A DNA stretch of 61,337 bases from contig JAKLKB010000023.1 in the NCBI GenBank assembly GCA_023150835.1, forward strand, positions 1 to 61,337. The letters are read 5' to 3'. The DNA comes from Myxococcota bacterium (lineage in GTDB: Bacteria > Myxococcota_C > UBA6777). The notes beneath the pieces were generated by a model that was not told the origin of the DNA, made no database searches, and worked only from the letters and a program-made list of their open reading frames with translations. Positions 1-61,337 of this stretch are shown here, piece after piece. The position numbers were made by a program, and so were the translations under genes. Each line of letters starts with the position of its first letter. Position 1 is the first letter of the stretch.

Positions 1-3000
1 TTGGTGAGGTTTTTGCCGTAGACATAGAAGTTGCTGTTGGCACCGGGTCGGATGGTGTTGGTGTAGTAGTGACCTGTGGAAGTGCTTGTGGTGACCATCG
101 TGATGCGGATACCTTCGCCGTTGGTGACGGTGAGGAAGCGGGGGGTACTTTGGGTGCCGCTGGGATTTTTGAGGACAACAGGCACGATGCCGGGTTGGGC
201 GAAGTTGACTTTTTCCAATTCAAAGTAGGTGTAGCCAAGGAAAGAGGTTTCGGTTTTGGAGATCTTGATGGGCTGACCGCCGACCAAGATCTCACCCGCC
301 GCACCGAGTCCACCACCGAGATCAAAGCCCGTTGCGACGACGCGCATCACGCTGTCTTTGCCGATCAGCGGGGCGTTTGCATCGCTGGTGGAAGACGAGC
401 CGTACATGGAGACGATGCCGAGTTCTTCGGTACCCCATTGGCCGGGGCCGATCACGCGCATCTTGATGGTGTTGCTCTTGGTGCCAGCGGTGCTTTGAAG
501 CTGAACAGGCGCAAGACCGGGAGTGAGGGTGTTGAAGTTGCTGTTGCTCCATGAGAACGATTGAAGCTGGTAAGGCGTTTTGCTCGAAGTGCTGAAGTTG
601 AGGTCAGAAGTACCGCTCTTGATGGGATTTCCTGCGCCATCGAGGATCTTGTGGGTGGTGGCGAAGTCGTAGCCCCAAAGATAGAAGGTCAAACTGGTCA
701 GATCGATGGGGATGATCATCGATTCGAGCCAGAGGACGCGGACGCGCTGTTGGGTGTTGATATCGAGGATCGAGGTGTTGGAGCGGCCTTTGTCGTTGGT
801 GACTTCGACAGGAAGTTCAAGACGGGTGTTGGTGCCGAGGGTGATCGGGTAGTCTTTGACGTCGATCACACTGGCGGTTGCGGTGACCGTCACACCTGCA
901 AGCGTCGAGATATCGACGTTGTTGATGTAGACCTTGGTTTTGGTGGTAGAGAAGTTGATGCCGTGGATCTTGAAGGTGATCTTGGCGGGTGGTGTGGCGG
1001 GATTGACCACAAGGGTTGCAGGAGTGACAGGTTGGATGCCCTGAATGGCGGGTGCAAAGGTCGGTTCGGAGGTGGTTGTGCCACCTGCGGGCGCACCGGG
1101 AGCGGGGCTGACAGCCCATGTCCACGTCAATTTGTTCGCAGAGCAGACGGAGGTTCCGCCGAGGGTTCGGCAGGCTTCGACGTCGTAAGTTTGGCCGGCT
1201 GTCAAACCTGCTGGAAGGTCAGAGTCGTCATCATCGAACTGAACGCAGCCTTGGGCCGTTCCGCTGCCGTTGTAGAAGGAAAAGTTATCTTCGTAGTTGA
1301 CGCCGCCGACGAGCGCGCCGTTTTGGTAAAAATTGACGGATGGGTTTTCGGTTGTCGACGAGACGGCGGAGCGGAGGTTTTCGCCGCAGACGTAGATCGT
1401 ATTCCAGCCCGAAGCAGCGAGCATATAGACATGCTCGACTTTGAGCTTGGCGGTTGCTGCGGGGGCTTTGTTGGTCCAAGACACCGCAACCGAGCAGATG
1501 TCGATGCCTCCGACTTTGCGACAGACGCGGACATCGTAGATATCGCCTGCGGTGAGTCCTGTGAAGACGCTACGGGCGGCTTGGACACAACCGCCTGCGA
1601 AGCCGTGTGCGTTGGTGGCCGTTTTTTTGACGATCGAAGTGCCCGACTTCAGGATTTCGATCTCTGGGACTGGATCAGGGCTGATATTTTGGAGGTTGGT
1701 TCCGCAGACGCGCAGATAATATTCTTCGTCGGCGGGGATGGAGTTGATCTTCATAAACTCATCGACTTCAAAAGAGGCTTCGTTAGAAGCCTTTGTGCCG
1801 GGGTTTGTGACGATCACTTTGTAGGTTTTTTTGGTGGTGTAGCTTGTGCCGCTGATGGTGATCAGGCCGCTGTTGACGTAAGTAGGTGTTGCAACGGCGG
1901 TCCCATCGACGGAAACGGTGGCGTTTGGATGGAAGCCTTCGCCGATAATCGAGATTTTCGGAGCAGCGGGAGGAACGGGCGAAGGAGCGATACCCGAGAT
2001 CTTGGGAGTGGGGATCTCGACGGCTTCGATCTCTTGTTTGTTGCTGGCCTTTTTGCAGAGGCCGAGAGCGGTCAGTTCGAGTTTTTTTGTGGCGGTCAGT
2101 GCCGAACCATCGACTTCGACGCTGTAGAGCGTGTCGTTGAGTTTGGTGAGCGTGAGGGGTTTGCCGTCCAAAGAAACGGAAGCGCCTTCGAGATACATGG
2201 CGACGACATAGCCTTGGACTTTGGAGCCGATGAACATCCGACGAGGAGCGATCGAGAGAAGCGCAGGCGTGGAGGTGGTTTCCGTGACAGTAAAGCCGAT
2301 CTCTGCGGGAGTTTTGGTTCCCACGTTGGTGACTTGGAGTTTGTATGCGCCCGCCGCGAGCTTGGTAAAGTCGAATTCAGCGCGAACTTGGGTCATCGAG
2401 AGATAAGTGAGTTTGACGGGAGCAAAGACCTTTGTGGCATCGGTGGCATCGACGAGTTCGACTTTGACACCCGAGAGCATATTGCGCCCGTTGATGACGA
2501 TGGTTTCGCTCGCGCAGTCTTTTCCGATACGGTTGAAGGAGATCCCGTCGATCAGGGCGCTGACGGAAGAGACGCGGAACTTGTAGGCGTCGGAGGCTTT
2601 GCCGTCGGGGTTGGTGACGATCACGTCGTATTCACCGTCGTTGGGGACGGTCAAGACGCCCGAGACTTTTTGATCGGATTCGTACTCGGTTTTGAGGTCT
2701 TTGCCATCGAACTTGATCACGGCACCGCGCACAAAGTTTTTGCCTTGAACGGTGAGGTTGACGATCTGACCTGCGATTACAAGGGCAGGACCGACGTAAG
2801 TGATCTCGGGTTTTTGGCCTTCAACGATATTGAATTCGAGTTCGCTGGTGGCTTTTCCGTCGGGGTTCGTCACTTTGACCTTGGCCTTTTTGGCGGTCTT
2901 TCCGGCAAGATCGATGGTTGCGCGCAAGCGGGTTGCGCTGACGTATTCGACACCCGCGAGATCAGCGCCGTCGAAGTTAACCTTGGCTCCGTAGAGAAAG

Positions 3001-3836
3001 CCCGTTCCGTCAAAGTCGACGGTGAGCTTTGCGCCGATCGCCCCGGAGTTCGGTGTGAGCGTGGTCAATGTGGGGGCAGGGGCTTCTTTGGTCGCGGTGA
3101 TGTAAGCAATCGCGATGCCTTCGCCGCCTTTTCCGTCGGTCACCTTGAGTTCGACGGCGTAGAGTCCGCCTTCGTCGGGTGTAAAGGAGGCTTTGCTTTT
3201 GTCGACATCTTGGAGGGTGGATTTGCTGTTGTCGGGCTTAAAGCGAAAGCTCCAAGCGTAGGTGAGGGTGTCTTTGTCGGCGTCGGTGCTGGTAGAGCCA
3301 TCGAGCGTAACGGCATCGCCCGCTTTGACGGTCGCTTCTGCGGGTGTGATCTTGGCTTCGGGAGGGACGTTGTCTTTGAAGGCTTCGAGCGTCACTTCGA
3401 CAACATCGCCTTGGAGGGTGTCATCGGCGACCTTCAAGGAGATCTTGTAAGGGCCTGCGATATCGGGCTTGATCGTCACTTGAGAAGCCGCAGTATCCGA
3501 AAGACTGGCGGTGCTGCCGTCGGGTTTGGTGGCAAGGCTCCAAGTGTACTTGGGCTTGGGTGAGGTGCTGTAGAAAAGGCTACTTGTTGCGCTAAGGGTG
3601 GCATTTTCGCCGACCTTGGCGCGCAATGCACCCGTGATCTTGCCTTCGGGTTTTTTGCCTTCGGGCTTGACTTCGGCCTTTTGGCATTTCTCTTGGATGC
3701 AAACGAGGGCCTCGACGCAGTCAAAGTTCGTCTTGCAGGCTTCACCTTCGTTTTTCTTGGGGGGATTACAGGCGGCAAGCCATGCGGTGAGCATGACAGT
3801 TGCCGATAGCAGAGACCAGGATTTACGCCACTTCAC
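1..3836 (-). CDS. Giant surface lipoprotein (>=1278 aa, 3' end beyond window start): Cys-rich N-terminal motif, 2 PKD-like domains, multiple IPT/TIG Ig-like domains
   Basis: Not in the ORF track because it has no stop inside the window. Hand translation of the minus strand: GTG at 3836 after AAAGGAG, then MKWRKSWSLLSATVMLTAWLAAC (lipobox), CKTNFDCVEALVCIQEKC, PKD-like VTLDGSTSTDADKDTLTYAWSF, and IPT-like GTGFLYGAKVNFDG...VKVTNPDG repeats, open to position 3 (...NFYVYGKNLT). The + ORFs 69..554 and 561..3563 are its in-register antisense shadows. Confidence 0.9.
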   Translation of the reverse strand, partial: MKWRKSWSLLSATVMLTAWLAACNPPKKNEGEACKTNFDCVEALVCIQEKCQKAEVKPEGKKPEGKITGALRAKVGENATLSATSSLFYSTSPKPKYTWSLATKPDGSTASLSDTAASQVTIKPDIAGPYKISLKVADDTLQGDVVEVTLEAFKDNVPPEAKITPAEATVKAGDAVTLDGSTSTDADKDTLTYAWSFRFKPDNSKSTLQDVDKSKASFTPDEGGLYAVELKVTDGKGGEGIAIAYITATKEAPAPTLTTLTPNSGAIGAKLTVDFDGTGFLYGAKVNFDGADLAGVEYVSATRLRATIDLAGKTAKKAKVKVTNPDGKATSELEFNIVEGQKPEITYVGPALVIAGQIVNLTVQGKNFVRGAVIKFDGKDLKTEYESDQKVSGVLTVPNDGEYDVIVTNPDGKASDAYKFRVSSVSALIDGISFNRIGKDCASETIVINGRNMLSGVKVELVDATDATKVFAPVKLTYLSMTQVRAEFDFTKLAAGAYKLQVTNVGTKTPAEIGFTVTETTSTPALLSIAPRRMFIGSKVQGYVVAMYLEGASVSLDGKPLTLTKLNDTLYSVEVDGSALTATKKLELTALGLCKKASNKQEIEAVEIPTPKISGIAPSPVPPAAPKISIIGEGFHPNATVSVDGTAVATPTYVNSGLITISGTSYTTKKTYKVIVTNPGTKASNEASFEVDEFMKINSIPADEEYYLRVCGTNLQNISPDPVPEIEILKSGTSIVKKTATNAHGFAGGCVQAARSVFTGLTAGDIYDVRVCRKVGGIDICSVAVSWTNKAPAATAKLKVEHVYMLAASGWNTIYVCGENLRSAVSSTTENPSVNFYQNGALVGGVNYEDNFSFYNGSGTAQGCVQFDDDDSDLPAGLTAGQTYDVEACRTLGGTSVCSANKLTWTWAVSPAPGAPAGGTTTSEPTFAPAIQGIQPVTPATLVVNPATPPAKITFKIHGINFSTTKTKVYINNVDISTLAGVTVTATASVIDVKDYPITLGTNTRLELPVEVTNDKGRSNTSILDINTQQRVRVLWLESMIIPIDLTSLTFYLWGYDFATTHKILDGAGNPIKSGTSDLNFSTSSKTPYQLQSFSWSNSNFNTLTPGLAPVQLQSTAGTKSNTIKMRVIGPGQWGTEELGIVSMYGSSSTSDANAPLIGKDSVMRVVATGFDLGGGLGAAGEILVGGQPIKISKTETSFLGYTYFELEKVNFAQPGIVPVVLKNPSGTQSTPRFLTVTNGEGIRITMVTTSTSTGHYYTNTIRPGANSNFYVYGKNLT

Positions 3837-3970
3837 GCGGAAACTCCTTTCTGGCTCAACAACGTTCGTGTCTTTGTCGCGCACTTGATGGGCTTTTTGT
3901 CGGATGACAAAGGCCCGATCGGTCGCAAACAACAAGACGTGGGTGGATATGGAACACTTCGGTGTGCCAT

Positions 3971-3981
3971 CTTATAGCACA
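3971..3981 (-). promoter_or_regulatory. Possible extended -10 element for the giant lipoprotein gene
   Basis: Minus strand reads TGTGcTATAAG about 135 nt upstream of the GTG; no clear -35. Confidence 0.35.
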
Positions 3982-4601
3982 AAGAAAGAGTAAGCTGTTG
4001 GACGTTTTTCTGTGGGGAGAGTGATCTTCCCCCAACCAGAGAGAGCGGGGCTGGGATGAATGCAGGCGAGAGAAACAAACCCATGAGTCGACAATCAAAC
4101 CACCAAAAACACATCAACACCGCAATCCCTCAATCTACAAAAGATGCACATACCTTTCAAAAGGCGCGGCGAAACTGCCTCTTTGTGAGGAAGATGGGCC
4201 ATCTTGCAACACCTCGGCCCACAAAGAAAGTTCTTTGCATACCACGCGATCTTTTTGCAAAGCAAGGCCCCTCACGTCACAGAACCGACACTTTTACACC
4301 AGCAGCATTCTTTCCGCTCCGCGCTGGCGGGCAAGAAAGCTCTTCGGGCGAAGGCGTCAAACAAGCGACAGGGACACGAAATGCCCGTCAAGCCGCAACA
4401 GAACCCATAGATGGTCTGCTGGTTTGGGATGCTAGACTTGCTGAGGTGGGAATTGGTCTCACCGTCGTTGAGGGGGCGGTGTTGTGCCGAGCAGAACGCC
4501 GACGAAGGCTGCGGCTTGTGGAGGAGGGCGTGGTTTTTCCCCGTGTCTGGGGTGCTTTGGAAGCGGGGGAGGAGGAGCGTGTTGAGGCATGAGATGACCC
4601 G

Positions 4602-4630
4602 TTGCGCTTGCAAGGGATCGCTGCTATGCA
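4602..4630 (+). promoter_or_regulatory. Putative sigma70 promoter of gyrA
   Basis: TTGCGC-N17-TATGCA with an extended TG. Confidence 0.4.
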
Positions 4631-4693
4631 AGAGGGCTTCTTGCGCCTTGGGTGCAAGAAGCAAGGCACACAGAGAAAGGACCTGTACAGGAC

Positions 4694-7303
4694 ATGAGTG
4701 ATCTTTCTGTCACCCCAATCAATATCGAAGATGAGATGCAGGTTTCGTATCTCGATTACGCGATGAGCGTGATCATCGGGCGGGCGCTGCCCGATATCCG
4801 TGATGGTTTAAAGCCCGTACATCGGCGCGTTTTGTACGCGATGTTTCGGGAAGGGCTGTTGCACAACCGCAAGTACTCGAAGTGTGCGGGTGTGGTCGGC
4901 GAGGTGTTGAAAAAGTACCATCCTCACGGGGATTCCGCCGTCTATGACACCTTGGTCCGAATGGCGCAGCCTTGGAATATGCGTTATCCGCTGGTGGATG
5001 GGCAAGGAAACTTTGGTTCGATCGATGGGGATGCCGCAGCAGCGTACCGCTACACCGAGTCACGGATGACGCGGTTGGCCGAGATGATGCTCCAAGATAT
5101 CGACAAAGAAACAGTAGACTTTACGGAGAACTTCGACGGTTCAACGATGGAGCCGTTGGTGTTGCCGACGCGCTTTCCAACGCTGTTGGTCAATGGCTCC
5201 GATGGGATCGCGGTGGGGATGGCGACCAAGATCCCACCCCACAACCTGCGCGAAGTGATCAACGCTTGCGTTCTTTTGATCGATGAACCCGAGACCACCA
5301 TCGACGAGCTGGTGATGGGACGACCTGCAACGTCGGATAGACCGGCGATGCCGCCGATCTTGCGTGGTCCCGACTTTCCGACAGGGGGGACGATCCACGG
5401 GCAGCGCGATATCCTCAAAGCCTACAAAGAAGGGCGGGGTATCATCCAGATGCGAGCGACGTGCGAGACCGAGGAAGACGAGCGTTCGGGCCGCAGTCGG
5501 ATCGTTGTGAAAGAGATCCCGTACCAAGTCAATAAAGCCCGTCTTGTCGAGAAGATCGCGGAACTGGTTCGGGAACGAAAGATCGAAGGCATCTCGGATC
5601 TGCGGGATGAATCAAACCGTGAAGGCATCCGCGTGGTGATCGAACTCAAGCGCGACGTGATGCCCGAAGTCGTCCTCAACCAGCTCTACAAACACTCTCC
5701 GCTGCAAAGCTCTTTTGGGATCATCTTCCTCTCGATCTTGCAAGGCCAACCACGATGCCTCGATATCAAGGCGATGTTGGAGCAGTTCATCAACCATCGC
5801 CGCGAAGTGACGATCCGCCGTTGTCGTTATGAGTTGCGCAGAGCCAAAGAACGCGCCCACATCCTCGAAGGCTTGAAGAAAGCACTCGATTACATCGATG
5901 AGATCATCAAGACGATCCGTTCCTCAACGAGCACCGACGAAGCACGCGACCGCTTGATGGCGGGCTTTGACTTCTCCCGCCTCCAAGCCCAAGCCATCCT
6001 CGATCTGCGGCTGCAACGCTTAACGGCCCTTGAGCGCGACAAGATCATCGAAGAACTCACGCAGATCAACATGGAGATCGAGCGGCTGACCAACATCCTC
6101 CAAAACGAGGCCCTTCTGAAAGAGCTGATCAAGCGAGAGCTACAAGAAGTCGGAGATGAGTTTGGCGACGAACGCCGCGCACGCATCGCAGGTTCCTTGC
6201 ACCACATCTCCGAAGAAGACTTGATCGCCGAAGAAGAGATGGTCGTTAACATCACCAACTCCGGCTACATCAAGCGCAACTCGCTGACCGAATACCGCGC
6301 ACAACGTCGTGGTGGCCGTGGAATCGTCGGGATGAACACTCGCGAGGAGGACTTTGTCGTGCAGCTTTTCGTCGCGTCCACCCACGCTCACATGCTGATC
6401 TTGACCAATCTGGGCCGTATGTACCAAACCAAAGTGCATGAGATCCCCAAAGCTTCGCGTACTGCGCTCGGACGACCGATCGTCAACTTGGTCGGCCTCG
6501 AAGAAGGCGAGACGCCGCAAGCCGTCCTGCCGATCAAAGAATTCAAAGAAGGTATGTACTTGTTTTTTGCCACCCGTCGCGGCGTTGTCAAAAAGACCGA
6601 GCTGATGGCCTACGCCAACGTCGCCGTCCGAACGGGCGGACTGATCGCCATCCACATGGACGAGGGCGACGAACTGGTGGGAACCTTGCTGACCGACGGA
6701 AACTGCGAAGTGATCTTGTGTTCGCGCAAAGGGCAAGCGGTGCGTTTCCATGAAAGCGATGTCCGTCCCATCGGTCGAAATGCACGTGGCGTCGCAGGAA
6801 TCAAACTGGACGAAGGCGATCAAGTGGTGTCTCTCGTCGCCACCCAAGAAGACAAAAACCTGCTGACGATCACGGAAAACGGTTATGGCAAGCTGACGCC
6901 TGTCTCCGAATACCGCATCACCAAACGCAACGGAAAAGGCGTGATCACGATCAAGTGCAACGAGCGCAACGGCGATGTCGCCGCAACACTCGAAGTTTCC
7001 GATCAAGATCAACTCATGGTCTCGACCGATACAGGCCGAATTATCCGCTTTGCGGCCAAAGAGATCCGCGTCCAAGGGCGCAATACCCAAGGGGTTCGGC
7101 TGTTTCGCGTCGATGAAGGAGAGCGCATCTCTTCCGTTGCGATCGTCGCTGACGCCACCGAAGAGGATGCACTCGAACCAAGCAAAAACAACGACGAGAT
7201 CGGTGCGCCCGATGCTTCCGTCGAGATCGTTGATCAAAGCTCCACCATCGAGCCTGTCCCAACATCCGACGATCACGAGGAGCTCGACGAACCTCAAGAC
7301 TGA
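4694..7303 (+). CDS. gyrA: DNA gyrase subunit A
   Basis: SYLDYAMSVIIGRALPD, KYHPHGDSAVY, catalytic AAAYRYTE, GyrA-box QRRGGRG, C-terminal beta-pinwheel repeats and an acidic tail. Start moved to ATG 4694. Confidence 0.98.
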   Translation: MSDLSVTPINIEDEMQVSYLDYAMSVIIGRALPDIRDGLKPVHRRVLYAMFREGLLHNRKYSKCAGVVGEVLKKYHPHGDSAVYDTLVRMAQPWNMRYPLVDGQGNFGSIDGDAAAAYRYTESRMTRLAEMMLQDIDKETVDFTENFDGSTMEPLVLPTRFPTLLVNGSDGIAVGMATKIPPHNLREVINACVLLIDEPETTIDELVMGRPATSDRPAMPPILRGPDFPTGGTIHGQRDILKAYKEGRGIIQMRATCETEEDERSGRSRIVVKEIPYQVNKARLVEKIAELVRERKIEGISDLRDESNREGIRVVIELKRDVMPEVVLNQLYKHSPLQSSFGIIFLSILQGQPRCLDIKAMLEQFINHRREVTIRRCRYELRRAKERAHILEGLKKALDYIDEIIKTIRSSTSTDEARDRLMAGFDFSRLQAQAILDLRLQRLTALERDKIIEELTQINMEIERLTNILQNEALLKELIKRELQEVGDEFGDERRARIAGSLHHISEEDLIAEEEMVVNITNSGYIKRNSLTEYRAQRRGGRGIVGMNTREEDFVVQLFVASTHAHMLILTNLGRMYQTKVHEIPKASRTALGRPIVNLVGLEEGETPQAVLPIKEFKEGMYLFFATRRGVVKKTELMAYANVAVRTGGLIAIHMDEGDELVGTLLTDGNCEVILCSRKGQAVRFHESDVRPIGRNARGVAGIKLDEGDQVVSLVATQEDKNLLTITENGYGKLTPVSEYRITKRNGKGVITIKCNERNGDVAATLEVSDQDQLMVSTDTGRIIRFAAKEIRVQGRNTQGVRLFRVDEGERISSVAIVADATEEDALEPSKNNDEIGAPDASVEIVDQSSTIEPVPTSDDHEELDEPQD

Positions 7304-7399
7304 CGTCTTGGGGCGGTGCTTGGTACGATCTCGATCCATCCCATTACAACGGAGAGATCGATCGGTGATGCGCAAATTATCTTGCGAAGCAAAAAATCG

Positions 7400-7428
7400 T
7401 TGACGTGGATGGGGGCCTGTGGTAGAAC
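7400..7428 (+). promoter_or_regulatory. Putative sigma70 promoter of the F0 operon
   Basis: TTGACG-N17-TAGAAC with an extended TG. Confidence 0.6.
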
Positions 7429-7514
7429 GCGACCCCAACGAAGGGTGAGAGATCACAAAAGCGCTTTGGCTTACGCGGATGTTCGCGCTTTTTGAGTCCG
7501 ATCCTGTCCCAACG

Positions 7515-7793
7515 ATGGACGCCCGTATGACCGAAGATCCAAACGAATCAAAAACAACGACCCCACTCTCCAGCAACTCGGCAAGCGAATGGCGACAGGC
7601 GTTGTGGGCGATGGCTGCCGTCCTTGAATTGACGGCAAGCATCCTCGCCTCCGCATGGGTGGGGTTGTGGTTGGATCGCTTCTTTCAAAGCGGCCCGTTT
7701 GGTTTGTTGGGATGTGTCGCGCTCGGAGGCGGCACTGGATTTTGGCTGTTGTGGCGCTTCTCGCGCCCCGCAGATCGCGATCCACGTCCATGA
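7515..7793 (+). CDS. atpZ: AtpZ/ATPase gene-1 family membrane protein
   Basis: ELTASILASAWVGLWLDRFFQSGPFGLL matches the G-x-W-L-D-x-x-F-x-[TS]-x-P pattern; first gene before atpB. Start uncertain (7479, 7515 or 7527). Confidence 0.8.
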   Translation: MDARMTEDPNESKTTTPLSSNSASEWRQALWAMAAVLELTASILASAWVGLWLDRFFQSGPFGLLGCVALGGGTGFWLLWRFSRPADRDPRP

Positions 7794-8467
7794 CTCGCCA
7801 CCCCTTGCGTTTCCTCGCTCTGCTCGAATCAAGTGCTTTACTCTTCGGCTTCGTGATGTCTCTCGCCGCCTGGTGGTGGACTCTTCGTTCCGAAGTGGCC
7901 TTGGCGGCCCTTTTGGGTTCGCTGTTTAGCTCTGGAAATCTTCGCCTCTTGATCTGGAACTGGTCTCCCATGCTTGATGCCGCTCCACCCGCACAAGTCG
8001 CCAAAGAGACCCACTCCCAATCTCCGCCAACGCAAAACGCCGATGATTCGGCGCACAACGTGGGTGCCTCGAACCAAGATACCGAATCTTCGGCGCAGAT
8101 CGTGGATGCCTCGAACCAAGATACCGAATCTTCGGCGCAGATCGTGAATGCCTCGAACCAAGATGTCGAATCTTCGGCGCAGATCGTGAATGCCTCGAAC
8201 CAAGATGCCGAACCTTCGGCGCAGATCGTGGGCATCTCGAACCCACAGGCGGATAACGCAGTGCCTCAAAAGGTGCATTCTTTTGCGCCAGTTCAGCGCT
8301 CGCTGCTTTTGACGGGGCGCTTCTTGTTCAAGCATTTGTTTTTGCTTGGCGGTTTGATCCTGTGCTTGTGGGGGCTAAAGCTCCATGTCGCGGGATTTTC
8401 CTTGGGCCTTGGGAACATCGTGATCGCGATCCTCTTTTCTCCCTTGTTGCCGCAATCGACGGAGTGA
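7790..8467 (+). CDS. atpI: ATP synthase subunit I (AtpI) with an in-frame repeat insertion
   Basis: ATGA overlap with atpZ. Four TM helices with LGSLFSSGNLRLL and RFLFK...GFSLG, lying between atpZ and atpB. Confidence 0.75.
   Translation: MTRHPLRFLALLESSALLFGFVMSLAAWWWTLRSEVALAALLGSLFSSGNLRLLIWNWSPMLDAAPPAQVAKETHSQSPPTQNADDSAHNVGASNQDTESSAQIVDASNQDTESSAQIVNASNQDVESSAQIVNASNQDAEPSAQIVGISNPQADNAVPQKVHSFAPVQRSLLLTGRFLFKHLFLLGGLILCLWGLKLHVAGFSLGLGNIVIAILFSPLLPQSTE
8066..8243 (+). repeat. 42 bp tandem repeat x4 plus partial (ASNQDTESSAQIVN) inside atpI
   Basis: Unit gcctcgaaccaagataccgaatcttcggcgcagatcgtg(g/a)at starts at 8066, 8108, 8150 and 8192. Confidence 0.95.
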
Positions 8468-8474
8468 TTTCTCC

Positions 8475-9200
8475 ATGTTCTCTCTTTTTTTGGCTTCCGG
8501 CGAACACTTTTCGCTCTTTTCTTATTTCCTCAAGATGAACCACGGCTACGTTCATGTGGCGATGGCTGCGACGGTGACGCTGTTGATCGTGTGGCTCTCT
8601 CTCTTGATTCACCGCTCATTCAAGCGCGATCAAGAGATCGGGCGCGATCCACTCGTTCCTGACGACAAACTATCTCTTCGCAACATCGTTGAGATCGGCC
8701 TTGAACGCCTCTATCAAATGTTCCAAAACATCCTTGGCCACGACGCGGAAAAGCACTTTGGGTTGCTTGCAAGCATCTTCTTGTACATCCTGATCAGCAA
8801 CTTCATGGGCCTGATCCCCGGCTTTCTCCCGCCCACCGACAACATGAACACCAACCTCGCTATCGGTTTGGTGGTGTTTTTGTACTACAACTACCAAGGA
8901 TTCAAAGAGTCGGGTGCTGCCTACCTCAAACATTTTATGGGGCCTGTTCTTCCTTTGATCCCCTTGATGTTTGTGATTGAACTCGTCAGCCATATCGTTC
9001 GCCCGATCTCCTTGAGCTTGCGCCTCGCTGGAAACATGACAGGCGATCACCAAGTCCTCGGTGTCTTTTCCAACATGACCCCTTTGCTTGTCCCTGTGAT
9101 CTTTATGGCCCTTGGTTTCCTTGTGTGCTTCCTCCAAGCATTCGTGTTCACGCTGCTTTCGAGCGTTTACATCGCAATGGCCGTTTCCCACGATCATTGA
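8475..9200 (+). CDS. atpB: F0F1 ATP synthase subunit a
   Basis: NFMGLIPG, PPTDNMN and ELVSHIVRPISLSLRLAGNM (essential Arg), LQAFVFTLLS. Confidence 0.97.
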   Translation: MFSLFLASGEHFSLFSYFLKMNHGYVHVAMAATVTLLIVWLSLLIHRSFKRDQEIGRDPLVPDDKLSLRNIVEIGLERLYQMFQNILGHDAEKHFGLLASIFLYILISNFMGLIPGFLPPTDNMNTNLAIGLVVFLYYNYQGFKESGAAYLKHFMGPVLPLIPLMFVIELVSHIVRPISLSLRLAGNMTGDHQVLGVFSNMTPLLVPVIFMALGFLVCFLQAFVFTLLSSVYIAMAVSHDH

Positions 9201-9316
9201 TATCCTTGGTGCATCTTGCTCAAGCAATCCGTTTGAGAGAAAGATCGCCATCTAAAGTCGCATCGCGTCCGTTTTTCGAGACGGATCCGCCTTGAAACAC
9301 TACGGAGATTGTTTAG

Positions 9317-9640
9317 ATGAAAAAGTGGCTTGTTTCTATCGTAACGTTCGTTGTTTGCTTCCTTCCGATGGCTTCGGCTTTTGCAGCAGAGACCAGCAAA
9401 GCAGGTTCTAACGCTGCGGGTTGGGCCATCGCGCTGGCCGCTGGTATCGGTCTGGGGATCGCTGCGTTCGGTGGCGCTCTTGGTCAAGGCCGCGCTGCGG
9501 CCTCTGCCCTCGAAGGGATCGCTCGCAACCCCGAAGCATCCGGCAAACTCTTTCTCCCCCTCATCCTTGGCCTTGCTTTGATCGAATCGCTCGTCATCTA
9601 CGCATTCGTCATCGCACTCCAACTCGTCGGCAAACTCTAA
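9317..9640 (+). CDS. atpE: F0F1 ATP synthase subunit c with an N-terminal signal-like extension
   Basis: GIGLGIAAFGGALGQG, loop ARNPE, LIESLVIYA. Confidence 0.97.
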   Translation: MKKWLVSIVTFVVCFLPMASAFAAETSKAGSNAAGWAIALAAGIGLGIAAFGGALGQGRAAASALEGIARNPEASGKLFLPLILGLALIESLVIYAFVIALQLVGKL

Positions 9641-9652
9641 TCTGCTCCCTCT

Positions 9653-9680
9653 GGGGCAAACGCTGTTTTGCCCCTTCCTT
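9653..9680 (+). terminator. Hairpin after atpE, possible intrinsic terminator
   Basis: ggggcaaa-cgctgt-tttgcccc followed by a pyrimidine run; U-tract is weak. Confidence 0.5.
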
Positions 9681-9788
9681 CCGCCTTATCCCTTCTCTCC
9701 GCCTTATTCGTCCCCCCACAAGATCGCAACCCTCCGTTTCTCGCCAGTCAATCACTTTCTCGTCAAAGCGACACGAGATCCGCCTGTT

Positions 9789-9874
9789 GTGTGATCGTCA
9801 GGACGTAGGGGCAAACCCCCGTGTCTGCCCAATCATAGGACGTTTACGTACTCTCCTTTGTGTACAGATCACTC
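9789..9874 (+). repeat. GTAG-REP/REPIN-like palindromic element, copy 1
   Basis: Core GTAGGGGCAAACCCCCGTGTCTGCCC (9805-9830) within outer stem gtgatc/gatcac; homologous to 17473, 33181 and 61312. Confidence 0.8.
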
Positions 9875-10030
9875 GGATATCGTATAAGTCCTATGGTAGA
9901 CAAAAATCCCAGCATTCACGCCTTTTCGTTGGTGCGGCTTGGACTTGCGTTAGGGCGAACTTGACACGTCTGGTTGGCGGAAATACAATCCCCCCTCAAC
10001 TTGGCTGGAGCCTGTGTGTTTGGGGGCACC

Positions 10031-10966
10031 ATGAGCAAAAGGAGAAACAAACGGATGGTGGCTGCTGTCGGTCGGCAAAGGTGGATGGTGTGGATGCTTG
10101 CCTTGGGCGGGGGATGGCTTTTGGGATTCAGCCCTCGTCATGCGTGGGCAAACCAGCCCAACAAACCGCCTGCCAAACAATACGATGTCGCGATCGCCTT
10201 TTATCAGGCTCTCGGAGCAGAAGCACAAATTGACAGTCTGTTTGGCAAGCTTCAACAAGCCATCGAGCGCGATATCGGCCTCAAAGTCATGCCGCTTGCC
10301 GAAACGCAAGCCGCTCTCGGAAAAGATCTCGGATTGCAAGCCCTCGGAAATGATTGTCGAGGCGAGCTGATCTGTATGCTCGACACTTCACGAAAAAAAC
10401 TCCCCGTTTCACAAGTCGTCTTCCTTAGCGTAGGAGTCCTTGGCTCGGCTTTTTTGGTCAGCATCCGCAGCGCCAGCATCAAACAAGAACAACCTCCCCG
10501 CACTCTCGAAGGAAAACGCTACAACGGCATCGCTGCCTTTGAAAAAGAACTCCCCCAACTGGTCTTGACGATCTTCCCCGGGCGGACGCGTTTTGTCGTC
10601 GAAGGTTCCCCCGAAGGGGCCATCGTCAAGATCAACGACAGCCAAGTCGGAACACTGCCCAAAGTCGCCTTGTCTTGGGCCTCTGGCGAGATCACCGTCT
10701 CCGTCTCTTACCCCGGATACCTCGACAATACCAAGCGGCTGACGCTTTTGCCCAACCGCATCATGACCTTGCGTGTCGCTTTGGAAAAAAAACCTGCGGA
10801 ACGCCGCATCGTTCATCGTCCACCGCCTCCACCACCCCAAACCACCCCACTCCATCAACAATGGTGGGTTTGGGTGATCGGTGCAGGTGTTGTTGTAGGC
10901 GTCACCGTAGGCGTTGTGGTGGGCGTCACGCAGTCACAAGTCTATCGGGTTCAAACGGGACTCTAA
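10031..10966 (+). CDS. PEGA-domain exported protein with a C-terminal hydrophobic Gly/Val anchor
   Basis: Signal peptide ending AWA; PEGA motif VEGSPEGAIVKINDSQVGTLP...GEITVSVSYPGY; C-terminal WWVWVIGAGVVVGVTVGVVVG. Confidence 0.85.
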   Translation: MSKRRNKRMVAAVGRQRWMVWMLALGGGWLLGFSPRHAWANQPNKPPAKQYDVAIAFYQALGAEAQIDSLFGKLQQAIERDIGLKVMPLAETQAALGKDLGLQALGNDCRGELICMLDTSRKKLPVSQVVFLSVGVLGSAFLVSIRSASIKQEQPPRTLEGKRYNGIAAFEKELPQLVLTIFPGRTRFVVEGSPEGAIVKINDSQVGTLPKVALSWASGEITVSVSYPGYLDNTKRLTLLPNRIMTLRVALEKKPAERRIVHRPPPPPPQTTPLHQQWWVWVIGAGVVVGVTVGVVVGVTQSQVYRVQTGL

Positions 10967-11036
10967 ATCGCCCGTACTACGGCGGAAACCGCGCCCACTC
11001 TCCATCTCGCCGTCCGCCTTTTTGCAAAATGTTTGC

Positions 11037-11066
11037 TTGAAGTCCTGCAAGGTCTCATGCTATCCT
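11037..11066 (+). promoter_or_regulatory. Putative sigma70 promoter of the kinase gene
   Basis: TTGAAG-N18-TATCCT with an extended TG. Confidence 0.45.
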
Positions 11067-11125
11067 CTGTTTCTTGTGGGCTTCTTTGGTTTTGGCTCGC
11101 TTTTCAGCTTTGATAGGGTGGCTCC

Positions 11126-13378
11126 GTGAAGGTCTGTCCCAAGTGTACGCACGACAATCCGCCAGAGATGGACACCTGTGAAGAGTGCGGCGCAGATATC
11201 TCGCTTGTCGCTTCTGACGGGCTTGATCCACTCGTCGGCCAAGTTCTTGTCGGAAAATTTCACGTCAAAGAACTGATCGGCCAAGGAGCGATGGGTCGCG
11301 TCTATCGCGCTGTCCAAGCACCCATCAACCGCGAAGTCGCAATCAAGATCCTTCACCAACACCTGATGGAAGATCAACGCGTCGCTCGCCGCTTTCAACG
11401 CGAAGCAGAAGCCGCCAGTCGTTTTACTCACCCCAACTCCATCGCGATCTTTGACTTCGGACAAACCGAAAACAAATCTCTCTACATCGCCATGGAGTAC
11501 ATCGTTGGCCCCGATCTCGCTCATGTCATCTCGGAGGATTCTCCCCTTCCCATCGAGCGAGTAATCAAGATCGGCTCGCAAGTCCTCTCTGCCCTTCACC
11601 TCGCGCACAACAGCAAGATCATCCACCGCGATCTCAAACCCGAAAACATCATGCTCGCCCAAATGCCCGGACAAGACGAACTCGTCAAAGTCTGCGACTT
11701 TGGGATCGCCAAGATCCAACAGCCCGAAACCAACAAAGGCGAATCCGCGCTGACCATGTTCGGGATGATCTGTGGAACTCCTTATTATATGTCCCCAGAA
11801 CAGGCCAAAGGCGAAGAACTGGACGGACGCACCGACCTTTACAGCATGGGCGTGATCCTTTACGAGATGCTCACAGGCGAAGTCCCTTTCCGAGGCAGCA
11901 CGCCTGTAGAAGTCATCGCTCGCCACCTCACCGATCAGGCGGTCCCACCGAGCAAGATCCGAGGTGATGCTCAAATCCCCCGCGCTCTCGAAGATGTCGT
12001 CATGCGCGCCCTGCGCAAAAATCGCAACGAACGCTTCGCTTCCGCCGACGAGTTCCGTGTCGCTCTTGAAAAAGCCCGCGAAGAAACCGCCTTTCATCTC
12101 GAACTTGAGCGTGTTCTTCAAACGTCCGAAGACACCGCACGAAGACCCACTGGGATGTCTATCCCCGTAGCCACGGTCGCTTCCGTTCAGGGCGAAACGG
12201 TTGTCCGACCTTCTTCGGCCATCGCGGGCGCGCCTTCTCTTGCGCCCTCCTCATCCTCGACTTCGGTTCCTCAGATCGCCATCGCACGTGGCCGCCCTCT
12301 TCAATCCACCCCTCATCCCATGCCTGCCGCCACTCCTGCACCTCCTTCTGGACCCACGCGGGTTGGACCCGCTCCCACCCCCCCTCCTTCTGGACCCACG
12401 CGGGTTGGACCTGCTCCCACCCCTCCCGTTGCTTCTCCTCAATTCAATAACTCCATCAGCGCCATCACCCAATCCCGCGCTCCCTCGCCCTCTGCACCAC
12501 CCACCCAATTGCGCTCCCATGTTGTCCCTGCCACTCCCCCACCTCCTTCTTCGATCCTCCCTCCCGAGCGTGAGCCTCTTCCCTTCTCCAACGCTGCGCC
12601 TGCTCTCTCGGGGATCCGACCCGCTCCTGTCTTGCCCCACCACGCCAAACACAACTTTGACGAAGTCAGCGAACCCGTCGTCCAGCGCAAAGGCAGCGGA
12701 GGCTGGATCTTCTTGTTGTTGCTGCTCTTTGCCGGCGGGATCGGCGGTTATTACCTTTACACGCGCTTTGCTGCTCAAACCGATCCTCAAAACACCCTTC
12801 CTGACGTCGAAGAGCGACCTCTGCCCCACGTCCCACGACCCCAACCCAAACCCCCCACCACTCCGCCACGCCCTCAACCCGATCCTCGCATCGAAAAAAC
12901 CACCCCTCCACCACGCCCTTGGAAGCGGCGGGCTGTTGCTCGCGCCTCTTCTTCCCATCAGTCGGCCCGAAAGAACCAACTTCAAGATCTCGCGCAACAG
13001 CACAAATCGATCGTGCTGTGGATGCGCCATCACGGGATCCGCAAAGAATACCTCGAACCTTCCTCATGGAAAGATTACATCCGCTCCAGCCAAGCCCTCA
13101 GACAAAAAAACGTGCGCAAGCTTCGCGAGTACATCGAACGCCTCTCCAACCAAAAGATCGGCCAAGAAGATTATATCGATACTCAAATCCTCAAAAGGAA
13201 ATACAAATTTCTCAATAACTTGTACAAAGAAAAAAAGCGTAAAAAACGCCTCTCTATCGTGCAAGACCGCCGATGTGACGAGATCCTTACGCAGATCTTT
13301 ATCCACGATATCATGCTCCAAAAACCCCTCAAAGCCAGCAAGATGCTCAACGAAGTCCAGTCCATCCTCCTCCGCTAA
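11126..13378 (+). CDS. Ser/Thr protein kinase: zinc ribbon, kinase, Pro-rich linker, TM, basic C-terminal domain
   Basis: CPKC..CEEC, IGQGAMG, VAIK, HRDLKPEN, DFG, GTPYYMSPEQ; TM GWIFLLLLLFAGGIGGYYLY. Confidence 0.95.
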   Translation: MKVCPKCTHDNPPEMDTCEECGADISLVASDGLDPLVGQVLVGKFHVKELIGQGAMGRVYRAVQAPINREVAIKILHQHLMEDQRVARRFQREAEAASRFTHPNSIAIFDFGQTENKSLYIAMEYIVGPDLAHVISEDSPLPIERVIKIGSQVLSALHLAHNSKIIHRDLKPENIMLAQMPGQDELVKVCDFGIAKIQQPETNKGESALTMFGMICGTPYYMSPEQAKGEELDGRTDLYSMGVILYEMLTGEVPFRGSTPVEVIARHLTDQAVPPSKIRGDAQIPRALEDVVMRALRKNRNERFASADEFRVALEKAREETAFHLELERVLQTSEDTARRPTGMSIPVATVASVQGETVVRPSSAIAGAPSLAPSSSSTSVPQIAIARGRPLQSTPHPMPAATPAPPSGPTRVGPAPTPPPSGPTRVGPAPTPPVASPQFNNSISAITQSRAPSPSAPPTQLRSHVVPATPPPPSSILPPEREPLPFSNAAPALSGIRPAPVLPHHAKHNFDEVSEPVVQRKGSGGWIFLLLLLFAGGIGGYYLYTRFAAQTDPQNTLPDVEERPLPHVPRPQPKPPTTPPRPQPDPRIEKTTPPPRPWKRRAVARASSSHQSARKNQLQDLAQQHKSIVLWMRHHGIRKEYLEPSSWKDYIRSSQALRQKNVRKLREYIERLSNQKIGQEDYIDTQILKRKYKFLNNLYKEKKRKKRLSIVQDRRCDEILTQIFIHDIMLQKPLKASKMLNEVQSILLR

Positions 13379-13435
13379 CCCACACAAGCCCTTTGCCCTC
13401 CCCTCTACTTGGCGCGATCTGCGCGTTCGATAGGC

Positions 13436-13464
13436 TTGACCGTGTTCTCTAAAACGTATATGTT
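13436..13464 (+). promoter_or_regulatory. Putative sigma70 promoter
   Basis: TTGACC-N17-TATGTT. Confidence 0.55.
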
Positions 13465-13645
13465 AGGCAGAACTTCGCGGTGAAACGGCTTTCTCACCGC
13501 CATTTTCTTGTTCGTCATCCTGCGTGTTTTCGTTGTCATCCTGTGTGTTTTCGGTATCTTCGGGGGGCGGCTTTGGTTCGGCTACACCCCGCAACACGCG
13601 ATGCTTCGCGATCACTCCTCCTTTTCAACGCAAAGAGGCTGCTCG

Positions 13646-15223
13646 ATGTTTCACGTCAAAGTCTGGTTGGGTGTAATCTTCTTTTCTATCGTCACCCTGC
13701 AGATCTGGATCATGCAACCCCTGCTGATCTACAAGGTCGCAGAGGAGCAAGATCGCTTGCGCCCGATCTTGGTTGGGCAGCGCTTTGAGCGCGGCCTCTT
13801 CCGCTTTTATGAAAAACTCAAAGTCAACGCTACCAAAATGGCCGAAGAAACAGGCCTGCGCGAAGCCGTCTCCTCCATCAATTACGAAGCCGATGACGAT
13901 CTCTCTAAGCTCGAAACTTACGAAGAATCGCGCCGAAAGGTCCAACGCGGTTTTCAAGCCTACCAAAAACTAGACGCCAAAGTCGAACGACTGTACGTGG
14001 TTTCCCGCGAAGGCATCGTCCTCTTGCGCTCCGATCAACCCGGCGCAACCTTCCGCTACAAAAAAGATCGCCTCCCCAACATCCCCCACCTCAACGACGC
14101 CCTCAAAGACAACCCACGCACCGGGATCTGGCCGATCGAAGGCACCAATAGCTTCGTTGCTGCCGTCCCGATCCACGACACCTCTGAGAAAAAAACCGTT
14201 AAAGCCGCCCTCTTGTACGTCAAAGCCTTCAACGCCGAACTCTTTCGCGAACACAAAGAACTCCTCCCCCAAGACAACAATATCCCGGGCGCAAAAGACA
14301 CCAAGTTGATCCTCTTCACCGCAACCACCGCTGCTTCGGGCGATATGGATCTCGGCCCCATCGCCTACAACCTCGGCGAAAAACTCATCCCATTCTTTCG
14401 CGGATGGTTCAAGCAAAAAGCCTATGACGTCGTGGTCGATAAATACGCCAACGGTATGAACCGTGACCTGCTCAAAGCCGATATCCAACTACAGCCCTAT
14501 TCTTATATGGTCGGTCGGTTTCCTGCGGACCTCAGCCCCGGCAACATCGGCTATGTTCTGATGGTTCCTGTTCCCAATCGCTTTGTCGAAGTCAAAAAAG
14601 AAAAGTTCTATGAAAGCGGCGGGCCGCGCATCTTGGCCACCGTTCTCTTGGTCTTGGCCTTCTTCTTGGCGCTTTGGCTCTCGGGCGCGGAGATCTTTTA
14701 CTTTCGCCGTGTCGTTCCACGCCTCCAAACAGCCCCCCAAGAAGGCTTTCCCGACGTCCCATTGAACGGATTGAGCGGGCCTTGGAAAGGTCTGGCACGC
14801 TCGATCAACAAGATCTTTTCGATGATCCGCGAACGTGGTCTCGGCGAAGCCGATATGAAGCCCGGAACCACCATCGCCACCGTTGACGAACTTGACTCCC
14901 GAGAACGCGGTGGCGGCGCTCTCGACTTCCTCGCCTCGCAAAGTCGTGAAGTGGACGCGATCTCTCCCGACCTTCTGATCAACAACAACGTCAACGAAAA
15001 TGCCGCCTCGCTGCTTGGATCGGCCCCATCACCCGCTCAAAGCGGGTTTCCTGCTCAAGCTTTCCCCCCACAACAAGGCGGCTACCCACAACAAGGCGGC
15101 TACCCACAACAAGGCGGCTACCCGCAACAAGGCGGCTACCCACAACAAGGAGGTTATCCACAACAAGGAGGTTATCCACAACAAGGAGGCTACCCGCACG
15201 GAGATCCTTATAAAAAGTCTTGA
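13646..15223 (+). CDS. Two-TM membrane protein with a Cache-like periplasmic region, degenerate HAMP-like segment and (PQQGGY)7 tail; possibly MXAN_5187-like
   Basis: ATG 13646 after AGAGG; TM1 [12 protein letters not shown]; Cache-like [14 protein letters not shown] and FVAAVPI; TM2 [28 protein letters not shown]. Confidence 0.7.
15068..15193 (+). repeat. 18 bp tandem repeat x7 (PQQGGY)
   Basis: ccacaacaaggcggctac and synonymous variants. Confidence 0.95.
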
Positions 15224-15312
15224 TTGTTTTCGCTTGTGCTGGTACACCGACCGCGCCTTGACCATGTATACGGACGCACGGCGATCTACGCTGCACAAGC
15301 TTGGAGGAAGAG

Positions 15313-16386
15313 ATGGATATCAAGATCACACTTGCTGGCCCAGAACAAAGAAAGCCCATTCCTCGCGATGGCAACACGCTCGGATTTGGCCGCCATTTCT
15401 CGGACCATTTTTTCTTGATGGATTATGCCCCCGAACGCGGCTGGTTTGATCCGCGTGTCGAGCCTTATCACAAACTCTCCTTGGACCCTGCGACGATGGT
15501 GTTGCACTACGGCCAGCAAGTCTTCGAGGGGATGAAAGCCTATCGCGGCGCTGATGGCGGGGTGTATCTCTTCCGTCACCGAAAAAACTTTGAACGCCTC
15601 AACCGTTCTTGTCGCCGTCTCGTCATCCCCGAACTGGATATCGATGTCCTCGAACAAGGACTCCGTGAACTCATCCGCGTCGATCAAGAGTGGATCCCCA
15701 CCAGCGAAGGATGCGCCCTGTACATCCGACCCACCGTCATCGCAACCGACCCTGTTTTGGGGGTTCGTCCCTCCGATACCTATCTGTTCTACATCATCGC
15801 CGGCCCCGTCGGAGCTTATTATCCCGAAGGCTTTAACCCCATCTCGATCTACGTCAGCGACAAATATGTTCGCGCTGTCTCGGGGGGCATCGGCGAAGCC
15901 AAAACCGCCGGAAACTACGCCGCAAGCCTCGCTGCACAACAAGAAGCCCGCAAAAAAGGTTATTCCCAAGTCCTCTGGCTTGATGCCAAAGAACGCAGTT
16001 TTGTCGAAGAAGTCGGAACCATGAACATCTTTTTCCGCATCAACGACGAACTGATCACCAGCCCTCTCACAGGCAGCATCTTGCCCGGTGTCACCCGCGA
16101 CTCCGTGATCCAGATCGCCCGCTCTTGGGGCGTCAAAGTCTCCGAACGTATGCTCGCTGTCGATGAAGTCTTCGATGCCGCACAAAAAGGCTCGCTCAAA
16201 GAAGTCTTTGGGGCCGGAACTGCCGCTGTGATCGCCCCCGTTAAAAAATTCCACTACAAAGACCGCGATATCCAAGTCGGCGACGGACGCAGCGGTGAAC
16301 TCTCCCAACGTCTCTACAAATACATCCTCGACCTTCAATACGGACGCATCGAAGATCCCTTTGGTTGGCGCACCCGCATCCTCTAA
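15313..16386 (+). CDS. ilvE: Branched-chain amino acid aminotransferase
   Basis: LHYGQQVFEGMKAY, LYIRP, PLP lysine in AKTAGNYA, EEVGTMN, ILPGVTRDS, GAGTAAVI. Confidence 0.97.
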   Translation: MDIKITLAGPEQRKPIPRDGNTLGFGRHFSDHFFLMDYAPERGWFDPRVEPYHKLSLDPATMVLHYGQQVFEGMKAYRGADGGVYLFRHRKNFERLNRSCRRLVIPELDIDVLEQGLRELIRVDQEWIPTSEGCALYIRPTVIATDPVLGVRPSDTYLFYIIAGPVGAYYPEGFNPISIYVSDKYVRAVSGGIGEAKTAGNYAASLAAQQEARKKGYSQVLWLDAKERSFVEEVGTMNIFFRINDELITSPLTGSILPGVTRDSVIQIARSWGVKVSERMLAVDEVFDAAQKGSLKEVFGAGTAAVIAPVKKFHYKDRDIQVGDGRSGELSQRLYKYILDLQYGRIEDPFGWRTRIL

Positions 16387-16399
16387 GCTGTCGCACCTT

Positions 16400-16470
16400 G
16401 CGGATGCTGTGGGGGGATCACTCGGTGGTGGATTCTGGCGGATGTTGTGGGGGGATCACTCGGCGGGAGA
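16400..16470. repeat. 38 bp tandem duplication spanning the SPOR gene stop, between convergent genes
   Basis: gcggatg(c/t)tgtggggggatcactcgg at 16400 and 16438. Confidence 0.85.
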
Positions 16471-17301
16471 TGAGTCACGCGGAGGTTGGACGGATCTCGT
16501 CAGTTTGTGCAGCGTCGTCTTTGTGCCTTCTGCTTGTTGAAACAAGCGCATATAGTGTTGTGCTTGCTGGGGTGTGCGAAAAGAGCCGATCGTTAGGCGA
16601 AAATAACGCTTCTGGCGAAACACCTCACGGGTGAGCGTTGCGGAGGAGTAGCCTTTTTTGAGCAAGCGCTGATGGATGCGTTGCAGAGTCGAAAGATCGC
16701 TCGAAAAGCGAAGCTGGAGTGTGTATTGTGCGCGACTCGACGGGACCATCGCGATCTTTTTGATCTGGCGTTGCAAGGCGTGTTGCTTTTTTGCTTCTTC
16801 TTGGGTTTTTGCAGCCTCGGCGGCTTTGGAGGCCGTGGGTGGGGGAGTTCGGCGCGATGCTTGGGCGGTCTCTTGTGGCAAACGTCGAGCAGGAGGAGCT
16901 GTGCGAGAGCGAGGCGCGGGAGCCGCAGGGGCTGCGGTATCCTCGTTGTCCTCGTTGTCTTCGCTGGGTTCGGTGTCTCTTGTGGGAGGCGGGATGCGAG
17001 ATGCCGTAGCAGCACGAGAGGGCTGATTTTGCGGCTTTTGGGGCGAAGTGGCCACTCGCAAACCAGAGGCCGGGACACGTTGAGAAGCGGAAAGCGTCGC
17101 AAATGCCGGATCTTCGGGGCGTTGTTGATCGAGCCAGCCGAGCAATCGGAGCTTTTGTTCGATCGGGCGCTTTTTGCTTTCGGCGATCGTCCACATACCG
17201 AGGAAAAAGACCAAGAAGGTCCAAAGGATCGCACCCATCCCAAGAAACAGCAGATGGCGTCGATCAACACGAAACTCCACTTGGTTGCCGAATTGAAACA
17301 T
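16456..17301 (-). CDS. SPOR-domain cell division protein (FtsN-like)
   Basis: ATG 17301 after AAGGAG; one TM (LLFLGMGAILWTFLVFFLGMW), disordered linker, SPOR-like YTLQLRFS...LLKKGY...YFRLTIGSFRTPQQA. Confidence 0.8.
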   Translation of the reverse strand: MFQFGNQVEFRVDRRHLLFLGMGAILWTFLVFFLGMWTIAESKKRPIEQKLRLLGWLDQQRPEDPAFATLSASQRVPASGLRVATSPQKPQNQPSRAATASRIPPPTRDTEPSEDNEDNEDTAAPAAPAPRSRTAPPARRLPQETAQASRRTPPPTASKAAEAAKTQEEAKKQHALQRQIKKIAMVPSSRAQYTLQLRFSSDLSTLQRIHQRLLKKGYSSATLTREVFRQKRYFRLTIGSFRTPQQAQHYMRLFQQAEGTKTTLHKLTRSVQPPRDSSPAE

Positions 17302-17472
17302 CGCGGCGCTCCTTGTGTTTGGCGTCGTAGAGGGGGTGGCTTGGATGGCCTGCGGCGAGAACGTCTGGGCGTTTCTCGTGCGCCGATTGTAGCGAGGTCC
17401 AGACGGCAGCGCAAAATTTCTCGTGCACGAAGCCTCCTTGGGTTCATCGGACTCATACGGTATCCGCAAGAT

Positions 17473-17550
17473 GTGTGATCGAAGGATCGTGTGTAGATGC
17501 CCTACGGTTGGGCAGCCACACCTGTCTGCCCCTACGTTTTACGATCACGC
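17473..17550 (-). repeat. GTAG-REP/REPIN-like palindromic element, copy 2
   Basis: Minus-strand core GTAGGGGCAGACAGGTGTGGCTGCCC (17510-17535); outer stem gtgatcg/cgatcac. Confidence 0.8.
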
Positions 17551-17563
17551 GCCCTGCGGAACT

Positions 17564-17713
17564 CGTATCGGTACACGGGGAGATCCTCTACGACCCGAAC
17601 TACAGCGGTTTTTCAAGACCGCTCGCAAGCCCGTCGGGTCTTGGCTTCGCACCGAGTGCGTGATGCGTTCTTGCATTTTCCACCCGTTGTTGCGTAACAT
17701 ACCGATACGCAAC
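17564..17713. ncRNA. Candidate structured RNA or leader of unknown family
   Basis: Nested complementary segments of 10, 5, 7 and 6 bp plus side hairpins (see findings). No known family recognised. Confidence 0.3.
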
Positions 17714-17736
17714 CTTTAGCAACGATTGAGAGATCC

Positions 17737-20730
17737 ATGTGGAAGTGTATCGAGTGCGGTTTTCAAGAAAATGAAGCAGGAAGCGAGCTTTGTTCGCGCT
17801 GTCAAGCACCACGCGATCCCAAAACGTTCGAGGGAGAACAGATCGGCCAGTGGCGACTTGAAAAACCCCTTGGGGAGGGCGGGATGGCGGTGGTCTTTCT
17901 CGCTCGCCACGTCATGCTCGGCTCCAAGGTCGCCATCAAGCTTTTGCGATCCGATCTCACCAACAAACGCGAAGTGATCGAACGCTTTCGCACAGAAGCC
18001 CTCGCAGCAAGTCATCTCCGACACGAAAACGTCATCCAAGTGATGGACTTTGGATTCCAAAAAGGCATCGGCTTTTACATGGTCTTGGAGTTCTTGGAGG
18101 GAAACGACCTCGAAGCCTACCTGACGGGACAGCCCATGCCTCCGCGTTTTGTCAAAGAGATCGCCAAGCAGATCGCACGTGGACTCCAAGCCGCCCATGA
18201 ATCCGGCATTATCCACCGAGACCTCAAACCCTCGAACATCTTTCTCGTCCCACGCGAAGGCTCCGATATCCCCCAAGTCAAGATCCTCGACTTTGGCATC
18301 GCAAAGATCCAAGAGTCCGAGCTTTTGGACGAGGAAAACCAAAAACTCACCCGCACAGGTACTGTCTTGGGGACGCCGTTTTATCTCTCTCCTGAACAAC
18401 TCACCCGACGCCAAGGTGTCGAACTCGGCGCAAGTGTCGATATCTATGCCTTTGGCGTTATCTTGTTCCAACTCCTCGCAGGAAAATTGCCGATCGAAGA
18501 ACCCAGTATCGCCGAGCAGATGGTCGCGATCCTCACACGAAAAGCACCGATGCTCGGCGAAGTCTTGCCCCCCTTTTCCAACTCTGCCCTCGAACTCTTT
18601 TTGCAACGCGCCTTGTCCAAATCCCCACAGTCTCGTCCTGCCACCGTCGCCGCTTTCTGGGAAGAACTTGACCAAGCCATGGGCGTTTTGGAGGATGCCC
18701 AAGAAAATACCGCCCTGCGCCAAGTCTGGGAAAAGACCTACAAAGATATCCTTGAAAAAGAGCAACCCCCTTCGCTCTTCTATCGGCTGCGCTGGGTGTT
18801 TGCGCTTCTGGCCTTGCTTGTGGTGGGCGGTGGAAGCTGGTGGCTGGCCTCGATCTTCCAGACTCCTCCGCCCCCTCCGCCTCCCCCGCGTTTGACGGGT
18901 ATCCCCCAATTCAAAGAACTCGGGATCCAAGATTTTCAAGCAGGCAAGTTCGCAAGCGCCCTCCAACGCTTCGATCAGATCGTCAGCAGCAAGCGTTGGA
19001 CAAGCTCCTCCAAAGACTTTGACCCCAAAGTCTACCGCTTGATGGCGACCGCACTTTTTGAAGCCGAAAAAGATCCGTCCAAAAAGCCCGCCTTTGCGGC
19101 TTTACAGTTTTTTCAACTCTACCTTAAACAAGCCAAGTCCTTTGATGCGGGCGAAAAAGAAGCCCTTGAAAAGAACGTGCAGCGTCTCGAACAGCGCGTT
19201 GCCGCAAGCGAGAGCGCCACCAAAGAGCTGTTGCGCGCCCTTGGAAAACACCTTAAATCGGGCGATGACAACGCAACGCTGGGCGTCTTGGATACCGCCT
19301 TTGCTTTGCAAAAAAAGGAAGCCCTCGGGCGATTGGATTATGGCCCCGATGTCTCGCTCAGCAGCGCCTACACACGCACCGCTGAGCTTCTCCAACAACG
19401 CTTCCCCGGCCTTTCCTTGGCTTTGTTGAAAAAAGCCTCGCAGATCCGACTCCCTCCCAAACAACAACGCAAACTCGTCTTGCGCTACGAAGAAATGAAA
19501 CGTGCCATCCAAAAACGCCAAGACGACGGCCTCAAAGAACTCCAAACGGCTCTTCAATCCAACGACCGCAAACAAACACAAGCCTCTCTTCGCCGCCTCT
19601 TGAGCGAAAACACCGACGATCCCTCGATCTATCGGCGCATCCGCTCGCTGTTGCTTCGCGACTATTATCAAAACCCCCAAGCCTCGCTTGTTCTGTTGCG
19701 CTTGTACCGTGACGAGATCAAGCTGACCTTGCGCCCCGATGCACAAGCTTGGTATCGCCGCCTTGTTGGAAAAGAACTCCCTTCCGTCCCCTCTCTTGAC
19801 CAAACCATCAAAGCCGGACAGTTCGGCATCAAAGGAGTTGTTGCACACAAACGCGCTCGGGCTTTCCTCGAAAAGGGCGAGATCAAAAAAGCCACCCCGA
19901 TCTTTTCCTCTGTCCCCAAGCTACTCAAACGATCGATCGAAACGCCTGAAAGCCTCTTGACACCGCTGTTTCAGCGTTTGATCCATGAAGCCAACAACGC
20001 TCAATCCAGCCTCCAACAAGCCGATGAAACGTGGAAAAAGATCGCGGCCATGGCCGAATCGGGCGATCTGCTCGGAGCGCGCAAAAGCGGCGATGCCTTG
20101 CTCGCTACGCTCAAAGACAACCCCGCTGCCGTGGCCTTGTACAAAAAACGCCTCGAAGACCAAAAGGCCGAATACTCCCAGCGTTGCGAGCGGCTCGCAC
20201 AATCTGCGCAGCGCTCTCTTGGGCGTGGTGGACTTCGTGATGCCGAGAAATACTACGAAAAAGGCGTGTCTTGTTGGAAACAGCTTGCTGCCGCTGAACC
20301 CGAACAAGCCAAACGACACGAAGGGCGCGTCGCCTCTTCTCTGCAATGGCAAGAACGCCTCCAAAAAGCAGCCCCGCTGCTCGACCAGCTACGCAAAGAT
20401 CGTGAGGCCCTTCGCAATACCTCCGCCAACCAAGGCTTTGATGCGGTGATGCCGCTGCTCGATGGAAGCCCCGCCAAACGCGTCCTCAAACAAGAGCATC
20501 TCGCTTGGGGACAACAGCGGCTACGTTATATGCGCTTCCGCCAAAAAGGCGATCAATACGCCCAAAACGAGCGCTGGGAACAAGCCGTCTACGAATACAA
20601 ACAAGCACAAAAACTCTTTCCTCGCGCCCATGATGCCCGAAATTTTCAACGGCGCATCCTTGAATGTGAATGCAATAGCGGTGTAACGTGGGAGATCTGT
20701 AAGCAGTTCAAGCGCGCAAAGCCGCGTTAA
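17737..20730 (+). CDS. Ser/Thr protein kinase: RanBP2-like zinc finger, kinase, TM, long extracytoplasmic TPR/helical region
   Basis: WKCIECGFQENEAGSELCSRC, LGEGGMA, VAIK, HRDLKPSN, DFG, GTPFYLSPEQ; TM WVFALLALLVVGGGSWWL; TPR-like GDQYAQNERWEQAVYEYKQAQKLFP. Confidence 0.95.
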   Translation: MWKCIECGFQENEAGSELCSRCQAPRDPKTFEGEQIGQWRLEKPLGEGGMAVVFLARHVMLGSKVAIKLLRSDLTNKREVIERFRTEALAASHLRHENVIQVMDFGFQKGIGFYMVLEFLEGNDLEAYLTGQPMPPRFVKEIAKQIARGLQAAHESGIIHRDLKPSNIFLVPREGSDIPQVKILDFGIAKIQESELLDEENQKLTRTGTVLGTPFYLSPEQLTRRQGVELGASVDIYAFGVILFQLLAGKLPIEEPSIAEQMVAILTRKAPMLGEVLPPFSNSALELFLQRALSKSPQSRPATVAAFWEELDQAMGVLEDAQENTALRQVWEKTYKDILEKEQPPSLFYRLRWVFALLALLVVGGGSWWLASIFQTPPPPPPPPRLTGIPQFKELGIQDFQAGKFASALQRFDQIVSSKRWTSSSKDFDPKVYRLMATALFEAEKDPSKKPAFAALQFFQLYLKQAKSFDAGEKEALEKNVQRLEQRVAASESATKELLRALGKHLKSGDDNATLGVLDTAFALQKKEALGRLDYGPDVSLSSAYTRTAELLQQRFPGLSLALLKKASQIRLPPKQQRKLVLRYEEMKRAIQKRQDDGLKELQTALQSNDRKQTQASLRRLLSENTDDPSIYRRIRSLLLRDYYQNPQASLVLLRLYRDEIKLTLRPDAQAWYRRLVGKELPSVPSLDQTIKAGQFGIKGVVAHKRARAFLEKGEIKKATPIFSSVPKLLKRSIETPESLLTPLFQRLIHEANNAQSSLQQADETWKKIAAMAESGDLLGARKSGDALLATLKDNPAAVALYKKRLEDQKAEYSQRCERLAQSAQRSLGRGGLRDAEKYYEKGVSCWKQLAAAEPEQAKRHEGRVASSLQWQERLQKAAPLLDQLRKDREALRNTSANQGFDAVMPLLDGSPAKRVLKQEHLAWGQQRLRYMRFRQKGDQYAQNERWEQAVYEYKQAQKLFPRAHDARNFQRRILECECNSGVTWEICKQFKRAKPR

Positions 20731-20744
20731 TGTAGGTTTGAGTC

Positions 20745-21644
20745 ATGTCTATCTCTTTGTCTTTGTTTTTGTTTTTGTGGTCCGCTGCTCCGATCTCCCC
20801 TGAGATCGCTGCAAAAGACAAGTATCTGCTCGCAAGACGCGCCTTCCTCAACCAAAACTGGAAAGAAGCCAAACAGCTTTTCCAAGAAACCCTTGAGCTT
20901 CTTTCCCAAGTCAAGGGCCAAACCGAGCGACAACGCCACCTTTTTATCATCGGCCGTAGCGATGTCCGTTTCCATCTCGCCCAGATCGCCGATCAACAAA
21001 AAGAGATCTTCCCTGCTTGCCGACTCTACAAAAAGATCCGCGATCGCGTCGACAAACTCCCCACAGGATGGGAAAGTTGGCCCATCAATACCAAACTCCC
21101 CGAACGCTTCGCCCTCTCCAAACGCCGACTCGACGAATGCAACCTTGTCCCTTCCGTCGTCTCGTGGGCGCTGACGCCTCCTGATGCCGTCGTTGAAACG
21201 CTCTCTCCCGCCCCTGCGCCTACACCCACCGCTCCCTCCACCACCCCAACACCCGCTCCGTCTCCTTCCACCACAACGCCACCCTCGCCGACCAAACCCA
21301 CGACTGTTGCACCGTCTTGGATGCCTGTCCAATCCCCGATCCAACGCCTCCCCGGTCTGCTTCGTTTGCGCATCCGCGCCGCAGGATTCTTGCCCCAAGA
21401 AAAAGATATCCAAGTCCTCGCTTGGGAAGAGATGCGCCTCGTCTTTTCCCTAAAGCCCCAACCCCGCAAACGCGATGTGGCCGTCGTGATCCGCCGCCCC
21501 GTCAAACCTGTTGCCCCCCCCCCCACTCCTACATGGGTTTGGATTACGGTGGCCGCAGGTGTTGTCGTCGTCGGAGGGGCCGTTGCCATCGGTGTTTATG
21601 CTGCCACTCGACCTCTTGAAAAAGTGACTGTCTCTTTCCGATAA
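20745..21644 (+). CDS. Exported TPR plus degenerate PEGA-like protein with a C-terminal hydrophobic anchor
   Basis: Signal peptide; TPR-like ARRAFLNQNWKEAKQLF; PEGA-like TPPDAVV...LRLRIRAAGF split by a Pro/Thr insert; WVWITVAAGVVVVGGAVAIG. Confidence 0.75.
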   Translation: MSISLSLFLFLWSAAPISPEIAAKDKYLLARRAFLNQNWKEAKQLFQETLELLSQVKGQTERQRHLFIIGRSDVRFHLAQIADQQKEIFPACRLYKKIRDRVDKLPTGWESWPINTKLPERFALSKRRLDECNLVPSVVSWALTPPDAVVETLSPAPAPTPTAPSTTPTPAPSPSTTTPPSPTKPTTVAPSWMPVQSPIQRLPGLLRLRIRAAGFLPQEKDIQVLAWEEMRLVFSLKPQPRKRDVAVVIRRPVKPVAPPPTPTWVWITVAAGVVVVGGAVAIGVYAATRPLEKVTVSFR

Positions 21645-21676
21645 TCCCGCTGTTTCGAGACTTGGAGGTCTTCATC

Positions 21677-23713
21677 ATGGTCTTTTCCTCTCTCGGCTCC
21701 GCAGTCTTTCGGCAGGGGGGTTGGCTTGCCCTGTTGCTTTTGCTTTTCTCCGCTTGCGGCTCTGAACTCACCCTCGAACTGACTGTTCCTCCCGAACTCT
21801 CAGGCGCTTTTTCTATCCCCCGCGAAAACGCAGCGCCAGCCCAAGGCGCCCTCGGATACTTTGATGGCAAGGCCTTCAGCGGCAGCGATAGCCTCGGCAA
21901 TCGCGAAGTTTCGTGCAAAGAGTCTTTCGGTCTTTTTCCTCCGTCCATCAACGAACAATCCCCGCTGTTTCGCCCCTACGATCAGCTTCCTTATACGCTC
22001 GTGGAGTCGTGCTTCAGCGGAAACAACACCTCTTTCCTTGCTGCCGCTCGTTTGACCGATTCGTGGTTTTGCCAACACAAAAAACACGGATCCACGCCTT
22101 CTCGCGTCGCGCTCTATCCTTCCGAAACATGGAGCGCCATCACCACAACCAATACCCCACCTGCTTCTCTCACCACACCTCGCTTTGGACACCGCGTCAC
22201 CGCGCTTCCCGATGGGCGCGTGGTGATCTCTGGCGGCATCTCTGGAAAAACCGACCTCTTGGCACAACCCCTCGACCAACTCGGCAAACAGATCGTCGCC
22301 GCAACAGCCTTCTCTTCGGAGATTCTTCTCCTCGATCCGCACGCCACCGACGACGCCCTGCGCTTCCAAGTCCTCGGCACCACTTCTCGCGCTTATCACC
22401 AAGCCTTTTGGAATGGCGCAAAGCTCGTCCTATCAGGCGGTTTCACCGCAGACGGCACCAGTGCCGCTGAAACGTGGGAGATCCCTCCCGCCGGACAAAC
22501 CAAACCGCTCTCTCAAACCGCTGTTGCCGGCGGAAATGAACCGATGCGCCGTGCTTTTGGAACAGCCTTTGCCCTCGAACGCAGCGGAAAAGTCTTTGCC
22601 GAGCAAGTCGGTGGACTCCCCACCGCCTGCCTTCAAACCAAGCTTGACAGTTCTTGTGACGTAGCCAAACTCCTCCCCCAAGAATGTATCGCACAACAAA
22701 CTCCAGCCAATTTCGATACGATCTGTGCCGGCATCGAAGATGCGATCTTCCTCCACCAAACCACTTTTCTCCCACAACCCGCCCAAGGAGAGGCCCACCT
22801 CTTGCTCTCAGGCGGCTTTGTTTTGCTCAAATCAGGCACTCCATCCGACGCATGCACCGACCTCAAAAATGGCGCGACCCTTTGCCCCAACCCCTACCTC
22901 GTCTTCTTGCACATCAACGCATCGGGCGCTCGCAACGCCCATCTCACCCACCTCTCCCGCTACTCCGAAAAAAACAAACCCTACACACTCTCTTCTCTCT
23001 TTGCGCACCAAGCCCTCTATCTCGGCAAACACAACCTCCAACTGAGCGGAAACACCGCCCTTGATACCCTCTTGATCGTCGGCGGCTGGAGTCCTTTCGG
23101 CCACACCAAAGGCCCATATCCCGATCTGAAAATTTTCGGCAGCAGCGCGTTCAACTTTTCCCACCAAGCCTTTTTGTTGCAGATCACCGATCGCAAACAA
23201 GCCCCCATCCTTTTGCCTTTCGACTTCAAAAATACCGCTGGCAAGGCCGTTTTGCTGCTTCGCAGTTTTGCTTCTGCTGCGGCGTTTCCCACCGCCAACG
23301 ATTCCGATATGCTTTTTGGTGTCTTTGCAGGGGGTGTCGCTCAAGATATCACCGCAATCGAAAACTCCAAAAGCCCCTTCATTCGAGTGGATATCAGCCG
23401 TGAACCTTTCGATTCAAAAAACCGAGAACCCGAACTGACTTTTCCAATCGGCGACGCTGTGATCCGTTTGCGCGTCTCCGAGGTCCTCTCTCCCACCCTC
23501 GCGCAACGATCTTCCGCACCTTGGCGCTCTTGGGGCGGCGCGGAAGGTGTGCGCACCGCCACAGGAGCTTTTGTCTGGTTTGGTGGCGTCTTCCAATCCC
23601 CTTCGGGCACCTCCACCTCAACATTCCCCAATATCTTTCTGTTTCAGCCCGGTCGCCTCGGCTCCAAAGCCATCGCAAAAACCCCTTGTGCGCTCTTTCC
23701 TTCGCGTCCATAA
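21677..23713 (+). CDS. Kelch-repeat beta-propeller lipoprotein
   Basis: ATG after GGAGG; lipobox LFSAC; kelch motifs LTTPRFGHRVTALPDGRVVISGG, RAYHQA..LVLSGG, LLIVGG; several Cys pairs. Confidence 0.8.
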   Translation: MVFSSLGSAVFRQGGWLALLLLLFSACGSELTLELTVPPELSGAFSIPRENAAPAQGALGYFDGKAFSGSDSLGNREVSCKESFGLFPPSINEQSPLFRPYDQLPYTLVESCFSGNNTSFLAAARLTDSWFCQHKKHGSTPSRVALYPSETWSAITTTNTPPASLTTPRFGHRVTALPDGRVVISGGISGKTDLLAQPLDQLGKQIVAATAFSSEILLLDPHATDDALRFQVLGTTSRAYHQAFWNGAKLVLSGGFTADGTSAAETWEIPPAGQTKPLSQTAVAGGNEPMRRAFGTAFALERSGKVFAEQVGGLPTACLQTKLDSSCDVAKLLPQECIAQQTPANFDTICAGIEDAIFLHQTTFLPQPAQGEAHLLLSGGFVLLKSGTPSDACTDLKNGATLCPNPYLVFLHINASGARNAHLTHLSRYSEKNKPYTLSSLFAHQALYLGKHNLQLSGNTALDTLLIVGGWSPFGHTKGPYPDLKIFGSSAFNFSHQAFLLQITDRKQAPILLPFDFKNTAGKAVLLLRSFASAAAFPTANDSDMLFGVFAGGVAQDITAIENSKSPFIRVDISREPFDSKNREPELTFPIGDAVIRLRVSEVLSPTLAQRSSAPWRSWGGAEGVRTATGAFVWFGGVFQSPSGTSTSTFPNIFLFQPGRLGSKAIAKTPCALFPSRP

Positions 23714-23745
23714 CTACGCAAACGCTCTATCTATCGCACGGAGAG

Positions 23746-26334
23746 TTAGGCTTCGAGGATCTGGGGGGTCGTAAAGAGGATCTCGCCGTCTTTTGCGTCG
23801 ATCTCGACGGTCGAACCGGGGGGATATTCCCCTACAAGGACTTTTTTGGCGAGCGGGGATTCGAGCAGGCGTTGGATCGTGCGCTTGAGCGGGCGCGCAC
23901 CAAACACGGGATCGTAACCTTCTTCGCTCAACAGATCTTTCGCTTCTTCGGTGATCGTCAGATGTAGCTGGCGGCGTTGTAGGCGCTTGCTGAATAGCTG
24001 AAGCTGGATCTCGATGATTCGGCGCAGATGCTCTCGGCCAAGCGCACGAAAGATCACCGTTTCATCCAATCGGTTGAGAAACTCGGGGCGAAACTGCGCT
24101 TGCAAGGCCGTCTCGATGATCTGTCTCATACGTGCGGGATCTCGTTCGTTTTGGATGGCTTCGCTGCCGAGGTTCGAGGTCATGATCACGATGGTGTTGC
24201 GAAAGTCCACAGTTCGGCCTTGTCCATCGGTGAGACGACCATCGTCAAGCAGTTGCAACAACACGTTGAACACCTCGGGATGGGCTTTTTCCACTTCGTC
24301 AAACAACACCACCGAATAGGGGCGTCTGCGCACGCGCTCCGTCAACTGGCCGCCTTCATCGTATCCAACATAGCCGGGAGGCGCACCGATCAATCGACTG
24401 ACAGCGTGACGCTCCATGTATTCGGACATATCGATGCGCACGATATTGTCTTCGTCGTCAAACAAGAACTCTGCAAGGCTGCGTGCCAACTCTGTCTTGC
24501 CAACCCCCGTGGGACCGAGGAAAAGGAACGATCCCAACGGGCGGCGATCATCTTTGAGGTCGGCGCGGGCGCGGCGGATACAATCGGCGACTTTTTCGAG
24601 GGCTTCTTCTTGCCCGACCACCCGCAAGCGCAATCGATCTTCCATCTGCAACAGCTTTTGTTGTTCGCTTTCGAGCATCTTCGACACAGGGATACCTGTC
24701 CAACGCGACACCACCTGCGCGATATCTTCTTCCGAGACTTCTTCGCGCAAGAACGATCCTCCCACTTGCAGATCACGCAAGCTCAACTCGGCCAACTGAA
24801 GCCGCTTTTCAAGGTCCGGCAAGATCCCGTACTTGATCTCTGCCGCTTTCTCGTAGTCATTGCGGCGTTCGGTCAACCCCAACTCGGTGCGCGTCTTTTC
24901 CAAATCTTCCTTCAATCGGCGGATATCGCGGATCGCCACCAACTCTTTGTCCCAACGCGCTTTTTCTTTCTCAAACTGCCCTTGCGTCTCTTTGATCGCC
25001 GCTTCAAGCTCTTTCAGCCGCTCTTTGGAGGCAGGATCTTTTTCCTTGCGCAAGGCTTGGCGTTCGATCTCCATGTTGGTCAGCTTGCGTTGGTATTGCT
25101 CCAACTCCGCAGGAAGGCTGTCACTTTCAAGGCGGATACGGCTCGCCGCTTCGTCCACCAAGTCGATCGCTTTGTCTGGCAAGAAACGGTCGTTGATGTA
25201 GCGGTCGCTCAGTTGGGCCGCTGCAACCAACGCTGCATCGCGGATCCGAATCCCATGATGCACTTCGTATTTTTCTTTCAGCCCCCGCAAGATCTGCACG
25301 GTGTCCTCGACCGTCGGTTCGCCTACATATACGGGCTGAAAGCGCCGCGCCAAGGCCGCATCTTTTTCTACATGCTTGCGGTATTCGTCCAACGTCGTCG
25401 CCCCGATGGTATGCAACTCGCCTCGCGCCAACGCTGGTTTCAGCATATTGGACGCATCCATCGCCCCTTCCGCTGCTCCCGCACCAACCAAGGTGTGCAT
25501 CTCGTCGATAAACAACACGATCTTTCCGTTCGATTCGGTGATCTCTTTCAATACCGACTTGAGCCGATCCTCAAATTCTCCCCGATACTTCGCACCCGCG
25601 ATCAATGCCCCCAGATCCAACTGCAACACCATCAACTCTTTCATCCCCGAAGGCACATCCCCTCGGGCGATCCGCAGCGCTATCCCTTCCACGATCGCCG
25701 TCTTCCCAACCCCGGGATCTCCGATCAATACAGGGTTGTTTTTCGTCCGACGTGCCAACACTTCCAACACGCGCCGCACTTCGTCGTCACGACCCACCAC
25801 AGGATCGAGCTTTCCCGTCTGTGCAAGCTGCGTCAAGTTCCGACAGTAGCGCTCCAACACCTGAAAACGACCTTCCGCTTCTGCATCCATCACGCGTTGA
25901 CTCCCTCGAATCTCGACCAGCGCCTTGAGTGCGCGGTCATAAGTGAATCGCAATGCCTCAAACGTCGAACGCAACTCCGACGACTTCTGCAACATCGCCA
26001 AAAACAAGGTATCTTGGCTGATAAACTCGTCTTTTAATTGCTCGGCTTCCCGAAAAGACTGCTCTAACACTTGCTGGAGATCCCGCGATATCGGGCGATC
26101 TGTATCTCCGCTCACTCGCGGCATCTTCTTGAGCAACCCTTCGACCTTTTGCTTGGCCTCCCCAATGTCGGACTCTAAACGACCTAAGATCCCCACTATC
26201 GGACCTTTTGTGTCCTCTAGCAGCGCCAAAAACAAGTGCGCACTCGTCACTTCTGCATGCTCTCGCTTTGCGCTCAGGATCTGCGCTTCCCCTAAACTCT
26301 CGCGACTTTTGTTCGTGAATTTCTGAAAGTCCAT
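23746..26334 (-). CDS. clpB: Chaperone/disaggregase ClpB
   Basis: LDPVVGRD, two Walker A motifs ([16 protein letters not shown]), coiled-coil M domain, [16 protein letters not shown]. Confidence 0.98.
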
Positions 26335-26923
26335 CACGCTCTCCCCCGATCTTCTCGGTGTTTCGGACTTTTACAGCCCTCTGCGTTTCAGTCCACCTCA
26401 CGCACACAAACCAGTATGCCTTCTTTTCCCAAATGAAAATCGATGCTTCGTTGATCTTTGTGCTGTTTTTTCTCCGCCTCCCAAGTGATAAGCCCGACAC
26501 TTCCCTTGTCAAGTATCCACCCCCACTTCTCCCATTCAGACAACGCTTATCAGCCAAGCGATCAGTGGTTGCCAGAAAGCTGCACCGCGTATCGTCATCC
26601 CGAATCGGGCTACCAGCCGCAAAAAAACAACGGCACCTGCTCGATCAAACCGCCCAATGCACCGAAGAAATACAAGGCGTATTGCGATCAGAAGTATGAC
26701 GAGGGCGGGTTTCTCAGTTTGGGGGAGGGCGAGGGCAAGACTTTTCGCACCGCGCCATCGCGGGTTGCGTAGGGGGTGAGACGTCTGTGGAAGAGTCGCG
26801 TGGGTTGACGCATACGGTCTTCGGTTCTATTCCGTTGTGGAATGGATCGAATGTACGCCTTCCAGAGAAAACGATCCGATCTGTTTGCCTCCTACAAAGG
26901 CTCAGTTGACAACGAGAGAAACC

Positions 26924-28273
26924 ATGCAAGAAGACAAAAATCCCACCGAAAAACCGGGGGTGTATGTACATACTTTTGGCTGCCAGATGAACGTCCATGA
27001 CTCCCAAAAGATCCTGACGCTGCTTTCGGAAAAGGGCTACCAAGCCGTCGAAACGCCCGAAGAAGCAAAAGTGATCTTGTTAAATACATGCAGTGTGCGC
27101 GAAAAGCCCGAACAGAAGGTCTTGAGCGCGGTGGGGCGCTACCGCGAATTAAAGGAGCAAAGCCCCGATCTGATCATCGGTGTCGGGGGGTGCTTTGCGC
27201 GGCAAGAAGGTGAAGATCTGCTGCGCCGCGCCCCTGCTTTGGATCTGGTGTTTGGACCTGACAATATCCCCGAACTGCCGAAGATGTTGCAAACGATCCG
27301 CGACGAACATCAGCCCCAAGTCGAAACCGATTTTGATACGCCCACCGACGTGCGGTTTTTGGATATCGCTCCCCAAGTCCTCGATTCCAAGTTTTCCGCG
27401 ATGGTGACGATCATGAAGGGCTGTGACAAGTACTGCTCTTTTTGTATCGTGCCGTATGTACGGGGGCGTGAGCGTTATCGCGATCCTGCCGAGATCCAAG
27501 AAGAGGTGCGCCGTATGTGTACCCAAGGAGTGCGTGAGATCATGCTGCTTGGTCAAAGCGTCACTTCTTACAAGTGGAAAGAGGGAGCGGATGTGTGGGA
27601 TCTTGCGCGGTTGATCCGCTCGCTCGATGGTGTGGAAGGGCTGAAGCGTTTGCGCTTTACGTCGCCGTATCCTCGGGACTTTCACCCAGAATTGATCGAT
27701 TGCTTTGCAGAAGTACCGATCTTGTGCAATCATGTCCATCTGCCGTTTCAATCGGGTTCGGATCGCATCTTGTATCGCATGAATCGGCGACATACACGCG
27801 ATCAATACTTCGGTTGGGTCGAGGCTTTGCGGGCGCGCTGTCCGTCCATTGCGATCACCGCCGATGTGATCGTCGGATTCCCGGGCGAAGAAGAGCAGGA
27901 CTTTGAACAGACGATGGATCTAGTCGAGCGCGTGCGCTTTGATAACTTGTTTGCTTACAAATATTCGCCACGCCCCAAAACGCCCGCTGCACGGAACACA
28001 CAACAGGTCTCCGAAGAAGACAAACAACGACGCCTTGCGATCTTGTTGGAGCGCCAATTGCAGATCTCTTTGGAGAGACACCAAGCCCTCAACGGCCAGA
28101 CGCTCGAAGTCCTCGTCGAAGGCTCCTCTCGCCGCAATGCCGATCGTTTGTCAGGCCGAACCACGACAAACAAGATCGTCAACTTTGTCGGACCTGATTC
28201 GCTGATCGGTGAGATCGTTCCTGTTCGGATCGCCGAAGCCCACGCAACCGCACTTTGGGGTGAACTCCTCTGA
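26924..28273 (+). CDS. miaB: tRNA-2-methylthio-N6-dimethylallyladenosine synthase
   Basis: TFGCQMN, NTCSVRE, radical SAM CDKYCSFC, C-terminal TRAM domain. Start moved to ATG 26924. Confidence 0.96.
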   Translation: MQEDKNPTEKPGVYVHTFGCQMNVHDSQKILTLLSEKGYQAVETPEEAKVILLNTCSVREKPEQKVLSAVGRYRELKEQSPDLIIGVGGCFARQEGEDLLRRAPALDLVFGPDNIPELPKMLQTIRDEHQPQVETDFDTPTDVRFLDIAPQVLDSKFSAMVTIMKGCDKYCSFCIVPYVRGRERYRDPAEIQEEVRRMCTQGVREIMLLGQSVTSYKWKEGADVWDLARLIRSLDGVEGLKRLRFTSPYPRDFHPELIDCFAEVPILCNHVHLPFQSGSDRILYRMNRRHTRDQYFGWVEALRARCPSIAITADVIVGFPGEEEQDFEQTMDLVERVRFDNLFAYKYSPRPKTPAARNTQQVSEEDKQRRLAILLERQLQISLERHQALNGQTLEVLVEGSSRRNADRLSGRTTTNKIVNFVGPDSLIGEIVPVRIAEAHATALWGELL

Positions 28274-28312
28274 CCCTCGCTTCCAAAGACGTCGGACCCT
28301 TGGAGAAGATGG

Positions 28313-29620
28313 ATGTCTGCCAACGACAGAAGAGAAGACGAACTTGTCCCCATGCGCATCATTGGCCTTGCGATGGACCCCTTCAACAACTCACCCATCG
28401 TCTTGTTGCGAGACAAACGTCCGCTCTTCGAGATCATCGCGGCGATGCGCAAAAAACGCGCTGCAACACAGCCCTCCCCACCCCAACAAGACGATATCCT
28501 CAGCCAAGACAACCTCAATTTGTACAGGATCAACCCTTCCTTCGATCTCAGCAGCATCGAGATCCTCGACGAGGATCCCTCGTCGGAGGATGATCTTTAC
28601 ATCGAAGAGGTCGATGCGTCCGAACAGATCGCGGATGCCTCCGAAGAGGTCGATGCGCTCAAAAATTCTATCGACTCTGAAGATGTCGATGTATCCGAAG
28701 ATATCGCAGCTTTATCACAAAATCCTTCGTTCTCTAAAGAAATCGTGAATGCCTCGAAAAAGGCCGATACATCGGAAGAGATCGCGGTGGTAGGAACAAT
28801 CGGGGCGTCCGAAGACGCGGACGAAGCGCAAGCGGATGACGTTGAGGAGAGTCGGACGTTTGACGATCTTGCGGAAGTGTCAGCGCAGCAAACAAGCGAA
28901 AGCTCCGAGGTATCGGCTTCAACAGCAAAAACGCCGAAGAGGCGAGCCTTACGAGCCGAAGATGTCGAGCGGATGTTGGCTGCAATGCAGGGCGGCCCCC
29001 AAGTACGCATCCCTCACCCGTCCTCTCAAGGACAACAAGATCAACAAGAACAAACAACGGAGACAGCGGAGCCTTCCGAGGTTGCGATGCGTTCGAAAAG
29101 ATCGACGGACTCGGAGGATTCGATCGATTCATCGGATCAAAAATCGCCACGTGCTGTCGAACGCGATAGGGAAGGGGAAGAGGACGACGAGCGGCGCGCC
29201 TTGTTGCCGATCTGGATCGGCGAGGCCGAAGCCAACGCCATCGCAACAGAATTGCTTGGGATCGCAACGCCTCGCCCGATGACACACGATCTGCTGAAAC
29301 AAGCGATCGCTGCAATGGGTGGAGCGGTGGCTCGTGTGATCGTGACGGACATCCGAGAGAATACATTCTACGCCGCGATCGAAGTTCGTCGATCTGCCGA
29401 AGAAGTGATCTCGCTAGATGCCCGTCCCTCCGATGCTTTGGCTTTGGCTCTTCGCTTTGGCGCAGATATCTTTGTTCACGACCGCGTTCTTGAAAAGACG
29501 CAACAGCGCGAGAAGTCACCGGCCAAAGAGATCAAAGAGCTGGACGAAGTACAAGAAGAACGTTGGAAAGACTCGTTGCAGCGCCGCAACGAAGATTCCC
29601 TCGACAAATACAAACAATGA
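28313..29620 (+). CDS. Bifunctional nuclease (DUF151) family protein split by an ~260 aa acidic insertion
   Basis: N-part MRIIGLAMDPFNNSPIVLLRD; C-part LPIWIGEAEANAIA...PRPMTHDL...TFYA...LDARPSDALALA; directly follows miaB. Confidence 0.9.
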   Translation: MSANDRREDELVPMRIIGLAMDPFNNSPIVLLRDKRPLFEIIAAMRKKRAATQPSPPQQDDILSQDNLNLYRINPSFDLSSIEILDEDPSSEDDLYIEEVDASEQIADASEEVDALKNSIDSEDVDVSEDIAALSQNPSFSKEIVNASKKADTSEEIAVVGTIGASEDADEAQADDVEESRTFDDLAEVSAQQTSESSEVSASTAKTPKRRALRAEDVERMLAAMQGGPQVRIPHPSSQGQQDQQEQTTETAEPSEVAMRSKRSTDSEDSIDSSDQKSPRAVERDREGEEDDERRALLPIWIGEAEANAIATELLGIATPRPMTHDLLKQAIAAMGGAVARVIVTDIRENTFYAAIEVRRSAEEVISLDARPSDALALALRFGADIFVHDRVLEKTQQREKSPAKEIKELDEVQEERWKDSLQRRNEDSLDKYKQ

Positions 29621-30252
29621 GATCCATGTCCAAAACAAAACAGACGACCACGACAAAACAGACGACCACGACAAAACAGACGACCACGACAAAACAGACA
29701 CCCACCGCAAAACAGACGACCACGACAAAACAGACACCCACCGCAAAACAAGCGCCATCAAAGCAGACATCCTCAACGAAAGTTTCCAAATCCCTCCCAA
29801 CGCCACGATCTTCTGCGCTATCTGTGGTCGCGCAAGAGGCGGCAACACGGCCTCTTTCGCAGGGATGGAACTGGCCGATGGGAGCGGCGCTGTTGTTTAT
29901 GGCGGCGATCTTTTGGGCATCGTCTCGCACGAGCCTACCTTCGGTGATGTTTCCGACGGTGGGGATGGACAAACTGTATCACGGCATCGCGTATGCGTTG
30001 CTGGGGTGGTTGTTGGCGAGTGGTTTTTCGTTTTGGTTGCGGTCGGCGTATTGGGTGGTGTGGAGCGCGACTGTTGTGGGGGCGTTGTATGGCTTTAGCG
30101 ACGAGTTGCACCAGAGCTTTGTTCCGGGGCGTGATGCTTCGGGTGGGGATGTGATCGCGGATGTGATCGGCGCGTTTGTGGGGGCGATGCTTTGGTGGGC
30201 GGGATGGCGATGGCGGCAACGGCGCGCAATGGATGGAGAGGCGGCTGGGTAG
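29617..30252 (+). CDS. VanZ family membrane protein with an N-terminal (KQTTTT/KQTPTA) repeat
   Basis: ATGA overlap with the DUF151 gene; DKLYHGIAYALLG, YGFSDELHQSFVPGRDASGGDVIAD. Confidence 0.9.
   Translation: MRSMSKTKQTTTTKQTTTTKQTTTTKQTPTAKQTTTTKQTPTAKQAPSKQTSSTKVSKSLPTPRSSALSVVAQEAATRPLSQGWNWPMGAALLFMAAIFWASSRTSLPSVMFPTVGMDKLYHGIAYALLGWLLASGFSFWLRSAYWVVWSATVVGALYGFSDELHQSFVPGRDASGGDVIADVIGAFVGAMLWWAGWRWRQRRAMDGEAAG
29635..29770 (+). repeat. 18 bp tandem repeat, about 7 units
   Basis: aaacagacgaccacgaca and aaacagacacccaccgca units. Confidence 0.9.
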
Positions 30253-30475
30253 GTTTGGTGGGGCGCGAAGGGGTTGTCCGCAAGCGACATCGAAAAGGAT
30301 GGGGAGGCGGTTGAGATTTTGACGGCTCGGCCTGATCATGCGACAAGGCAACAACCCAAGCTTAGAGGTTTGGGCTTCATGGAAAATCCGTGAAGCGCCC
30401 GTTCGACGGGGCTTTGTGGAAAAAGAGACGGCTTCGTCGGATGGAACGGTGCATGGTATCGTATGGGGAAAGAAG

Positions 30476-33070
30476 ATGCGTTCATTTGTGCGATGGTTGG
30501 GTCCGTTGGGGCTGGGGATGTGCGTTGTTGTAGGCTGTAAGACACGGGGAACGCGAGAAGATGCCTCGTCTTCGCGGCCCGTTGTCACCCGTCAAGTGAC
30601 ACCTCCGCTGTCGCGTGGGACGGCGCACACGCCCTCTGCAAGTCATTCTTCTGCAAAGATATCCTCCAATCAAACGTCCGTCGTTGCGCGCCCTGCGGCC
30701 TCTTCGCAAACGGCTACGGCAGGATGGACGTTAGAGCCTTATCTGAATAACGCTGAAACAGCGGTGATTCGGCGGTATCTGGCGCAGGACGATTGTCAAA
30801 ATACCGCAGACACCGTGAAGGGCAAGAATTATTCGCCTGTCCAACAACGTGCTGTGATGTTGATGTTGGGGCGTTGTTGGTTCAAGAAGCAGTCGTGGGG
30901 TGAAGCGCGAGCGGTCTTTGAAAAGATCAAAGCAGAAGGGGACTTGTTGGAAGACTACTTGTTTTTCTGGTTGGGTCGAACGTGGCAAGAAGAAAAAGTC
31001 TTGGACAAAGCGATCGAGGCGTATTTAAAGATCCCGCGTGAATCGAAGCTTTACAAGATGGCGCGATTGCAAGCAGCGGAGTTTTTGCTTGGAGAGAAGC
31101 AATATAGCCGTGTCTTGGACGTTTTAGAAGGTGAGGCACTCGACAAGGATCCGACGGCGTGGTGGTTGGGAGCGCGAGCGCGTTGGGCGACTGGAAAGAA
31201 AGCCCAACGTCGCGAAGCATTGGGGACATTGCGACGCTTGCTTGTCGAGCGCCCTTCTTCGTGGCAAAGCAAACTTGCGACCCAATGGCTCACCACCCAC
31301 GCGATCCCGTTGGAGTTGAGTCCCGAAGACAAGATCCGCCAAGCTTACCGACTCAACGGCGTGTTTGCGTATCGCCTCTCGTTGGATATCTTGGGGGGGG
31401 TTCAACTGACCGCCAAGTCTCCACGCACTTTGCGTTGTCGATTCCATTATGCACGGGGCTTTGCGTGGTTTCGGCTGCGCAAATACAGAGACGCCTTGCG
31501 CGATCTTGTCCCTGCTGCGGCTCTTTGCAAAGGGATGGAACACGAAGAAGTGCGCGTCTTGTATCGACTTGGCCAGTCGTATCGGCGTCTTGGAAAAGTC
31601 TCTCCATCGATCTTGTGGATGCGTCGCCTTGCGGCTCGTTATCCCAAGCATACTCTCGCCGATGATGCGGTATTTGCGGTCGCCGAACTGTTGGAGCGCA
31701 GCAAACAAGAAGAAGCCGCAAAGACCACCTATGCGCGACTGTTGCGAGAGTTTCCCAAGGGCGATATGGCGTTGTATGCGCGATGGCGCTTGGCTTATCA
31801 AGCGTATCGGGCAGGGCGGTGGGATGAGGCGCAAAAATCGTTTGGCGCGATGTATACGCGCTTTCAAAAAGAGCAGTATGCCCCGGGGGCGTTGTATTTC
31901 GCCGCACGTACCGCACAAAATGCCTCGGGAAAGCTGGATGATCCCAAGGCCGAAAAGCTGTACTTGCAACTGGTGGAGCGGCATCCCTTGCATTATTACA
32001 GCTTTCTTGCGGTCGAGCGCCTTGTGCAGCTACGAAAACGCCCGTGGCGCGTCCCCGAATTGCCGATCGCAGCGCTGTTGCGCCAAAGCGCCATCGCAAA
32101 CGATATCCTCACGGTCGAGCCACCTGCGGAGCCCGTGCAACTTCCGTCACTTCCGTGGGGACCGCGCTGGACACAAGCCCCCATCCCTCAAGATATCATG
32201 TCGGCTTTTGCAGACAAACCACGACCGGCTTTTACAGAACACCCCGCGTATCGGAAGGGGGTTGAACTCTATCGTTTGGATATGGAAGATCTCGCAGCTT
32301 CCGAATGGTTGCGCTTGATCAATTGCGATCACTTTGCTGCACCCGCCAACAAGCCCAATGGATGGCGTTGTGCGCTGCATCCCGATCCCGGCGCAGACTT
32401 TCTCGCGATGCACTTTCGCATGGCTGGCCAATACCACCTCGCGGATCGCTTCTTTCGGCGGCGCGGAGCCGTCGCTGGGAACCTCGAATTCTCCGCAAAA
32501 ACCGCTCACAATTGGTATCTCGCTTATCCGCTGGCCTACTGGGATCACGTCAAGGTGCAAGCCAAAAAGAACAAGATGGATCCCGCGATGGTCTATGGCG
32601 TGATGCGCGAAGAAAGCACCTTTAATCCCCGCACACAGTCCTTTTCCAATGCCTATGGCTTGATGCAGCTGATCATGCCCACCGCCAAACAAGTCGCCCG
32701 TCAAGTCTTCCCCCGCCAGTCCATGGATCCCGAAACCCTCTATCGCCCCGAGATCAATATCGCCCTTGGAACGCGCTATTTGCGGATGTTGGTCAAGCAA
32801 TTCCAACGCGAACCTGTCGCCATCCCCGGATACAACGCAGGCCCCTTGTGGGTCAAACGCTGGCTCCAACGCAACCCCCAACTCCCCTTCGATGAGTGGG
32901 TCGAAGCCATCTCCATCCAACAAACCCGCCGCTACGCCCGTTATGTCCTCCAGTCTTATGCCACCTATCGCTTTCTTTACGGCCACCTCATGGAACCCCG
33001 CCGCACCATGCTTTCGATCCAACCTTGGTGGCAACCCGGCTCTTTGCTCCAACGCGAAAAGCAGGACTGA
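30476..33070 (+). CDS. Soluble lytic transglycosylase (SLT) lipoprotein with TPR repeats
   Basis: Lipobox VVVGC; TPRs; SLT motifs VMREES (catalytic Glu), AYGLMQL, NIALGTRYL, GYNAGP. Confidence 0.93.
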   Translation: MRSFVRWLGPLGLGMCVVVGCKTRGTREDASSSRPVVTRQVTPPLSRGTAHTPSASHSSAKISSNQTSVVARPAASSQTATAGWTLEPYLNNAETAVIRRYLAQDDCQNTADTVKGKNYSPVQQRAVMLMLGRCWFKKQSWGEARAVFEKIKAEGDLLEDYLFFWLGRTWQEEKVLDKAIEAYLKIPRESKLYKMARLQAAEFLLGEKQYSRVLDVLEGEALDKDPTAWWLGARARWATGKKAQRREALGTLRRLLVERPSSWQSKLATQWLTTHAIPLELSPEDKIRQAYRLNGVFAYRLSLDILGGVQLTAKSPRTLRCRFHYARGFAWFRLRKYRDALRDLVPAAALCKGMEHEEVRVLYRLGQSYRRLGKVSPSILWMRRLAARYPKHTLADDAVFAVAELLERSKQEEAAKTTYARLLREFPKGDMALYARWRLAYQAYRAGRWDEAQKSFGAMYTRFQKEQYAPGALYFAARTAQNASGKLDDPKAEKLYLQLVERHPLHYYSFLAVERLVQLRKRPWRVPELPIAALLRQSAIANDILTVEPPAEPVQLPSLPWGPRWTQAPIPQDIMSAFADKPRPAFTEHPAYRKGVELYRLDMEDLAASEWLRLINCDHFAAPANKPNGWRCALHPDPGADFLAMHFRMAGQYHLADRFFRRRGAVAGNLEFSAKTAHNWYLAYPLAYWDHVKVQAKKNKMDPAMVYGVMREESTFNPRTQSFSNAYGLMQLIMPTAKQVARQVFPRQSMDPETLYRPEINIALGTRYLRMLVKQFQREPVAIPGYNAGPLWVKRWLQRNPQLPFDEWVEAISIQQTRRYARYVLQSYATYRFLYGHLMEPRRTMLSIQPWWQPGSLLQREKQD

Positions 33071-33089
33071 TGTCTTCCCTTCGATCGAC

Positions 33090-33117
33090 TGAGTTCGAGC
33101 TAAATAGCCCGAACTCA
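33090..33117. terminator. Hairpin after the SLT gene
   Basis: tgagttcg-a-gcta-aa-tagc-c-cgaactca; no U-tract, so it may be a REP-like palindrome instead. Confidence 0.4.
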
Positions 33118-33180
33118 CGTTAAGATGCCTTTGAGTCCGCGTGCATGGCATGGTTGGGCCTCTGACACCATTCACCCAAA

Positions 33181-33260
33181 TGTGTACACGAAGGGTCGTG
33201 CGTAGACGCCCTATTCTTGGGCAGCCACGGGGGGCTGCCCCTACGTCTTCCGTGTACACA
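33181..33260 (-). repeat. GTAG-REP/REPIN-like palindromic element, copy 3
   Basis: Minus-strand core GTAGGGGCAGCCCCCCGTGGCTGCCC (33219-33244); outer stem tgtgtacacg/cgtgtacaca. Confidence 0.85.
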
Positions 33261-33379
33261 ATTTTGTTGGTGAGACTCCACGGGATAAATCCCTTGGCGT
33301 CTCAGGCCACGCCAATTTAGCTGTCGCCAAAAGAGCGCCCAACGATATCACGACCCAGCAGGCTTGCGTGATCAGATCC

Positions 33380-33466
33380 GTCGGTTTGAAAAATCTCTAT
33401 TCACCCCGCCAATACTGGGTCAATGGAGCCGCGCTCTCGTGGGGCGTGGCGTGACACCCCACAAAA
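33380..33466 (+). repeat. ~130 nt dispersed double-hairpin element, copy A (degenerate)
   Basis: gtcggtttgaaaaa...cgccaatactgggtcaa...gtggggcgtggcgtgacaccccacaa aligns with copies B-D. Confidence 0.75.
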
Positions 33467-33620
33467 CCCATTCAACAAGCCAGCCCCAACACAGAAAGAT
33501 CCTTCAAAGCAGGCATCCGTTGGAACCCTTTGCGCGGCGGTGGTGTCTTGCGTCAAGCGACCGTGTCGCCTAGCTTGTGTGGAATCCGTTGGTGGATTCG
33601 TGGTGAAGGAGTGTTTTTTG

Positions 33621-35816
33621 ATGAGCGAACAACAAAAGATCGAACGTGTGATCCGTTTTGTGGAAGCGCGATTGCGCCTGCAACGCGTTGCGCAAGGGAT
33701 GTTGTGGATGGCCGTCCCTGCGAGTTTTTTGGTCTTGATCGCGCTGTTGTTGGGGCGATTGGATATCCAGACAGCATGGGCCTCCGTATGTTGGGGCGCA
33801 GCGATCGCGATGTTGGTTTCGGCTGTGATCGTCGGATGGATCTGGCCTGTTGATACTTTGCGCGTCGCTCATTTGATCGACAAACAAGCCGGACTCTCCG
33901 ACCGATTCACCGCCGCCCTTCAACTGCTCGCACAAGGGCAGCGCTCGCGCTTTGCCCTCGCCGCCATCGAAGATGCCGCACGCCGCGCCAACGATGTCGA
34001 TCCCAAACAAGTCTCGCCTTGGCGACGACCCCACGGCCTCTATGAACTCGTCTCGATGACGGTTGCGTTCGCGATCGTTCCTTTTGTTCGCCCGCCCGCT
34101 CCCCCCGATTCCCCCGCAGCCAAACCCCCCACCGCATCGGAAAAAAAGCTCCAGATCGATCAAGAAGAGATGGCGCTTCAACGCACCGAAGAGGAAAAGC
34201 GCGAACAAGAAAAAGCCCTCGAAAAAATTACCGATCCCGAACTCAAGCAGATCTATAAAGAGATCCAAAAGATGTGGAAGGCCCTCGAAGAAGGCTCCAT
34301 GACCCGCCGCGCTTTCTACCAAAAGCTGGCCGAACTCGAACAGCGCCTCGAAAAAAATGCACAAACCCCACAAGCCAAAAAAGACGGCGAAGCCTCCAAA
34401 GCTCTCCAAGATCTCATGCGCTCCATGCGCGATAACAAAAACCCCTATATGAAAGCCTTTGAAAAAGCCCTCCAATCCCGCGATCAAAAAGCCATCTCCG
34501 ACGCCATGAAAAAATTGGCCGAAGACCTCGCGAAAAAAATGTCACCCCAACAACTTCAACAATTCGCGAAAATGATGGAAAAAATGCTCAAGCATCTCCC
34601 CAAAGAAATGCAAGACCAGATCCGAAAAGCTGCTCAACAACTTGGGCGCTCCAAAGCTTCACAACAACAAGGCGCTCGCCAGCAAGCCCAACAATCCATG
34701 CAGTCCGCACAAAAATCCGTCTCCAAAATGGCCCAAGGAGCCGGCCAACAAGACGCACGCGGTGCCGCCAAACAACAAATCCAACAAATGAAGCAAGCTG
34801 TCCAAGAGCAATCTCTCAGCAACCAACAGCGTCAACAACAGCTCCAACGCTTCATGCAAAAAGCCAGCGGTAAAAAAGGCCAACAAGGCCAACAAGGTCA
34901 ACAAGGCCAGCAAGGCCAGCAAGGCCAACAAGGTCAACAAGGCCAGCAAGGCCAACAAGGCCAACAGCAGGGGCAAAAAGGCCAACAAGGCCAGCAGGGC
35001 CAACAGCAGGGGCAAAAAGGCCAACAAGGCCAACAAGGCCAACAGCAGGGGCAACAAGGCCAACAAGGCCAGCAGGGCCAACAAGGTCAGCAGCAGGGGC
35101 AAAAAGGCCAAAAAGGCCAGCAGCAGGGGCAACAAGGCCAGCAGGGCCAAAAAGGCCAACAAGGCCAGCAGGGCCAGCAGGGCCAACAAGGACAACAGGG
35201 CCAACAAGGACAACAGGGCCAACAAGGACAACAGGGTCAACAGGGTCAACAGGGTCAACAGGGTCAACAGGGTCAACAGGGTCAGCAAGGTCAGCAAGGA
35301 CAACAAGGACAACAAGGACAACAAGGACAACAAGGACAACAAGGTCAACAAGGTCAACAAGGTCAACAAGGTCAACAAGGTCAACAAGGTCAACAAGGTC
35401 AACAAGGTCAACAAGGTCAACAAGGTCAACAAGGTCAACAAGGTCAACAAGGCCAGCAAGGTCAACAAGGTCAACAAGGTCAACAAGGTCAAGATGGACA
35501 GGGGAAGGGCGGAAAAGGCCAGAAGAAGGGAAAAGGAGCGGGAAGTTCGGGGGATGGTTTTGCGCTGTCGGATCGTGAGGCCCAAGATGTGGGGAAAGAT
35601 TACAAAGAGGAGAGTTTGACGGGGAAGAAGCGCGGTGGGCCGACGCGTAGCACCGTGATCCGTGAAGCGAGCGCAGAAGGATTTGCAAGCAGTAGTTACA
35701 AAAAAGTGTACGCCGATTATTCACGTATCACGGAAGAAGTTCTCTCCGAGAAGCGAGTTCCCGCAAACGCCCGTCGTATGGTCAAACGCTACTTTCAGAT
35801 GATCCGCCCTCGCTGA
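33621..35816 (+). CDS. Membrane-anchored coiled-coil protein with a (GQQ)n tract (DUF4175-like architecture)
   Basis: ATG after AAGGAG; 2+1 TM helices with VAHLIDKQAGLSDRFTAALQ; coiled coil; C-terminal RVPANARRMVKRYF. Confidence 0.85.
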   Translation: MSEQQKIERVIRFVEARLRLQRVAQGMLWMAVPASFLVLIALLLGRLDIQTAWASVCWGAAIAMLVSAVIVGWIWPVDTLRVAHLIDKQAGLSDRFTAALQLLAQGQRSRFALAAIEDAARRANDVDPKQVSPWRRPHGLYELVSMTVAFAIVPFVRPPAPPDSPAAKPPTASEKKLQIDQEEMALQRTEEEKREQEKALEKITDPELKQIYKEIQKMWKALEEGSMTRRAFYQKLAELEQRLEKNAQTPQAKKDGEASKALQDLMRSMRDNKNPYMKAFEKALQSRDQKAISDAMKKLAEDLAKKMSPQQLQQFAKMMEKMLKHLPKEMQDQIRKAAQQLGRSKASQQQGARQQAQQSMQSAQKSVSKMAQGAGQQDARGAAKQQIQQMKQAVQEQSLSNQQRQQQLQRFMQKASGKKGQQGQQGQQGQQGQQGQQGQQGQQGQQGQQQGQKGQQGQQGQQQGQKGQQGQQGQQQGQQGQQGQQGQQGQQQGQKGQKGQQQGQQGQQGQKGQQGQQGQQGQQGQQGQQGQQGQQGQQGQQGQQGQQGQQGQQGQQGQQGQQGQQGQQGQQGQQGQQGQQGQQGQQGQQGQQGQQGQQGQQGQQGQQGQQGQQGQQGQQGQQGQDGQGKGGKGQKKGKGAGSSGDGFALSDREAQDVGKDYKEESLTGKKRGGPTRSTVIREASAEGFASSSYKKVYADYSRITEEVLSEKRVPANARRMVKRYFQMIRPR
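34878..35492 (+). repeat. 9 bp-unit repeat encoding ~205 aa of Gly-Gln-Gln
   Basis: Blocks of ggccaacaa, ggacaacag, ggtcaacag, ggacaacaa and ggtcaacaa. Confidence 0.98.
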
Positions 35817-36051
35817 TATCGTGCGTGGTTTGCGTGCAGTTCGTGTGTTGGGGGTGGATGTTGAAAGGGTTTTCTGTGTCGCGCAGCGTCCGCCCTTTGA
35901 GGCGTGGAGTTTGTGTTTTTGGGGTGGTGGAGGCTTGTGAGGCTTGCGCCTTGTACGGTTCGAAAGGTGCGCATTGACAGGGGGGTGGTAAGCGGCGATA
36001 TATCGAGGCTGTGGGTGTCCGATGCTTTTAAGAAGACAGGAGTTCAATGGA

Positions 36052-36558
36052 ATGGGCGCACGTGTTTACAATGGCCGATGTTGGGCGGGTTTGTGGATGA
36101 TGGTGTGGATGGTGGTTGTGCTGTCGGGTTGTTCGGGGCAAGTGATCAAGAACGAGTCATTGTGGTATCAAGTGACAGTGCCGAAAGAATGGGGCATCAA
36201 GAACGATATGATCGACAGCGGGCAGGGTGATCTGATTAAGATTACGCGATTGCCGGATGATGGGGATATCGAGAACTTGGTGAAGGGGACGCGAAACTCC
36301 GTTCAGATCGAGATGACGGGTTTTGTGACGGAGAGTGAGGATTGGTTATCGGTGCGCGGTCATCGAACATGGCGGATGGTCGGGACGTTTCGTCCGAGAA
36401 AAAATGGCCCCGAAGTGACGTTAATCAAAGTGATCATCGACGCGGGAAAGTATAAGTATGTGATGGATATCCGCACACCTTCGGAGCAATACAAAGATCG
36501 TCAAAAAACCTTCGAGGCGATGCTGCAATCTTTTACGTTCGAGATCCCAAAATACTAA
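36052..36558 (+). CDS. Hypothetical lipoprotein, PsbP/Mog1-like fold likely
   Basis: Lipobox VLSGC; YQVTVPKEW near the N-terminus and FEAMLQSFTF at the C-terminus. Confidence 0.7.
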   Translation: MGARVYNGRCWAGLWMMVWMVVVLSGCSGQVIKNESLWYQVTVPKEWGIKNDMIDSGQGDLIKITRLPDDGDIENLVKGTRNSVQIEMTGFVTESEDWLSVRGHRTWRMVGTFRPRKNGPEVTLIKVIIDAGKYKYVMDIRTPSEQYKDRQKTFEAMLQSFTFEIPKY

Positions 36559-36573
36559 AGATGCCAAAGGCAT

Positions 36574-36703
36574 CAAAAAACTCCCGTGTTCGGGGCAGTT
36601 CAAGCGAGAGAGTCGTCGGTTTGAAAAAACAACGATCGGCTCGCCGATACGGGGTCAAGGGAGCCGCGCTCCCTTGCGGGGTGCGGGGTGGAACCCCGCA
36701 AGA
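36574..36703 (+). repeat. ~130 nt dispersed double-hairpin element, copy B
   Basis: caaaaaactcccgtgttcg...caagcga...gtcgtcggtttgaaaaa...cgccgatacggggtcaagggagccgcgctcccttgcggggtgcggggtggaaccccgcaag. Confidence 0.85.
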
Positions 36704-36722
36704 AAACAAGAAAAAAGCAAGA

Positions 36723-37577
36723 TCAAAAGAAGACGTGCATGGCGAGACTCCACCAAAAGAGCTTGGGTGCGCCGACGCCGCCCATGACACGGACGTCGAA
36801 GCGCTCGTGGATAGGGAAGCTAAAGCCGAGGACGAGATCGAGGATCGGGAGGACGGGAGGGACGCGCCCTTCGCGACGCCCACCATCGTCGATGTTTTTG
36901 TTGTCGGGCATGGATGTATTGAGTTTGCAGCCAGCGGGGCAACGGATGGCGGGGACGGGGTTGTTCACGGGGTCTTTTTTCCAGTTTTCGTAGGAGGCTC
37001 CGGTGGGGAGGGTGTCGGTGCGGGTGATCTGCCCGAGGGTGATGCCAAGGCCGATGCCACCGCCCAAAAAGAAACTGACATGGCGATGAAACGGAAAGTG
37101 CTTGATAAAGCGCACATCAAGGGCGATGTAAGATAGGCTGTTTTCTACGATCTCTCGCTCGCTGGGGCTGTCGCCTTTGTTGAGAAAGATGTGGGGGATG
37201 GGGCTTCCTTTGCTGTCGGTTCCGTTGGCGAAGGTGAGATTGTGCCAACCCGCCCCAAAAGCGTACTCGAAATCACCCGCTGAGCGTAAGATGAATTCGA
37301 CTTGGAAGCCGCCGTTGACCACACCCGATGATTCGGAGAAAAACAACCCGTTGAGGAAAAATTCAGGGACAAACAGCATCCCGCCACGTATGCCGATCCC
37401 GTATTTGAAATAGTCGATGCTACCGAGGAAGTTCGCTTTAGGAGTGACGTTGGCTTTGATAGGTGTAGAAGGGGGCGGTGTCGGCGCAGGGACAGCATCA
37501 AGAGAACGGGCATGGGCGGTAGAAAGAGAAAAAGTCAGACTTATGGCAAGCAAAAAGAGAAGGAATGTTCGTCGCAT
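36723..37577 (-). CDS. Outer-membrane beta-barrel protein, hypothetical
   Basis: Signal peptide MRRTFLLFLLAISLTFSLSTAHA; alternating beta strands (YGIGIRGG, FFLGGGIGLG, FDVRVMGGVG); C-terminal Phe. Confidence 0.75.
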   Translation of the reverse strand: MRRTFLLFLLAISLTFSLSTAHARSLDAVPAPTPPPSTPIKANVTPKANFLGSIDYFKYGIGIRGGMLFVPEFFLNGLFFSESSGVVNGGFQVEFILRSAGDFEYAFGAGWHNLTFANGTDSKGSPIPHIFLNKGDSPSEREIVENSLSYIALDVRFIKHFPFHRHVSFFLGGGIGLGITLGQITRTDTLPTGASYENWKKDPVNNPVPAIRCPAGCKLNTSMPDNKNIDDGGRREGRVPPVLPILDLVLGFSFPIHERFDVRVMGGVGAPKLFWWSLAMHVFF

Positions 37578-40396
37578 ATCTGTTTTACCGTGTATTGTGA
37601 GGAGTGAATGGCCGCAGGCATGGACCTGAGACCCGAAGTGTTGGTGCGCAGGAAAGACCACCCTGACCGCGTTGTTCGATGCAAATGAAGCCTGATATCC
37701 GAAGTATTGGTGCGCAGAAGCGTTGTTTTGCGCAAGGGTTTTTGGGAGGGAGGAGTTGAGAGAGCAGGAGGCGGGAGGGCAGGGCGGTGGGAGGTGGCTT
37801 GCATGGGACGCCAAGGAGTGTGAGTGAGATCGCAGGGGGGCGGAGCAGAAGACCGCTGTTGGGGTGAACACAGACGCAAGAGATGTTGGTGGTGTTGTTC
37901 TGCGAAGGAAGGGCGCTGTTTGTGTTGGATCTGGTCGTGCAAGATGGCAGCGCGCAGCGAGACGTTAGGGAGGGGAGGGGAGACTTGTTTTGACCAGAGG
38001 GCGAGGGCGTTTTGGGAGAGCAGGGGTTGAAAAGAGGCGGGTTGGATGGTGTGGAGGGCTTGGAGGATCGGGGGGAGAGGGGAGGGGAGGGGTGATCTTT
38101 TGGGGAAGGCAGCGATGCGTTGGGCTTGGCGAGAAGCGACGAGCGCAACAAGTGGAGCGTGTGGGTTCCAGTCGGCGACAAAGAGTTGTGTGTGTTGAAA
38201 GGTCCGAAGGAAGGGGGGAAGTAACGAGGCGAGAAGGTTTGGAGAGAGGCGGTGAAGAGGGAGCCAAGAGATGTAGAGGCCGTCGGGTTGAAGGCGCTGT
38301 TGGACGGCGGAGAGGTAAGGGAGAGAAAACCGCTGGTCATCTAAATGGGCGGAAGGACGGAAAAGATCGTCGATGATCAGGTCAAAGGAGCGATTGGAGC
38401 GTTGAAGGAAGCGGAGCTTGTTTTGGTGAAGGATGCGGATGCGAGGGTTTTTCCAAACGGAGAGGTTGGCGTGGTGGAAGAGAGGGGCGATGGACGAGAG
38501 GAGTGGGTGTTCTTCGACGCATTGGATATGGGGGGAGGGGTGTTGGGCGAGTGCTGCGAGCGTACTGCCGTTGGAAAGCCCCAAGAGAAGGACGTTTTGT
38601 GCTTTTGGGGACAGCGCATAGGAAAAGTGTCCGAGCAGGTATTGTCGTTGGAGGTCGTGGGGATGGGTTGAGGTGGTGTCGTCGTCGTTGTTGATGGCGA
38701 GGCTGCGGTGAGGTGGTGCGTTTGAAGATGTGGCGGTCTCGTAGACGGCGAGCGTGAGGGCGGTAGCGTCTTTGTAGAACAACAAGCGTTTGTGGGGCTG
38801 ATGCTTGGCGGGATTGATTTGTGGACAGCGGTCTTGTTGCCAAACCCAAAGAGCGAGGGCCAAGCCAGAAGCGAGCGACAAACGCACAAAAGAGGTCGAG
38901 GGCAGCCAACAAAGGAGGGCCAGCGCCATCGACCCATAAGCGGCGGCGATCAACCACAGACTTTCGGCGATGCCGAAGGTGGGCATCCACCAAAAGGCGA
39001 CGGCAAGGCTTCCGAGGATGCTTCCGACGGTGTTGACGGCGTAGAGACGACCTGCGGTGCTTCCTGTTTGGCGGCGATCTTGGGTGGCGAGGCCGATCAA
39101 GATCGGCAGGGCAATTCCCATCAAAAAAGTGACAGGAAACATCAGTACAAAGGCAAAAAAGTTGTCGAAAAAAAGAGTTGTGTTCCAAGAGGCCGTTCCA
39201 TACGCAGCAAGCAAGGTGCTTCTCCACGCGGGGATGCGTGGGAAACACAGCACAGGCAACAAGGATGCTGCGGCGATGGCGAGATAAGCGCGCCAAAGTG
39301 TGCTTGCAGAAGGGGGGCGCGCACGAGCGCAACGTCCGATCCAAAGGGAACCAGCGCCCACACCGAGAAGATAGGCGGACATGACCAACCCAAAGTCCGC
39401 CACCGAGGTTGGCAAGACCAACGAAAGCGAGCGCGTCCACAAGACTTCGAGGCTGATCGAAAGCAGGCCGCTCGCCGCAGCAAGCAACAAAAAAAGCATG
39501 AACGGCAAAGTAGGCGTTGTTCGCTCGGAAGGATGGGCGTCTGTGTGCGGGTGTGTGGTATCCTCGGAAGGATGGGCGTCTGCGTGCGGGTGTGTGGTAT
39601 CCTCGGAAGGATGGGCGTCTGTGTGCGGGTGTGTGGTATCCTCGGAAGGATGGGCGTCTGTGTGCGGATGTGTGGTGATCGCGGAGGGATGGGCGTCTGT
39701 GTGCGGATGTGTGGTATCCTCGGAGGGATGGGCGTCTGTGTGCGGATGTGTGGTGATCACGGAGGGATGGGCGATATCGGTAGCGATGGAGGGGCTGTGA
39801 GGGCTGGGTGTTGGGAGTCGGAGGGTGCGCAACCAGAGAGCGATCGCGAGATTCAGCAGAGCCATGCTCCAAGTGGTTGCGGCTTGCCCAGCGTAGGGAA
39901 GCCACCAAAAGGCGACGACAAAGCATCCGATCACCGCGCCAAGGGTGTTGAATCCATAGAAATAGCCAGTGGCGTGGGTGGGGTTGGGAAGATGGCGGAC
40001 GACGGCGGCCATCGCTGGAAAGACGGCCCCGATCAAGGTGGCGGGGAGGCAAAGGATGGCGGTGCTAAGAGCGAGAAGCAGGGCGGTATTTTCGTGTTGG
40101 CTCGGTAAGTAGGCGAGAAGGGCGTCAGCAGCTTGGAAGAGAAAGGGGACGGTGGAGGCGCTGATGGCGATCAAGAGTTCGAGGCGGGCGTAGAGACGGA
40201 GCGGATCGGGGTGGCGGTCGAAAAAGCGCCCGCCCCAAACGGCTCCAAGGGCCATCCCTGCGAAGAAGATGGAGACGGTCACGGAGACCGCAGGAGTGGA
40301 AGCGCCGAGCAGTTGGTGGAGATAGCGCATCCACGTAATCTCGTAGGCCAGCCCTGCGATCCCCGAAAGAAAGAATGCGATCCATAAGATAACCAC
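37541..40396 (-). CDS. Fused MFS-like/spermidine-synthase-like membrane protein, divergent
   Basis: GTG 40396 after GAGGA; FFLSGIAGLAYEITWMR, YGFNTLGAVIG, LYAVNTVGSILG; degenerate SAM motif VLLLGLSNG; FDLIIDD. Confidence 0.85.
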   Translation of the reverse strand: MVILWIAFFLSGIAGLAYEITWMRYLHQLLGASTPAVSVTVSIFFAGMALGAVWGGRFFDRHPDPLRLYARLELLIAISASTVPFLFQAADALLAYLPSQHENTALLLALSTAILCLPATLIGAVFPAMAAVVRHLPNPTHATGYFYGFNTLGAVIGCFVVAFWWLPYAGQAATTWSMALLNLAIALWLRTLRLPTPSPHSPSIATDIAHPSVITTHPHTDAHPSEDTTHPHTDAHPSAITTHPHTDAHPSEDTTHPHTDAHPSEDTTHPHADAHPSEDTTHPHTDAHPSERTTPTLPFMLFLLLAAASGLLSISLEVLWTRSLSLVLPTSVADFGLVMSAYLLGVGAGSLWIGRCARARPPSASTLWRAYLAIAAASLLPVLCFPRIPAWRSTLLAAYGTASWNTTLFFDNFFAFVLMFPVTFLMGIALPILIGLATQDRRQTGSTAGRLYAVNTVGSILGSLAVAFWWMPTFGIAESLWLIAAAYGSMALALLCWLPSTSFVRLSLASGLALALWVWQQDRCPQINPAKHQPHKRLLFYKDATALTLAVYETATSSNAPPHRSLAINNDDDTTSTHPHDLQRQYLLGHFSYALSPKAQNVLLLGLSNGSTLAALAQHPSPHIQCVEEHPLLSSIAPLFHHANLSVWKNPRIRILHQNKLRFLQRSNRSFDLIIDDLFRPSAHLDDQRFSLPYLSAVQQRLQPDGLYISWLPLHRLSPNLLASLLPPFLRTFQHTQLFVADWNPHAPLVALVASRQAQRIAAFPKRSPLPSPLPPILQALHTIQPASFQPLLSQNALALWSKQVSPPLPNVSLRAAILHDQIQHKQRPSFAEQHHQHLLRLCSPQQRSSAPPPCDLTHTPWRPMQATSHRPALPPPALSTPPSQKPLRKTTLLRTNTSDIRLHLHRTTRSGWSFLRTNTSGLRSMPAAIHSSQYTVKQICDEHSFSFCLP
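39524..39772 (-). repeat. 39 bp tandem repeat x6 (HPSEDTTHPHTDA)
   Basis: + strand unit ctcggaaggatgggcgtctgtgtgcgg(g/a)tgtgtggtatc. Confidence 0.95.
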
Positions 40397-40618
40397 GCGA
40401 CGATCCTCGTAGCAAAGCGCCTCAACGCGGAGTGTCTTTGACCAGAGTTCTTTGAGCGTTTGCGATCGGACGGGAAAAGCGGAGTGGCGGGGCGGTTTGC
40501 GTACCGCCAAGATCAAGGCGTCCGAGTGTGTGCAAACCGCTCTAGATAGGCGGAAGATCGAGGAAAAAGCAAGAGGCACAGGGTGAAAAATCGGTGAAAT
40601 CTGTTGGGCCGAAGCGGT

Positions 40619-42763
40619 TTACTTTCCACGTTGTTTGGCGAAACCCTTGATCTCAAAGTCTTTGAAGTCGCAGTGCGCGTTACGGCAGAAAACACCCGCA
40701 TTGAATTCTGTGATGGCTTGTGCGGGGAGTTGAAGTTGCTGGATGCTTTTGTCTTGGATAAAGGCGGAAACAAGGCCACGTTGGACGATCAGTTTGAGAT
40801 GGAGGTGTTGGCGCGTGTGGAAGGTTTCGTTGTAGGTGCCGGTGTGTTCGATCGGTGCGGTGGATGCGTTGCGTGCGGGATGGTAGTGGAGTTGGTAGCT
40901 CCATGTCCCAGCTACGGGGCGCATCCGCAAACTGATCTCGCTGCCGTCAAGTCCACGAAGCCCAAGGCCCAAGGTGGTTTGGCGCTTGTTGGCGGATTGG
41001 GTGTTTCCAAGTCCGCGCTGGAGGTGGCGCAGATAACTTTGAAGAGGGGTGTGGTTTTGGCCTTCTTTGACGATCGCGGGGAGGAAAGCGGCGCGGGTTT
41101 GAACTTCGAGGTCATCGGCTTGAAGAAGGTGGCCTTTGTAGAGAGCCCAACGCAGATCGACGTTGTGGTTGAAACCTTTGTGGTAGGTGTCTTGTTGGAG
41201 ATTTTGATCGAGGGGCTGCCAGAAGCCTTTGTTGTGCCACTGTGTGCGGGGATGGCCGCCCCAAGCGTCGGTTGCGGGTCGTGCGCGGAGATCAAAAAAC
41301 AAGCGTTGTCGGCCATCTTGGAGGGTTGTGGTTTGGGCGTATTGTTTTTCCCAAGGGATCATCACGGGCGAACCGTTGAGGTCGCGAAGGTGCGGAGGCT
41401 TGGGAGAAAACAGAAAGAACAGCCCAACGGCAAGGGCGAGGGCCAACAAAACAAGACTGGTGATGATCAACTGGCGGAGTTTGTGCGGTTCCCAATCTTC
41501 GTGGAGGTCGGAGGTTTCGGGATCTTCGGCTTCGCTGCGTCGGCTGAGCGAGGCTTTGAGGCGGCTTGGCCAAAGAGTGAGGCGTTGGCGCAAAGAGCCT
41601 TGAGAGCGTTCGGGAGCCTCGGTGAGTGCGTGAGCGGCTTCGTGATCGACGACCGTATCGCGGGGGGCGGGGACAGGCGAATGGGAGGGGATAGCGTCTT
41701 GCAGGTCCTTCCACAATTGGTCGGTCGAATCGAAGCGTTTGAGAGGCGAAGTGGCGAGACAGCGTCGGATGATCTGATCGACTTTGGGGTGTTCGGGGAC
41801 GATGATGGTGTCGGGGCCGGGGAGTCGGGGAAAGGGGAGTTGTCCTGTGACCAGTTCAAACAGGATCACGCCCATGCTGTAGATGTCAGCGCGGTGATCG
41901 ACATTCTTTGCATCGCGCCGTTGTTCGGGGGCCATATAACACTCGGTTCCCATCGAGACAAAGCTTTTGGTGAGTTTGCGGATGTGCGTGGTTTCGTGGG
42001 TGACGCCCGCGAGGCCGAAGTCTGCGACTTTGAGCGTGCCGTCTGCCGTAAAGAGCAAGTTTTCGGGTTTCAAGTCGCGGTGGATCACGCCCTTGCTATG
42101 GGCATAAGCCATCGTCTTGGTCAGATCGAGCATGATACGGACGGCTTCTTGAGCAGGAAATGCCCCGTCTTGCATGAGTTCGCGCAGAGAAGGCCCATCA
42201 ATAAACTCCATCACAAAGTAATGGCGGTGGCGATTGGCTCCTCGGTCGATGACGTACACGATGTTGGGATGATGCAACTGGGCCATCGCAGCGGCTTCTT
42301 TGGTGAAGCGCATGATCGAGGCGTTGTTTCGGGCCAGTTGGGTATCGAGTGTTTTGATCGCGACGATCCGTCCGAGGGATTTTTGAACTGCGCGATAGAC
42401 TTGGCCCATGCCACCGCGCCCGAGGCAATCTTGGATATCGTAGCCATCGATGGCAAAGCTGGGTTTTCGAGCGTTATCGCGGGGTGTAGGCAGAGGGCGA
42501 TGGCGGACGCCGTGTGCAAAGGCAGCGGGTTCTTGTGGGGAGGGCTGGGCCTCTTGGGCTTGCCCATTGAGTAGCTCCATCTCTGGCAGGCCCACTTCGG
42601 TGGGGTCGTTGTAAGCGAGGGCAAGGTTGCCGTCGGCGGCGACCGCACGCAAGAGGGCGACACGAAAGTAAGCACGACATTTGACGCAGCGGGTATGCTC
42701 GCCGTGTTTGAGTTGGCTGACGTCTTGTTCGGCTTGGCAGTGTGGACAGGCTTGCAAGTTCAT
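40619..42763 (-). CDS. Ser/Thr protein kinase: zinc ribbon, kinase, TM, beta-rich extracytoplasmic domain
   Basis: CPHC..CVKC, LGRGGMG, VAIK, HRDLKPEN, DFG, GTECYMAPEQ; TM LIITSLVLLALALAVGLFFLF. Confidence 0.95.
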   Translation of the reverse strand: MNLQACPHCQAEQDVSQLKHGEHTRCVKCRAYFRVALLRAVAADGNLALAYNDPTEVGLPEMELLNGQAQEAQPSPQEPAAFAHGVRHRPLPTPRDNARKPSFAIDGYDIQDCLGRGGMGQVYRAVQKSLGRIVAIKTLDTQLARNNASIMRFTKEAAAMAQLHHPNIVYVIDRGANRHRHYFVMEFIDGPSLRELMQDGAFPAQEAVRIMLDLTKTMAYAHSKGVIHRDLKPENLLFTADGTLKVADFGLAGVTHETTHIRKLTKSFVSMGTECYMAPEQRRDAKNVDHRADIYSMGVILFELVTGQLPFPRLPGPDTIIVPEHPKVDQIIRRCLATSPLKRFDSTDQLWKDLQDAIPSHSPVPAPRDTVVDHEAAHALTEAPERSQGSLRQRLTLWPSRLKASLSRRSEAEDPETSDLHEDWEPHKLRQLIITSLVLLALALAVGLFFLFSPKPPHLRDLNGSPVMIPWEKQYAQTTTLQDGRQRLFFDLRARPATDAWGGHPRTQWHNKGFWQPLDQNLQQDTYHKGFNHNVDLRWALYKGHLLQADDLEVQTRAAFLPAIVKEGQNHTPLQSYLRHLQRGLGNTQSANKRQTTLGLGLRGLDGSEISLRMRPVAGTWSYQLHYHPARNASTAPIEHTGTYNETFHTRQHLHLKLIVQRGLVSAFIQDKSIQQLQLPAQAITEFNAGVFCRNAHCDFKDFEIKGFAKQRGK

Positions 42764-42850
42764 ACTTTCTTTCTCTCCAAAACAGACCATGGGCGATCTT
42801 GCCCTTGCAGTGGGTTTATACGCCTGTTGTGGCACGCGATCAGAGAAAGA

Positions 42851-43867
42851 TCAATTTTTTGGCTTGGTTTGGTGGGAGGAGCGAAGAAGGTCGATCAGTT
42901 GTTGGAGGTCGGGCGGGAGGGGAGAGTCAAAGCAGAGAGGCTCTTGGGTGACGGGATGGGTAAAGGCGAGACGCGCAGCGTGGAGGGCTTGGCGAGGGAA
43001 GTTGCGCAAGAAGTTCGGCCAGTTGTGGGGAGCCGTACCGCCATAAAGAGCATCCCCGATCAGCGGGCGTCCACGATCCGCAAGATGGACGCGGATCTGG
43101 TGCGTTCGCCCCGTATGAAGGCGCAATTGAACCAACGTCGCCAACGCATAACGCTCCACCACCACGAGATCTGTGATGGCGCGGCGTTCGCTTTCCACCA
43201 ACGAGCTAAAGCGCAAACGCTGCGTAGGATGCCGTCCATAGGGCGTATCGATGTGGAGGCTGTCTTCTTGGAAATGGCCGCGTGCGATCGCGAGATAACG
43301 GCGATCAAGGTGTTCTTTGGGGCGCAATCGAAACAGATCCGAGAGACCCCGATGGGACTGATCGTGTTTGGCAACCACCAACAAGCCCGAAGTATCGCGG
43401 TCTAAGCGGTGGACGATCCCGGGACGCAACGCGCCGCCGATCCCCGAAAGATCGCGGCAACGGTGTAACAACGCATTGACGAGCGTTCCGCTTGAATGTC
43501 CCGGGGCTGGATGGACGACCATCCCGACGGCTTTATCGACAACGATCAAGTGTTCGTCTTCAAAAACGATCTGGAGCGGCAGATCTTCGGGGATGGCGGT
43601 GATCGGCTCGGGCGGGGGAGGGATGATCTCGATGGTATCGCCCGAATGGATGCGATCTGCTGGGCGTGCAGGGCGATGGTTGCGGAAAATATGGCCTTCT
43701 TGAATCCAACGCTTGAGTTGAGATCGGCTGTAAGGCAAGCTATCGAGAGCCGCGAGAAAGCGATCAAGCCGTTGTTGGGCGTCTTGGGGGGAAACTTGAA
43801 GGACCAGTGCAGCGGATTCGGCTGAGGCTTCTTCGCTATCTTCCGTTAATTCGATATCTTCGTCCAC
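42851..43867 (-). CDS. rluD: RluA/RluD family 23S rRNA pseudouridine synthase
   Basis: S4 domain RLDRFLA..SRSQLK; VVHPAPG; HRLDRDTSG; TGRTHQIRVH; RQALHA. Confidence 0.92.
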   Translation of the reverse strand: MDEDIELTEDSEEASAESAALVLQVSPQDAQQRLDRFLAALDSLPYSRSQLKRWIQEGHIFRNHRPARPADRIHSGDTIEIIPPPPEPITAIPEDLPLQIVFEDEHLIVVDKAVGMVVHPAPGHSSGTLVNALLHRCRDLSGIGGALRPGIVHRLDRDTSGLLVVAKHDQSHRGLSDLFRLRPKEHLDRRYLAIARGHFQEDSLHIDTPYGRHPTQRLRFSSLVESERRAITDLVVVERYALATLVQLRLHTGRTHQIRVHLADRGRPLIGDALYGGTAPHNWPNFLRNFPRQALHAARLAFTHPVTQEPLCFDSPLPPDLQQLIDLLRSSHQTKPKN

Positions 43868-43930
43868 GTAGTCGGCCTTTTTCCGAGGGCGTTCTTCTCT
43901 CCCAAAAGAGGAGTGACGCAGTTGGACTTC

Positions 43931-44060
43931 GTCTTGTGGGGTGTCACCCCACGCCCCACAAGGGACTGTCGCCCCTTGACCCCGTATTGGCGAACAGATC
44001 GCTGGTTTTTCACGCCAACGACCCTGTCGCTTGGGCGTTCGCGAACACGGGTTTTTTTGC
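43931..44060 (-). repeat. ~130 nt dispersed double-hairpin element, copy C
   Basis: Reverse complement caaaaaaacccgtgttcg...caagcgacagggtcgttggcgtgaaaaa...cgccaatacggggtcaaggggcgacagtcccttgtggggcgtggggtgacaccccacaag is colinear with copy B. Confidence 0.85.
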
Positions 44061-44096
44061 CAACAACGTCACTCCTTCCAAAAATAAAGGGGGATC

Positions 44097-44366
44097 TCAG
44101 TCCCAGATATGGGATTCGAGGTTTTTTTTGCGGTAGAGGATCACGTCGACCACTGCGCGTTCAAAGTAGTTGGTGGTGGCGAGGATCTCGGGCTTGACTT
44201 GGGCTTCGTATTGTTCTTTGCCTTCGGAGAAGAAGTTTTGCAGATCTTCAAAGAAAGAGTCTTTCATCACGCTTTCTTCGACTTTCTTTTTGTTGTACAT
44301 CTCGATGTCTTGGACAATATAGCGTGCGTAGCGCATCGCTTTTTCGGGAGTGTCTTTGCTCGCCAT
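44097..44366 (-). CDS. Conserved small hypothetical protein (89 aa)
   Basis: ATG after GAGGTG; KAMRYARYIVQDIEMYN...EGKEQYEAQV...NYFERAVVDVIL resembles a myxobacterial A-x-R-x-A-R-x-I-x-x-D-I-x-x-Y-N family, recognised from memory. Confidence 0.85.
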   Translation of the reverse strand: MASKDTPEKAMRYARYIVQDIEMYNKKKVEESVMKDSFFEDLQNFFSEGKEQYEAQVKPEILATTNYFERAVVDVILYRKKNLESHIWD

Positions 44367-44641
44367 CGTCGTCACCTCGCGTTGGATTGGTCTTTTGAGT
44401 TTGCACACAACGCCCGCAGCAAAACATGAAGCGATGCGCGTTGTCAAGATTGTGTTGGAGTTTGCGTGGGGGGTTGCGCTGGACAAAATATTTGTCAAAG
44501 TGGAGCGATGTCGGCTACGATCGGGCGGACTCTTGTGGCACGCCATATAGAGACCAAAGCGAGACACCCCTTAGAACAAAGGAGAACCCGACAAAAACGC
44601 ACGATGTTTTCGGTGTGTTTTTCTCGGGTGCTTGTCGGAAG

Positions 44642-47600
44642 ATGACAGAAAAGAAGAAGTCACCCGAGGAAGAAAAGCTGTCCCTTGATGTTCCCGACGC
44701 GTCGTTGTTCCCAGCACTCCAAGAAGACGGAGCCAAGAGAGCGAGCGCTTCTTCCCCGGAAAAACGCAGCCCAGCCAAAGATACCTTTACAAGGGGATTA
44801 AAGGGTCTTGTGGACCCCAAGTCTTTGTTGGAGGCCGACAGTTCGGCTTCTTCTTCAAATGTCGAAAAAGGCCCGTTGTTGCCGAATCCACCCCCCACCC
44901 ATCTCTTGCGTTTGGGGTTCGATGGCCCGATGCCAACCCAAGGCGATCTGAATGCGGTGAGTGCGTCCTTGACGGAGATCGCCCCCGAACCGTTGACGCC
45001 TTTTTCTGCTTTGTCGGGCAGTTGGGAGCGTTGGGGGGGGGCCGCTTTTTTGGACCCTCGCCGTGTTGAACCGCCTCCCCATACCTCGCCTATCTCGGCA
45101 CAGCCCACTCAAAAAGTCTCTTCTTCGGGAAACGCCCCCAATCGGCCAGCCTCGGCACAGCCCACTCAAAAAGTCTCTTCTTCGGGAAACTACCAAACCT
45201 TTTCGGAGGTTGTGCGTGAGCAATCCCGATCGCTTTGGGAACAACCCCAAGAACCCGCCCCGTCACCACAGCCCGCACCCTCTTCTTCACAAATACAGCC
45301 CGATCCATCGCTCGCACAGCCCGCACCCTCTTCTTCACAAATACAGCCCGATCCATCGCTCGCACAGCCCGCACCCTCTTCTTCACAAATACAGCCCGAC
45401 CCATCGCTCGCACAGCCCGCACCCTCTTCTTTGCAAATGCAGCCCGATCCATCGCTTGCCGCACAAGATCCTTTGACGCCGATTGCAGCGGTGGCCTCGT
45501 TGTCTTTGCAGGAAGGGCAGGGCGCGGCCCCCAAAGGCCCATTTAATGCGGGTACGAGTCCATCTTCCACAATGTGGCCGGCCTCTGAACCCAGTTCACC
45601 GCACGAAGACGGGAGTTTTTCTGCGGCTTTTTGGGCCATCGTCGAAGATGCTCCCACTTCTCCCGATGACGATCTGCCGCCCCCTGCCTCGCACGTCCAA
45701 GCAAGTCCTTATCAGCCGTCTCCTCGCCCGTTGGTGGATCCGCTCAAACCTCCGAGTCCGCCTTCCACCCAGTCTCACTTCGATCGCGCCTCTGCCCCCT
45801 TCGACCCGCGCAGGAACCCTGCACTTGATGACGCCGAGGGTCATTCCCCTGCACCGACTTTCCATCCGTATGCTTTGGCCGACTCTCGGGACTTTGGGAA
45901 GCGATCGCCTTCGGGTGGATACGCGATCATGGAGCAGGACGAAACGCAGCTCGAAGATCTCAGCAAGCCCGCCATGCCTGCCGAATCCAAAAGTGCTTGG
46001 GATACTTCCACCCGCAATAAAGCAAAAAGTGTAGAGCTTTCCGCCCCGCCTACACGGACCTCTTCAACAAAGATCGAGACGAACATCCAAGAGGCCACTC
46101 AAGCCTCGCCGACGCGGACTTCTTCATCAAAGATCGAGACGAACATCCAAGAGGCCACTCAAGCCTCGCCGACACGGACTTCTTCATCAAAGATCGAGAC
46201 GAACATCCAAGAGGCCGCACAATCCTCCCGATCGCTCGCCGCCAAAGAGCGCGAAGTGCAGCTTTTGCGTGCGGCCCAACCCACCGACGAGATGCCCACG
46301 TTTACGCTATGGCCCGAAACAGAGGAACCCAAGCCCCACCGCACAAACCCTGCTTCTGCGGTGTGGCCTTCTTTGAATGAATCCGCTGCGCCTCCTGTTC
46401 ATGCCTCCAGCGCGGCGTTTTGGTCGCTCGCCGAACCTGAACCCGCCACCTCGCAGAAAACCACCTTGCCTTCGGTGAAAGCGCCTTCTGATCCTTCCCT
46501 CGCGCAGATCGTGCTAACCGATGCCTCCGACCTGTTGGAGCTGTCCGATTTTTCTGATGTCTCTGAACTGCCTGATCCCTCGAATGACCCGCAATTTTTG
46601 CACTTGGCAAACCCATCTGCGATCTCTGACGTTCCGAATCCATCGAGGCATCCGAACTTGTCCGAGATGTCGGATGCGATGAGGTTTGCAGATTCGTCGG
46701 ATCTCTCGGATGTTATGGAATTTTCGGACGCATCGGATCTCTCGGACGTTATGGGATTTGCGGACGTGTCGAGTCGCAACGATGCACCTGCCTTGAGACG
46801 CGATGCGTCTGTTTTGAAACACTGGCAACAGCCATCTGAAATGGCTCAAGCGATGGCGATGTGGGGAGAAGCGCCTCATGCGCCCGCTGCTTTGCCTGTC
46901 GTGGACAGCCCTCCAACACAACGGCCCTCTTCTCACCGCCGCGAAGTGCGTCAAAGCGCCGGAGATACGCTCGAAGAACCGACCGTAAGCGAGACCCGCT
47001 CCTCGAAGAAGCCCACCCCGCAGGAGGCCAAGAGAAAAGCCATGATCGATCACCCCCACGATCCGACCGATCCATCGCTACAGGATGGATCACGAAAACG
47101 CCGTTCGACTCCATCTTACGCAGATCTTGATGTGGTGCGAAAACTTCAATCGATGTGGATGTTGCCGCCTGAACTGCAAGCCTACGAGCGCGAAGATCGC
47201 GTTGCCATCGGCGACACGGGGATTCATCCTGTTGTGGGTCAACGCGGCACAAACCCGATGGTACCTCCGTTGGCAAAAGCTGCGCGTGGCGAGAGCGGCC
47301 CCCTTCCTTCGGCAGATCTCTCTCAGAAGATCGATCTCTCGAAAAGCACCGAAGCCCCGAACGATACAGAACAAGCCGAGATCGCTTTGGTGGTTTCGAT
47401 TGCACAACAAAAACTGCCGAAGCCGCCTGCTGCTGAGATCCGGCGTACAGTGCTTCCCGAGTACAAACAGCGGGCTGCTGGGGATGCGATCTTGCGGCGT
47501 GTGCAGGCGCGCTACGAAAGCATCCAAGTCATGTCCGAAGATGCGATGTGGCAGATCGAACTCGTTCGCGATCTGGATCTGAAACGCACCGTCGCGATCA

Positions 47601-48583
47601 AACGCTTGAAGCCTGAAATGCACATCCCCCACGCTGTGCTGCGGATGGCCGAAGAAGTTCAGATCATGGCGGGTCTCGCGCATCCCAACATCCCCGAGAT
47701 CCACGATGTTGGCGTCGATGAACAAGGCCGCTATTACTTTGTGATGGAACACCTCAAAGGCGAAACCATGCGTTCCATCCTCAAGAAACTCGCAAGCGGG
47801 GACGTTCGCTATCAAAAGCGATTCCCTCTCCAAACGCGATTGTTGATCTTTCGAGAGGTGCTTCGCGCTGTCGAATATGCCCATCGTAAGGGCATCTTGC
47901 ATCGAAACCTCAATCCTGCGCATGTGGTGGTTGGCGCACGCGACGAAGTCAAGCTCTTGGGTTGGGAGTTGGCTTACAAGTTTCACTCGATGGGCCAAGA
48001 CCCCGAACCGATGGGCGCAGAAGCGATGGATGCGATCTTTGCACCGATGGCTCCGATCCCCGGCCTTGTCACCTCCGAAGTCTTTCGGACACGCGATGGC
48101 CGCATCCAAGGCAGTCCCGCTTACATGGCCCCCGAACAGATCCGAAACCTCTCTTTGTTGATCGACGAACGCAGCGATGTGTACGGCTTGGCGACGCTAT
48201 TCTACGAATGGATCGGATTGCGCTATTATCTGGGACCCAAAAAGACGCTTGATGATCTTAGCGAAGGGATCGTTCGCGAAGAACCTGTTCCTTTGCATCT
48301 GCTTCGTTCCAATGCGCAGCCCGATCTTCCTTGGTCTGTCAGCCAGTTTGCAACACGCGCTTTGCAAAAAGATCCCAACCAACGTTTTGGATCGGCTGCG
48401 GAGATGCGTGCAGCTTTGGAGGCCGTGATCGTGGGAGGAGGCATCACACACAACGGAACACTCCCGCGTGCCTTGCGTTTTTTGGAAGAAAGACCAATTT
48501 GGGCGGGGTCTCTTTTGATCTTGTTTGTTTGTACGTTGATCCTCAGCGGGGTTCAGATCGCAACGTGGTTGCGGGCTTTTTGA
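44642..48583 (+). CDS. Membrane-anchored Ser/Thr pseudokinase with an ~955 aa disordered N-terminus
   Basis: Kinase fold from ~47513 retains VAIK, HPNI, GSPAYMAPEQ and SDVY, but the Gly-loop reads MSEDAMW, the catalytic loop HRNLNPAH and the Mg loop LGWE; C-terminal TM. Confidence 0.9.
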   Translation: MTEKKKSPEEEKLSLDVPDASLFPALQEDGAKRASASSPEKRSPAKDTFTRGLKGLVDPKSLLEADSSASSSNVEKGPLLPNPPPTHLLRLGFDGPMPTQGDLNAVSASLTEIAPEPLTPFSALSGSWERWGGAAFLDPRRVEPPPHTSPISAQPTQKVSSSGNAPNRPASAQPTQKVSSSGNYQTFSEVVREQSRSLWEQPQEPAPSPQPAPSSSQIQPDPSLAQPAPSSSQIQPDPSLAQPAPSSSQIQPDPSLAQPAPSSLQMQPDPSLAAQDPLTPIAAVASLSLQEGQGAAPKGPFNAGTSPSSTMWPASEPSSPHEDGSFSAAFWAIVEDAPTSPDDDLPPPASHVQASPYQPSPRPLVDPLKPPSPPSTQSHFDRASAPFDPRRNPALDDAEGHSPAPTFHPYALADSRDFGKRSPSGGYAIMEQDETQLEDLSKPAMPAESKSAWDTSTRNKAKSVELSAPPTRTSSTKIETNIQEATQASPTRTSSSKIETNIQEATQASPTRTSSSKIETNIQEAAQSSRSLAAKEREVQLLRAAQPTDEMPTFTLWPETEEPKPHRTNPASAVWPSLNESAAPPVHASSAAFWSLAEPEPATSQKTTLPSVKAPSDPSLAQIVLTDASDLLELSDFSDVSELPDPSNDPQFLHLANPSAISDVPNPSRHPNLSEMSDAMRFADSSDLSDVMEFSDASDLSDVMGFADVSSRNDAPALRRDASVLKHWQQPSEMAQAMAMWGEAPHAPAALPVVDSPPTQRPSSHRREVRQSAGDTLEEPTVSETRSSKKPTPQEAKRKAMIDHPHDPTDPSLQDGSRKRRSTPSYADLDVVRKLQSMWMLPPELQAYEREDRVAIGDTGIHPVVGQRGTNPMVPPLAKAARGESGPLPSADLSQKIDLSKSTEAPNDTEQAEIALVVSIAQQKLPKPPAAEIRRTVLPEYKQRAAGDAILRRVQARYESIQVMSEDAMWQIELVRDLDLKRTVAIKRLKPEMHIPHAVLRMAEEVQIMAGLAHPNIPEIHDVGVDEQGRYYFVMEHLKGETMRSILKKLASGDVRYQKRFPLQTRLLIFREVLRAVEYAHRKGILHRNLNPAHVVVGARDEVKLLGWELAYKFHSMGQDPEPMGAEAMDAIFAPMAPIPGLVTSEVFRTRDGRIQGSPAYMAPEQIRNLSLLIDERSDVYGLATLFYEWIGLRYYLGPKKTLDDLSEGIVREEPVPLHLLRSNAQPDLPWSVSQFATRALQKDPNQRFGSAAEMRAALEAVIVGGGITHNGTLPRALRFLEERPIWAGSLLILFVCTLILSGVQIATWLRAF
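45094..46216 (+). repeat. Three in-frame tandem repeats in the pseudokinase N-terminus: 57 bp x2, 48 bp x4, 60 bp x3
   Basis: SAQPTQKVSSSGN at 45094 and 45151; QPAPSSSQIQPDPSLA from 45268; PTRTSSSKIETNIQEATQAS from ~46050. Confidence 0.95.
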
Positions 48584-48626
48584 TACTGTCTCCCCGTTGG
48601 TCCGAAAACAAAGGAACTTTTTTCGC

Positions 48627-51600
48627 ATGACCAAGGGAAAGTCTTTTCCTCCTTCGTCCAGTATCTCTGTCTTTCCCAAAGAAAAAGTTGACGATGCGCG
48701 GCGCGTGACCCAAGACAAAGTTCTTGGAATCGTTGATCCGTTGCTTTTGATGGAAACCCCCGCTGCTGCGCCCAAAGCCTCCAAAAAAAGTAGCGCCTTG
48801 GACGCCATGATGTCGACGGACGATGCGCGCATCGATGATATCTTTGATAGCCTCTTTTTCTCCGAAAACCCCCCTGTCATCGAAGAAGATCTGCTTCGTC
48901 GAAAAAATACCTCCATCGAATCCGCAGTCCAACTTGCAGCCCTCGAAGCTGCCGAGGTGTTCGGCATAAAAACCACCGAACACCTCGCTGCACCACACGA
49001 CTCTTCGGCTCCGCACACCTTCCATCCCTCGCTCGATGCCGTTGCCGCCGCGACACCCTCCCCAACGGGAAACCTCCCCTCGTCTTCGACTTTTTCCGAT
49101 GCGGATGTGGTTGCTTCGCCTCCTTCTTCGGGGGCTTTGCAGCGGCTGCAACATGCCCGAACAGACGGTGATCTGTCGGTGGCCTCCCATGCCCGAACTG
49201 GCGGCGATTTGTCGATGACCCCCAATCCACGAGCGACACAGTTTTCGACGCCTGCCTTGCCTGTGGATCTCAGTACCCTTCAGTTCTCTGCGCCACTTGC
49301 GCAACACGCGATCGTCGAACCCTCTGCGTTGATCCCTCCCGAATCCAAAGGAGATATCTCTTTTCCGATCCCTCTGCCCTCTACAGATCCCAAAAAAGCC
49401 GTCACTTCGCCCTCTACCATCCCATCGGCTTTTCCTTTGGTGGGTGTGCAGCGCTCCCCTTTTCATCTGGCGGCCGATACCTCGTCGAGCCTATCGAAAG
49501 GGCCTGCTGCGGTGCCTTCTTCCGCTCCTTCAAAAACGCCCGATATATCGGCTTCTTTGCAAGATGGGTCATTGAATCCACACGCGACACGGGTTGGATT
49601 ATCGCTTGGGCAATTGATCAATCCGATGGAACTGGGCGTGGAGCTTGTGCAACTTAGCGAAGCCGATCTCAAGGGATCTTTTGGCGATTTTTCCGCCCCC
49701 ACCGCAACCTCCGAAGATTGGGCGGCTCCAAGCACTGCTTCGTCGTCGCTCAACGATCTCCACGAATCTTTCGATGATATCGCACGCGAACCCTTTGGAG
49801 AGGCGTCCCGCGAATCCTTCGACGATATCGCACGTGATGAGTGGACCCCGCCTCCCGACGAAGCCGCCCCCTTGCGGGGCGACACGATCAACCCACTTCA
49901 AACGGCGATGTTTCGTTCTGCTGTCGAGCCTTCACCCCTCGCGCCTGTCTCCATCGAACACCTTTTGCCCAACGAACCCGCCGCAAGCCCACCCACCGCT
50001 CAACCACCCAACGTCGCGCCTTCTCTCTTTCCCGCAACGCGCTTTTCTGAAACGCTTCCGCTCGCCCGCCCGACAGCTTCACAAGGCGCTGCCCTCGGTC
50101 TCTTCGAAGGAACCCCTCTGCGCCACCCCTTGCCACCGCCACAATCAACATCTTCACAGGGCGCTGTCCTCGATATCTTAGAAGGAACCCCTCTTCGCCA
50201 CCCCTTGCCACCGCCACTCGCGGAAACTTCACGGGGCGCTGCCCTTGAGATCTTGGAAGGAACCCCCGCCCATGAAACGACGTTGCCGATGCAACGTCCC
50301 CATCTTTCGACGATCCCGACAAATGAGACGGGTCATACCCCAAGACCTCCAACGCCTCCGCCTCCTAGCCTAAACAAACCTGTTCGGGGCCTTACGCCTC
50401 CGCCTCCTTCTGCGGTCGCAGCGACCCTACAGGACACACCGCGCCCATCGCTCGGTGGCTCGGGGCTTTCTGTCGGAGCCACCTTGCAGGACACGCCCCG
50501 CGCTTCTTTGGCAAATCCGCCTTCTTTGGGGGCCACCTTGCAAGATCAACCGCTCGCCACTCCGAACAAGCCCAACCCCAAGACGCGCACCACCATCTCC
50601 AAAGAAGAAGTCGACTCAGGCGTCTTGTGGAGCGCCGTCCCTGCGCCTTCTTCTCGATCAAATGAAGAAGATCACGCCCCCGAAGAAACCGTCCTCGAAG
50701 CCGAAGTCTCCACCGCCATGAAGGCGATGTCGATGGATCTGTTGAACCCCAAGTCCTCGTATCCATCGGAACGATCGAATCCTAAATCCTCGCATCCCTC
50801 GGAACTGCCGAATCCCAAGTCTTCTTCGCCATCCGCCTCACCTGCTCCCACCGCTACGGCCCCGCAAAGCCCAGACAGCGGCCTCGATCAGACATGGCTT
50901 GCCCATCCTCCACAAGGAACCCATGCGGCTTCCTCGCTGCCTTCGGCTCCCAACAGCGCGATCGCCGGAAATTCCCGAAACACCACGATCCTCCCAAAAG
51001 TCCGTATGACGGGCAAAGTACACGAACTGATCAACGAGATGCGCGAACGCTACGAGGTGGTCCGCAAGCTTGGCGAAGGAGCCGTCGGAGAAGTCAGCCT
51101 CGCCAAAGACAACGATATCCAACGCCTTGTCGCGATCAAACGCCTCAAAGAACCCACCCCCCAAACAGGCTCTTTGGCCCGATTTGTCGAAGAGATCCAA
51201 ACCAACGGACAACTCGAACACCCCAATATCGCGCCTGTGCATGACGTCGGGATCGATGCAGAAGGCCGATACTTCTTTGTGATGAAGTATGTTCGTGGCG
51301 AAAACCTCGAAGAGATCCTCGAAAAACTGCGCAAAGCCGATGCCGAAACCCACCGCCTCTATACACCACATTATCGGGCTCAGATCGCTTTGGAGATCTT
51401 GCGCGCTGTCCAATTTGCCCATGAACAGGGCGTGATCCATCGTGACCTCAAGCCGTCCAACGTGATCGTCGGACCACACGGCGAAGTCATGGTCATGGAC
51501 TGGGGCATCGCCAAGACCTTGCGCACGTCCTCTTCTACCCCTCCGATGGCGTTGCCAGAGGCCCATCCATCGCTGTTTTCGGGCGATATCCTCCAAAAAG

Positions 51601-52136
51601 AAGAACGTGTCTTTGAAACGAGCGTCGGCACCTTGATCGGGACACCTGCGTATATGTCCCCCGAACAAGCGCTGGGATTGAATGACCGTATCGATCAGCG
51701 TAGCGATATCTACAGCTTGTGCGCCATGTTGTACGAATTCTTTAGCCTGCAACATTACATGGGCCACAAAACCGATATCAAGTCCATGCTGATGGGTATC
51801 CTCACCGAAGAACCTGTGCGCATGGATTTTGTTCGCCATCCCCATCAAGATCCCCCGTCGCGTATCCTCGCCGCGCTCTTGCAAAAAGGACTCTCCAAAG
51901 AACCCGCGCAACGTTATGCTTCTGTTCAAGAACTCAGTCACGCCATCCAACACGACTACCTCGAAGGCCAAAATGCGGTCGCTTGTTCGTACTCCCTCAC
52001 GCGCCGAACTGGAAACGAACTCTTGCGCTATCTCGACCGACATCCGAGCCTTGCGCCGATGTTGGCCGTCACGTTGGTCTCCTTTGCCTTGTTTGGCGGG
52101 GCGGCTGCGGTGTATTTTCTGGTTCGGTTGTTTTAG
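48627..52136 (+). CDS. Membrane-anchored active Ser/Thr kinase with an ~810 aa disordered N-terminus
   Basis: LGEGAVG, VAIK, HRDLKPSN, DWG, GTPAYMSPEQ, SDIY; C-terminal TM. Confidence 0.95.
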   Translation: MTKGKSFPPSSSISVFPKEKVDDARRVTQDKVLGIVDPLLLMETPAAAPKASKKSSALDAMMSTDDARIDDIFDSLFFSENPPVIEEDLLRRKNTSIESAVQLAALEAAEVFGIKTTEHLAAPHDSSAPHTFHPSLDAVAAATPSPTGNLPSSSTFSDADVVASPPSSGALQRLQHARTDGDLSVASHARTGGDLSMTPNPRATQFSTPALPVDLSTLQFSAPLAQHAIVEPSALIPPESKGDISFPIPLPSTDPKKAVTSPSTIPSAFPLVGVQRSPFHLAADTSSSLSKGPAAVPSSAPSKTPDISASLQDGSLNPHATRVGLSLGQLINPMELGVELVQLSEADLKGSFGDFSAPTATSEDWAAPSTASSSLNDLHESFDDIAREPFGEASRESFDDIARDEWTPPPDEAAPLRGDTINPLQTAMFRSAVEPSPLAPVSIEHLLPNEPAASPPTAQPPNVAPSLFPATRFSETLPLARPTASQGAALGLFEGTPLRHPLPPPQSTSSQGAVLDILEGTPLRHPLPPPLAETSRGAALEILEGTPAHETTLPMQRPHLSTIPTNETGHTPRPPTPPPPSLNKPVRGLTPPPPSAVAATLQDTPRPSLGGSGLSVGATLQDTPRASLANPPSLGATLQDQPLATPNKPNPKTRTTISKEEVDSGVLWSAVPAPSSRSNEEDHAPEETVLEAEVSTAMKAMSMDLLNPKSSYPSERSNPKSSHPSELPNPKSSSPSASPAPTATAPQSPDSGLDQTWLAHPPQGTHAASSLPSAPNSAIAGNSRNTTILPKVRMTGKVHELINEMRERYEVVRKLGEGAVGEVSLAKDNDIQRLVAIKRLKEPTPQTGSLARFVEEIQTNGQLEHPNIAPVHDVGIDAEGRYFFVMKYVRGENLEEILEKLRKADAETHRLYTPHYRAQIALEILRAVQFAHEQGVIHRDLKPSNVIVGPHGEVMVMDWGIAKTLRTSSSTPPMALPEAHPSLFSGDILQKEERVFETSVGTLIGTPAYMSPEQALGLNDRIDQRSDIYSLCAMLYEFFSLQHYMGHKTDIKSMLMGILTEEPVRMDFVRHPHQDPPSRILAALLQKGLSKEPAQRYASVQELSHAIQHDYLEGQNAVACSYSLTRRTGNELLRYLDRHPSLAPMLAVTLVSFALFGGAAAVYFLVRLF

Positions 52137-52179
52137 ACGGATAGCCGATCGGTTGTTTTAGACGGATAGCCGATCGGTT
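52124..52179. repeat. Perfect 25 bp tandem duplication spanning the kinase stop codon
   Basis: tcggttgttttagacggatagccga x2 plus tcggtt. Confidence 0.95.
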
Positions 52180-52191
52180 TTCCTGTTCGGT

Positions 52192-53088
52192 CTAGGCGCG
52201 GGGGTGGCAACGGTTGTAGACATCGCGTATGCGGGAGCGATTGATGTGGGTGTAGATCTGTGTGGTGACGATCTCGGTGTGTCCAAGAAGGCTTTGAACA
52301 GCCCGCAGATCGGCTCCGTGTTCGAGAAGATGGGTGGCGAAAGAGTGGCGGATCTTGTGGGGGCAGATCGGGCGTTCGATCCCGGCACATCGGGCGTAAT
52401 GGCGGATATTTTTCCAGAAAGCTTGGCGGGTGAGTGCGCCGCCGCGTGTGGTGACAAACAGGTAATCGCTTTGGTGATCTTTGAGCAGTTTGGCGCGTGC
52501 GGATTCGAGATAGCGGGCGGTGCGTTCTTGGGCGGCTTGGCCGATGGGGACGATGCGCTCTTTTCGCCCTTTGCCGAACACGACGATGTATCCGACTTCA
52601 AAGTCGATATCGGCGAGGCGTAGCGAGCAAAGCTCGGTGACGCGGACGCCTGTGGCATACAGCAGTTCGAGCATCGCAGCGTCGCGGATCTGTGTGGCCG
52701 ATGGGGAGGGGCTTGACGAAGGTTGCGCAAGCAACTTTTCTACTTCGTCTTGGGTGAGATAGTCGGGCAGTTTGCGGCCATGACGGGGGATCTCGACGGT
52801 CGCGCAAGGATTGCGCATCAGGATATCTTCTGCGACGAGAAACTTAAAAAATCCGCGCAACGAGATCAAAAAACGCGCTTGGCTGCGGGGTTTGATGCCT
52901 TCTTCGGTGACGTGCAACAGATAATCCAATAGCGTGGTGGGGGTGACTTCTTTGAGATCGCTGATCTGTTGGCCTTGGAGAAAGCGAAAGAATTTACGGA
53001 TGTCGCGTTGGTAGGAGTCGATGCTGTGGGGGGTCAGTCCTTTTTCAACGCGGATATAGTGGAGATAAAGTTGAAGAACCTGCTCCAT
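52192..53088 (-). CDS. xerD: Site-specific tyrosine recombinase XerD
   Basis: Real start MEQVLQLYLHYIRVEKGL at 53088; LLYATGVRVTEL, GKGRKERIVP, TRQAFW, PHKIRHSFATHLL, LGH, TTQIYTH. Confidence 0.92.
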   Translation of the reverse strand: MEQVLQLYLHYIRVEKGLTPHSIDSYQRDIRKFFRFLQGQQISDLKEVTPTTLLDYLLHVTEEGIKPRSQARFLISLRGFFKFLVAEDILMRNPCATVEIPRHGRKLPDYLTQDEVEKLLAQPSSSPSPSATQIRDAAMLELLYATGVRVTELCSLRLADIDFEVGYIVVFGKGRKERIVPIGQAAQERTARYLESARAKLLKDHQSDYLFVTTRGGALTRQAFWKNIRHYARCAGIERPICPHKIRHSFATHLLEHGADLRAVQSLLGHTEIVTTQIYTHINRSRIRDVYNRCHPRA

Positions 53089-53225
53089 CGGGTTTCCTCG
53101 TTTCTTCTCGGGTTGCTTCTGTGCAGTGGATCGTGTGAAGTCGGCCTCTTGGGAAATGGACCCACCAAGAACACAAGCATTGTGGGGTGTTTGGCTCGAA
53201 ATGTCAAAGTTTTCGAGCGCAGAGA

Positions 53226-54455
53226 TCAACGCCGAGGATATGCAGCCGAGCGATCGGATGGGGAGATGGGTTTGTGTTCTCGCTCTGGAGAAGTCCGACG
53301 CATCGGGGCCGAGGAAGGGGGGGGAGGGGGCCGACGCATCGGGGCCGAGGCGGGGTCTGGAGGAGTTCGGCGTATCGGGGCCGAGGAGGAGGGGAGAGAG
53401 CGCGGAGCAAAGCAAGACAACAGCACCGCGTAATGAGGGATCTTTTGGAGGGGAGCGAAGTCGCTGTCTTTGCAGGCGAGTTTGCGGTAGGCAGGTTGTA
53501 GGAGCAGCGGCTTTAAAAGCGCGATGGCTTGTTCCAACCGACCGAGCAGACTGTAGGTGCAAGCGAGGTTGTAGCGTGCGTCCGAAAATTGCGGATCGAG
53601 CAGGGCTGCGCGGGAAAAGTCTTGGGCGGCTTGTGGGTAGCGTTTTTGATCGTGGGCGCGGTAGCCTCGGGCATGAAAGAGTTGTGCGAGATGTGTATCG
53701 AGCGCCCAAAGATAGCGTTGGGTGATCCAATGCCCGCCTTGATGGAGTCCGTAATCGATCTCGATCCAACACCACCGCTGATGACAAGACAGTCGCCGAA
53801 TATGCGCTTGTTCGGGGGCTGCGAGCGCAGGGGTGAGTGAGCGGTGATACTCGTCGAACAGAGTCAGCGCAAGGTGCGGTTCCTCGTTTTGTTGAGCGCG
53901 AAAAGACACAAAAAGGCGGGTGGATGGGGGCCAATGAGCGCGCACTAAGGGGAGAGTTGTGAGAAGCGCGCTGGGGTCGAGCGCAAGCCCCAAGCCCCGA
54001 AGAGGGATGGAACGTGACGGAGGAGAAAGCCATCGCCAGCGCGGTGCGCCTTTGGGAGAAGGCCAGCGGCGTCTCGCGATCTGTTGGGCGAGCGCCCACA
54101 GCGCCGCTTCGATGGCTTTGGGAGCAGAGGGCGAGCGCGTTGCAAACAACGCAAACAGCGGGTGTTGTGGAGACAACGTTGCGGGAGGGCGCAGCGTCTC
54201 TTGGTGGCGCTCCACGAGGGTCTCGGGCGCTTGGTAGCGTGTAAAGAACAGGGTCGGTGTTTGTTGATCTCCGCGTAAGAATTCGACTTCGAGCCGTTCT
54301 GCGGTTTGCGGATCCCAAGCGAGTACGCGACGGATATGCACGATCGGCGGGGGATTGCAGTGGTGGCCTGCAAGCAACACGCTCCAACCCGCCCACCAGA
54401 AAAGGCACGCGAAAACCTTTCTTTCTGTGCATGGGTTTGTTATCTTGAGGCGCAT
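53226..54455 (-). CDS. TPR-containing hypothetical protein, probably exported
   Basis: ARYNLACTYSLLG...ACKDSDFAPL terminal TPR motif; start uncertain; C-terminus carries 3 short repeats (53294-53390). Confidence 0.7.
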   Translation of the reverse strand: MRLKITNPCTERKVFACLFWWAGWSVLLAGHHCNPPPIVHIRRVLAWDPQTAERLEVEFLRGDQQTPTLFFTRYQAPETLVERHQETLRPPATLSPQHPLFALFATRSPSAPKAIEAALWALAQQIARRRWPSPKGAPRWRWLSPPSRSIPLRGLGLALDPSALLTTLPLVRAHWPPSTRLFVSFRAQQNEEPHLALTLFDEYHRSLTPALAAPEQAHIRRLSCHQRWCWIEIDYGLHQGGHWITQRYLWALDTHLAQLFHARGYRAHDQKRYPQAAQDFSRAALLDPQFSDARYNLACTYSLLGRLEQAIALLKPLLLQPAYRKLACKDSDFAPLQKIPHYAVLLSCFAPRSLPSSSAPIRRTPPDPASAPMRRPPPPPSSAPMRRTSPEREHKPISPSDRSAAYPRR

Positions 54456-54507
54456 GGGGCTTTGATGTCTCAAGTTCAACGTTTTGTTTGCGAGAAGGCG
54501 GCTGTCG

Positions 54508-56544
54508 ATGTTGGACCGCAACACGTTTTCACCATACACCAAAAAAATCCGCACACACCAACTTTTTCGGCGACCACGACGCTTGCTTTCGTGGGCATGG
54601 CTTGTGGGCTGCGCTCCCGCACCTGTACAGCCCGCATCCGCAAGTTTTTTGCTTTTGTGGGCATGGGTGGTGGGGGTTGGGCTGCTGTTGGCTGGATGTC
54701 AAACTACACAACACAACCTTCAAGGCTACGAGTCTTTGTGGGGTAGCAAAACACCCTTGCCATCGCCGATTCGTCATGATCCTCCGCGACCTCACAAACC
54801 CAATCCCCGCTATCTTGGGAGCGCACAAGCCTACACCGCTTATCTTCGTGGGCGACTGTTGGCCCAAGATCAACACCACCACCACGCGATCAAATCCTTC
54901 AAGATCGCACTTGTTCACGACGCCAACTCCGCTTTTTTGCACTACACCATCGCCCAACAATACACGCAACTTGGCGAATGGGTGCAAGCTGTGTTTTGGG
55001 CGAGACGAGCCGTCGAACAACAAAAGAATTATGCCCCTGCGCATCATCTCTTGGGTCGCATCTATTGGATTCAGCGCAATCAGGCCCTTGCCATCGCCTC
55101 TTACAAACAAGCCATCCAGTCCGACCCCCGCTATCTCGATGCTTATCTCGATCTCGAACAACTTTTGTCGAAGGCCGAACAACCCCAACCACGCAAGATC
55201 CTTCTCGAATCCTTGATCCGCCGCCGCCCAGATGCCCACCAAGGCTATTTTCTCCTCGCCAAGATCCACCAAGCCGCCGGTGATATCGAGCGCGCTTTGC
55301 AACTCTTCCAAGAAGCCGTCAATCGCCAACCTTCGCACATCGAAGCCCTGTATCACATGGCGCAGATCTACGAAAAGCAAAAGAACACCGACGCTGCCGT
55401 CCGCTGTTATCTGTTGTTGCTGGACTACCAGCCCGAAGCTTGGCAAGCCCGCATGGAACTCGCCGCTCGTTGGTTGCAACGACGTGCTGCTTTTGATACG
55501 CAGCGCGCCGCTTACCAACTGCGCTACATCATGCGCGAAGCCACACAGATGGAGTCCTACGAGCGAGCTTTTCGGATCGGTTCCACCTTGTACGAAAAAC
55601 AGCTTTTTGCCGATGCCATCGTTTGGTTGCGACGGGCTTTGCGCCTTCATCGCCAAGACTTCGTTGGTGGGATGTCTGCGCCCCAAGACAAGCTTTATCG
55701 TGCACACGCCCAGAATATCCGCTTTTACTTGGGCATGGCTTGGCGTGCCGATGGGCAGCCCCAAAAAGCCCTCCTGACTTTTCGACGCCTCCGCCCCGTC
55801 TCCAAAAATATCCGCCTTGAAACACAAGCCTACCAGATCGAATTGCTCGCTGAGTTGGGCCGTTATCGCGAATCTCGCGAATCGCTCAAACGCTTTCGAC
55901 CTCCCAAAAGCTCGATGCGTCGGTGGATTCGCCTCTCTCAAGCCTTTGCCGAACGCGCTTCTCTCGAAGATCTCGACGCCGAGATCCGCGATCTTCAAGA
56001 ACGCATGAAAGAAGCGCCTGCTCCCGAAGAAGGGCTGATGCACCTCAGTTATCTGCTGTTTAAGCAAGGCCGTTATGTCCCTTGTGAACAAGAGTTGAAA
56101 AAAATCCTCGCCAAAAATCCCCGACACGCCGGCGCTTTAAACTTTCTTGGATACTTGCTCGCCGAACAGGGTATCCGTCTGCCCGAAGCTGAAAAGCTCG
56201 TCGCAACGGCGCTTCAGATCGAAGCCGACAATCCTTCTTATCTCGATAGCCTTGGGTGGGTTTATGTGCAGATGAGGCAGTGGGTCAAAGCCGAAGAAGC
56301 TCTCCACAAAGCCAGCGAGCGCCTTCCCCGTGATCCTGCCGTCTTGGCGCACCTTGCCACGCTTTATCAACGCACAGGCCGTTGGCAAAAAGCCCTTGGG
56401 GCCTTTCGCCGCGCTCGCGCTCTACGCCCCGAACCATCGCTCCAGCGCAAGATCGAATCCAACATCCAAGCCCTGCGGCGACGACTCCCCAAAGTCGATA
56501 TCTCCCGATCTTCCCGACGCTCCCAGCATCCCTCATCTCCTTGA
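54508..56544 (+). CDS. Multi-TPR lipoprotein
   Basis: Lipobox LLAGC; many TPRs; ALNFLGYLLAE...YLDSLGWVY signature of the TPR protein usually encoded before lolB. Start uncertain. Confidence 0.9.
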   Translation: MLDRNTFSPYTKKIRTHQLFRRPRRLLSWAWLVGCAPAPVQPASASFLLLWAWVVGVGLLLAGCQTTQHNLQGYESLWGSKTPLPSPIRHDPPRPHKPNPRYLGSAQAYTAYLRGRLLAQDQHHHHAIKSFKIALVHDANSAFLHYTIAQQYTQLGEWVQAVFWARRAVEQQKNYAPAHHLLGRIYWIQRNQALAIASYKQAIQSDPRYLDAYLDLEQLLSKAEQPQPRKILLESLIRRRPDAHQGYFLLAKIHQAAGDIERALQLFQEAVNRQPSHIEALYHMAQIYEKQKNTDAAVRCYLLLLDYQPEAWQARMELAARWLQRRAAFDTQRAAYQLRYIMREATQMESYERAFRIGSTLYEKQLFADAIVWLRRALRLHRQDFVGGMSAPQDKLYRAHAQNIRFYLGMAWRADGQPQKALLTFRRLRPVSKNIRLETQAYQIELLAELGRYRESRESLKRFRPPKSSMRRWIRLSQAFAERASLEDLDAEIRDLQERMKEAPAPEEGLMHLSYLLFKQGRYVPCEQELKKILAKNPRHAGALNFLGYLLAEQGIRLPEAEKLVATALQIEADNPSYLDSLGWVYVQMRQWVKAEEALHKASERLPRDPAVLAHLATLYQRTGRWQKALGAFRRARALRPEPSLQRKIESNIQALRRRLPKVDISRSSRRSQHPSSP

Positions 56545-56579
56545 TATCGATCTCTTCCTATCCGATCTGGAGGTTGCCT

Positions 56580-57362
56580 TTGTTGCGTGTTGTTATGTTG
56601 TGCCTTTCGTTGTTGTTTCTGACTGCTTGCCCAAACAAGCACACGCTCCGCCCGTCGACATCGGATGATGCTGCTCGCGAAGCCCTGCTTCAGCAGATCC
56701 TTTTGCAACGTGCCTCGCTGCTTTCTCTCGAAGGCAGCGCCAAACTGCGCATCTCCGAATCAGGAAAAAAACGCCGCATCTTCCGCCTTTTTTACATGAT
56801 GAAACGCCCCAATCAGCTTTATCTTGAGATCACCGCCGCACTTCAACAGCCCGGAGCGATCATCACCAGCGACGGAAAGCGTTTTGCTCTACACAACCTG
56901 CTCCAAAAAGAATTCTTACAAGGCCCTGCCGAACGTCTCCCCAGCCTCCTCGAATCGTACCTACCCGCCACCCTGCCGCTCGATCAACTGATCCTCGCTT
57001 TGCTCGGTGATCCTCCCATCCTTCCGGCAAAACAGCGGCGATGGTCCAAAGAAAAAAACCTGTGGCTGCTCTCTCTCCAAGGCGATGCACACAAACAAAC
57101 GCTCTGGATCGACGAACAAGCCCGACAGATCGTGCGTGTCGTCTTTGATTGGGACAAAAAACCTGCGCTCACGCTCGAATACGACGGCTTTCGTGGGATC
57201 CCTGCCCTCCCTCGAACCGTCGCTTTTGCCCTGCGTTCGCGTGGATTGAAGGCCGATTGGGTCTTCTTAGAACAAAAACGCAACACCCAGCTTCCCGAGA
57301 AGAACTTCCAGCAAAAAGTCCCCGCAGATGTTCCTGTTCGTGAACTCGCCGTCGTGCGTTGA
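56580..57362 (+). CDS. LolB-like/DUF4292-like lipoprotein
   Basis: TTG after GGAGG; lipobox FLTAC; beta-rich LolA/B-type pattern (RPNQLYLEI, ITSDGKRFAL, QTLWID, LPRTV). Confidence 0.7.
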   Translation: MLRVVMLCLSLLFLTACPNKHTLRPSTSDDAAREALLQQILLQRASLLSLEGSAKLRISESGKKRRIFRLFYMMKRPNQLYLEITAALQQPGAIITSDGKRFALHNLLQKEFLQGPAERLPSLLESYLPATLPLDQLILALLGDPPILPAKQRRWSKEKNLWLLSLQGDAHKQTLWIDEQARQIVRVVFDWDKKPALTLEYDGFRGIPALPRTVAFALRSRGLKADWVFLEQKRNTQLPEKNFQQKVPADVPVRELAVVR

Positions 57363-57406
57363 CCCTCTCTTAAACCACCCCACGCGACGAAAAGGAAGTG
57401 GATACG

Positions 57407-58729
57407 ATGCTTCGGTTCTTTCGTTTGATCTTTGACTTGCCTCGGCTCTCGTTCCTTGTCTTGGGCATCTTGGGTGGAGTCGCCGCTGTTGCGCTTGCTC
57501 ATCCGCCCACCCCACGCCCTTTTTCCCTGCCCACCCCACGCCCTTTTTCCCCGCCCTCCACACGTCCCCTCTCGGCAAATCCGCAAACGGCACAGCAGAA
57601 GCGCATCGCGGATGAAAAAGCGCGGCGTGCCAAAGACCCCTTGGTTCGGCGCATCCAGCTTATCGGTGGTTCTCTGGCGTCTTCGTTGATCCAGCATGGC
57701 CTTGATCCCGATAATCCTTGGATGTTGGCGCACATGCTGTTGGCTTTTGGCAAGGATCTGCGTATGCCCGATGGCAAGCCTGTGATCGAACGCATCGTCG
57801 AATCCGCTTTGCAGTTTCGCGAGGTCAAGGGCCAAAAGATCCCGTATTTTCCGAAGGGAGATGACAGCCATCGCATCGAACCCCACCCCTTTATGCACAC
57901 CAAGATCATGCTCGCTCTCGGTGTGCCGTGGGATTATCGCTTCAAAGTACACGGCCAAAGCGTCACGCTTGGGCAACTTCATCACGGGCTTGTGCAGTCG
58001 TTTCCTGCGGTGCTGAACGAGTACCAGATCCCGGAGTTTGCGTGGGCTTTTGAAGCCATGTACGGTCGCCTGCCCAACCATGCTTGGGAATGGATCAACG
58101 CCGAAGGGCAAAAAGTCTCTTTTCTGCCGTTGTTGCGCAGCGCCTTGTTGCAACTGGAAGCCGATACGCGCTTTTTACGCGAACTCAAAAAACAAGGCGT
58201 CTCCGTGATCCAAAAAAATCGTCAAGGCGTACACGCCCATGCTTGCGGCGGGATGCACTTTATCCAAGCGATGATCCGATGGTCTGCGTTTCCCGGTTTC
58301 CAAGGCCGCTTGCAGCCCTATCTCGCCAACCAGATCGATCTCGTCTTTTATCGGATGCAAGGCGAAGTTGCGCTTTACCAAGGGATGCTCAAACAATACG
58401 CCCCGTCCGATTCCAAAGACCCCAACGCCAACTACTACCGCTTTTTGCTCAATCTTCAACAAATGAAGTTCCTTGGTCATGCGCTCGAAACGTTGATGCT
58501 TGCCTATCGATGGGGGGTATGGCGTCCGACCACTCCACAACGACAGGCCACCCGCGAAGGAGTGATCCAGCTACTTAACGCCATCGAAACACTCCAGTCT
58601 CTCGGCTTTTACAGTAACCCCCAGCCGATCAAACAAAAAGCCTACCAGTTTTATCTCGATCTGATCGGCGATGCGGGACACGCTGTCCACGCTCTCCGCC
58701 TCATGCCTTACGCCATGTTCGAACCCTGA
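57407..58729 (+). CDS. Conserved exported hypothetical protein with His/Cys motifs
   Basis: Signal peptide; DPDNPWMLAHMLLAFG, EPHP, HACGGMH, KFLGHALE; codon usage typical of the window. Confidence 0.8.
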   Translation: MLRFFRLIFDLPRLSFLVLGILGGVAAVALAHPPTPRPFSLPTPRPFSPPSTRPLSANPQTAQQKRIADEKARRAKDPLVRRIQLIGGSLASSLIQHGLDPDNPWMLAHMLLAFGKDLRMPDGKPVIERIVESALQFREVKGQKIPYFPKGDDSHRIEPHPFMHTKIMLALGVPWDYRFKVHGQSVTLGQLHHGLVQSFPAVLNEYQIPEFAWAFEAMYGRLPNHAWEWINAEGQKVSFLPLLRSALLQLEADTRFLRELKKQGVSVIQKNRQGVHAHACGGMHFIQAMIRWSAFPGFQGRLQPYLANQIDLVFYRMQGEVALYQGMLKQYAPSDSKDPNANYYRFLLNLQQMKFLGHALETLMLAYRWGVWRPTTPQRQATREGVIQLLNAIETLQSLGFYSNPQPIKQKAYQFYLDLIGDAGHAVHALRLMPYAMFEP

Positions 58730-58748
58730 TCCGAAAACCTGCATCCGA

Positions 58749-59345
58749 TCAAGTCTGCTCAATCTCCATCAGTTTGAGGATGGAAGAGGCACCTTGGTAA
58801 GCGCCGAGGGCTTCGAGCAGATCGTCAGGTTGGGCGGCGGAGACGATCAATCGGCGATGATCGGCGTGGACAAAGCCCTCTGCGATCGCGTGATCGATGA
58901 ATTGCAACAAGGCATCGAAGTATCCTTCGACATTCAAAAGACCGATGGGTTTTTGGTGGATGCCGATCTGTGCCCATGTAATCACCTCGAACAGCTCTTC
59001 AAAAGTCCCGTATCCACCCGGCATCGCGATAAAAGCGTCGGACATCGTCGCCATCTTGGCTTTGCGTGTGTGCATGGTGTCGACGATGTGCATCTCTTGT
59101 GCACCTTGGTGGACGATCTCTTTGTGAGCGAGCTTTTCGGGGATCACTCCCACGACATAACCGCCTTCTTCGAGTACGGCATCTGCGATCTTGCCCATCA
59201 ATCCGATGCTTCCGCCCCCATAGACCAAGCAGATGTTTCGCTGTACAAGCAACCTTCCCAAGTGTTGCGCTTCTTTCACATAACGGGGGCGTTTCCCTTC
59301 GCGTGAGCCGCAAAAAACACAGATGCTTTCCAATCGCTTTTCCAT
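58749..59345 (-). CDS. LOG family phosphoribohydrolase (TIGR00730-like)
   Basis: [34 protein letters not shown]. Confidence 0.95.
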
Positions 59346-59390
59346 GCGTTTCTCTCCTTTGTACTCTTGCTTTTCTGGGAGGATCTGACG

Positions 59391-60107
59391 ATGCCTTTGG
59401 TTGTTTTGATGCGTTGGCCGCTTTGGCTGGCCCTCTGGATCGGTATCTTGTCTGCCTGTAAGAAGCAACCTGATCCACCGCCCACATCACCCCAAACCAC
59501 GACAGCCACAAACAAACCCGCCACCACCGAACCCGCACCCGCCCAACACACCGCGCCTCATGTGGTGTTGTTTCTTGGGGACTCCTTGACTGCGGGCTTT
59601 CAACTGGATCGTGCGGAGGCTTTTCCTGCGCTGGTGGAAGCCGCATGGATCAAGGCAGGCAAGCCGTGGCGCTCACGAAACAGCGGGATCAGCGGCGATA
59701 CGACTGCGGGTGTGTGGAGTCGGCTCACATGGGTACTCAAACCCGACGTCCACACGGTCTTTCTGGCGATCGGTGGAAACGACGGACTGCGCGGGATGGA
59801 TCTTGCAGCGTCTCGTGAGAATCTCGACAAGATCATCCGACGCTGTAAAGAAGCCAAAAAACAAGTCGTGATGGCAGGAATTCAATTGCCCACGAACTAC
59901 GGGCCTGATTATCGCAAACGCTTCGCAGAGATGTACACCCAACTCGCCCAACAACACAAACTTCCGCTGATGCCGTTTTTGCTCAAAGATGTCGGCGGCG
60001 TCTCGGCCCTCAATCTCCCCGATGGCATCCATCCCAACCCCAAAGGCCACCAGATCATCGCACGCAATCTCCTCCATTTCTTTCAAAAACAACACCTTTT
60101 GCCCTGA
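59391..60107 (+). CDS. tesA: SGNH arylesterase/thioesterase (TesA-like) lipoprotein
   Basis: Lipobox [31 protein letters not shown]. Confidence 0.9.
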
Positions 60108-60213
60108 ACAACATACTTTTTTAACATCCCACCGCTACTTGTTGCTTGCGTGATGAATCCAACGCATCGCCCTTCGGTCGCGTCATCTCGTTTGGAGCGG
60201 TGTCGCTTGTGGA

Positions 60214-60339
60214 CAAAAAAGCCGTGCTCGCGGCCCATCAAGCGGAGCCGTTGTTGTTTTGAAAAACCTCTGCTCACCCCGTCAACATGGGGTCAAAGGG
60301 GCAAAGCTCCCTTGTGGGGTGTGGGCAAAGCCCCACAAA
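60214..60339 (+). repeat. ~130 nt dispersed double-hairpin element, copy D
   Basis: caaaaaagccgtgctcg...caagcg...tttgaaaaac...ggggtcaaaggggcaaagctcccttgtggggtgtgggcaaagccccacaaa. Confidence 0.8.
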
Positions 60340-60382
60340 CACCGTACCAACATCGAAGTTCTATCCAAAAAGGAGTGTAGTT

Positions 60383-61132
60383 GTGCAGATCACCGATTCT
60401 TCCGTATCTTCCGAGCCTATTTCTACAACAAAAGAAGTCCTTCTCGAAGTGATCGATCTTCACAAGTCCTATCTTTCGGGGGGACGGCCATTGGAGATAT
60501 TGAAAGGCGTATCGTTATCGATTCATCGGGGCGAAAGCATCGCTTTGACGGGGTCGAGCGGCAGCGGCAAGTCGACGTTGTTGAGCCTTCTGGCGGGGTT
60601 GGATCGTTTGACAAAAGGGCAGATCCGTTTGCGTGGACAAGCAACGCAGGACTGGGATGAAGATCAGCTTGCGCGTTGGCGGCGAGAAGAAGTGGGGTTT
60701 GTCTTCCAAGACTTTCGTTTGATCAAGAGTTTTACGGCGTTTGAAAATGTCTCCTTGCCGCTGGAGATCCTCGGGTGGGACGGCCAGAAAGCACGAGAAC
60801 GCGCCGAACAGCTTCTTGAGCAACTCAAGATCCGCGAACGAGCAGAGCATTTCCCGCATCAACTTTCGGGAGGAGAGCAACAGCGTGTGGCGATCGCACG
60901 AGCTTATGCGCATCGACCGCTGTTGATCTTTGCCGATGAACCGACGGGAAACCTCGATCCCGAAACCTCGCAACAAGTCCTCGATAGCTTCCTCCAACTC
61001 AACGATGAAGAAGGAACCACCTTGATCATGGTGACGCATGACATGAGCATCGCACAGCGGATGCAGCGGCATCTTCCTTTGCGTGCGGGCCGCATCGATG
61101 AGACATCATCCTCCCCGTCGCTGCGCGTTTAA
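60383..61132 (+). CDS. ABC transporter ATP-binding protein (YbbA/LolD-like)
   Basis: GTG after AGGAG; GSSGSGKST, LSGGEQQRV, IFADEPTGNLD, VTHD. Confidence 0.95.
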   Translation: MQITDSSVSSEPISTTKEVLLEVIDLHKSYLSGGRPLEILKGVSLSIHRGESIALTGSSGSGKSTLLSLLAGLDRLTKGQIRLRGQATQDWDEDQLARWRREEVGFVFQDFRLIKSFTAFENVSLPLEILGWDGQKARERAEQLLEQLKIRERAEHFPHQLSGGEQQRVAIARAYAHRPLLIFADEPTGNLDPETSQQVLDSFLQLNDEEGTTLIMVTHDMSIAQRMQRHLPLRAGRIDETSSSPSLRV

Positions 61133-61311
61133 TGGGGAGCGTCTTTTTCGATAGGATAGAATTGGCCGGTTGTTTTGTTTTTGTGGGGTGCCACCCCATA
61201 AGTCAGTATCGCTTGATTTTTGTAACTTTGGTGCTTGAGCAGCAAGGTTCTTCGGGGTCCGTTCAAACCAACGCCATGAGAGAGGTATCAAGATGCAACA
61301 CATTTCAGCCA

Positions 61312-61337
61312 GGGCAACCACAGGGGGTTGCCCCTAC
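61312..61337 (-). repeat. GTAG-REP core, copy 4 (at the window edge)
   Basis: Reverse complement GTAGGGGCAACCCCCTGTGGTTGCCC. Confidence 0.8.

Follow-up and report, generated by a model that had tools for sequence, protein, structure and literature searches.

Several eukaryotic kinases are controlled by a catalytically dead relative, as in HER3-EGFR, JAK JH2-JH1 and STRAD-LKB1, in which the dead fold regulates the live one by contact; the catalytic loop of HER3 also reads HRN, the form found in the bacterial protein described here. In bacteria, Ser/Thr pseudokinases have been catalogued in seven families, ActPs1-3, GLW, CP1, DYD and DLHK (bioRxiv 10.1101/2025.01.12.632604; PMC12599244), and the accessible part of the latter source calls them almost unstudied at the bench and assigns the pseudokinase domain of M. 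tuberculosis MviN a back-to-back dimer and a scaffold role. As far as the accessible parts of these two sources describe them, the families are Hanks folds with an altered catalytic triad, conserved as families, and GLW has a C-terminal helix; in all seven the VAIK-Lys is substituted, fully or partly, in GLW the sequence GLW replaces HRD, and none is presented as myxobacterial or as lying in an operon with an active paralogue. The kinome of Myxococcus xanthus is reported, in the portion of the source available, to hold 11 pseudokinases among 99 kinases (PMC6791715). A kinase domain followed by nothing but a C-terminal helix is the commonest architecture of bacterial Ser/Thr kinases (25 of 42 families). 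Bacillus subtilis YabT is one such kinase, with a C-terminal helix as its anchor and no extracellular receptor domain; in the available part of its description it is active, is activated by DNA via a basic juxtamembrane region and has neither a giant N-terminal region nor a dead partner (PMC6333020).

Here we describe two neighbouring genes, A and B, in a window of 61,337 nucleotides (contig JAKLKB010000023.1) from an uncultured sludge bacterium of the Myxococcota, whose group comprises six species genomes in the collection searched. A is set apart from the seven catalogued families, by their available descriptions, in keeping the VAIK-Lys and reading HRN and GWE. Its closest solved relative is the kinase domain of M. 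tuberculosis PknB (PDB 1MRU and others; E 3.7e-27), at low identity and with the match split by A's long activation-segment insert. PknB is active and homodimeric with extracellular PASTA sensors, whereas A is dead by its motifs, lacks any extracytoplasmic domain and carries a 933-aa N-terminal region. With the eukaryotic pairs, encoded as separate genes or fused domains, A and B share homology in the kinase fold only. A full-text literature search for a bacterial pseudokinase in an operon with an active paralogue gave, in the parts of the sources available, viral pseudoenzymes only. The original prediction spoke of an undescribed system, which is overstated: bacterial pseudokinases have precedents, as do kinases that carry just a C-terminal helix, and the A-B locus is better seen as a candidate bacterial pseudokinase-kinase partnership.

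Two adjacent genes with a shared kinase plan

As predicted, the genes are co-oriented and 43 bp apart (Table 1). The ATG taken as the start of A (MTEKKK) is the one kept in the orthologue from a second species (G002), an ATG at 44426 being also readable, and its stop codon occupies 48581-48583; B starts within an open reading frame that opens at TTG 48597. The proposed domain homology holds, with 33% identity over 409 residues in BLASTP (E 5e-69), the alignment spanning the RxT[VI]LP motif, the kinase domain and the C-terminal helix. Both domains match the Hanks-type fold of PF00069 above the cut-off of 31.7 bits (A 83.7 bits, B 144.9 bits). In the motif, T, L and P are invariant in 8/8 sequences; in a larger set P is found in 60/60 and L in at least 90%. 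Hydropathy gives each protein a single hydrophobic segment in its last 28 residues, followed by three residues, and 19-residue windows with a mean Kyte-Doolittle value of at least 1.6 are confined to the last 45 residues, predicting a single helix and no extracytoplasmic domain in either.

The common architecture that had been proposed extends to the motif, the domain and the helix; the N-terminal regions are alike in composition and not in sequence. P, S, T, A, E, Q, D and G make up about 67% of this region in both A (933 aa) and B (784 aa), and the two cannot be aligned (hhalign probability 0.08%). In A the region alternates conserved islands with variable repeats, including in-frame DNA repeats at 45267-45456 and 46043-46231; it matched no Pfam family and has a dN/dS of 0.28. 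The PSYADLDVVRKLQSMWMLPPE island is the best conserved stretch of A outside the kinase domain, identical in three species and with 17 residues identical in a 56%-identical metagenome member as well.

Table 1. Positions of features of the A-B locus in the window
Feature	Position	Strand	Basis or detail
Sigma-70-like promoter match upstream of A, TTGTCA-18-TACGAT	44492..44521	+	consensus scan
Gene A, tail-anchored Hanks-type pseudokinase, 1313 aa	44642..48583	+	ORF list, Pfam match
N-terminal region of A, 933 aa, Pro/Ser/Ala-rich	44642..47440	+	composition
43-residue island PSYADLDVVRKLQSMWMLPPE..., N-terminal region of A	47111..47239	+	cross-species alignment
RRTVLP motif before A kinase domain	47441..47458	+	subfamily alignment
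Degenerate Gly-loop MSEDAMW	47531..47551	+	translation, subfamily alignment
A pseudokinase domain, Pfam PF00069 match	47570..48394	+	residues 977-1251 of 1313
VAIK, lysine kept	47591..47602	+	translation, kinome alignment
Catalytic loop HRNLNPAH	47900..47923	+	Asp to Asn, Lys to Asn, Asn to His
LGWE replacing DWG (subfamily form of DFG)	47957..47968	+	translation, alignment
A-specific activation-segment insert GQDPEPMGAEAMD	47993..48031	+	alignment
SPAYMAPEQ of A	48113..48139	+	translation
C-terminal transmembrane helix of A	48497..48571	+	hydropathy; 3 residues behind helix
A-B spacer, 43 bp, AAGG(A) ribosome-binding-like site	48584..48626	+	sequence
Gene B, tail-anchored Hanks-type kinase, all canonical motifs, 1169 aa	48627..52136	+	ORF, Pfam match
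B kinase domain: LGEGAVG, VAIK, HRDLKPSN, MDWG, SPE	51051..51959	+	residues 809-1111 of 1169
C-terminal transmembrane helix of B	52050..52124	+	hydropathy
Perfect 25-nt tandem repeat, 16-pair hairpin over/behind B stop	52124..52179	.	repeat and hairpin scan

Catalytic elements lost and kept in A

An active Hanks-type Ser/Thr kinase is recognised by the VAIK-Lys, HRD-Asp and DFG-Asp, together with a GxGxxG loop and the Lys and Asn of the catalytic loop. B has all of these; A retains only the Lys of the triad, reading HRN and GWE at the other two positions, and has lost the Gly-loop and both loop residues. The three catalytic losses first noticed (MSEDAMW, HRNLNPAH and LGWE) are found where they had been placed, as are the elements said to be retained, namely VAIK, the APE segment and an intact frame. 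The Gly-loop of A reads S-E-D-A-M-W, with acidic and bulky residues in place of its three glycines, and the Trp sits where 96% of 54 subfamily members have Gly. At the HRD column, 100% of the 54 other subfamily members have Asp and A has Asn, and the Thr of the GT motif ahead of APE is changed to Ser. The VAIK-Lys and the Glu of the aC helix are kept in all A-lineage sequences, the former within VAMK in the G002 orthologue and within VVIK in the metagenome sequence P0011.

A has also acquired features of its own. The GQDPEPMGAEAMD insert is identical or nearly so in four A-lineage sequences, and 49 of the 194 columns invariant in A carry a residue found in less than 10% of the 54 other subfamily members, 15 of these 49 positions falling in the activation segment (residues 181-220 of the 393-aa part). 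When 155 kinase-domain rows of the genome were scored, 148 were canonical and seven changed, the altered domains being few within a large and expanded set of kinases, as are the 11 in 99 given for M. xanthus in the available part of that report; A alone lacks HRD-Asp, loop Asn and DFG-Asp together yet has the Lys. Judged by these residues and by the substitution pattern below, A is a pseudokinase, predicted to be catalytically dead, that is maintained by selection.

Selection and conservation of the pair

The kinase and transmembrane part of A has a dN/dS of 0.044 against the G001 species and 0.107 against G002, over 380 codons at a dS of up to 1.3, and B gives a similar 0.031 and 0.125. Between this genome (G000) and G002 the kinase parts are 79% (A) and 74% (B) identical. 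The frames of A, about 3.1-3.9 kb, are intact in every copy, from three species and two metagenome sequences. The changes in A are more than chance: two further species carry exactly these degenerate motifs, and HRN and GWE are kept in 4/4 A-lineage sequences down to a metagenome relative at 56% identity. The dead state is, on this comparison, old. Selection on the dead domain and conservation of HRN/GWE, on which the original prediction had been made to depend, are thus both borne out; copies of A with an intact HRD or a frameshift were not found among these sequences.

The predicted conservation of adjacency was found within the genus. A is followed by B in 3/3 of its species genomes (G000, G001 and G002), which are close kin and so not independent observations, and in two further assemblies: the A and B protein accessions are consecutive in two assemblies of the G002 species, and a second assembly of the G001 species places both on a single contig of 689,769 bp. 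The surroundings are kept between G000 and G002 as well, in the order kinase, RluD-like gene, A, B, Xer-like gene and TPR gene. P0152, the B orthologue of a fourth species, is encoded on a contig of 972,444 bp and shares 86% identity across the kinase part and 65% at full length, but no A protein was found for this species; searches spanning 30-2298 aa gave no A-like protein above 56% identity beyond those already known. A may be truly missing there, left out by gene calling or annotated as broken. Among the B-like matches, none lay on a contig equal in length to that of the 56%-identical relative of A (P0011/P0275).

Origin of the pair among the paralogues

A and B are two of seven paralogues of one subfamily in the genome. 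The closest paralogue of A is not B, and in the best trees the two are not sisters, although an AU test rejects neither A and B as sisters (p 0.117) nor A and B grouped with the single syntenic gene of the sister genus (p 0.179). What was proposed as a tandem paralogue pair is therefore paralogous and adjacent, and a sister relationship is absent from the best trees yet compatible with the test. That syntenic gene, in genome G004, is a single active kinase in the slot occupied here by A and B, and the position of the pair favours local duplication.

Partly degenerate relatives may indicate how the catalytic elements were lost. P0186, the sister sequence to the A lineage, has GWE and a dead Gly-loop with HRD still present; within the subfamily tree GWE appears in two separate positions, once in the A lineage together with P0186 and once in P0205, and P0186 and P0205 both retain the HRD-Asp. 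The DFG-Asp has been lost at four separate places in that tree, and a second degenerate kinase, unrelated to A (G000:C176), precedes an active kinase encoded on the same strand, so that the dead-then-live design seems to recur. Adjacency by itself says little because this genome is rich in kinase genes that neighbour one another on the same strand (17 pairs within 4 kb, where random placement gives 6.3 +/- 2.4).

A possible dead-live partnership and its alternatives

We tentatively favour, as a serious possibility that stops a little short of probable, a reading in which A is a dead pseudokinase acting as the non-catalytic partner of the adjoining active B, both membrane-anchored by their C-terminal helices. 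The two proteins would be located at the cytoplasmic membrane, their entire mass facing the cytoplasm, and the kinase-fold domain of A would bind that of B. One candidate contact is the conserved N-lobe "back-to-back" surface known from PknB, where L33 and D76 were mutated to break the dimer according to the available part of the source (PMC13434768); in an alignment to 1MRU, A has Leu and B has Ile at the first of these positions, and both have Asp at the second. These residues would permit dimerisation but do not single out B, because the whole subfamily, with its five other paralogues here, shares them (the Asp in every member, Leu/Ile in at least 90%). The other candidate contact is the repurposed, A-specific activation segment. 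Binding might set the activity or the targeting of B, possibly by an allosteric effect, and the long disordered N-terminus of A, with its conserved short islands, may add docking sites of its own. The input to such a pair would be cytoplasmic and not external. A more demanding version, which we consider doubtful, has A and B joined obligately in a membrane-tethered heterodimer, the dead subunit acting as an allosteric switch for the live one; the pair would have originated when one active kinase in a fixed chromosomal slot was duplicated and catalytic residues were then lost step by step, DFG-Asp first and HRD-Asp later. If true, this would give bacteria an equivalent of HER3-EGFR or JAK JH2-JH1. 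As a natural dead/live pair with signs of selection on A and a partly degenerate relative in P0186, the locus offers a compact test case and raises the question of whether allosteric control by a dead kinase fold, well known in eukaryotes, operates in bacteria.

Alternatively, A may serve without catalysis, and without B, as a scaffold, adaptor or decoy, for example for one of the five other paralogous tail-anchored kinases or for non-kinase partners that its N-terminal islands would recruit, its adjacency being a leftover of how the locus originated. The N-terminal regions share no detectable sequence and so probably bind different things; A has conserved islands of its own, the 43-residue one being kept even in the distant relative; the fold and the candidate dimer residues are common to seven paralogues, tandem kinase genes are common in this genome, and one species has B with no detected A protein. 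We nevertheless place this account on the unlikely side, since the A-B order is preserved in 3/3 species, together with the flanks and a short spacer, at a synonymous divergence above 1, and RNA-library contigs span the junction in 4/4 runs from one sample. Were A and B not to interact, the locus would still be a clean case of a duplicated signalling enzyme retained for a non-catalytic role.

The partnership reading also takes A to be inactive. It is improbable that A has kept enzymatic activity through an unusual active site, in which GWE shifts the metal-binding carboxylate by two positions and the Lys-Glu pair holds the nucleotide, giving weak kinase or other nucleotide-dependent activity: A has lost the catalytic base, both loop residues (Lys and Asn) and each of the three glycines of the Gly-loop, and the Thr of the GT motif is changed, against the retention of Lys and Glu throughout the A lineage and the appearance of GWE, not a random replacement, at two separate places in the tree. 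Far less credible is that A is a recently inactivated, functionless duplicate drifting to loss. Its missing catalytic residues and the B-bearing species without a detected A protein could be read in that way, but the selection analysis already contradicts it, with dN/dS values of 0.04-0.11 over the 380 codons, intact frames in all copies, motifs kept to 56% identity, A-specific conserved positions and the presence of the gene in RNA libraries.

Transcription and flanking features

RNA-seq contigs from four runs of one sample cover A and B, and in 4/4 runs one contig crosses the junction (for example, a contig bridging 47782-52003); two-gene contigs of this kind do not prove one transcript, DNA carry-over being possible. 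The spacer is about 35-43 bp across the alignment (about 35 by eye), with AAGG kept in G002, and the alignment contains no conserved terminator between the genes, a hairpin at the 3' end of A not being conserved. A and B are probably expressed from one operon, which would imply their co-transcription. The promoter match ahead of A is weak by itself because the scan gave 2 sites against 2.5 expected. Downstream, the tandem repeat and hairpin at the end of B lie between the convergent genes B and xer, are unique in the genome and form a possible terminator.

Catalytic motifs of genes A and B

The two genes are separated by a spacer of 43 bp that carries an AAGGA ribosome-binding-like site. The reading frame of A opens upstream of the chosen start, at an ATG at 44426; we set the start at the ATG at 44642 because the orthologue in G002, one of two other species of the same genus (the second being G001), begins exactly at MTEKKK. 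Pfam recognizes one Pkinase domain per protein, close to the C-terminus (83.7 bits in A and 144.9 bits in B, cut-off 31.7) and no domain in the N-terminal 933 residues of A or 784 residues of B. No NCBIfam model passed its cut-off with A, B or the 89-aa ORF upstream, and Rfam had no match at E up to 0.1 across 43800–52400. From an RxT[VI]LP motif to the C-terminus, A and B are 33% identical over 409 residues (E 5e-69); both end in one hydrophobic helix followed by three residues, the hydropathy threshold being unmet elsewhere.

The original prediction described a tail-anchored kinase that has lost its catalytic elements, followed by an intact one. This observation was correct, including position 47900 for HRN, since B has all canonical kinase motifs and A reads MSEDAMW at the Gly-loop, HRNLNPAH and LGWE while retaining VAIK and the αC-helix Glu. 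We scored the 155 domain rows covering the key columns with a profile built from the kinases of this genome (G000) itself: 148 are canonical and 7 are changed, and A is the sole row that lacks the HRD-Asp, the loop Asn and the DFG-Asp yet retains the Lys.

Features of the locus, the corresponding slot in other genomes and further regions mentioned in the text
Feature	Position	Strand	Description
Gene A, predicted pseudokinase	44642–48583	+	ATG start, 1313 aa; stop ends at 48583
Gene B, canonical kinase	48627–52136	+	ATG start, 1169 aa
In-frame tandem DNA repeats	45267–45456, 46043–46231, 50073–50266		N-terminal regions of A and B; units of 48, 60 and 75 nt, 84–96% matches
N-terminal region of A	44642–47440		Twelve Trp, aromatics otherwise scarce
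89-aa ORF	44100–44369	−	Between RluD-like gene and A; no Pfam match
Repeat hairpin	52124–52179		Perfect 25-nt tandem repeat, 2.2 copies, 16-pair hairpin between convergent genes; spans the B stop codon and just behind; single occurrence in genome
Xer-like ORF	52192–54432	−	746 aa; match confined to last ~300 residues
Slot kinase, G004	L102 (G004:C3) 10813–13560		915 aa; canonical motifs, long acidic N-terminal region, terminal helix
Slot kinase, G005	L103 (G005:C43) 10022–11632		536 aa; cyclic-nucleotide-binding domain
Transporter ORF	37541–40579	−	1012 aa; major-facilitator transporter and spermidine-synthase-like domain
Collagen-repeat ORF	33423–35816	+	797 aa; collagen triple-helix repeats
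Second dead-then-live kinase pair	G000:C176:1–2704	−	Own genome, outside the window

Conservation and new constraint in A

Orthologues of A in G001 and G002 (kinase parts 97% and 78% identical) carry unchanged motifs: S-D-W, K, E, HRN..N..H and GWE. Over 380 codons of the kinase and transmembrane part, dN/dS by the Nei–Gojobori method is 0.044 against G001 and 0.107 against G002 (dS 1.33), values that indicate purifying selection and lie near those of B (0.031 and 0.125, respectively). Judged by these low ratios and the identical motifs of its orthologues, A is not decaying.

Among 1.84 billion cluster representatives searched, only three belong to the A lineage, beyond which bit scores fall abruptly from 491 to 270. 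The third is a metagenome protein (P0011, with an 897-aa cluster mate, P0275) that shares 56–57% identity; its motifs are HRNLTPSN and MGWE and the Lys is retained, so that the predicted conservation of HRN and GWE extends across G001, G002 and this more distant relative. A metagenome scan with the A-lineage alignment returned three loci at 20–31% identity, the P0011 contig not among them; a scan of the genome collection with the generic pattern [TS]PAY[ML][AS]PEQ returned at least 80 ordinary kinases, with identities of at most 35% among the matches listed.

A tree of 69 rows places the database protein P0186 as the sister of the A lineage (SH-aLRT 96). It has GWE, a dead Gly-loop and His at the loop Asn; because its HRD is intact, the A lineage appears to have lost its catalytic residues stepwise, as the tree suggests, with the DFG-Asp going before the others. 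The stem of the A lineage measures 1.2 substitutions per site versus 0.59 for B, and rates within the two clades are similar. In the four A sequences 194 columns are invariant, and at 49 of them the residue occurs in fewer than 10% of 54 other subfamily members; the activation segment accounts for 15 of the 49 and also bears a conserved acidic insert rich in proline (GQDPEPxGAEAxD). On this evidence the evolution of A involved new constraint, not loss alone.

Members of the subfamily usually read DWG, and their tree shows four separate losses of the DFG-Asp: GWE in the A lineage with P0186, GWE in P0205, GWG in P0168 and NWW in P0155. The recurrent swap of D-W-G for G-W-E looks non-random.

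The N-terminal regions

A shared N-terminal architecture had been proposed for the two proteins, and this holds for composition: the residues P, S, T, A, E, Q, D and G make up ~67% of both regions. Homology does not follow, as no common sequence is detectable (hhalign probability 0.08%). The N-terminal regions have dN/dS of 0.24–0.28 (Nei–Gojobori), and their tandem repeats turn over fast, since the A orthologue in G001 has a different repeat (PPQPEQHAL) at the corresponding position. The Trp residues of A often stand in similar short contexts (STMWPASE, TFTLWPETE, AVWPSLNE, AAFWAIVED, SMWMLPPE), several of which fall in islands conserved across the three species. A VDPxxLL motif in both N-termini was considered as the sign of a common partner and dropped, the BLAST E-value being 2.7, hhalign giving the same negligible probability and a genome motif scan being uninformative.

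Organization and origin of the locus

The order A then B on one strand is kept in G000, G001 and G002, three species of one genus, which bears out the expectation of conserved adjacency to that extent. In the G002 species the two accession numbers are consecutive in two assemblies, and the G001 species has a second assembly with both genes on one 689,769-bp contig. The G002 spacer is also short and keeps AAGG. Flanks common to G000 and G002 comprise, upstream, a 720–738-aa kinase, an RluD-like gene and the 89-aa ORF on the opposite strand, and, downstream, a convergent Xer-like recombinase and a TPR gene. The 89-aa ORF is 95.5% identical in G002, and 81% and 76% in the further genomes G004 and G005, always adjoining the RluD-like gene. 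The true start of the Xer-like gene is probably far downstream of its first ATG, as the orthologues in G002 and G004 have 302–310 aa.

RNA-seq contigs (four runs of one sample from one study) cover A and B, and one contig spans the junction in all four runs; this is compatible with co-transcription, and DNA carry-over may also explain the contigs. Contigs cannot mark RNA ends, and no weight is given to where they start (44523–44532 in 4/4 runs, just past a promoter-like site) or stop (between 52003 and 52153). The same applies to the low cover at 53357–54138, uncovered parts counting as no evidence, and a contig joint from 44990 to 49539 was disregarded since its shorter side has only 20 letters. 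A terminator-like hairpin at the 3′ end of A (48558–48574) was rejected as an attenuator between the genes: it is not conserved in G002, and a scan gave 18 such sites versus 10.7 expected.

The subfamily to which A and B belong has seven paralogues in G000, the other five on contigs C123, C12, C55, C106 and C197; all carry a C-terminal kinase domain and then a terminal helix, and they score 225–383 bits mutually versus at most 170 for other kinases. The description as a tandem paralogue pair stands for adjacency and subfamily kinship; sisterhood is not recovered, the nearest paralogue of A in G000 not being B and maximum-likelihood trees separating the two, while the AU test leaves a joint clade unrejected (p 0.117).

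G004 belongs to a different genus within the family; there, one active kinase of the subfamily fills the slot flanked by the Xer-like gene on one side and by the RluD-like gene and its 89-aa ORF on the other. By position, this favours an origin in which one active gene was duplicated locally and the copies then diverged asymmetrically. Such a duplication is neither backed nor rejected by the trees: with groups chosen after the tree was seen, AU p is 0.179 for A and B with the G004 gene and 0.024 for B with the G004 gene alone. It is also possible that G004 lost an A-like gene, given the relatives of the A lineage at 56% and ~35% identity. No kinase was found in the slot beside the RluD-like gene of the further genome G003. 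A polar transmembrane motif (SGVQI..W) that seemed to link A to the G004 gene was set aside, as similar motifs occur in other paralogues.

A proposed non-catalytic role for A

The closest solved relative of A is PknB of M. tuberculosis, in which a back-to-back N-lobe dimer is reported to position the αC helix for activation and L33D and D76A were used to break that dimer (PMC13434768). The two residues align to Leu and Asp in A and to Ile and Asp in B, the four A sequences have their longest identical stretch from the αC helix to the HDVG motif, and the pseudokinase domain of MviN is described as forming a back-to-back-type dimer and acting as a scaffold (PMC12599244). These points argue for A acting on or with B without catalysis, which we propose tentatively and hold at somewhat under an even chance. 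Contact would run through the N-lobe or through a repurposed activation segment of A, whose own N-terminal islands might add docking sites. The PknB-equivalent residues, being conserved throughout the subfamily, permit dimerization and do not point specifically to B. Action on B is further weakened by the seven-member subfamily in which A and B are not sisters, by the lack of detectable common sequence between their N-terminal regions, and by the frequency of kinase neighbours on the same strand within 4 kb in G000 (17 pairs versus 6.3 ± 2.4 under random placement). It is also weakened by a fourth species, which has a B orthologue (P0152; 86% identical in its kinase part and 65% across the whole protein) and no A-like protein in searches spanning 30–721 and 722–2298 aa; there, A may be absent, not called, or put aside as broken.

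A could instead work independently of B, as a scaffold or decoy, which we regard as rather unlikely. A non-canonical enzyme would be in keeping with the retained Lys–Glu pair and with the appearance of GWE at two separate places in the subfamily tree, but the catalytic base, the loop Lys and Asn and the whole Gly-loop are gone, which makes this improbable. Neutral decay of A is contradicted by the selection analysis and deserves hardly any credence.

Relation to known kinases

According to the available text of a preprint atlas, seven of 42 bacterial Ser/Thr kinase families are pseudokinases, all seven with the VAIK-Lys at least partly substituted and none myxobacterial (bioRxiv 10.1101/2025.01.12.632604); the available text of a review of these families mentions neither ‘heterodimer’ nor ‘Myxococc’ (PMC12599244). 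In M. xanthus, 11 pseudokinases among 99 kinases have been reported (PMC6791715). The architecture met most often in bacterial Ser/Thr kinases is a kinase domain with no more than a C-terminal helix, of which YabT is an example that has been studied (PMC6333020); a literature search for tail-anchored Hanks kinases returned no relevant paper. The suggestion of an undescribed system therefore needs dividing: neither a dead kinase nor a tail anchor is new in itself, whereas what is new is a lineage that keeps the Lys with HRN and GWE, its conserved place directly upstream of an active paralogue (a pair documented in one genus), and very long, fast-evolving N-terminal regions with conserved islands.

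Genomic and environmental context

The assembly that contains the window, as contig C157, measures 7.56 Mb in 239 contigs (93% complete) and has at least 153 Pkinase matches, a very large kinome for the genome size. The organism's group has six species genomes in the collection at the phylum level, and near-identical DNA occurs in sludge and activated-sludge metagenome runs of several studies. Three more kinase genes are encoded in the window; no FHA or phosphatase gene was found there near A and B. The rest is ordinary chromosome, encoding GyrA, the ATP synthase a subunit, ClpB, a radical-SAM/TRAM enzyme and a lytic transglycosylase.

In the second kinase pair of this genome, the upstream member is degenerate, with neither VAIK-Lys nor HRD-Asp, and ends in a terminal hydrophobic helix. 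The downstream kinase, on the same strand, is of the active type and is interrupted by the contig end. Both start with a Cys-x2-Cys ... Cys-x2-Cys motif.
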